38,311 nt of DNA. Source: Octopus bimaculoides. Taxonomy: Eukaryota. Where the stretch lies: the NCBI RefSeq assembly GCF_001194135.2, contig NC_068994.1:13093278-13131588 (forward strand). Direction: 5' to 3'. Position 1 is the first letter of the stretch; each line of letters starts with the position of its first letter. Below, in pieces: positions 1 to 38,311 of the stretch. The notes beneath the pieces are model-generated. The model did no database searches and was not told the origin of the DNA. It saw only the letters and a list, made by a program, of their open reading frames with translations. Both the position numbers and the translations under genes were made by a program.

Positions 1-18
1 CGTTAAATGATGATAGTG

Positions 19-389
19 GTTGTTGTTGGCACTTCGTCGCTTATGAAGTCGAGGGTTCCAATTGATCCGATCAACGGAACAGCCTGCTCGTGAAATTAAC
101 GTGCAAGTGGCTGAGCACTCCACAGACACGTGTACCCTTAACGTAGTTCTCAGGGATATTCAGCGTGACACAGTGTGACAAGGCTGGCCCCTTTGAATTA
201 CAGGCACAACAGAAACAGGCAGTAAGAGCGAGAGAAAGTTGGGGTGAAAGAGTACAGCAGGGTTCGCCACCATCCCCTGCCGGAGCCTCATGGAGCTTTT
301 AGGTGTTTTTGTTCAATAAACACTCAACGCCCGGTCTAGGTATCGAAACCGCGAGTCCGCTGCCCTAATCACTGGGCCATTGCGCCTCC
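19..389 (-). mobile_element. tRNA-derived SINE, family A (near full length)
   Basis: Minus strand begins GGAGGCGCAATGGCCCAGTG (A-box-like), has a GGTTTCGATACC B-box-like segment and a (CAA)n tail. Homologous copies at 13035, 16464, 21470 and 36105. Confidence 0.85.
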
Positions 390-424
390 ACTGATGATAG
401 TATTGGTGATGATATACGTACAGA

Positions 425-522
425 TACGATGTGGTATCAAAAAGTTCCTGGACTAATTAAGTTTAATAAGTTTTAACATCATCTCCTTCGAAATAGTCCC
501 CTTGCCCAACAATACACCACTG
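425..522 (-). mobile_element. mariner-family transposon 3' end remnant
   Basis: Minus strand of 478-522 translates QWCIVGQGDYFEGDD, a typical mariner transposase C-terminus. It lies next to a TA-starting TIR-like end TACGATGTGGTATCAAAAAGTTCCTGGACT at 425. Confidence 0.65.
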
Positions 523-689
523 TCTCTCCCTCACTCACTTTCAAGCATCAGTTGCGTTTGAATGAAAATAGTGTTGAAAAATATTAATTCGACATACGAC
601 CTGTCAGTCAGAATGGAACTCGGTTGTAAGTCATGGGAAAGGTGTAATAGTAGCTACCTGGCAATTATCTTCGGTACAGTTTCCATCTA

Positions 690-820
690 TTCAGTTTTAC
701 TTACAAAGTACAGATCAACCCAAGACCATAGGAAATGACATTTGCCCAACATGCTGCACAGCAGGATTGAACCAGCAACCACGTGGTTACAATGCAAACT
801 TCTAAACCACATAGCCTTGC
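690..820 (-). mobile_element. diverged tRNA-derived SINE head, family D
   Basis: Reverse complement resembles the GGCTGTGTGGTAAG...GGTTC...CCCACTGC head seen at 15917 and 32243. Confidence 0.45.
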
Positions 821-949
821 TCATAGGAAATTATTTATATTCATAAAATTACTTGTTCTACCAAAGAGAAAAAAACAATTTGATTAACAAATATGAAGGA
901 CTTTATTTAGCAATTTCAATTTTGACATTGATTCTGTTATTTCTCTGAA

Positions 950-1140
950 TATGTTTATTTATAGTGAATTCTTGGAGAGAATGGCTTTTACTACATATAT
1001 CACACTGATATGGTCTCTCTCCTGTGTGAATACATTTATGTATAGTTATGTAATATGTTTGGCAGGAAGATTCACCATTGATTTCATACTGATATGGTTT
1101 CTCTCCTGTGTGAATACATTTATGTATAATTATGTAATAA
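950..1140 (-). pseudogene. C2H2 zinc-finger relic truncated by an RTE insertion
   Basis: Translates YYITIHKCIHTGEKPYQYEINGESSCQTYYITIHKCIHTGERPYQCDICSKS. It has an 84-bp internal repeat (1004/1088), has lost Cys/His ligands, and abuts RTE sequence at about 1147. Confidence 0.75.
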
Positions 1141-1146
1141 GTTTGA

Positions 1147-1950
1147 TGGAAGTAGGGATTAGAATCGAAGGGCCTTAGAGTCAACATAGCTAAAACCAAA
1201 GTCCTAATAAGTAGGAAAGCAGACAGACCACAAACCTCTTCAGGTAGATGGCCCTGCTCGATCTGTAGAAAAGGCGAAGGTAGAAACTCCATAAGATGTA
1301 CCCAGTGTAAGTTATGGACACATAAGAGGAGCAGCAATATCAAAGGAAGGCTAACTGGGAAGATAGTTTTTGTATGTGGCAGATGCTCAGGAGCAATAAA
1401 CACTGAAAATGTGCAGAGAACAACTTCTGCCACATTCCAGGGAGAAAAACTAGTAGTTGATTGCTTCCATTAGCTAGGTGACCAAGTCAGTAGCGGGGGA
1501 AGGTGCGCTGAAAGTATAGCTGCTAGAATAAGAATAGCCTGGGCAAAGTTCGGAGAGTTCCTACCTCTGCTGGTGACAAAGGGCCTCTCATCCGAGCGTG
1601 ATCATGGCCAGGGCTGCTGCATGGCCTCCGTGCCGGTGGCACATAAAAAGCACCATTGAAGCGTGATCATTACCAGCGTCACCTTACTGGCACTTGTCGG
1701 TGGTACGTGGAAAACACCTTTTGAGCGTGGCCATTGCCAGTACCACCTGACTGGCCCTCGGGCTGGTGGCATGTAAAAGCACCCACTACATTCTCGGAAT
1801 GGTTGACATTAGGAAGGGCATCCAGCTGTAGAAACTCTGCCAGATCAGATTGGAGCCTGGTGCAGCCATCTGGCTCACTAGTCCCCAGTCGAACTGTCCA
1901 ACCCATGCCAGCATGGAAAGCGGACGTTAAGCGATGATGATGATGATGAT
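1147..1950 (+). mobile_element. RTE-clade LINE fragment (end of RT, Cys-rich insert, 3' end with (GAT)n tail)
   Basis: WK*GLESKGLRVNIAKTKVLISRK...WPCSICRKG...CTQCKLWTHK...ARIRIAWAKFGEFLPLL, with stops and frameshift. 3' end GGAAAGCGGACGTTAAGCGATGATGATG. Confidence 0.85.
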
Positions 1951-2861
1951 ATGTTGATATAATTTCACTCCCCCGTTTTAGAGCTAAAAATTAGTAAGAT
2001 ACGTCAGTAATTTATTTTAAATAATTCTATACAAACTTTGATACAAAATAATTTGTTTGAATTTCATAAATTTTCATAGTAATTGTTGCTCAATTTCTGA
2101 AATAAATTTGATGTAATTGAAATATTTTTGTATTTAATTTCAGCTCAACCAGTTTTGTTCTCTCCTATCATGAACGGATCTAATAACAAGTTATCTGGAA
2201 GGTGAGAGTCACTGTGTCTTTTCCACAATCACATTGAAATTAAAATCACAAATCTATCATTATTTTAATAGGAAAGGATTTATCAACACAGCTATTAATA
2301 AATTTGAAATTCATGGATTTATTTTTTATATATGCAATCATAAAAGTTTTATTTTTTGCTGGAAAAAAAAACAAACTGCAGTAATTAGTAACTAACAATG
2401 ATCCTAAAGCTAGAATATAAAATAGAGATAATTCTTAATTGCACTCCCAACCCTGAGTTTTATTCAAACACCCCCACATTAGAAGGGGCCTGTCTTAAAA
2501 AACCACAACCGGACAAAGTGAAATACCCATAGGTACATCATGTATTACATAGAAAAACTATCTCTATATGATATATAAAGAGAAAAAACATCAATATTTA
2601 TATACCAGACATTTCCTTTTCAGCTATAAATGAAGGTAGATAACTATCAATATATGAGAGGATATGAAAACTGTCTCTACAACAATGGAAGGCGTTTGGG
2701 GAGGAGCTTAGATACACAGCAACAACAAATGAACATTTCAAAGTTTATCTTTATTTCAAAAGTTAATTTCTAAGAAGGAACCAATTCAGGAATGGAATCT
2801 CTTATGTGGTAGATAGATTTGCTAGAATTAGTAGCCAAATCCTCTTTGATTCAATTATCAC

Positions 2862-3095
2862 CTTATAGAAGAACACATTGGACAATGTGATTCTGGGTTC
2901 CCTACATAAAGACAGGAGGGTCCTGGCTGGAAGGCATTTGATCAAGAGCTTCTCTGAGTGTTTTCAGTGTTTGTCTCTCTTGATCAGAACTTGTGTACCA
3001 TGTGTACAGCATCTGGAAGCTCTGTTCTTAAATGTTTTAAGTGTTGTCACACTTGATATTTTCCAGTTGGACATTTTTGATTTCTAAATTCCTCC
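2862..3095 (-). pseudogene. death-domain-encoding exon with in-frame stops
   Basis: Acceptor TTTCTTATTGTTTTATGTTTTGCAG ends at 3096. Translation RNLEIKNVQLENIKCDNT*NI*EQSFQMLYTWYTSSDQERQTLKTLREALDQMP fits the death-domain pattern (I..I..dn...EQ..QML..W...T...L..AL). TAA stops at 3037-3039 and 3028-3030. Confidence 0.7.
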
Positions 3096-3822
3096 CTGCA
3101 AAACATAAAACAATAAGAAATAATTTCAAAATCATTAACGATTACATAAAAGATGTGTACTGTAGGTTGTCATAAATATAACAAATAAACTATGTCAATA
3201 GAGGAATGCGAAATAGTTAAGAAACATAAAAAAATAAAAGGCATTGTTCTCTGTTTCTAAGAATGTTAATTAAAAATAACAAAGCGGTGGAAAAGCAAGG
3301 TGAAAATGGTGAAGATTTTAAAGAAAAATCAATTGAAAATTACACTTGCAAGAATTTATGGTAAACAGATGGTAGAAGTTTTTGTTCTCTGTTTCTAAGA
3401 ATGTTAGTTAAATATCAGGTCATATCATAAGCTCTGTCCGATTTTACCTTTTTTAAAATTGCAATGGGGGTGAAAACCCAGTTACGAACAAATTTGAGGA
3501 CACACAATTTATACCTCTGTACAAAGGTTGACAGACACAAACTGTCTTTCTGATGTTGTAGTTAATACAAAAACAACATTACAAGGAATATATGTAAAAC
3601 TACTCCCTCCCCCACAACTACTCTACCACATTTGTCACTAATGATAATTGAGATCAACTAATTGAAAATGCCTCTACAATGTTTTATAAATTACATCTAA
3701 TTAGTGTTGGTGAAAATGGCTGGGTCAAGTTTCTGTCACTCATTGTGTAACACTAATGTTATTTCCTATTTTTCCATTGAATATCTTATTGATAACTTAT
3801 TAGTCGTTAATATTTGTTAAAA

Positions 3823-4195
3823 ATGTCTCCAAAGAAATAGATTCCTGAAGCTTAAATGTCTCAAATCATTGCATTATCAAGTGAAGGATTCTCTCAAGTA
3901 GAAATTGTAAGATAATTGAAAATGCTTGAGAAAAGATTTCCATCAAAAGGTACAATGAGAGAAATTCTTTCAAAAATTGTAAAGGACGAGGTCGCAAAAC
4001 GTGTACAACCACAAGGGAAGACAGGTTGCTGAAGAGGACATCACTGGTGGATAGGAAAAACACCTCTTTTGACATAGCTGTTGAGTTTTGGTTGGCAACA
4101 AACAAAGACATATCAACTCACACATTGAGAAGAAGGTTATTAGAAGCTGGATTCAAAGGATGTAAGGCCAAAAAGATGCTGTTACGGTCTGAGGG
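3823..4195 (+). mobile_element. Tc1-family transposase N-terminal (HTH) remnant
   Basis: IKRYNERNSFKNCKGRGRKTCTTTREDRLLKRTSLVDRK...STHTLRRRLLEAGFKGCKAKK matches the Tc1 GRPR/RRRL pattern; stops and frameshift upstream. Confidence 0.8.
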
Positions 4196-4885
4196 GAACA
4201 ATGAACAAGTGTTATATAGACATAAGATTTAGGATGGGGAGAAGTGTTAATGTGGATTATAAGGACCCCAATACATGACTGGTATTGTATTTTATCAGCC
4301 TAGCAAAGATGGAAGGACAAAGTGACCTTAGCAGGATCAGAACTCTGAACATAAAGGGTGGTAAAGAAATACCACAAGGTATTCCATCCAACAGTAATCA
4401 GACACAGGAAGAGGAGAAAAGAGGGGGGACAATTTATTAAATAAACCCCTGGATATTACTGGTACAGATTTTGACCCCAGGTTGTTAATAGATACTCTGG
4501 GAGGATTTGAACTTGGAACATAAACAGATCAAAGTAAGGGGATGATTTTACATTTAGTCCAGGGCCAGAGGAAAGAAGAAAATTACAAGATGGGTGGGTG
4601 GGGAGTGAGGTGTTTTACATGGAATGAATGGAAGAAGAGGGAGGATTTGAACCTGCAACGTTGAGGTAACGAAGGATGGGATGAAATAAAGAATCTAGTC
4701 AGGTAACAACAACAACAATAATTATGATGATTAATAAATGAAGTTAGATTACAGTGTCATTAGAGTGAGAGAGAGAGAGTTGAAGCACGACGACCCATGG
4801 TGGGATTATGACATGAATAACTCAAAACAAGAAAGCAAACATTAAAGAAACAGATTTGGATAATCCAAATCCATTGGGGACTTAC

Positions 4886-5070
4886 TTTTGAACTGCCAGA
4901 CGTAGAGGTCATTCTGTTGTAGAAGTTTAACGTCTGTGCGTCCAACCATTGACGGCCACAACACTGACATCAGCAGAATTATGTTGTAGTAGTTTAACAA
5001 TGTCTGTGTGTCCCTCCTGAGAGGCAACATGTAGAGGTGTCCCACCGCCATTAATATGTCGCTGAGTAAC
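4886..5070 (-). pseudogene. ankyrin-repeat-encoding exon with frameshifting deletion
   Basis: Acceptor ...GTATCTTTTTTAG ends at 5071 and donor GTAAGT starts at 4885. Translation VTQRHINGGGTPLHVASQEGHTDIVKLLQHNSADVSVVAVNGWT, then the frame shifts to TDVKLLQQNDLYVWQFK. Confidence 0.8.
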
Positions 5071-5221
5071 CTAAAAAAGATACACAATAAAGACATTAAA
5101 GATGGTGTCCATTGGAGGTGGGAGGGGGGCAAAAATGAAAAATGTCAGAAAAAGAGAAAGATTAATAAACAGGTGGAATGAAGGTGGGGAAAAATAAATG
5201 AGGTTTATAATGTATCTATAC

Positions 5222-5400
5222 CCGCAGACACACACACACGTATGCATATTATATACATACATACACACTCTCACACATACATATATACATAAATATATAT
5301 ATATATACATGTGTTTTATATATTCACTGATCATTTGTTTATGTATTTTTGTGTATATATATGCGTTTATGTGTGTGTATATATTTGTGTATGTATGTAC
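5222..5400. repeat. compound (CA)/(TA)/(TG) microsatellite tract
   Basis: Directly visible dinucleotide runs. Confidence 0.85.
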
Positions 5401-5778
5401 AGGTCTGCGTGAGCTGAAGAAAATTTTTAATTAAAAAAATATAAACTGTCGAACAAATAATTTCAATTTTGTGAGATCATCTCCGAAAGATCACCCGTTT
5501 TTTCAATGAAATTTAATAGAAATCCACATTTTTCAATGTTGTATCAAACAATTATGTCTGGATTGTGGGAAAGAAAGTGAAAAAGTGTATGTTGAGGGTG
5601 GAAGGGTATCGATCTACAACTCATCAAAAATATTTATTTATTACCATAATCATTATCTACACAAGGAAATGAGCAACTTTTATTTAAAAAATATGAGGAA
5701 ACAAAATTTGGGGCACTAAATTGTATGTATATATCATATACATATAACACACACATATATAACATACATACACAAATG

Positions 5779-5859
5779 GGCATATTCATTAAAAAATATT
5801 CATTTTTCTGAAAGTTATGACCTCCCAAAGTCTGGGGGGTAAAACCCTGTAGTTATGCC
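5779..5859. mobile_element. 81-bp Merlin-type mini element (degenerate)
   Basis: Ends GGCATATT...GTTATGCC, with flanks CACAAATG / CACAAGGG (6/8 match). The right 32 bp are nearly identical to 9724-9755. Confidence 0.5.
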
Positions 5860-5949
5860 CACAAGGGTACATATCTTTATACAAAGATATATATATATAT
5901 ACATATATTCGCTAACCTGTAAAATGTTATTTCCTTTCTTTTTTAACAG

Positions 5950-6009
5950 GACTTTGACTACATCTTTATAAGTTCTTCTCCACAGCCTGACGTAGAGCTG
6001 TGTTGCCCT
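5950..6009 (+). other. candidate 60-nt exon of unknown gene
   Basis: GCTAAC branch-point-like motif at 5911, pyrimidine tract, AACAG acceptor and GTGAGT donor at 6010. Open in phase 0 (DFDYIFISSSPQPDVELCCP). Confidence 0.4.
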
Positions 6010-6575
6010 GTGAGTCCTACTTATTAACATTTGTTCGCCTGGAGACTAGGGAGGCCACGGCGTCAATTTGATGGCTGAAAGGAAAAAAATAAACATAAAA
6101 CATCACAGACATTCACTTAATAATTACATTAAATATACAATCGTGTTCCATTAAACGCATAAAAACTATGTATAGTACAGCCTCGTGAGTGTGTGTGTGT
6201 GTGTGTGTGTGTGCTACAATTTTGTTCCTGCTAACTTTTTGTTTCTCTCAGTTTCTTTGTTTTATGTTTGTTGACGATTTTATGATCAGATCAGATCGAT
6301 TTTATGATCAGTACGTTTTAATTAATTTTGTTTGGTTTATATGATTTATTTTGAAATGTATTATCGAAATACAGGCCACACCCTCACATGCCAACTTCAA
6401 AAGATTTTTCCTGATCACATCACGCTCTCTCTATCTCTTTCGTTTTTACGCCGACTTCAAAAAGACATCCTTTTCCTCCAACTCCATATGTAAAAAATAA
6501 ATATATTTTTTACGGAAATCGCCGATGTTATTCAGAAAAGTAATTAAACACACCTTGCTTGAAACACTATAAGGT

Positions 6576-6706
6576 CGCCATTAATCAGTACGCACGCGCA
6601 CAACGACCGGAAGTTATGGGATCTATAAACGAGAGACCGCCTTTAATCAGTAAGCATGCGCACAACGACCGGAAGTTATGGGATCTAGTACCGAAAGCCC
6701 GCCATT
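6576..6706. promoter_or_regulatory. 62-bp tandem repeat (2 copies plus start of third) with YY1-, NRF1- and ETS-like motifs
   Basis: CGCC(A/T)TTAATCAGTA(C/A)GCA(C/T)GCGCACAACGACCGGAAGTTATGGGATCTA starts at 6576 and 6638, and CGCCATT recurs at 6700. Located about 320 bp upstream of the transposase ATG. Confidence 0.55.
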
Positions 6707-6827
6707 CAATTCTTGTTAGTTTGAATTAGGAAGCCCTTGGATGCAGAAGGTTGGAAATTACTATCTTTCTCTCTGTCTTCAATTTTCATTGCAGAGAATT
6801 TTGAAAGGAATCTTAAATTTTATTTTC

Positions 6828-6970
6828 ATTTTGCACACACACACACGCCTGTACACACAAGCACAGACAGAATTTTACACACACACACGCCTGTACACAA
6901 GCAAAAACACAGACTCACAAGCAGAAACACACACACACACATATCTGGCAACAGACTCTCCTGTACATTG
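6828..6970. repeat. CA-rich degenerate tandem repeat (CACACACACGCCTGTACACA units)
   Basis: Two near-identical units plus a partial CCTGTACA unit upstream of the transposase ORF. Confidence 0.7.
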
Positions 6971-7018
6971 TCTCACAATTCCTAAGACACATCATATACT
7001 CTTCCATTCGATCCCACT

Positions 7019-7939
7019 ATGGCTAGACGATATAGGATTGTTGAATCTGTCCTTTCCGTTGATGACATAACTGAAAGACATCACAATCTGCGAGAAATAA
7101 TTGCCATAACGGGTAACGCGGATTCAACAAACCAATTCCTGGCGTCTGTGGGATTGATCCACAATTCCATGGAATGCTGTAATCAGCGGATGTTCCTTGC
7201 AACGCGCAATACAGTATCCGATGGGAAAATGTGGAGGTGTCCTGTTTGCAGGCAATTTCGTAGCATCAGGCGAGACTCGTTTTTCTCGGACTCCCATCTA
7301 CCATTGACTCGTCTCCTAGAGTTGATGTATTACTGGGCCAGAATTGAATGCAAACAGAGTGTTGTGATGAGCGAAGTTGGAATTGGCCCAGAAGCAATTG
7401 TCAAATGGTACAATTACTTTCGCGATGTTTGTGCCATGTGGTGCTTTGACCACCCTGTGCAACTTGGAGGAGAGGACGTCGTTGTAGAGCTCCTCGAATC
7501 CAAGTTTATGCACAGGAAACATCATCGTGGAAGTTATCGAGAGGGGCATTGGGTTCTTGGACTGGTCGAGCAGGAAAGTCTGAAAAGTGTCTTAGTTCCT
7601 GTGGAAAACACAAGTGCAGCAACACTGTTGCCCATTATTACTCGCCACGTTTTGCCAGGAACTAAGATCATCACAGACTCCTGGGCAGCGTATAACAGTC
7701 TTCCAGACGATTTCACTGTCAACCACAATGTCACCTTCGTCGATCCCAACGATGCCTCAGTCAGCAAAAACACCGTGGAAGGGATTTGGAGTCAAATGAA
7801 AGCAAATTATCGGAGGATGCATGGGACGTCCGATAGTTTGTTTTCGACATATTTGCATGAATTTTGTTGGCGACGTCACAACACTAGTAATACTTTTATG
7901 AGCTTCATAAAATGTATTAGACAGTATTATCTTGTCTGA
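7019..7939 (+). CDS. Merlin / IS1595 (ISXO2-like) DDE transposase-family protein, first catalytic Asp replaced by Leu
   Basis: Uninterrupted 306 aa. N-terminal zinc ribbon (ECCNQ...WRCPVC), GG..VVVELLESKF..RK.HRG...WVLGLVE, TLLPII...V.PGT.IITDSW.AY, VNH..TFVDP, NTVEGIW, YL.EF.WR. Confidence 0.9.
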   Translation: MARRYRIVESVLSVDDITERHHNLREIIAITGNADSTNQFLASVGLIHNSMECCNQRMFLATRNTVSDGKMWRCPVCRQFRSIRRDSFFSDSHLPLTRLLELMYYWARIECKQSVVMSEVGIGPEAIVKWYNYFRDVCAMWCFDHPVQLGGEDVVVELLESKFMHRKHHRGSYREGHWVLGLVEQESLKSVLVPVENTSAATLLPIITRHVLPGTKIITDSWAAYNSLPDDFTVNHNVTFVDPNDASVSKNTVEGIWSQMKANYRRMHGTSDSLFSTYLHEFCWRRHNTSNTFMSFIKCIRQYYLV

Positions 7940-9712
7940 TTTCAAAAATATGTTTTATGAAGTTCATAAAATGTGTTCTGGTGTTTAATTTAGCCTCAAA
8001 TTCATGGGAATCTGTGTAACTTTATATTTATCATTATTTATTTTCTTTTGTATCTTTGTAATTTGTATTTCTTTCTTCTACACACGGAAATAACCCGTGT
8101 AAGCAAAATTTGGTCTAATGTTTAATTTTTAAATTGTTTTGTTTTTAATTGGTAATCATTACATGGAGAGTTTCACCAGATTTAAAAAAAGAACAAACAA
8201 AAAACAAATTGCTACCACACAATTAATAACATTTCCATTTCCTTCCTTCTCTGGAATTTGCATCCACAATTTTCAAAAACAGAAGGGCATTTTACAGAAA
8301 TAAGAGAAATGGTTAGAACGAACTTATACATATGTAGTGACTTCATTTGGACATAGATTAAATTCGAACAGTGGATCTACACGGACACCAGACGAAAACA
8401 ATAGCAATCACGGTGGTATACCTCTTTTTCTACAGTCGGCCGAAATCAAGAAGTGACAATGCCACCTTCACATTCTCTATTGTCAGCATCAGGCATTACC
8501 TACTCTTTCTCTCTCTACTGACAGCAGAACACATCTCGCTGTCGACTACAACCAGCAAAGCAAAGCTTTATTACACACCACATGGTACACGGCTAGACGG
8601 CTACAACTGGTGTCAGACCGACCACAACGATACAACGATGTGTCTAGAACGTGATTCGAACACAACAACTCTGCCACAATTGCTGACTCCTGAGCTACAG
8701 AATTGCAGTCTCCGTTACCTTATCCATTACATTTGGTGAGCTCGACTTCAAAGTTACTGCTTCAGCATCGCATGACCTCTTGAAAAAAAAATTACAGTCC
8801 ATGCCAGTCGCATCAACAAGAATTACACAACACGAAAGGCAGGAAGTCACCGACTCAATGGACACACACCAATTACTTTCCATATCGCAGACCAATGTAC
8901 TACAGTCCGATGCACAGATCCACTAGGGAAACAGTTGCCATACGTAAATGCAACATTTAGAACAGCTATCCACCCAAGAGAACTAACCATTTCTCACTTT
9001 TCAGCATAGACCTTTCACAGGACACTATTACCAACCAGGTTTTGTCACTTTGTACTGTCCATTCATTTTGCTGCACAGCACAATGTTTACACATGCATAT
9101 ATGCATGTTTGCACCCAGTTTCTGTGCACAGCTGTAGACTCTTAACTTTTTTTCTTCTTTTGCATGCAACTCTTTTCTCATGAGAAGGATATCTCCTCCT
9201 CACTTTATATCTCTCCCGTCTTTTACTATTTCACCATCGTCGCATCAACAGACATTATTCTATGATGCGGCCAGAATGATGAGAACAGGACAAGTAAAAA
9301 AATTAAGGCTGCACGGTAGCAGTCGAGAAAGAAAATGTAACGGTTAAATAAAAAAAAATTTGTCTATAACTTCGACCACTGTCATTATTCCATTGAGTCA
9401 ACTTCATTTTCTACATAAACATACATGCAAACAACAAGCAAAAACATACCTTCTCTCTGTCTCTCTACCTCTCTTACACGCACATATATACGGGTACTAC
9501 TAAAGAAAGTGGTCGCGCGTCCGCGCTAGCTAGTCGTGAGTAGTCGATCTTACAAGTGCGCGTATGCAAATTAGTACACACTACCTGTTTTTGTTAACTT
9601 CATGCATTATATATATGTCATAATTACGTTATGATATCACTATACAATGCCCCTTGAAAAGCTAATTTAAATAGCGAAAACCGGTTGGATTTTACAACAC
9701 CCATATAATATG

Positions 9713-9755
9713 GGCATAACCTGAAGTCTGGCGGGTAAAACCCTGTAGTTATGCC
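9713..9755. mobile_element. 43-bp Merlin-type mini element with perfect 8-bp TSD
   Basis: GGCATAAC (9713-9720) and GTTATGCC (9748-9755) are exact inverted repeats. ATAATATG is at both 9705-9712 and 9756-9763. Confidence 0.75.
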
Positions 9756-10331
9756 ATAATATGTATATATTTATATAAAAAAATATTAAACTATGTGAAA
9801 CGAAGGCATTTTTCTTCTTTCTTTACATATCTTCAACTCGTAATTTTACCATGTGTTGTTTACTGAATCTCCAGTATTTTTGCTCTTTATATTTCTATAT
9901 ATATATATATATATTTATATATGTATGTATGTACAGGCAAACCTACACAATAGTGCCCACCAACGAATGTTTCCTTGTAAGTTATAGTAAAAAACGGATA
10001 TTTTTGAATGAAATTTCTTTCACAAATATACTTCAGATGGCAAACGTTCCAATTCTATCGGAATTTGTTGTAAGAAAAAATTTTCGATGGGTGGAGAGAG
10101 AGAAATTTGGTAAAGTTCACCCGAGTCAGCTTTCTTTCCAAAAACAAATAGATATTTTCAATAAAACTATTTCAGATGGTGAAGATTCTTCATATATCAG
10201 AATTTAATATAATTTTAAAAATTGGTGGATTCACACAGATATACACTGATACATCAGAAAATAAAAAGATGAACTTTGGAAATATAACCGTGACGTGTGT
10301 CAGTATTTGTGTGCAAAACCATCAAATATTT

Positions 10332-10539
10332 AAAGTTCGCGCGTCCGGCCTAGCTAGTCGTGAGTGGTCGATCCTATTATTTTTAAACTTCAAACTTCAT
10401 TTGTTTTCTATTTTGATAAATTCTCTCTGTTGAAAATTATATTTTTATATTTTAAATAATTTGCAATTTCAGGAAATATGTTTTTATATTAAATTTGTGT
10501 TTTCTACTCACGACTAGCTAGCCCGGACGCGCGAACTTT
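10332..10539. mobile_element. MITE-like foldback with 36-bp inverted ends
   Basis: AAAGTTCGCGCGTCCGGCCTAGCTAGTCGTGAGTGG (10332-10367) versus the reverse complement of 10504-10539: 2 mismatches. A third, direct copy is at 9506-9549. Confidence 0.65.
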
Positions 10540-10613
10540 CGAGTAATAGATAGATAGATAGAGAGAGAGAGAGAGACAGATAGACAGACAGACATATAGC
10601 TCGCTTCGGCCAG

Positions 10614-10696
10614 TCATGGTATTAGCTGTCAGTAGCCAAAGAATCGACAGGCATGCAGGCAGAGAGCACTTTCACTTCTGACAGCTAATAGCATGA
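10614..10696. repeat. palindromic element, 22-bp arms
   Basis: TCATGGTATTAGCTGTCAGTAG versus CTTCTGACAGCTAATAGCATGA, 20/22 complementary. Confidence 0.65.
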
Positions 10697-11153
10697 TAGT
10701 GCCAAAGTTGTTTCATGTTAAATTCTATAAGCTCATTTTATGCTGTAAAGTGATTAGTAAAGACAAAGCAAAAGAAAAAAAATGAGTGTATTTAACATGC
10801 TTACTGACACTGGAGAAGAAGTGTCCACTCTATATCATTTCTGCTGTCCATGATGGCTGGTGATAATGAGATTGACTTCAAGAGAGAAATCAGAGGGAGT
10901 ATTACATTATAAAATGAGATGCAGGTAGGAAGTGTTTCCACCAATGAACTGCACAGATGTGTTTGCCAACGCTCCTCTCTGATTTTATTGATAATGTTGA
11001 ATACACTAAACCTTTTATTGCAACCTGTGTAAGTTTAACATTTAACAACAAACAGTTATTCACTTATGGTCACACCCAGAGGAAAGATCCCAACATTGAC
11101 TAAATGACAGCCATGACATGGGCTCCTAAAAGAGAAAGTGTGGAAGACTAGAA

Positions 11154-11414
11154 CAGGGTTTTTCAAAATGTGGTCCGACAGGGGCTCTGTGCAGAGGCAA
11201 GCAAGCACATCCTTCTCACTAAGTGTATATTTAAAAAATCCTGTGTGTATAATTGACAATAAACCTATTTGCTAAATACTGTTAAATAAATATATGTTAT
11301 TTTAAGCAAATAGTTATGTATAAATTTCATAAACGTTTATTATAAGGGGGTGGTCCCTAAGGTAAAGCCTGAAATATAAAGGGGTCCGCAAGTCAAAAAA
11401 TTTGAAAACCCCTG
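11154..11414. mobile_element. hAT (Charlie/Buster-type) MITE, copy 1
   Basis: TIRs CAGGGTTTTTCAAA / TTTGAAAACCCCTG. Flanks GACTAGAA / CTCTAGAA (6/8, NTCTAGAN-like target). Confidence 0.85.
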
Positions 11415-11801
11415 CTCTAGAACAGCAGAAGAACTGTTGAAAATGAGGCAGGCTGGTGGATGGGGGAACATGGAACTAGATACAGATCACAGGATAGCAT
11501 GGCAAGAGAGAGAGTGGAAGCCTTATTGCATATAGCACCAAGTGGAAAGAAGAAACTATTCATTTAAAGTTAACCTATCTGTTACCAGTGTACCACATCT
11601 CTATAAAATATTTGCATTATCAAATTACTGCTGCATTGTTGAAAAAAAATTATGATTTGCATCTACAGTTTCTGAAGGGTGGATTAGTGACCATGGCCTT
11701 TACAAATCCTCTGAGACTGATGAGTTTGATATCATTACTGTTCCATTTAACTGTTACAAGTCAACCTACAAGAAGGGCATGAACAGTGAGGTGAGTTAGT
11801 G

Positions 11802-12063
11802 CAGGGGTTTTCAAACTGGTCCGCAAGGACAAGACAGGGGGTCTGTGGACAACAAATACTTTTTATGGGCAATTTGATTTTATATATGTTTTTTAATCGA
11901 AATCTTTTAATTGACAATAAACCTATTTGTTAAATGCTGTTAAATAAATAAATGCAAAAATATGTTATTTTAAGCAAATATTTATGTATAAATTTCATAA
12001 GCGTCCCTAAGGTAAAGCCTGAAATATAAAGGGTCCGCAAGTCAAAAAGTTTGAAAACCCCTG
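11802..12063. mobile_element. hAT (Charlie/Buster-type) MITE, copy 2
   Basis: TIRs CAGGGGTTTTCAAA / TTTGAAAACCCCTG with perfect TSD AGTTAGTG. Internal sequence is homologous to copy 1. Confidence 0.9.
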
Positions 12064-13034
12064 AGTTAGTGGGCAGGAAGTAAGCAGTTTTAAGCATATG
12101 ACTGACTAAAAAAACTGGCATCATTTGAGACATTGAAGAGAAAGCACTAATTTAGAAAACAGATAGAAAATCTCTTAGCTGTTACCACAAATGAAGCTGT
12201 GTTGGTGAAAGGTTGATCACCAGTTCAGTGCAGTATAGAAAAGGAAATATGAACTTGCTGCTCAATCTAATCAGTAAAAAAATGCTACTTGCTTCACAAC
12301 ACTTCTATGTTTGGAAGAGGATGGTCATATCTTGTAGAAAATGAAGACAAGTTTGGATATATAACATTAAATTAAGTTTTATTTTCCATGAACCAACAGA
12401 AGAAAATCTCAGCCAGTCTAAATGGTACAATATTTCAATAGTAGCTGAACAGCACATAGTTTCTGAGTACACATTTGAAATAGAACAGTAACTCCGGTAA
12501 AGAGTATAACAGGTTTTAATTTACAAGTTCACATAAATTATTACAAAAATGTACATATACATCTTTCTATTTAACAAAGTTCATTAATTTGTACTGTTCA
12601 AAATGTCATAAGGGAATGGAAGACAGACAAGTAAATTCTGTTCAGGTCAACCAAAAAAAAAAAGTTTTGTATTAAAACTACCCAAACAAGAGAAGTTCAA
12701 TGTACGAAGTGAATGTTCTTGTGTTCACATTTCATCTGAGTGTTATATGTTTGCCAGCAAAAGTTCATTTACCAGATATAAACAAACAAAACGGATAAAG
12801 TATGTGCTTTTTAGATTGATGGAAATAGCAACCAGCAAATGATTTTTCATTCAGCTTAATGACTTATGATTTGAAACAATAGAAAAGAGCCAATTTTGTT
12901 GTATTGCTGGGTTTTGTAGAGAACATGAGAAGAGCAGTGGCAGGGTTATTCTGTGCCATCCAGAAAAAGTCAAAATCTAACCACTAAAAGAGATGCTTTT
13001 GACTTCTGTTTCAAGGGTCAAAATGGCTGGTGGA

Positions 13035-13495
13035 TTGTTGTTGTTGGCACTCTGTCGCTTACGACATCGAGGGTTCCAGTTGATCCGATCAACAGAACAG
13101 CCTGCTCGTGAAATTAACGTGCAAGTGGCTGAGCACTCCACAGACACGTGTACCCTTAACGTAGTTCTCGGGGATATTCAGCGTGACACGGCTGACCCTT
13201 TGAATTACAGGCANNNNNNNNNNACAGACACGTGTACCCTTAACGTAGTTCTCGGGGATATTCAGCGTGACACGGCTGACCCTTTGAATTACAGGCACAA
13301 TAGAAACAAGAAGTAAGAGTGAGAGAAAGTTGTGGTGGAAGAGTACACCAGGGTTCGCCACCATCCCCTGCCGAAGCCTCATGGAGCTTTAGGTGTTTTC
13401 GCTTAATAAACACTCGCATCACCCGGTCTGGGAATCGAAACCGCGATCCTATGACCACAAGTCTGCTGCCCTAACCACTGGACCATTGCGCCTCC
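13035..13495 (-). mobile_element. tRNA-derived SINE, family A, spanning a 10-N gap
   Basis: Same head and tail as 19-389; a 74-bp segment is repeated on both sides of the Ns. Confidence 0.85.
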
Positions 13496-13613
13496 ACCGC
13501 TGGTGGGTTAAAAATGTGACAAAACAGCAGAACTAAGATATCACTTGTTGCATGAAGTAACTGCAAAAGATTATACTTGGAGATTTCCTTCCTATTTTCC
13601 AGGGTTAGGCTTT

Positions 13614-14393
13614 CTATCCAGTGTGTACTCTTTTGTGTGTTTTTAAACTACCACTTTTACTAAAATATTTGCCACATATGTCACAATGATGTGATTTTTC
13701 TCCAGTGTGTATTTTTGCATGTGCTTTTAACCGGTTATTACTGAATGATTTGCCACATATATGACAGTGATATGGTTTTTCTCCGGTGTGTACCCGTTTG
13801 TGAGATTCAAGAGAGCATTTTACAGTGAAGGAATTTCCACATATATCACAGTGATATGGTTTTTCTCCAGTGTGTGTTCTTATGTGCGACTTTAACCTGC
13901 TATTTTCAGTGAAAGTGTTTCCACATATTTCACAACTAAATGGTTTCTCCCCAGTGTGTGTTCTTATATGTCTTTTCACATTACTATTTCGGAGAAAAGA
14001 TTTCCCACATATTTCACAGTAAAATGGTCTTTCTCCACTGTGAATTTTTTCATGCCTACTTAAGTCCCCGTTAGTAATAAAAGATTTCCCACAAATGTCA
14101 CACCGATACGGTTTCTCTGCAGTGTGTGTTCTAATGTGAATTATTAAAAGACTATTACGAGCAAAAGATTTTCCACATATTTCACAGGGAAACGGTTTCT
14201 CTCCAGTATGTATTCTTTTATGTCCACATAAATCCGAATTAGTGATGAAAGATTTCCCACAAATATCACAGTGATAGGATTTTTCTTTGGTGTGTCTTCT
14301 TTGGTGTTCTTTCAAATTACTATTACGGACGAACGATTTCCCACATAATTCGCAGTAAAAGCACCTTTCTCCTGCATGTATTCCCTTGTGCAT
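13614..14393 (-). CDS. C2H2 zinc-finger protein (ZNF-1), 9 fingers
   Basis: 259 aa of CxxC...HxxxH repeats with TGEKP-type linkers; finger 8 has 11-residue C-H spacing. Confidence 0.9.
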   Translation of the reverse strand: MHKGIHAGERCFYCELCGKSFVRNSNLKEHQRRHTKEKSYHCDICGKSFITNSDLCGHKRIHTGEKPFPCEICGKSFARNSLLIIHIRTHTAEKPYRCDICGKSFITNGDLSRHEKIHSGERPFYCEICGKSFLRNSNVKRHIRTHTGEKPFSCEICGNTFTENSRLKSHIRTHTGEKPYHCDICGNSFTVKCSLESHKRVHTGEKPYHCHICGKSFSNNRLKAHAKIHTGEKSHHCDICGKYFSKSGSLKTHKRVHTG

Positions 14394-14959
14394 TTTAAAA
14401 TCCCAAATATTGACAAAAGAATTTTAAATAATTTTCGGTGATAGAGTTTTTCTTTGAGACATTTGTCTACTCGATTACTTTTCTCAAATAATGACTCCCC
14501 GTATATTTCAGTTGTTCTTCCACACTGTATTGTCTTTTATATTTTTAAATGACTATCATAATTAAAAAAGTTTCCTGATAATTTCATAGTGTTCTACCCT
14601 GGTGAATTTATAAATAAATATTGCTGACGAGGTTTTACTGTATATAGACGCTTAATGTAGCAAATGATTGTCTTAGAATTATCATCGCAAGAGACATCTC
14701 ACATATTTATTCTGTAGTTGTTTCAATACGGTTATATTTACGAAAACATAATGAAAATTGGCCTCTAAACCTAACGATAATACAAAAAGCAGATGTGATT
14801 TGCAGTTATTAAAATGTGTTTAGTTAATTATTCAAATAAAATCGACTTTGCTTTCCATGCTTCCAGAGTCAATAAAATAGGATATGATCGAATGTTACCT
14901 GTTACCTTTAGTTGAGGGTTTAAACATATATAAGAAATCAATAATTATTTAGTGAATTT

Positions 14960-15150
14960 CAAATTGAGTTGAATGGGAGTTATATTTCTTCATGACTGTT
15001 ATGTTACGTAAACAGAATGTGGAAATAATAATAAAAACCTGTGAAGACTTTTTAAAATGAGTTAAGAGTTCCGACCAAACATGCGATTGATGGATATGCG
15101 AAAATTATTGAACTGTCACAGCTGATGTTCACAAGGGAGGTCACTGTGTT
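14960..15150 (-). promoter_or_regulatory. conserved non-coding block upstream of ZNF-1
   Basis: Homologous to about 19085-19217, 24865-25025 and (inverted) 26765-26920. Confidence 0.6.
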
Positions 15151-15916
15151 AAGTAAATTAAGAAAAGAATTGTGGGAGTAGTATGTACTTTCACTTCCGC
15201 TGAAAGTGCGTGATTCTTGTTGTTGCCAGTCGAGGAGATCTAAGAAAAATATTCCTGCCATTACTATTTCCCATTTGTTTTTAAAACGAAGGCGCGATAG
15301 CTAAAGCAAATCAAAGACCTGTAGTACTGTAGTTTTCATTCATAAAAAAAAGTTCACCCATTGCCTCCCGTTGAGTACATTCCACTACGACCGGTTGTAG
15401 ATCACCATGAAACTATAGTGTTATATGAAATTAAAACGAAAATAAAACTAAAGCTGAAAAAGTGTTTGTATGTTTGTTATTGTTGCATATTAAAACTCAC
15501 AGAATCTATTAGCTGTAGTAGAATCTACTTGATGAAAGTGCGGGTGACTGCTTTAAAAATACAACTCCAGTTATACAATTTAGATAGTTTTTGGTGGCAA
15601 TGCGACAATCAAAAAACCGAATTTTTTGGTTTGTCGGACAGGGTCTGATTTTATTAAAAATTTCTACAAACGTGTAGTTTTGTATAGCAATTACAAGAAT
15701 CCCCCCCCCCCCACCAAAAAAAATCCCCAAAATTATGACCATCACAAATATAGTATAAACCCTAATCGTATATACAGAATTGAAACTTCATAAGTTATTA
15801 GTGTACATGGTAGAAGAGTGGCCTGGTGCTAACATTTAGCCATGTGTAAGATTCTCTGGACCTTCAAATGATCACACCAACTGTCTTGAAGTAACAGATC
15901 TCAAATAATACATACA

Positions 15917-16190
15917 AGTATGGCTGTGCAGTTGAGCTTTTTTTGCAAACATGGTTTCAGGTTCATTCCCACTGCATGGCATCTTATGCAAGTGACCTAG
16001 GCTGACCAATGTCTTGGAATGAGTTTGCTATATCAAACTTGTGGAAGCCCGTTATGTGTATGTCTTGTCCTCTGACTGCTTGACAAATGGTGGTGTTTTG
16101 TTAACATTTCTATAACCTAGTGGTTCAACAAAAGTGGTTGATATAAAAAGTACTGAGATTGATTAATTCAACTAAAACCCTTCAAGGTTA
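15917..16190 (+). mobile_element. diverged tRNA-derived SINE, family D
   Basis: ATGGCTGTGCAG...GGTTCATTCCCACTGCATGGCATC...GAAGCCCGTTATGTG; similar to 32243-32440. Confidence 0.55.
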
Positions 16191-16463
16191 TGCCACAGTC
16201 CTATGAATGAAACAAAAAATGAAACACTAGAAATTTCCTCTTTATGTTGGAGTGATGAAGAGAGTGAAAATACTCTAGAATGGAAGGGTTGTGCTGTGTG
16301 CAAAAAGTAAGAGGGAGGAGGGCCTCACTTATGCTTGGGAGCAGCCTGGAACACAGGTATGAATTCTTAGGAGTGGGTAATAGCACTAGGGTGGATCAAG
16401 TAATCATATTTTTGGTGAAGAAGTCATAGTATGAGTTTTGCAGTATTATTAAACTTTGACAGT

Positions 16464-16698
16464 GGAGGCGCAATGACCCAGTGGTTAGGGCAGCGGACTC
16501 GTGGTTTCGATTCCCAGACCGGGCGTTGTGAGTGTTTATTGAGCGAAAACACCTAAAAGCTCCACGAGGCTCCAGCAGGGGATGGTGGCGAACCCTGCTG
16601 TACTCTTTCACCACAACTTTCTCTCAGCCACTTGCACGTTAATTTCACGAGCAGGCTGTTCCGTTGATCGGATCAACTGGAACCCTCGACGTCATACA
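16464..16698 (+). mobile_element. SINE family A with internal deletions
   Basis: GGAGGCGCAATGACCCAGTGGTTAGGGCAGCGG head; the middle is deleted at a CTCA microhomology (CTTTCTCTCA|GCCACTTGC). Confidence 0.85.
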
Positions 16699-16959
16699 AT
16701 AACTAGAAGGGAATTCCTAGAGAATGGTTTCTGATGTAGAAACAACAAAATTTATGTGTAGTGGGTATTTTTTCTGTTGCTTATAAAAATTGAAAGAGTA
16801 ACCACTGGACAATCCTAGATATCTCACATGGCGACTAGTGTAGCTAGAGGCGGAGCAGCACCACTTATGGGTCAGCTGTAAGCAATATGTACTTTTTGCT
16901 GGGGTCTGGGGGGAAACAAACTGAAGGGCCACCCTGGGTGGCACACACTCTAGCTACAC

Positions 16960-17218
16960 TAGTGCACATGGCTTTTTCTTCAGTATGTACTCGCACAAGG
17001 GGTAGATTACTAATTTGAGAAAAAGGCTTTCCCATAGGTCTCTCAGAGACAGAATTTATCTCAAGTGTGAGTAATCTTTTGTGAATAACAAGACGAGAAC
17101 TGCTAGTGAAATGTTTTCCATACACATCATAGGGACAGAAATTCTTTATCTTTCTCCAGAGAGACTGTGCTTAAGGAATATAAAAAAATCTCGAAGTAAA
17201 GGTTCTCCTACATATTTC
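16960..17218 (-). pseudogene. decayed zinc-finger repeats 3' of ZNF-2
   Basis: After the stop: EICRRTFTS..., VYGKHFTSSSRLVIHKRL, MGKPFSQISNLPLVRVHTEEK. Confidence 0.7.
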
Positions 17219-18169
17219 TCAATTATATGCATTTTTTCCTGTATGCATTCTTTCATGTCTTTTTAATGTGCTGTTTTTATTGAAAGCTGCTCCACATATC
17301 TCACATTGATACAGTCTATCTCCAGTGTGTAGTCTTTCATGTCTTTTTAAAGAAGTGCTATGACTGAATGCTTTCCCACACACCTGACACTTAAATGGTT
17401 TTTCTCCTGTATGAATTCTTTCATGAATTTTTAAACTAGAATTTTCACTGAAAGCTTTTCCACATGTTCCGCAGTGAAAAAAGTATTCCCCAGTATGCGT
17501 CCTCGTGTGTCTTTTTAAATGGCTGCTACAGACAAAAGCCTTCCCACAAATTTTACAAGGAAACGGTTTTTCTCCGGTGTGTATTCTTCTGTGCAAATTT
17601 AAATCCGATATAGTGACAAAAGACTTCTCACACAGATCACAGTGATACGATTTTTCTTTGTTGTGTCTTTTTTTGTGTTCGTTCAAGACACAATTCTTGA
17701 CAAACGATTTTCCGCATGTCTCACAGCAATAAGGTTTCTCTCCAGTGTGTCTTTTTATATGCGTTTTTAAAGTACTGCTATCACGGAACGACTTACCACA
17801 TGCTTCACAATGATACGGCTTCTCTCCAGTGTGTGTCTTCATATGGATTTCTACGTAACTACTCCGGACAAAAGATTCCCCACATATTTCACAACGAAAT
17901 AACTTTTCTCCATGTATTTTTTTGTGATTTAGAAAACTAGAATTCATAATGAAAGACTTCCCACATACATCACAAGTATATGGTTTATCTTCACTATGAC
18001 TGCGTTTATGGAACACAAGAGAGGAATTGCTGGAGTAAAATTTCAAACATATATCACAACGAAATGGTTTTTCTCCCATGTGTATTCTTTTATGTGCGAT
18101 TAAAGTACTCTTGTCACTGAAAGATTTCCCACAAATTTCACAATGGCACGGTTTTTCCCCAGTGTGCAT
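17219..18169 (-). CDS. C2H2 zinc-finger protein (ZNF-2), 11 fingers; start codon uncertain
   Basis: 316 aa finger array. One more in-frame finger (HPCEICGTTFRFNSTLRKHKRMH) lies upstream of and overlaps the annotated Met. Confidence 0.85.
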   Translation of the reverse strand: MHTGEKPCHCEICGKSFSDKSTLIAHKRIHMGEKPFRCDICLKFYSSNSSLVFHKRSHSEDKPYTCDVCGKSFIMNSSFLNHKKIHGEKLFRCEICGESFVRSSYVEIHMKTHTGEKPYHCEACGKSFRDSSTLKTHIKRHTGEKPYCCETCGKSFVKNCVLNEHKKRHNKEKSYHCDLCEKSFVTISDLNLHRRIHTGEKPFPCKICGKAFVCSSHLKRHTRTHTGEYFFHCGTCGKAFSENSSLKIHERIHTGEKPFKCQVCGKAFSHSTSLKRHERLHTGDRLYQCEICGAAFNKNSTLKRHERMHTGKNAYN

Positions 18170-18520
18170 TCTTTTATGTTTTCTTAAGGTACTGTTAAAC
18201 CTGAAAGTTGTCCCACATATTTCACATGGATGGAATTTTTAACATCTCGTTATCACCTAAATACTTTTCCCATGCGTTTCACAGAGAGATCATCTTTCTT
18301 CGGAGTGTAACCTTTTGTGCATTTTAAAATCCCAAATTTTAACAAAAGACTTTCCATAAACATAACATTTCACAACAAAGATTAATTTTGTTTGTGAACG
18401 ACTTCTCGCATATTTTTCCATGAAAGTGTTTCTCCAGTGTATTGTTTCATAACCTTTTATATAACTGACACGAGTAAATGATTTCCACTTGATCTCATAA
18501 TTATAAGGTTCTTCTCTAAA
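18170..18520 (-). pseudogene. disrupted 5' finger repeats of ZNF-2
   Basis: From the paralogous ATG at 18322: MHKRLHSEER*SLCETHGKSI*VITRC*KFHPCEICG.... Further upstream: VYGKSFVKIWDFK and YNYEIKWKSFTRVSY. Confidence 0.7.
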
Positions 18521-19206
18521 TGAGTACAGTTCAGGTATTATTTAAACAAACGTTACTAACGAAAACTGGAGCTGTTTCAGATTCGTACGACAGAATCTGA
18601 AGAATTTACCACAAACCTCAACACAACATTCATGTATTTACCTTTTTGCTTAGTACAAGTTCCGCAGATGTTACTTCATTCTTTACTGCTAACTTTTCAT
18701 AGTTTTGTTCATCACTACCAAAATTAATAACAGTGAACAATGTACGGTAAATAAAGAAACGCATTATTCACGATGTAGATTTCAATTAGCAATCTCTGTC
18801 AGTATATATTTTAAAATATATAAATGGAATAATGTGAATTAAAGACACTAACAATAATTTAGTAAGCGTTGGACAAGATACCTTGTGGTATTTTACTGCC
18901 TTTTACGTTCCTAGTTGAAATCCAGCCGAGGTCAACATTGACCCTTTTACTTCTGGGGCGGGAACTGAAGAAAGATCGATAAAATAAATTTTAGTAAAAA
19001 TACTGATTCGAATTAATTAATATACAGTGTCCTGCTACATAGTTTGCGGTCTCGTGCTGAAGTAATTTAGTTACTGGAGGACAAAATTGAGTTAAACGTA
19101 TATCTATAGAAACCTTGTAAGACTTACAAAAATCCAACCAAACATGTGAATCGTCGTCATGTCAAATAGATGACGGGACAATAACAACGGATGTTGAGAA
19201 GGGACA

Positions 19207-19259
19207 TCACTGTGTTATGATTTATGTTCTATCACAGGACATGAATCATAACACAGTGA
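19207..19259. repeat. 53-bp near-perfect palindrome
   Basis: TCACTGTGTTATGATT...AATCATAACACAGTGA: 16 bp perfect, extending to about 26 bp with 3 mismatches. Confidence 0.8.
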
Positions 19260-19332
19260 GGTAATCTTCAAGTTTAGGGATTTAAAAAAAATAAATAAAA
19301 ATATTCAAGGGAAATAACTGAACGACTTACCA

Positions 19333-19438
19333 GTATTATCCGTTTTCTTCTAGCTGTTTATAAATAAATCACACCCTAACCCTAACGTCAATCAAATCAC
19401 GTGTGTGATTTATTTATAAACAGATGTACGGAGAATAC
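19333..19438. repeat. foldback element with (CCCTAA)2 at the loop
   Basis: Perfect 21-bp arms 19354-19374 / 19403-19423, and outer arms GTATTATCCG / CGGAGAATAC (9/10). Confidence 0.8.
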
Positions 19439-19443
19439 CTGAC

Positions 19444-19914
19444 GTGATGACTAGAATATCAACAAAAGCTGATGAGGAACTTATCGATTTATCCGAAGAC
19501 TTTTCCTTGAAAATGATCTTTAACACCCGAAAATTGGTACAGTTCTGGGCGTCTCTTCAAACCCCGTACCCAATCATTTCCACCGAAGCATTAAAAGTAC
19601 TTCTCCCTTTCGCGTCATCTTATAATTGTGAAGCTGGATTTTCAGCAATGGTTGGGATTAAAAGCAAATTTCGAAATAAACTGCAGCTCTCAAATTCTTT
19701 ACGGCTGAAACTATCACGCATTGAACCTGATGTTAATTCTATTATTGAGCGTAGCAAGAAACAGGCTCATCCTCCTCACAGGCCTCAATGAAAATGTAAT
19801 CTGAAATAAATTTGTTTCTTTCATTAATGTTTTTACCCAGTAGAGTTAAGTGGGTCACCATAAACTGGTGTCATAAATAGTGGGTCGCGTCTCTAAAAAG
19901 TTTGGGAACCACTG
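19444..19914 (+). mobile_element. hAT (Buster/Charlie) transposon 3' remnant: dimerisation domain and right TIR
   Basis: FWASLQ..YPIIS.EALKVLLPFASSYNCEAGFSAM..IKSKFRNKL...RLKLS.IEP...KQAH, then TTTGGGAACCACTG TIR ending at 19914, followed by TTCTATAG. Confidence 0.85.
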
Positions 19915-20363
19915 TTCTATAGTGTTCTGTTCCTGGATGGAAATGACAAGATGACTGGTGTGTATGCGTGCGTGCACATGCATACATGTGAGGCAAAAGC
20001 GCACTCAATATGAATATTAAAACAGTTATATTTTTATATATGTTAAGCAGTATACAACTGGTTAGGGCTACTATGTCTAAAAAAAATCATCATTATATGT
20101 GAAACCAACAGTAACATTCTGACTAGTTATACACCATAACCGGTAATATACTGCCTGACTGTGCTGTTCTAACTAGCTCATTTGCTTGTTGCAAGATTAC
20201 CGACTGGTTGTCACTTATTTTCTATATATTGCAAGCTCCTGCTATCTCTAGCAGACGAGTATCTACCACTGGGGATGAGCATAAATAGCTTGAAGCTGGA
20301 CGGTCTGGTGGTTCTGTCGTTGGCAGATTAGGAGTTTGCTCCCCTGCTTATATATTTATATAT

Positions 20364-20508
20364 TACACGTGTATAAGGGATGACCACTAGGTGGACATCC
20401 AATATGCTAGAAAGAGGTCATCATTATTTTTCTTTGTGGTTGGGTCGTTGATGACCTCTTTCTAGCATATTGGATGTCCACCTAGTGGTCATCCTTTATA
20501 CACGTGTA
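20364..20508. mobile_element. TA-flanked MITE reduced to a 60-bp-arm hairpin
   Basis: Arms 20364-20423 and 20449-20508 are 59/60 complementary; ends TACACGTG...CACGTGTA (Tc1/mariner-type TA flanks). Confidence 0.85.
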
Positions 20509-20593
20509 GTACAATTTTTTCTGAATTTTCAGATCTTTTTCTATGCTAGGCCACTTGGTTTTAAATTGAATTAATATTCAATTTATCACCCTA

Positions 20594-21390
20594 TCATCAT
20601 CATCATCATCATCGTTTAACGTCCGCTTTCCATGCTAGCATGGGTTGGACGATTTGACTGAGGACTGGTGAAACCGGATGGCAACACCAGGCTCCAATCT
20701 AATTTGGCAGAGTTTCTACAGCTGGATGCCCTTCCTAACGCCAACCACTCAGAGAGTGTAGTGGGTGCTTTTACGTGTCNNNNNNNNNNNNNNNNNNNNN
20801 NNNNNNNNNNNNNNNNNNNNNNNNNNNNNNNNNNNNNNNNNNNNNNNNNNNNNNNNNNNNNNNNNNNNNNNNNNNNNNNNNNNNNNNNNNNNNNNNNNNN
20901 NNNNNNNNNNNNNNNNNNNNNNNNNNNNNNNNNNNNNNNNNNNNNNNNNNNNNNNNNNNNNNNNNNNNNNNNNNNNNNNNNNNNNNNNNNNNNNNNNNNN
21001 NNNNNNNNNNCCCGCACAAGCCAGTCCAGGGGCACTGGCAACGATCTCATCGCCTCGGTGAGGCCCAATGTACGAAGGTCTTGCCTCACCACCTCAGCCC
21101 AGGTCTTCCTGGGCCTACCTCTTCCACAGGTTCCCTCAACTGTTAGGGTGTGGCACTTTTTCACGCAGCTATCCTCATCCATTCTCACCACATGTCCATA
21201 CCAGCGCAATCGTCTCTCTTGCACACCACAACTGATGCTTCTAATGTTCAGCTTTTCTCTCAAGATACTTACACTCTGACGGGTATTCACATTGACATTA
21301 CACATCCAACGGAGCATACTGGCTTCATTTCTTGCGAGCTTACGTATGTCCTCAGCAGTTACAGCCCATGTTTCACTGCCATGTAGCATG
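20594..21390 (-). mobile_element. RTE-clade LINE 3' fragment (contains a gap)
   Basis: MLHGSETWAVT...RNEASMLRWMC...RRLRWYGHVVRM...GRGRPRKTW, followed by a (GAT)n tail. Confidence 0.9.
20780..21010. other. assembly gap (others at 13214-13223, 30878-31079, 36541-37040)
   Basis: Runs of N. Confidence 1.
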
Positions 21391-21469
21391 ATGTACGTAT
21401 ATATGCATATACTCACATATTATTTGTATTATTAAATATCTATGCTTCACTGGTACTCCATTGATTACA

Positions 21470-21765
21470 ACAATGAGATTTCCATTTGGTTTGATCAAAC
21501 AGAAGAGCCTGCTTGTGAAATTAACATGCAAGTGGCTGAGTACCCCACAGGTACACATACCCTTAATGTAGTTCTCATGAAGATTCAGCATAACACACAA
21601 TGTGACAAGGCTGGCCCATTGAACTACAGGTACAACTCATTTTTGCCAGCTGAGTGGACTGGAGCAATGTGAAATAAAGTGTCTTGCTTAAGGACACAAT
21701 GAGCCACCAGGAATTGAACTCACAACCTTATAACCATAAGCTGAATACCTTAACTACTAAACTGC
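21470..21765 (-). mobile_element. diverged SINE family A
   Basis: CCTGCTTGTGAAATTAACATGCAAGTGGCTGAG...GACAAGGCTGGCCCATTGAACTACAGG is homologous to 85-205. Confidence 0.7.
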
Positions 21766-23529
21766 TATACATATTTTTGTCTTTGTATCCTTAATTATCA
21801 TGTCACTTGGTAGTGTTTGTATATAACCTAATTAAACTAATTTCCTAGTTACATATTGGAATGAGACTATTGGGCTTGGCTGTTCAGGCGCTGATTATTT
21901 GGCGTGGCTGACTGAACATTCAATTTGTTTTAGCAACAGTGCTTTTTGGTCCATCACCCATGTAGCACCATTGTGGAATTGGAACTTGGAACACATACTG
22001 CAAGGTATCCAGTTTAGCATTTTTATAGTTTTCAATTCCCTCTCCTGGATTACTCTTTTTTACTGCTACTCTTTTACTTGTTTTGTCATTAAAAGAAATC
22101 CATCAATTTTGATACCACATAGCTACACAAATCACTAGATAGTAGATGGAAACTTTCTGTGTGTCCAACAAACAAGAGAAGAAACAGACTGGACTATCGT
22201 CTGTGATACAATCTACAGTTGACCCTTCATCTGGTATGGTCACATGCCAAGTCTTTGAGCATCAACATTGGCTAGCCAGGTGCTACACTAGTGTCCAAGA
22301 CCCAACGCAGAATAACAATGTTAAACGACAGGCAGCAGAACCACCACTGAATGAAAACTTCAACAACACAAGCAAGGAGTTAAAACACTCATTCTAAATA
22401 TGTATTTTTATTGCCTCATGTTTCAAGACTTAGAAGGTGTTAAAAATTTCAGTCTGAATAATTTATGCTCAGAGAGATGTTTTGTAGTAGAGTATATTTT
22501 ATTAAGCACATTATATTTATAAACTGGTTTTCAATAGTCTTTCAATCTTGAAGTATATCACATTGAACAATCCAAAAAATACCACTAAAAATTATGGTAG
22601 CTTTAAGTTCTTAATTCCTGATCATGTTTCATAATTTAAACTGAAGTAAAACATTTTGAGATTACAATTGAGAAGCTTTTACACAAATTTATTTTAGTGT
22701 TTCTATTTTCAAAGAATAGATTTTACCAACTTCTTTTGTTTACCAAACTAGAACAATTTACTTTATGGTAAAGTTGCACAAAGCCATTTAAAATATACAT
22801 ATGTCTATTATTTTATAACAGCAGTAGCATTTAAAATAACATAGATTATCTGAAACCAGTCATAAATGTGAAAAGTATGACATTGATACTTATTGACATA
22901 CATAATGTCAGAATGTTTATCCATAAATTCTGCATGTTCTTCGTGAATGACATCAAGACATTGTTGATAAAATTATCCACAATTATATATATAAAAAAAA
23001 CAATATATTTCAGTAATTTGTTTGACAATACAAAACACAATTCAGAGAAAATGATTTCAGAATTGCTTCTAAAATCCTAATTTTTTTTAATACTCTGTAT
23101 TTTTTTTAACCCTTTACCAATCATTTTTTTCTGTCAAATGCATTATTGATTCACATTATTTTGAATCAACCATGCACTATTTCATAACTTCAATATTTTG
23201 ATAATGTGATTGTTTATTTTTAGAATGACATTGTGTAGGGTAGGTGTGAAAGGCTAAATCTGGTCAGTTTGAACATAGAACAAGTAGAATATTCGGGCCT
23301 GATATGGCTGGTTTAACCATTTAGCATTTAATCTGGCCCAAATATTATACCTGTTTTATGTTAAAACTGACTAGATCCAACCTCTCATACCTACCCTACA
23401 ATGTCATTCTAAAAATATACAAACACATTGTTGAAATCTTGAATCTATAAAATAACGTATGATTAATTCAAAACAATGTGAATAAATAAGCAATACATCT
23501 GTCAAAGAAATCTGAATGCTAAAGGGTTT

Positions 23530-23715
23530 ATGAACATGACTTATGGAGTCAAAATTTCCATCTACTTCACACCAATATTCTTTTTCTCCATGGATACATA
23601 TGAACAACTAAAGTGAGCAGTTTGACATATTTCTGAGAATATACTCATGAATCAGATAGAATTTGAGCAATTCCTAAAAAACAGATTTACTGCATATTTT
23701 ACAGTGATAGAAATT
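23530..23715 (-). pseudogene. decayed zinc-finger repeats 3' of ZNF-3
   Basis: After TAG: FYHCKICSKSVFRN... and ICIHGEKEYWCEVDGNF. Confidence 0.65.
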
Positions 23716-24327
23716 CTATCCAGTGTGTACTCTTTTGTGTGATTTTAAACTACCATTTTCACTGAAAGATTTCCCACAGATATCACAATGATATAGTTTT
23801 TCTCCAGTGTGTATTTTTTCATGTGTTTTTAATCTGTTATTGCTGAAAGACTTGCCACAAATTTTACAGTGGAAAGGTTTTTCCCCAGTATGTGATCGTT
23901 TGTGAACTACAAGAGCAGACGTCACTGTGAAAGATTTCTCACATATATCACAATCATACGGTTTTTCTCCAGTGTGTGTTCTTATGTGTGATTTTAAACT
24001 GAGCTGCTGAGTGAACGATTTCCCACAAGTCTCGCAGTGAAACGGTTTTTCTCCAGTATGTGTCCTTATGTGACTTTTTAAATGCGTATTACGAACAAAC
24101 GATTTCCCACATATTTCACAAGGAAACGGTTTTTCTGTAATATGTATCTTTTTGTGACTACCTAAATTCGAATTAGTGACAAAAGATTTCCCACAAATAT
24201 CACAGTGATAAGATTTTTCTTCGTTATGTCTTATTTTGTGTCTTTTTAAAACACTGTTATTAACGAATGTTTTCCCACACATTTCGCAATGGAATCGACT
24301 TTCTCCAGCATGTATTGATTTGAGCAT
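23716..24327 (-). CDS. C2H2 zinc-finger protein (ZNF-3), 7 fingers
   Basis: 203 aa. Close paralogue of ZNF-1 with the same shortened SNNRL finger and the same HKRVHTG* end. Confidence 0.9.
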   Translation of the reverse strand: MLKSIHAGESRFHCEMCGKTFVNNSVLKRHKIRHNEEKSYHCDICGKSFVTNSNLGSHKKIHITEKPFPCEICGKSFVRNTHLKSHIRTHTGEKPFHCETCGKSFTQQLSLKSHIRTHTGEKPYDCDICEKSFTVTSALVVHKRSHTGEKPFHCKICGKSFSNNRLKTHEKIHTGEKLYHCDICGKSFSENGSLKSHKRVHTG

Positions 24328-25541
24328 TTTTTAAATTCCCAAGTTTGACAAGATTTCAAACGAATTTTAATGCGATTGTTTTTTTCTCTGATATTTACAA
24401 GTTTGTAGATTACAATATTTATATATAACCGTTCAATGCGATATAATGAAATTGATTGTTGTAAAGATATAAAGATGCAAAATTGGTTCTGAAGTATAAC
24501 GATATAAAATAAAATGACATTTAATTTTTAAAAAAAATCTTTTAATAAGAAGGCAGGGTAGTGCCTACAGTCGTTTAGTCTCCGAGGCAAGTGGGAGGGC
24601 GTGAGTCCTCGATCCTCAAACTGAATCGGGCTGAGTTTTTGGTTGGTGTTAAATCGAGCGTCGGATTAAGTCTACAACCCGGCGGGATTTGAACTCCGAA
24701 CGCAAAGAGCAAATACCGCAAGATATGCGATCAAACAGTTCTACAATTCGTCTTGGATAGATAATTTTTTTTTATCGACCCCGAAAGGATAAAAGACAAA
24801 GTTGACTTCGGTGGGGTTTGAACCGAGAGCGCGAAAGAGAGAAAGAACGATCAATTTCGAACTAAACTGAATTGAATTTATATTTCTTTATGTCTGTTAT
24901 GCTAAGTAAACATAAAAGAAAACAGAATTTGAAAATAAATATAAAAGTCTCACAAGACTTTTTTTTTTTTTTAATGTGTTAAAATCCAATAAAACATGAT
25001 CAAACACGACTGATGTTGACAAAAGAAGTGTTGTGTAGTTTTCTGTGTGTTTTGACAATCACAGTGTTGTTATTTAAAGTCAACAAAACTGTATAAGTGT
25101 TTATGCGAATTAGATTTGAAAGGATTTAGCTGCTATGTCCCAAACTGTCAAACGAACGTCTTGATATATACAAACACGAGCACTGTGCAGGGATCGATCT
25201 GTTCTGTGTGTATGGATAATGTATAATTTACATATTCGAGTCTGTATGTTGCAAAATGCTTTGTTTGGCTTATAGCAGCAATGTTTGAGTAAATTAGCTA
25301 CTCCCAGTGGAAATACTACAAATCCTTCGTTCAGTTAAGCGAAGATTTATTTTGTTGGCGGTGAATCCATTTCATTCATTTCTTTAGTTGTCCACATTGT
25401 TATTTTTTATGATGTATATATCTCTCACTTCCGCCTCCGTTCATATCACGTGGCCTGTTATAGATTTTTTTGCGTAATCTTTTATATGTATTCAATAAAA
25501 ACACTACAAACGAGCGTACATATCTACATTGTTATTGTAAA

Positions 25542-25735
25542 GGCGGCGAGCTGGTAGAATCGTTAGCACGTCGGGCGAAGTGCTTAGCGATATTTCGTCT
25601 GCGTTCAAATTCCGCCGAGGTGGACTTTGCCTTTCATCGATAAATTAAGTACCAGTTGAAGACTGCGGTCGTTGTAATCGACACAGCCCCTTCCCCCAAA
25701 CGGTTACCTTTGTGGCAAAAATTGAAACCATTATT
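25542..25735 (+). mobile_element. tRNA-derived SINE, family B
   Basis: GGCGGCGAGCTGGTAGAATCGTTAGCACG...GTTCAAATTCCGCCGAGG...GCCTTTCATC...AAATTAAGTACCAG, with an (ATT)n tail. Copies at about 33268, 38001, 18885 and 24690. Confidence 0.8.
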
Positions 25736-25779
25736 ATTATTATTGTAATCTTCCGGACGTCTATCTATCTATCTATCAT

Positions 25780-26000
25780 TATCATTTAGCGTCCGCTTTC
25801 CATGCAGGCATGGGGTAGAAGGTTTGACTGGAATTGGTAAGTCGGAGAACTGCACCAGGTTCCAGTCTGACCTTGGGTTGGTTTCTACAGCTGGATGCCC
25901 TTCATAATGCCAACCACTCCAAGAGTTATCAGCATGGGTGCTTTTATGTATTCCTGGCACCAGCCACAACTATGATTTCACTTGGCTTAACAAGTCTTCT
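25780..26000 (-). mobile_element. RTE-3'-derived SINE-like element, family C
   Basis: TTTAGCGTCCGCTTTCCATGCAGGCATGGG...TTTCTACAGCTGGATGCCCTTC is homologous to the RTE 3' ends at 1800-1950 and 20594-20780. Confidence 0.75.
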
Positions 26001-27398
26001 CAAGCACATCAAATAGCCAAAGGTCACGATGACTTATCACCTTTGTGAGACCCTACAAATTTTGCTGCGAAGCCAGCAATTTTGGTGGGGAGGGGACAAG
26101 TGAATTACATCAACCCCCAGCACCAATCTGGTACTTATTTTATGTGCAAATATGTATGAATGCAAAAATGCTTGTTTGTCTTTAGAATTTGAATACATGT
26201 GCAGAATATGTAAGTGTTATGACAGGGAGGTAGTCGGACATAAATTGTAATCAACTGTGTGTGTGTGTGATGGTTGGTGGTAAAACATTCTTTGATGAGC
26301 TGTCTTACTCATCCTGTCCAAGGATTGAAAGTACAATCTTACAATCATGATTCCAACACCCTAACCACGAAGCCACGCGTCTCCACATGCATCATACAGA
26401 TATATCCCGAGATTTATCATATTACCTAGTATTTACGCATAGTATTTTGTTTACATACACAATATCTGAATACACGCACTTTCTGTAATTTTTATTTTAT
26501 TTTTGTAAACATTTACCAATGTGAGTGAATCACGTGATCCAGTTCAACGGGAACGAGAGAATAAACAACACCCACAATCTTATTCGGTAAATACCATACT
26601 CTATAACATATTTCCATAGCAGATCTATTTAAGCATGTTATGTTTATATTTATATAATAATAACATCAACATTCGACACAAGTGTACCAGTAGAAACAAC
26701 ACTCCCAGTTCTATAAAATATATACCGTTATTATAACACACAGAATACTCTATAGAAACATACATGATACAGTGATCTCCCTTGTCTATATCAGCTGTAA
26801 CTGTTCAATAACCAATTATATACAACAATTATCGATATGTTTGATCGGATTTTAACATATTAAAAAAGAAAGTCTTGATAGTTATTTTCAAATCCTGTTT
26901 CATATTCTATTTACGTCCTTGGAGAAATATATATCTAATTTAGATCGTAATTGATTTAATTGTCACTAACTGCGAATCATTTAATTTTATATATGTGTAT
27001 ATAATTATTAAGTATAAGCTTCAAATTTGTGTGGTTATATACTGAATTCCATTATACAATGTGAAAAAGTGGTTCGTTTGTCTTTCGTTTTGTGATATCC
27101 TAAGCAAGGAAAGTGAACCCCATTATGTATACTCGCAAATTATACAGAAACAACTGTAGAGAACCGATATGTATTAAGACGTCTATCATGATGATAATTT
27201 TGAGATAACTGTTTGTCACTTGGCATATTCTTATCTACCATATTCATTTAAAAATACTCATTAAAAGGTACTCGTTAGAATACCTTTTAGTGTACCCATT
27301 TTGAAAGATACGTAACGCTACAGTCTGAAGTTTCACCTTTCTCTGTGGCATTCGTGGAGAGTAATTCATTGGGAAATAAATAAATAAATAAATAAATA

Positions 27399-27557
27399 TT
27401 GTTATTGTGGAATATGTCAAGTATCATTTCTCGTGTAATTATCAAACAAGTACACATGGCAGAAAGATATTGGCGTTCTGATAATACCAGATAACTTTCC
27501 AGAGTCGAATCAAAGATGAGGTGTGGAATTTATAGAAAATTATTTTCACTTAAAGTT
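27399..27557 (+). repeat. about 160-bp direct repeat, upstream copy (relic-finger derived)
   Basis: Aligns with 28668-28825 (offset about 1269 bp); translates YCGICQVSF...KQVH in pieces. Confidence 0.8.
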
Positions 27558-27636
27558 TTGTTGTCCACATACGTGTAGATGTTGCAGTGGAAAATCCAGT
27601 CATTGTGAAGTATTTGTCAAGATTTGATATTTAAAA

Positions 27637-28521
27637 ATGCACAAGAGAAAACTCATTGGAGAAAGACGATTTTGTGAAAAATGTGGGAAATCGTTTGTAA
27701 ATGACATGGCTCTAGAAACACACAGAAGAAGGCACGCTGAAGAAAGGTCCTATCATTGTGATGTTTGTGGGAAATCATTTTTCGTTGTTGGGTATTTAAA
27801 TAGGCACAAACGAATACACACTGGCGTAAAGCCATATCATTGTGAAATATGTGGGACATCTTTTCTCCGTAATAGCCATTTGGAAAGACATATAAGGATA
27901 CACACGGGAGAAAAACCATTTCAGTGTGAAATATGTGGAAAAACTTTTGCCCGTAGTAGCCATGTAAAAATACACGTAAGGACACATACTGGAGAAAAAC
28001 CGTTTCACTGTGAAACGTGTGGGAAAGCTTTCATTGAGAATAGTAGTTTAAAATCACACATAAGAGTCCATACAGGAGAAAAACCTTTCCATTGTGAAAT
28101 ATGCGGAACCTCTTTCAGTCAAAACAGTACTTTAAAAGGACACGAACGAATACACACTGGTGAAAAGCCATATCGTTGTGAAATATGTGGTAACTCTTTT
28201 AGCGATAAGAGTACCTTAAAAGTACATAAAAGAATACACACTGGAGAGAGACCATTCCAGTGTGATATATGCGGGGCCTCTTTTAGTTATAAGAGTACTT
28301 TAAACGGACATAAAGCAATACACACGGGAGTGACCCCATATCAGTGTGAAATATGTGGGAAATCTTTCTGTAAAAATACTACTTTAAAATCACATAAAAA
28401 TCTACACACTGGAGAAAAGCCATATCACTGTGAAATATGCAGGAAACTTTTCTCCAGTAATTCTTCTCTTATAAATCATAAACGCAGTCACATTGGAGAA
28501 AATGAAGCTACATCATTGTGA
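27637..28521 (+). CDS. C2H2 zinc-finger protein (ZNF-4), 10 fingers
   Basis: 294 aa finger array. Relic fingers continue out of frame after the stop (HHCEMFGK..., LVAHKQIH, PYQCEICKK) to about 28610. Confidence 0.9.
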   Translation: MHKRKLIGERRFCEKCGKSFVNDMALETHRRRHAEERSYHCDVCGKSFFVVGYLNRHKRIHTGVKPYHCEICGTSFLRNSHLERHIRIHTGEKPFQCEICGKTFARSSHVKIHVRTHTGEKPFHCETCGKAFIENSSLKSHIRVHTGEKPFHCEICGTSFSQNSTLKGHERIHTGEKPYRCEICGNSFSDKSTLKVHKRIHTGERPFQCDICGASFSYKSTLNGHKAIHTGVTPYQCEICGKSFCKNTTLKSHKNLHTGEKPYHCEICRKLFSSNSSLINHKRSHIGENEATSL

Positions 28522-28667
28522 AATGTTTGGAAAACTTTTCTGAATTCTAAACTTGTCGCCCATAAACAAATACATACCATATCAATGTGAAATATGTAAG
28601 AAATAACTCAGTAAAAGTTTGATTGTAAGTCGCGCGTGCACACACTCTCTCTCTCTCTCTCTCTCTC

Positions 28668-28825
28668 TTGTTATTGCGGAATGTTTTAAGTATCATTTCT
28701 TGTGTAATTATCGAACAAATACACATTACAGAAAGATATTGGCATTCTGATAATTTCAGATAACGTTTTCAGAATTGGATCAAAGAGATGAGGAATTTAG
28801 AGAAAATTACTTTTAATTTAAAGTT
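28668..28825 (+). repeat. about 160-bp direct repeat, downstream copy
   Basis: TTGTTATTGCGGAAT...CAGAAAGATATTGGCATTCTGATAAT...TAAAGTT matches 27399-27557. Confidence 0.8.
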
Positions 28826-29029
28826 AATTTATTAAACTCAAAAATATATCATTAAAGAGATTTGTTTCAAAAACAATTGCATCATGGTATTGATTCTTTA
28901 TTTTCTTCTATTTATTTAACTAACAATGTCTTTCACCTCACATGTATAACTTTGGTAACTGGTAGTCTATGCTGAAATAAATACTATTCTCAAGAAATAA
29001 TAATAATACCAAACAACTGAATATCATCT

Positions 29030-29780
29030 TCATTGTCATCGCAGTTTTTAACGTCCACTTTTCTATGCTTGCATGGACCAGACAGAATTTACTGAGACAA
29101 ATTTTCTACAGCCACATGCCATTTTTTGTCACCAACCTTTCCCTGTTTCCAAGGAAGGTAATATTTTTCAGTGGCCTGACATGTTTTTGAAGAATGAGAC
29201 ACAAACATACATTTACTCTCACTTGCACATACATATATGTGAGGGGGTACCCGAAAGTAAGTGGAAATGTTCTCTGTGGGACAAGTCTGTTGTAGTTCAG
29301 GCTTGAAGTTCAAGATTGAAGAGTACTCTTAAATGGGCCGGTTATGTTGCACTGGCATAGGCCATGGTTACGGCCTCACTTGGCTTGCCGGGTCTTCTCA
29401 AGCACACCATATCTCCAAAGGTTTCGGTCACTTGTCATTGCCACTGTGAGGCTCAATGTTCAAAGGTCATGCTTCACCACCTCATCCCAGGTCTTCCTGG
29501 GTCTACCTCTTCCACAAGTTCCCTCTACTGCTAGGGTGTGACACTTTTTCACACAGCTGCCCTCATCCATATGCAACACATGACCATACTAGCACAGTCA
29601 TCTCTCTTGCACTCTACATCTGATACTTTTTATGTCCAGTTTTTCTCTCAGGGCGCTTACACTCTATCGTGTATGCACACTGACATTACACATCTAGTGG
29701 AGCATACTAGCTTCGTTCCTTGTAAGCTTACACATGTCCTCAGCAGTCACGGACCATGTTTCGCTGACATATAGTATGGC
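29030..29780 (-). mobile_element. diverged RTE LINE 3' fragment
   Basis: Collinear with 20594-21390 (GGTCTTCCTGGGTCTACCTCTTCCACAAGTTCCCTC...) with many substitutions. Confidence 0.8.
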
Positions 29781-29829
29781 TGTTTGCAATGTATATATAT
29801 ATATATATATATATTATACTTTGATACTC

Positions 29830-30687
29830 TGATAGCTTTCAGCCAGTATCGGTGCAAACCATGTCCAACTTAATAGCACCACCTGGCAAAGTCATTCAAA
29901 TCAGGAATCGGACAACATGGCCCACTCAAGGAGAGAGTTATTTTGTATGGAGACATATCCGAGTGTAGGAGGTTTATCCAGGATTTTTTGAAGGAATTTG
30001 TCCCAAGACTTGTTGAACTTTATTGGGTCTATTTCTGCTTTAATGTGTTTTGGTGTAATGTTAAAGAGAGCTGGGTCAATTGAGGTGAAATAATTGTGCC
30101 GTATTGTTGTTATGTGATGTGAGTATGATTTATGTTGTGGGTGGATAGCATGGGGTCCAAGTCTTCGGTGTATCTTAAACGCAATGCCAGAATCATTTGG
30201 GCAATGCTAATGGAATATTTTCCACATCATGCAGATGATGTAGCGCTCACGGTAGCATTGGAAAGAATAAAGCTTGAGCTTTTTTGGTCAACCCCAATAG
30301 TCAAGGCCTGTCATGCCATCTATCTTTTTTGTAATTGACCTTTGAGGTGCTTCAATTTTCATGATACTTTGTTTCATATGGGGAGACCACAGTGGACTAC
30401 AGTATTCAAGGAGGGGTCAGGCAAAATTAGAGAAGTGGATCGTAATGGTGTGGATATCTCTCAACTGGAAAGTTCTGAGAATCCAAGAGCACATTCTGTG
30501 GGCCATGTCAACTTTGCTGTTTATATGAGTGTCCCAGCTTATGTTGTTGTCCACAATTACTCTCAAATCCCTGATGTTGTTGGATGCCATGAGAGTTTCA
30601 AGGTATCCTCTTTTCTGAAGTGGATTAATTCAAATTTGTCCTCATTCAGTAGCATATTATTCTTTTCTGCCCATTGGATGACAGCCA

Positions 30688-30690
<3 letters not shown>
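29830..30690 (-). mobile_element. CR1/L2-group LINE C-terminal fragment
   Basis: Minus strand IQWAEKNNMLLNEDKFELIHF ... PLLEYCSPLWSP ... QRSITKKIDG...LDYW, with stops. Confidence 0.75.
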
Positions 30691-30734
<44 letters not shown>

Positions 30735-31221
30735 ATATATATATAAAATGTATATATATATATATATGTATATAAATACATGTATATATATATAATGTAT
30801 TTATACGTGTATATATGTGTGTGTGTGTGTGTAAGAAGCAAAGATAACCAATTTGTTAATAAACGATTATTAACTTTNNNNNNNNNNNNNNNNNNNNNNN
30901 NNNNNNNNNNNNNNNNNNNNNNNNNNNNNNNNNNNNNNNNNNNNNNNNNNNNNNNNNNNNNNNNNNNNNNNNNNNNNNNNNNNNNNNNNNNNNNNNNNNN
31001 NNNNNNNNNNNNNNNNNNNNNNNNNNNNNNNNNNNNNNNNNNNNNNNNNNNNNNNNNNNNNNNNNNNNNNNNNNNNNNNTAATACATCCTTTTGTTATTT
31101 ACACCACCTGTCCTCGTCTGTTGTTGTTTTTTCGTATATTCTCCCATATATATATATATATATATATATACAGATGTATATGCACACATAATGGGCTTCT
31201 TTCGGTTTCCATCTACCAAAC

Positions 31222-31368
31222 CCAGTGATTGTAGGAGCACTTGGAATGATCATAAAAGGAAGTGAAAATGATTTAAGAATGATCCTTGACTTGCTGTCCA
31301 TGCAGGAAGTACAAAAGATTGTCTTAACTGGTACGTCACACGTATTAAGAAGAGCATTGTCGCTGTGA
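31222..31368 (+). mobile_element. 3' end of an RLE-type (R2/R4/NeSL-group) non-LTR retrotransposon
   Basis: PVIVGALGMIIKGSENDLRMILDLLSMQEVQKIVLTGTSHVLRRALSL* matches the P..IGALG...QK..L.GT..ILR C-terminal pattern. Confidence 0.65.
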
Positions 31369-33073
31369 ATTATCTTTTCCTTTTTCTTCTTTATTTTCTT
31401 TGGTTACTTTTTAATTTTTTCCTTTATGTCTCATATAATTAACTTAGGTTTAAGTTGGAAAATTGGCAGTTGAATAGAATACATTGGTATTTGTTCTTGG
31501 TTTCTCCTGACTAAGCCAACTTTGCCTTTCATTTATAAAGTACCAACCAGCACTGGGACAATTTCTCCTCTCTCTCTTACTCAGCTGCTTGAATAAGATA
31601 AGACAGGAGCATTCATACTGCAGTCCCATCAATAACTCCCACATGTCTATAGACACAAGAAAAAAGAAACAGCTTTGGTCTACCTTCCTATATTTTTGTT
31701 CTCGCTCCAGCTACATTTCTGACAGATTCCCAAATGTTTGAAATTGTTTTTACAGATTTTGAATTATCCATCTTAAAATTCCTCTCTGCTGCCACCATCC
31801 TGCACCAAAGTGTTTCCACCATACGTTAATTTTATTCCACTTTATGTGAATGTGTTTCATCACTCATATATATTTTTGTTTTTGCTATAGAATTTCAAAT
31901 ATTTTTGAATAATTTATTTAAAACTGTTAACTAAAATAACTTCATAGGACTATCAGAATTGGGGTGTGACTTCAGCATATTAACTGATCAATGTCTTAAT
32001 GTATTCGAGAATTAGCAGCAACAATACATGCTAATAAAAAGGAAATAAAAAAGAGATGTCGGCTGTAAGCTGAAGTGAAGATATTTCATCATGGAGAGTA
32101 GTAAATTTGAAAAGAGCCTGATATGAAGCAGAGGGGACACTTAAGTTGTCTCAGGTATTGGTAGTATGATGAAATACATATAGACTATACTGTTAAGTCA
32201 TGAAGTTTATGACCCACTCTGATATGTCAGATTTACAAATATAGGCGCAGGAGTGGCTCTGTGGTAAGTAGCTTGCTTATTGTATATTTAAAATTGTAAA
32301 TATTTAATTGATACAGCTACTTCACCCCTTTTATGTTTGTCTGTCCTTGTTCATCCCCTCTTTGTAATGCCTTTATGGCAAATATTTATGAAATAAAGTA
32401 GCTTGCTTACTAACCGCATTGTTCCCTGTTCAGTCCCAAAAACTTGTTGCTGGATGTAAACTAGAGTTAATGGTTATAATTTTGAATCCAGTTATGATGT
32501 TTTTATTAGTAACAACACCATTATGATGACCATTGTTGACCACTGCAAGAACATGGTAGAAAAAAGCCATTCTGTCAATAAGAAAGAGAACGTCTAGAAA
32601 CATTATTGATCTGAACTAAACATTGAGGATTACATACATACATACATACACACACATGTTGAGCTTTTATAACGGTCATTCTTTTTATTAGCTGTGTTGA
32701 TTCGAGAGGACAATTTTAGCCCTTTCCTAAAGTATTAATCTCTACATCAGTACTGAGCAACAGTGATGCTTTCAGGAAATGTTTAGGTTCTTTAGGCTCA
32801 TATTGAATAGCATCCATTATCTTTCATCAATTAACCAGCCACGCAAACACAAATATAGCCACAAACTTTTCTAAATTTCGACTCTGTTGCTCTGCCATCA
32901 ACACGTATTCCTAAAAGAACGCATTTTATTAGTATTTAGCTATTGTGTGGAGAAAGAGTGTTGGCTATCATGAATGGGACTATCAAAAGAAATAATGTGA
33001 TTTTCATTTATTAACAATTGTTTTGTTAAATATGAACTGAATTGAAACGGATTTATATTAAAGCAAAAGGGAC

Positions 33074-33254
33074 AGTTGAGTAACCTTTATATATTACAGG
33101 CACAACGGCTCCAAAAGTGAACTGTTTGGAAATGTGGGTTTATGTAGATCCTGCCATTTTTGATCAAAGCCACATCTACATAAACTCACATTTCTAAGCC
33201 GTTCACGTCTGATGATGAATCTTTGTGCCTGAAAAACATTAAGGTTACTCAACT
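33074..33254. repeat. imperfect foldback element
   Basis: Nested inverted arms: AGTTGAGTAACCTT/AAGGTTACTCAACT, CAGGCACA/TGTGCCTG, and a 33-bp arm pair (33117-33149 / 33174-33206) with 4 mismatches. Confidence 0.75.
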
Positions 33255-33267
33255 TTACCTTTCGCTT

Positions 33268-33460
33268 TGTTAGAAGCTCGCCATTATTTATTTTACCTCT
33301 TCGTCAGTCTTTATGTTCAGAGTTCAAATTCCGCTGAGGTCGACTTTGCCTTTCATTCTTTCGGAGGTCGATAAATTAAGTACCAGTTGCATACTGAGTC
33401 GATCTAATCGACTGCCCCTCCCCTCCCCCCCAAATTTCGGGCCTTGTGCCTAGAGTAGAA
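33268..33460 (+). mobile_element. SINE family B
   Basis: GAGTTCAAATTCCGCTGAGGTCGACTTTGCCTTTCATTC...AAATTAAGTACCAG...AAATTTCGGGCCTTGTGCCTAGAGTAGAAAAG. Confidence 0.75.
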
Positions 33461-33576
33461 AAGATTATTTATCTTACTTCTGTACCCCAATGCTCCAAGC
33501 AAACTACAACGTTCTTCTTTTATTATTTATTTTTATTTTACACGACGTATTAAATAAAAACATATATATATCTTTC

Positions 33577-33652
33577 GGCGATCTTACGATACAAGTCCTA
33601 GAAATGCCATTTAGACCACGTGTGTTTATTTACATCAATTCGTAAGATCGCC
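33577..33652. mobile_element. 76-bp Merlin-type MITE with perfect 13-bp TIRs and 8-bp TSD
   Basis: GGCGATCTTACGA / TCGTAAGATCGCC; TATCTTTC at 33569-33576 and 33653-33660. Confidence 0.8.
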
Positions 33653-36104
33653 TATCTTTCTTTGATTAAAAAAACAAAACTCGAATATATTTCATAAAAT
33701 GTGAATACAATATTCAAGGTTCCGACCAAGAATATAATTTTGGATAGATGGGCAACCTCCCCAAAATTTCGGGCCTTGTGCCTAGAGTAGAAAAGATTAT
33801 TTATTTTACTTCTGTACCCCAGTGCTCCAAGCAAACTACCAACGTTCTTCTTTCGCATTTATATTTTATTTTTACACGACGTATTAAATAAAAACATTAT
33901 GAATACAATATTCATATAGTTCTGGACGGATGGGCAGCAGATTATCGTTTAGTTAAGTCTATCGCGGACAAGGGAAGTCACTCTACGCCGAAGAGAACGT
34001 AACAAAAATCTTAATTTTATTCCTTTCTAACATCTTTCTTCATCTATTATTATAATTCTGTTCGGATAGAGGATGCCGTATAGGATTATGCTAGTCTTTA
34101 GTAGTGTACCCATCCTGTCCGCTACTCACTTTAATTTGCTAGCTGCTACGACCCTGTGAGAAGAATCGTTAGTCGAAGACCAAGACGGGCTTATAGTCTA
34201 TAGAAGGAGATGGTTTTAGTTACATACCTATACCTTTAGTGGTATGTAACTAATACCACTAAATCGCGAAGATTCTCTATTATCAATAGCTATCATTTTA
34301 TTCATACGTTTAAACCATAAATGCTTTTCAGTTTAATGTGTTCTTTAAAATACCAATTCTGTTGTTATACACCACTTCATGTTTCCAGTAATTCACGCGA
34401 TCGATAAACAGAGCACCTGCATGAGTTCGTTCATAATGATAAAGTCTAGTTCCTTAACATCGAAGGACATGAATCTTCAGCCTCCATTCTGTTAAGAATG
34501 AGCTCGTATCTCGGTATGTGGTGCGGCCATCTGAAGGCCGTTTTTTTTTTCAAAAATTTTATTGTTTTTGGATTGATTTTAAATTGTTGATGTTTTTCTT
34601 CATAAATGGCTTATAAATCTACATATGATTTGTATCGCAAGATGTGATTTTGGTAAACAGAGGTGGGATGAAAATCTTTCTTGGTTTCCAGCTTCCATTT
34701 TGAAATCTAAATTTAACTCTTTATTTATTGGTTTCTTTGTAAATGTATCAAGAAATACTTTTAATCGCAAACATCGTTTATTATTATTTTGTATACTAAC
34801 TTAAAAGTTGACAATTTTAAACGTTCGCTATTTCATATAAATAGCTCTAATGCATACAAAATAGAAACATATTCGAGGCCACGAGCGCATATTGCACAAC
34901 TACGTGTACATCAATTAATGAAAATCTGCCAACGACTCTGAAGCGACGGACGATGAGTGGGAACATTCTTTTTTTCTCACAAATAGTTAACACAAAAGAA
35001 CGTAACGAATATAATAAACAACATACAGACCATGTATAATATTTGGCGATATTTGTACGAAATATTAACTTTGAAATTTTTAATAAACCCTTGATAAGAT
35101 CTGACTGAATTTACAACGTTGGGGCCTTTTTATCGAATTGATTCAGCAATCAACATAGGAATTTTTCGTAATTATTATCAATTATTGAAAAATATATTGT
35201 TTCTGACCAATTGAGAACGAAGGGATGTTAAGTGAGCTCGATGCCATAAATCTACGATTTTGAGGGTCCTACTCTCCCAGTTAGAAGTGGACTCTTTGTT
35301 ATCAATTTTATAAGGATTCCTAGTTCTCTTATTCTGTTCTATTATGTGCAAGTACACATATACACGTACACATACATCCCTCCACGAAACCCCAAACATA
35401 AATCATGTGTCTTTAGCTCTAATTATAAAAATATGTAAAGCGGTTGGCGTTTTAAAGACATCCAGCTATAAGAACTGTGCCAAAACTGACCGTGCCTATG
35501 TGAGTGCCACGTAAAAAGCATTCAGCCCACTCTACGGAGTGGTTGGTGTTAGGAAGGGCCTCCTGCCGTAAAAACCATGCCAAAACAGACACAGGCTCCA
35601 GCATGGAGGGAGAATGTTAAACGATGACAACAACGACAAACAGTTTGAAATAGTCTGCATTTCGAGTCTGACCTATGCTCATTACCAGATGAAAACGAAG
35701 GCATGCATTTCATATTTGCCCAATTCTTATTACTAGCTTTACATAATCTGTTCCTGACACTACTACTACAGAATCCTAGAATTTCCTGCTGGATCTTTCA
35801 GAAAATATAATTCCAACAATCCCAGTTTTAAAAGATTTTCCCCTCATATGAACTTCTTTGTGCTTTTCTATATTTCATTTGAATGCTATATTGTAAAATT
35901 CAAAGAGGTAAAACTCTTTGAATTGTTTTTGTGCCACTTTTTACTACTGTTTTTCTTTGTGTTTTTACAATATGGTCTTTTTTTTTTGTGACTGTGGATG
36001 ATTGATCTCTCACAAATATCAAAGGCAGGTTTTTTCCTGGTGCAGACTCTTACATAAGTCAAAATTTCACTAAAATCATTTCTCATGCATAATACCTCTA
36101 ACCT

Positions 36105-36253
36105 AGCAGGGTTCGCCACCATCCCCTGCCGGAGCCTCGTGGAGCTTTAGGTGTTTTCGCTCAATAAACACTCACAACGCCCGGTCTGGGAATCGAAATC
36201 GCGATCTTATGACTGCGAATCTGCTGCCCTAACCACTGGGCCATTGTGCCTCC
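36105..36253 (-). mobile_element. SINE family A, 5' part
   Basis: Head and B-box region homologous to 255-389. Confidence 0.8.
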
Positions 36254-36501
36254 ACTTTGTCTTGATATAACATGATGATTGTAAATGAGCATCATCATAG
36301 CAAGAAATGCTGTTCATTTCTAGTCTTCTATAAAAGCATGTATGGCCATGGGTAAAATATACTCAGGAAGAGGTATTTGACCATAAAGTTGGGCCTTTGA
36401 TGGAATTGGAATTGGAATTTTTCATAGCTATTATCAATTATTGAAAAATATATTATTAAGATTTTTGGATATATGGGTGTATGTGTGTGTGTATGTGAAT
36501 A

Positions 36502-36540
<39 letters not shown>

Positions 36541-37040
36541 NNNNNNNNNNNNNNNNNNNNNNNNNNNNNNNNNNNNNNNNNNNNNNNNNNNNNNNNNNNN
36601 NNNNNNNNNNNNNNNNNNNNNNNNNNNNNNNNNNNNNNNNNNNNNNNNNNNNNNNNNNNNNNNNNNNNNNNNNNNNNNNNNNNNNNNNNNNNNNNNNNNN
36701 NNNNNNNNNNNNNNNNNNNNNNNNNNNNNNNNNNNNNNNNNNNNNNNNNNNNNNNNNNNNNNNNNNNNNNNNNNNNNNNNNNNNNNNNNNNNNNNNNNNN
36801 NNNNNNNNNNNNNNNNNNNNNNNNNNNNNNNNNNNNNNNNNNNNNNNNNNNNNNNNNNNNNNNNNNNNNNNNNNNNNNNNNNNNNNNNNNNNNNNNNNNN
36901 NNNNNNNNNNNNNNNNNNNNNNNNNNNNNNNNNNNNNNNNNNNNNNNNNNNNNNNNNNNNNNNNNNNNNNNNNNNNNNNNNNNNNNNNNNNNNNNNNNNN
37001 NNNNNNNNNNNNNNNNNNNNNNNNNNNNNNNNNNNNNNNN

Positions 37041-37074
<34 letters not shown>

Positions 37075-37087
37075 GTGTATATAAGAG

Positions 37088-37995
37088 ACTCATCATCATC
37101 ATCATCGTTTAACGTCCGCCTTCCATGCTAGCATGGGTTGGACGATTTGACTGAGGACTGGTGAAACCGGATAGCAACACCAGGCTCTGTGTATATAAGA
37201 GACTCATATATATATATATATATATATATTATCATCATCATCGTTTAAAGTCTGCTTTCCATGCTGGCAATATATATACATACACACATACATTATATAC
37301 ATTCACACATACATTAAATATATATATTTGTGCCCCTGGACTGGCTCTTGTGCGGGTGGCACATAAAATACACCATTTTGAGCGTGGCCGTTTCCAGTAT
37401 CGCCTGACTGACCTTCATGCGGATGACATGTAAAAGCACCTACTACACTCTCAGAGTGGTTGGCGTTAGGAAGGGCATCCAGCTGTAGAAACTCTGCCAA
37501 ATCAGATTGGAGCCTAGTGTAGCCTTCGGGGTCCACCAGTCATCAGTCAAATTGTCCAATCCATGCTAGCATGGAAAGCGGACGTTAAACGATGATGATG
37601 ATGATATTTAATATATATATATGTGTGTGCATATACACATCATCATCATCATCATCGTCTGTTTTCCATGCTGGCATGCATAAGTTTGACTGGGGTCTGG
37701 GAAGCCAGGAGGCTGCACCAGGCTCCAGTCTGATCTGGCAGTATTTCTACAGCTGGATGTCCTTCCTAATGACAACCACTGCGAGAATGTAGTGGGTGCT
37801 TTTTTATGTGCCACAGGGGGCTGGCATCGACCACGATTCGATGGTGCTTTTAACGTACCACTGGCACGGGAGCCAGTCAAGGCGGCACTTGCATTGGCCA
37901 CGTTCAGATGGTGCTTTTTACGTGCCACCGGCACTGGGACCACAAGTACAATTTCCATTTGATTTTGGAAAGCAGACTTTAAAGAATGATGATGA
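37088..37995. mobile_element. nest of family C (RTE-3'-derived) elements in both orientations with (CAT)n/(TA)n tracts
   Basis: At least four partial copies of the CGTTTAACGTCCGC..TTCCATGCT / GGAAGGGCATCCAGCTGTAGAAAC motifs. Confidence 0.75.
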
Positions 37996-38000
37996 TGTTA

Positions 38001-38230
38001 GGCGAGCAGGCAGAAACGGTAGCACGCCAGGCAAAATGTTTAGCGGTATTTCGTCTGCTGCTACATTCTGAGTTTAAATTCCGCCGAGGTCAACTTTGCC
38101 TTTTATCCTTTCGGGGTCGATTAAATAAGTACCAGTTACGCACTGGGGTCGATATAATCGACTTAATCCCTTTGTCTGTCCTTGTTTGTCCCTTCTGTGT
38201 GTAGCCCCTTGTGGGCAGTAAAGAAATAAG
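38001..38230 (+). mobile_element. SINE family B
   Basis: GGCGAGCAGGCAGAAACGGTAGCACGCC...AAATTCCGCCGAGGTCAACTTTGCCTTTTATCCTTTCGGGGTCGATTAAATAAGTACCAG. Confidence 0.8.
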
Positions 38231-38311
38231 ATATATATATATACATATATTTATATTCACCAATACACATGTATATATGTATATATATGTATATGCGTGT
38301 GTTTGTGTGTG

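Follow-up and report, generated by a model that had tools for sequence, protein, structure and literature searches.

Does an uninterrupted transposase reading frame that has lost a catalytic residue mark a host gene in the making, or a dead copy? An ORF of Octopus bimaculoides raises the question: it occupies positions 7019–7939 (+ strand; ATG start, 306 codons, TGA stop at 7937–7939) of the window, the stretch of 38,311 nucleotides analysed here (CM046614.1, about 13.09–13.13 Mb). A sequence-only reading had described it as an unbroken Merlin/IS1595 ORF and proposed it as a candidate domesticated gene.

The family assignment was confirmed. The ORF, annotated in GCA_001194135.2 as a single-exon gene, runs uninterrupted from ATG to TGA, and the alignment to DDE_Tnp_IS1595 that had been suggested as a check gave a match well above threshold (PF12762, E = 2.5e-18, 67 bits, cut-off 27); NCBIfam IS1595 (NF033547) was matched with 77 bits (cut-off 75). 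The PF12762 match begins at profile position 25, so that the first-Asp motif falls outside the matched part. The structure predicted for the protein (pLDDT 85, pTM 0.81) has a beta-beta-beta-alpha-beta core; its fold matches in the PDB, where a solved IS1595 structure is absent, were weak (best E = 5e-3) but were all DDE transposase or integrase cores. Judged by these matches and by its active-site residues, the window protein belongs to the IS1595/Merlin transposases through its ancestry but is no competent enzyme. The ORF sits within a cluster of C2H2 zinc-finger genes, a kind expanded in octopus.

An alignment of 27 sequences located the damage. Codons 158–159 (7490–7495, + strand) read CTC CTC (Leu-Leu); the ancestral state, still seen in relatives, was ATC GAC/GAT (Ile-Asp), and the first catalytic Asp is gone. 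VELLES had thus been read correctly as the replacement for VE(I/V)DES (VEIDES in the relatives), with CTC at 7493–7495 as codon 159; the description of this codon as two bases away from Asp understated the change, as I158L and D159L occur together, with three bases altered within five. The second Asp (D220 in TDSW, GAC at 7676–7678, + strand) and the Glu (E254 in NTVEG, GAA at 7778–7780, + strand) are retained, as had been noted, and both lie in invariant columns. The DDE triad is therefore incomplete through D159 only. With a Leu in place of one of its three metal-binding carboxylates, the product cannot cleave or join DNA, and by its residues the window protein cannot be catalytically competent. 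Among homologues spanning the motif, 7/62 lack the first Asp, six of these seven coming from octopus genomes or from their close relative P0006.

A hexamer upstream offers a candidate origin for the double replacement. GAGGAG at 7467–7472 (+ strand), also found in the active sister element described below, is the exact reverse complement of the CTCCTC 18 nt downstream, and an inverted match this near, within 40 nt, would occur by chance with a probability of 0.019. I158L and D159L probably arose jointly, by one template switch that copied GAGGAG in inverted orientation. Gene conversion was also sought, as clustering of the private changes, and rejected: there was no excess of close pairs (7, with 8.2 expected).

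Five further replacements at conserved positions of the catalytic core are derived in the window protein (7571–7768, + strand): R185Q (7571–7573), R198T (7610–7612), H231D (7709–7711), H249S (7763–7765) and T250K (7766–7768). R198T is the NTS that had been seen in place of (D/N)RS. H231D accounts for the His reported missing from the segment before VNH; the shortening reported for the same segment was not found against close relatives (SLPDDFTVNH vs SLPNHLTVNH), the segment being shorter only in comparison with those distant members in which it has gained an insertion. R185Q, H249S and T250K, at strongly conserved positions, are additions to the earlier list. The zinc ribbon is kept, as had been claimed: C53, C54, C74 and C77 (7175–7249, + strand) all lie in invariant columns, and the four-Cys motif aligns with the CxxC...CxxC of PF12760-bearing proteins. 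Merlin has been said to lack this domain (PMC8101967), whereas the octopus proteins carry the conserved motif.

The closest relative of the window protein is P0002 (79% amino acid identity), encoded by a Merlin element of O. sinensis and O. vulgaris whose ORF is 86% identical to the window ORF in nucleotides over its whole length. Three loci of this element (L001, L002 and L003) share about 8.7 kb at >99% identity in unrelated flanks, and their ORFs, with the motif VEIDES, show zero nucleotide differences. The termini, GGCGATGTTTCG...CGAAACTATGCC, are 354-bp inverted repeats that start with 5'-GG, and each locus is bordered by a perfect 8-bp target duplication (GCAAATCT, GAAACTTT and CAAGGCTT). 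The VEIDES/TDSW/NTVEG triad is intact, and an extra inner segment of about 5.1 kb is bounded by its own 344-bp inverted repeats. Its near-identical copies show the element to be currently mobile. Merlin has been listed among the recently active transposable elements of O. vulgaris (PMC13282606), and the 5'-GG termini and 8-bp duplications fit the definition of Merlin/IS1595 (Feschotte 2004, summarised in PMC8101967). TIR-flanked copies with an intact Asp, which the sequence-only reading had named as evidence for a recent defective copy, thus exist; they are not near-identical to the window copy, at 86% of nucleotides and in a sister species.

The window copy shares with the mobile element a collinear 5' leader of about 120 nt, about 1.5 kb of 3' non-coding sequence and a pair of palindromes at the stop codon; it differs in its species, in its missing termini and in its replacements, which comprise D159L and five or more others at conserved sites. 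On its 5' side, transposon-derived non-coding sequence covers 6185–7018 (+ strand), as defined by alignment to relatives: 6896–7018 aligns with all of them, 6737–7016 with the paralogue L004, and 6185–6376 and 6697–6887 with the O. vulgaris relic L006. The intervening 6377–6697 is additional sequence, present in the window copy only among the copies compared, and contains two tandem 62-nt units that are 87% identical (6576–6699, + strand). The 3' non-coding part (7940–9574, + strand, by alignment to the active element and L006) is collinear with the active element to 9417 (L001 position 12442), some 190 bp before the right terminus of that element, and the final, weak match to L006 lies at 9514–9574. 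Transposon sequence attached to the ORF thus amounts to about 0.8 kb upstream and about 1.5 kb downstream.

The palindrome TTTTATGAnnTTCATAAAATGT occurs twice on the + strand, at the end of the ORF (7894–7918) and past the stop (7953–7977), spanning 7894–7977. The pair lies inside a block (7853–8038) that is 93–96% identical from copy to copy, against about 85% over the rest of their ORFs, and on this conservation it is probably a cis element of this Merlin subfamily.

No ends were found. For Merlin we required TIRs of 24–462 bp beginning with 5'-GG and a target-site duplication of 8 or 9 bp. The 354-bp terminus of the sister element was absent from the window except for a 38-nt scrap (6487–6524, − strand) resembling positions 33–69 of that terminus, which is the sole terminus-like sequence in the window and is oriented wrongly for a left end. 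The 12-nt tip of the sister element, searched through the window with one mismatch allowed, gave no match; inverted pairs between 1–7018 and 7940–25000 included none that bracketed the ORF, and short ungapped inverted matches between 5800–6900 and 9200–10300 included no terminal repeats. The inverted matches seen near the ORF were copies of interspersed repeats and (TA)n microsatellites only. The earlier remark that no TIR pair borders the ORF is therefore borne out for long repeats, and for short ones in the zones where the element edges should lie. The window copy thus departs from the Merlin definition in its TIRs as well as in its DDE triad, and it lacks the defined ends beside which a target-site duplication would lie. 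It cannot move, since a transposase would have no ends to bind in the right geometry.

Did selection maintain the frame? On the private branch of the window copy pN/pS was 0.40 (p = 0.0012), and the ORF has accumulated no private indels against 16 in its own flanks; in a dead relic (V) the corresponding counts were 4 and 14. These figures support protection of the reading frame through most of the private history of the copy, and the indel counts of ORF and flanks limit any unconstrained phase to at most about 24–65% of the branch, depending on the calibration. However, the branch of the active sister element (S) has a dN/dS of 0.33. An active transposon lineage yields the same signal, and for this reason the constraint cannot be dated to the time after immobilisation. 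The dN/dS near 1 that had been put forward as an argument against domestication was accordingly not observed, but the measure is confounded by the history of the active lineage.

Signs of decay are also present. The window copy carries 46–52 private changes, and outgroups assign 15 non-synonymous base changes to it. Replacements at family-conserved positions numbered 5/23 in the window protein, against 0/26 in the active element (Fisher p = 0.018), and 5/17 in the dead paralogue. Derived replacements at strongly conserved positions of the catalytic core number 6–8, which implies about 18 or more unconstrained non-synonymous changes. The residues affected differ in kind: in the window protein they are polar and adjoin the catalytic motifs, whereas in the dead paralogue they are Gly, Pro or core residues. 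The N-terminal 149 residues contain just 7 replacements, and residues 91–149 have a pN/pS of 0.06, on very small counts. Survival of a frame is no rare outcome: under neutrality, it would stay free of stops with a probability of 0.42 after 20 substitutions and 0.28 after 30.

The synonymous changes derived in the window copy are biased from AT to GC (16 vs 5); the bias is confined to synonymous sites, and the flanks differ. Two alternative accounts of the private changes were rejected. Were the root on the window branch, the private synonymous changes would belong to the stem of the other copies, and the window copy's own branch would be neutral; five outgroup ORFs instead place 13 of 20 resolvable sites as derived in the window copy. 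A-to-G hyper-editing or an origin as a retrocopy does not agree with a spectrum that shows no strand specificity (T>C 10, A>G 7) or with the presence of flanks that look non-transcribed.

Other octopus copies show what dead members of the family look like. The relics L004 (= P0003, O. bimaculoides), L006 (= P0026, O. vulgaris) and P0019 belong to the same subfamily as the window copy, and P0042 and P0009 to the same family. Like the window copy, the dead octopus relics lack termini and have replacements at conserved positions, and the first Asp is lost in P0026 (N), P0042 (N) and P0009 (G). Loss of the same residue in plainly dead copies counts against the idea that a dead Asp in a retained ORF marks domestication. 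Unlike the window copy, these relics carry frameshifts (L004 and L006), in-frame deletions, a 2-kb insertion or internal deletions (P0019 and P0042 being internal-deletion derivatives). Compared with L004, whose branch has a dN/dS of about 1.16, the private branch of the window copy is longer and more constrained. A side lineage, P0005/P0006 (P0006 deriving from run SRR11869394), has the motif VD(I/V)AES, with an Asp two residues earlier, and appears to be a better candidate for domestication than the window ORF. Site patterns among the copies conflict (12 vs 8 vs 1), indicating recombination between element lineages, and molecular-clock dating of the copies was dropped for this reason.

Homologue searches located no close counterpart. 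No annotated protein is a sibling at >80% identity, and the O. vulgaris and O. sinensis proteomes, in which five other Merlin ORFs are annotated, contain no protein above that identity, which is weak negative evidence. The loci L001, L002, L003, L004 and L006 have only the element and interspersed repeats in common with the window. A neighbouring C2H2 zinc-finger protein (316 aa; 17219–18169, − strand) was tried as a synteny anchor; vertebrate zinc-finger matches dominated that protein search, which missed the protein itself and gave no octopus orthologue.

The reading we favour, and consider probable, is that the ORF is an immobilised, catalytically dead Merlin relic of O. bimaculoides whose frame has survived. 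The lineage leading to it would have been an active transposon over most of the branch that separates it, a long phase that explains both the pN/pS of 0.40 and the indel-free frame. The copy would then have lost its ends and begun to decay, D159L and I158L arriving together, probably in a single template-switch event, and the frame being spared stops and frameshifts by chance, an opportunity that many genomic Merlin copies would have shared. For one given copy the rough joint probability of an indel-free ORF and 6–8 hits at strongly conserved positions is only about 0.3–0.7%, so that the explanation requires many copies to have existed. The annotation of O. bimaculoides includes about 191 Merlin proteins (PMC8101967), and among so many a single surviving frame is unremarkable. 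The protein, if made, should fold, according to the model, and could bind DNA through its zinc ribbon and a helical N-terminal region.

Some observations sit less easily with a relic, namely the ORF free of indels beside 16 in the flanks, the synonymous AT>GC bias unlike that of the flanks, and the polar replacements near the motifs, which would equally fit a protein that kept its fold while catalysis was selectively lost. They bear on two alternatives that, even combined, as a young gene either domesticated or inhibitory, we consider unlikely, if by no means negligible. In one, itself rather improbable, a transposase restricted to one species or clade would have been co-opted in Octopus within about the last 15–30 million years; after stranding, purifying selection would have kept its frame for a task other than catalysis, for instance binding DNA by the zinc ribbon and helical N-terminus, while the catalytic residues were released. 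An immobile yet intact ORF, its private-branch constraint, the concentration of replacements beside the catalytic motifs with residues 91–149 almost unchanged, the bias confined to synonymous sites and a predicted fold that is intact would all suit such a gene, and precedents have been proposed in Stentor, Symbiodinium and Perkinsela (PMC8101967). Yet the active lineage yields constraint equally, transposon sequence is attached on both sides, and the step from dead transposase to domesticated gene taken in the sequence-only reading is for these reasons unsupported. The domain-wise differences moreover rest on very small counts, the high copy number of Merlin makes chance survivors likely, the two other octopus proteomes yielded no close protein, and the one contig in the collection that encodes the window protein is the O. 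bimaculoides genome itself, with no transcript contig. Less probable again is an inhibitor, incidental or acting at the level of the transposon, in which the dead protein would bind Merlin ends or pair with active subunits and lower mobility, with or without host selection for this effect; the routes would be dominant-negative poisoning or competition for sites. Inhibition of an active transposase by a defective one is established for mariner and for P elements, as with the P-element KP product. In the window protein the zinc-ribbon cysteines and predicted N-terminal helices, hence its putative DNA-binding half and most of its fold, are kept while D159 and catalysis are lost. The palindrome pair is a plausible binding site shared across copies, and related elements are mobile in sister species. 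However, the active copies identified all come from O. sinensis or O. vulgaris, about 79% identity to the active transposase makes mixed multimers and shared site recognition uncertain, and nothing distinguishes the window copy from other dead copies with the same potential.

Two further explanations concern the double Leu itself. That CTC CTC at 7490–7495, or the intact frame, is an error of short-read assembly seems very improbable. The assembly has gaps, with four runs of N in the window (13214–13223, 20780–21010, 30878–31079 and 36541–37040), and repeats are prone to collapse and to chimeric consensus; but base-calling error would not typically alter three bases so as to reproduce a nearby hexamer exactly in inverted form, the 46–52 surrounding private changes point to a distinct locus and not to a collapse of known relatives, and an independently fetched record has the identical sequence, a weak point given that it represents the same assembly. 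We give almost no credence to a working transposase in which another acidic residue stands in for D159. E157 and E160 flank the lost Asp, and VD(I/V)AES in P0005/P0006 provides an example of a displaced Asp; these two Glu residues, however, are present in every family member, and the window protein has gained no new acidic residue. Nearly all non-octopus homologues retain the first Asp, several other catalytic-core positions of the window protein are replaced, and the enzyme would have no termini to act on.

Domestication in the Merlin superfamily has so far been a matter of protist candidates only. Merlin ORFs without TIRs or TSDs, some of them without a DDE motif, have been put forward as domesticated genes in Stentor, Symbiodinium, Perkinsela and Bodo (PMC8101967); ciliate somatic genomes contain PF12762 genes that are developmentally up-regulated (bioRxiv 10.1101/2021.12.14.471607). 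The window copy resembles the protist candidates in its preserved ORF, in the lack of recognisable ends and in a DDE triad that, in theirs too, is sometimes incomplete. Unlike those cases, which are old and divergent, with synteny between species in Stentor and developmental up-regulation of the ciliate genes, it is young, sharing 86% identity with a live transposon, and still wrapped in transposon sequence. Function is undemonstrated in the protist cases likewise, and they stand as candidates only.

Were co-option true after all, the Merlin superfamily would gain what is, in the literature searched, its first example from an animal; it would also show a cephalopod taking over a transposase at an early stage, while transposon sequence still surrounds the ORF. 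If the ORF is a relic, as is most likely, it has little importance in itself, being one of many Merlin copies in an unusually Merlin-rich octopus genome. The case nevertheless shows that an intact frame, a dead catalytic residue and a dN/dS below 1 are insufficient to establish domestication, given that an active sister element has the same ratio, and the comparison has yielded, as a by-product, a well-defined Merlin element of 8.7 kb that is currently mobile in O. sinensis and O. vulgaris.

The open reading frame (ORF) at 7019–7939 on the forward strand (ATG start, 306 codons, TGA stop) is a Merlin/IS1595 transposase by descent. Its product matches PF12762 (DDE_Tnp_IS1595) in Pfam with E = 2.5e-18, and it scores over the cut-off of the NCBIfam IS1595 transposase model; start, stop and both family matches agree with the intact frame described in the sequence-only reading. 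The PF12762 match starts only at profile position 25, immediately after the first catalytic motif. When 27 protein sequences were aligned, this motif was VELLES in the window protein against VE(I/V)DES in the family, and the family's (D/N)RS reads NTS (R198T), as had been described. The retention of D220, E254 and the four zinc-ribbon cysteines (C53, C54, C74 and C77) was likewise borne out, all six lying in invariant columns. The segment before VNH has indeed lost its His (H231D), but it was not shortened, its length being that of close relatives. Further replacements at strongly conserved positions are R185Q, H249S and T250K. The four cysteines (7175–7249) are common to octopus and other eukaryotic Merlin proteins in the alignment, and they align with the CxxC...CxxC of the bacterial-type proteins P0061 and P0062, both carrying PF12760 (Zn_Tnp_IS1595). 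Pfam found no PF12760 in the window protein; Merlin elements lack this domain according to PMC8101967.

At the catalytic lesion, the window reads CTC CTC (7490–7495), against ATC GAC or ATC GAT in both close relatives, so that VELLES reflects three changes in five bases. CTCCTC exactly matches the reverse complement of GAGGAG at 7467–7472, a hexamer also present in the active element described below and hence ancestral. Since only 1.9% of random three-base changes would create an inverted copy of this kind within 40 nt, we infer that D159 was probably lost in a single template-switch event. Given such an event, the earlier argument that the codon lies two steps from Asp carries no weight for selection. 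The first Asp is missing in 7 of the 62 homologues covering the motif, and 6 of these 7 belong to octopus genomes or their close relative; the residue at that position is Leu in the window protein, Ala in P0005 and P0006, Gly in P0009, and Asn in P0026 and P0042.

The best non-self match to the window protein (79% amino acid identity) is P0002, encoded identically, with zero nucleotide differences among the ORFs and with the motif VEIDES, at two O. sinensis loci and one O. vulgaris locus (L001–L003). These loci have ~8.7 kb in common at >99% identity, with unrelated flanks; in L001 the element spans 4266–12996. Its ends are GGCGATGTTTCG...CGAAACTATGCC, within 354-bp inverted repeats (L001 4272–4625 and 12631–12980), and each locus is surrounded by a perfect 8-bp duplication (GCAAATCT, GAAACTTT and CAAGGCTT). 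The element thus shows the hallmarks of Merlin elements summarized in PMC8101967 and is currently or recently mobile; independently of these loci, Merlin has been placed among the recently active O. vulgaris transposons (PMC13282606). Inside the element, ~5.1 kb of other repeat sequence lies between two further inverted repeats of 344 bp (L001 4638–4981 and 9412–9755). This segment may be a nested insertion now travelling with the element; no target duplication was seen at its edges.

The window ORF is also embedded in transposon sequence. Its 5′ leader (6896–7018) is homologous to all relatives, and homology to L006, an O. vulgaris copy, extends back to 6185. Downstream, the homology continues for ~1.5 kb, ending at 9417 in the comparison with the active element, ~190 bp before the position expected for that element's right terminus, and at ~9574 in the comparison with L006. 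The 354-bp terminus of the active element is absent from the window, except for a wrongly oriented stretch of 38 nt (6487–6524), and its 12-nt tip is absent with one mismatch allowed. Searches for inverted pairs bracketing the ORF, long or short, were empty, in keeping with the earlier observation that no TIR pair borders it. The window copy is a ~3.4-kb transposon body without ends and is therefore immobile.

Two other copies are plainly dead. L004 (P0003), 7 Mb from the window copy on the same O. bimaculoides chromosome, carries a 2-kb insertion as well as a 9-nt deletion and a frameshift of 1 nt; L006 (P0026) carries four deletions and the motif VEINES. Although they come from two species, their ORF regions are just 7.2% apart, and the private branch of each is short. 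The four copies give contradictory site patterns: 12 sites pair the window copy with L004 and the active element with L006, 8 pair the window copy with the active element, and 1 follows the third pattern. The closeness of the dead copies and these conflicting patterns point to recombination among lineages of the element, or to a recent common source; for the same two reasons, molecular-clock dating was rejected as unsafe. A block made up of the final 87 nt of the ORF and ~100 nt downstream (7853–8038) is 93–96% identical among the four copies, against ~85% for the rest of their ORFs. It contains two copies of the palindrome TTTTATGAnnTTCATAAAATGT (7894–7918 and 7953–7977), missing from outgroup Merlin lineages, and may act in cis, for example as a binding site for the transposase or as a 3′-end signal.

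Within the collection, the window protein is encoded once, at ~13.10 Mb of the O. bimaculoides chromosome record CM046614.1, which calls the ORF as a single-exon gene. The surroundings comprise a cluster of C2H2 zinc-finger ORFs, in which the Merlin copy sits, pieces of other transposons and four gaps in the assembly (runs of N at 13214–13223, 20780–21010, 30878–31079 and 36541–37040); several long "ORFs" spanning these runs are X-translation artefacts. The zinc-finger ORFs, with 6–9 fingers each, lie at 13614–14393, 17219–18169 and 23716–24327 on the minus strand and at 27637–28521 on the plus strand, with a fragment at 903–1433 (minus); only that at 17219–18169 is called as a gene in the fetched stretch. 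Use of the neighboring zinc-finger gene as a synteny anchor gave no usable result. Another DNA transposon has left a fragment at 19444–19791 on the plus strand, a 115-residue ORF whose product matches the hAT-family C-terminal dimerisation domain (PF05699, E = 2.4e-6). Short interspersed repeats (114–391, 13224–13497, 16462–16626 and 36105–36255; also 1770–1950 and 20596–20777) explain all long inverted matches across the Merlin ORF and are not its termini; they also occur in O. sinensis and O. vulgaris loci.

In a three-taxon analysis (window copy, active element and L004), assigning each change to the differing lineage, branch dN/dS values were 0.32, 0.33 and 1.16, respectively. When L006 was added, the private changes of the window copy over the full ORF were 24 synonymous and 36 non-synonymous (pN/pS 0.40, significantly under neutrality, p = 0.0012). 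Across 824 well-aligned columns of transposon-derived flanks, the window copy differs privately by 46 substitutions and 16 indel events, whereas its 918-nt ORF has zero private indels; for the dead L006, the corresponding indel counts are 14 (flanks) and 4 (ORF). An unconstrained phase would occupy <24–32% of the private branch at face value, or <~65% when calibrated on L006. Because of the low pN/pS and the indel-free ORF, we take the frame to have been protected over much of its private history, in a phase that may lie before or after stranding. Assignment of the window's synonymous changes to the stem of the other copies was tested and rejected, and their polarity is backed by outgroup DNA. 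They comprise 16 AT>GC against 5 GC>AT, whereas the flanks are balanced (18 against 16), as are non-synonymous changes (10 against 11); the dead paralogue, unlike these synonymous changes, decays mainly GC>AT.

Of the 23 replacements in the window copy, 5 fall at positions with at least 80% conservation across 24 distant family members (8 when three 79% positions are included), against 0 of 26 for the active element (Fisher p = 0.018) and 5 of 17 for the dead L004. Outgroup proteins confirmed 15 window-derived non-synonymous base changes, the replacements including G3R, I158L, D159L, M182L, R185Q, C190S, R198T, N230D, H249S, T250K and P305L. In the predicted structure (pLDDT 85, pTM 0.81), D159 would lie on the first core strand, D220 immediately past the fourth and E254 at a helix start, with the other conserved-site replacements predicted in loops and helix ends adjoining the catalytic elements. 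Fold matches in the PDB, which holds no IS1595 structure, were weak, and all were DDE transposase or integrase cores.

We consider that the window ORF is probably a relic. This reading needs both enough unconstrained change for 6–8 conserved-position replacements and zero indels; the chance of a frame remaining stop-free is 0.42 for 20 neutral substitutions and 0.28 for 30, and the joint probability for one given copy is, roughly, ~0.3–0.7%. This copy was singled out because of its intact frame, and O. bimaculoides has 191 Merlin-related proteins, the most of any protostome surveyed (PMC8101967), to which unannotated fragments will add. One survivor of this sort would therefore be expected, or almost so.

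A selected host gene, as proposed in the sequence-only reading, would explain the intact frame directly, and the location of the conserved-site replacements fits. What stands of that proposal is the intact, constrained frame; however, the active transposon lineage yields the same constraint signal, and every independent support is missing. The O. vulgaris and O. sinensis proteomes hold no protein >80% identical, despite five other Merlin ORFs, the collection yielded no second contig encoding the window protein, and the locus still lies within transposon sequence. We regard domestication as unlikely, an expressed inhibitor of Merlin mobility as somewhat less likely again, and an artefact or residual activity, even taken together, as very improbable.

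A second Merlin lineage, P0005/P0006 (56% identity to the window protein), appears from sequence comparison to be a better candidate for domestication than the window ORF, because its loss of the Asp is shared and was followed by constraint. Its motif is VD(I/V)AES, with Ala for the first Asp and an Asp two residues upstream; TDGC stands where TDGW is expected and VNH is missing, and full 313-codon frames are kept (10001–10942 of both L007, O. vulgaris OX597825.1, and L008, O. sinensis CM016870.1; 1246–2187 of L009, Logan SRR11869394). P0005 lies at a single locus that is syntenic between O. vulgaris and O. sinensis, with 20 kb of flanking sequence aligning between the two; its comparison with P0006, from another sample, gave dS 0.33 and dN/dS 0.29.

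The window copy has neither the TIRs nor the intact DDE motif that define a Merlin transposon, so it is best classified as a relic ORF derived from Merlin, not as a transposon. Domestication has been put forward for end-less Merlin ORFs, some lacking the DDE motif, from Stentor, Symbiodinium, Perkinsela and Bodo (PMC8101967), and PF12762 genes are up-regulated during ciliate development (bioRxiv 10.1101/2021.12.14.471607); neither group has a demonstrated function, and the searched literature yielded no case of a domesticated Merlin in animals. The earlier observation is real and its description accurate, and the kind of sequence is already known; the window copy adds to that kind, and its significance is modest.
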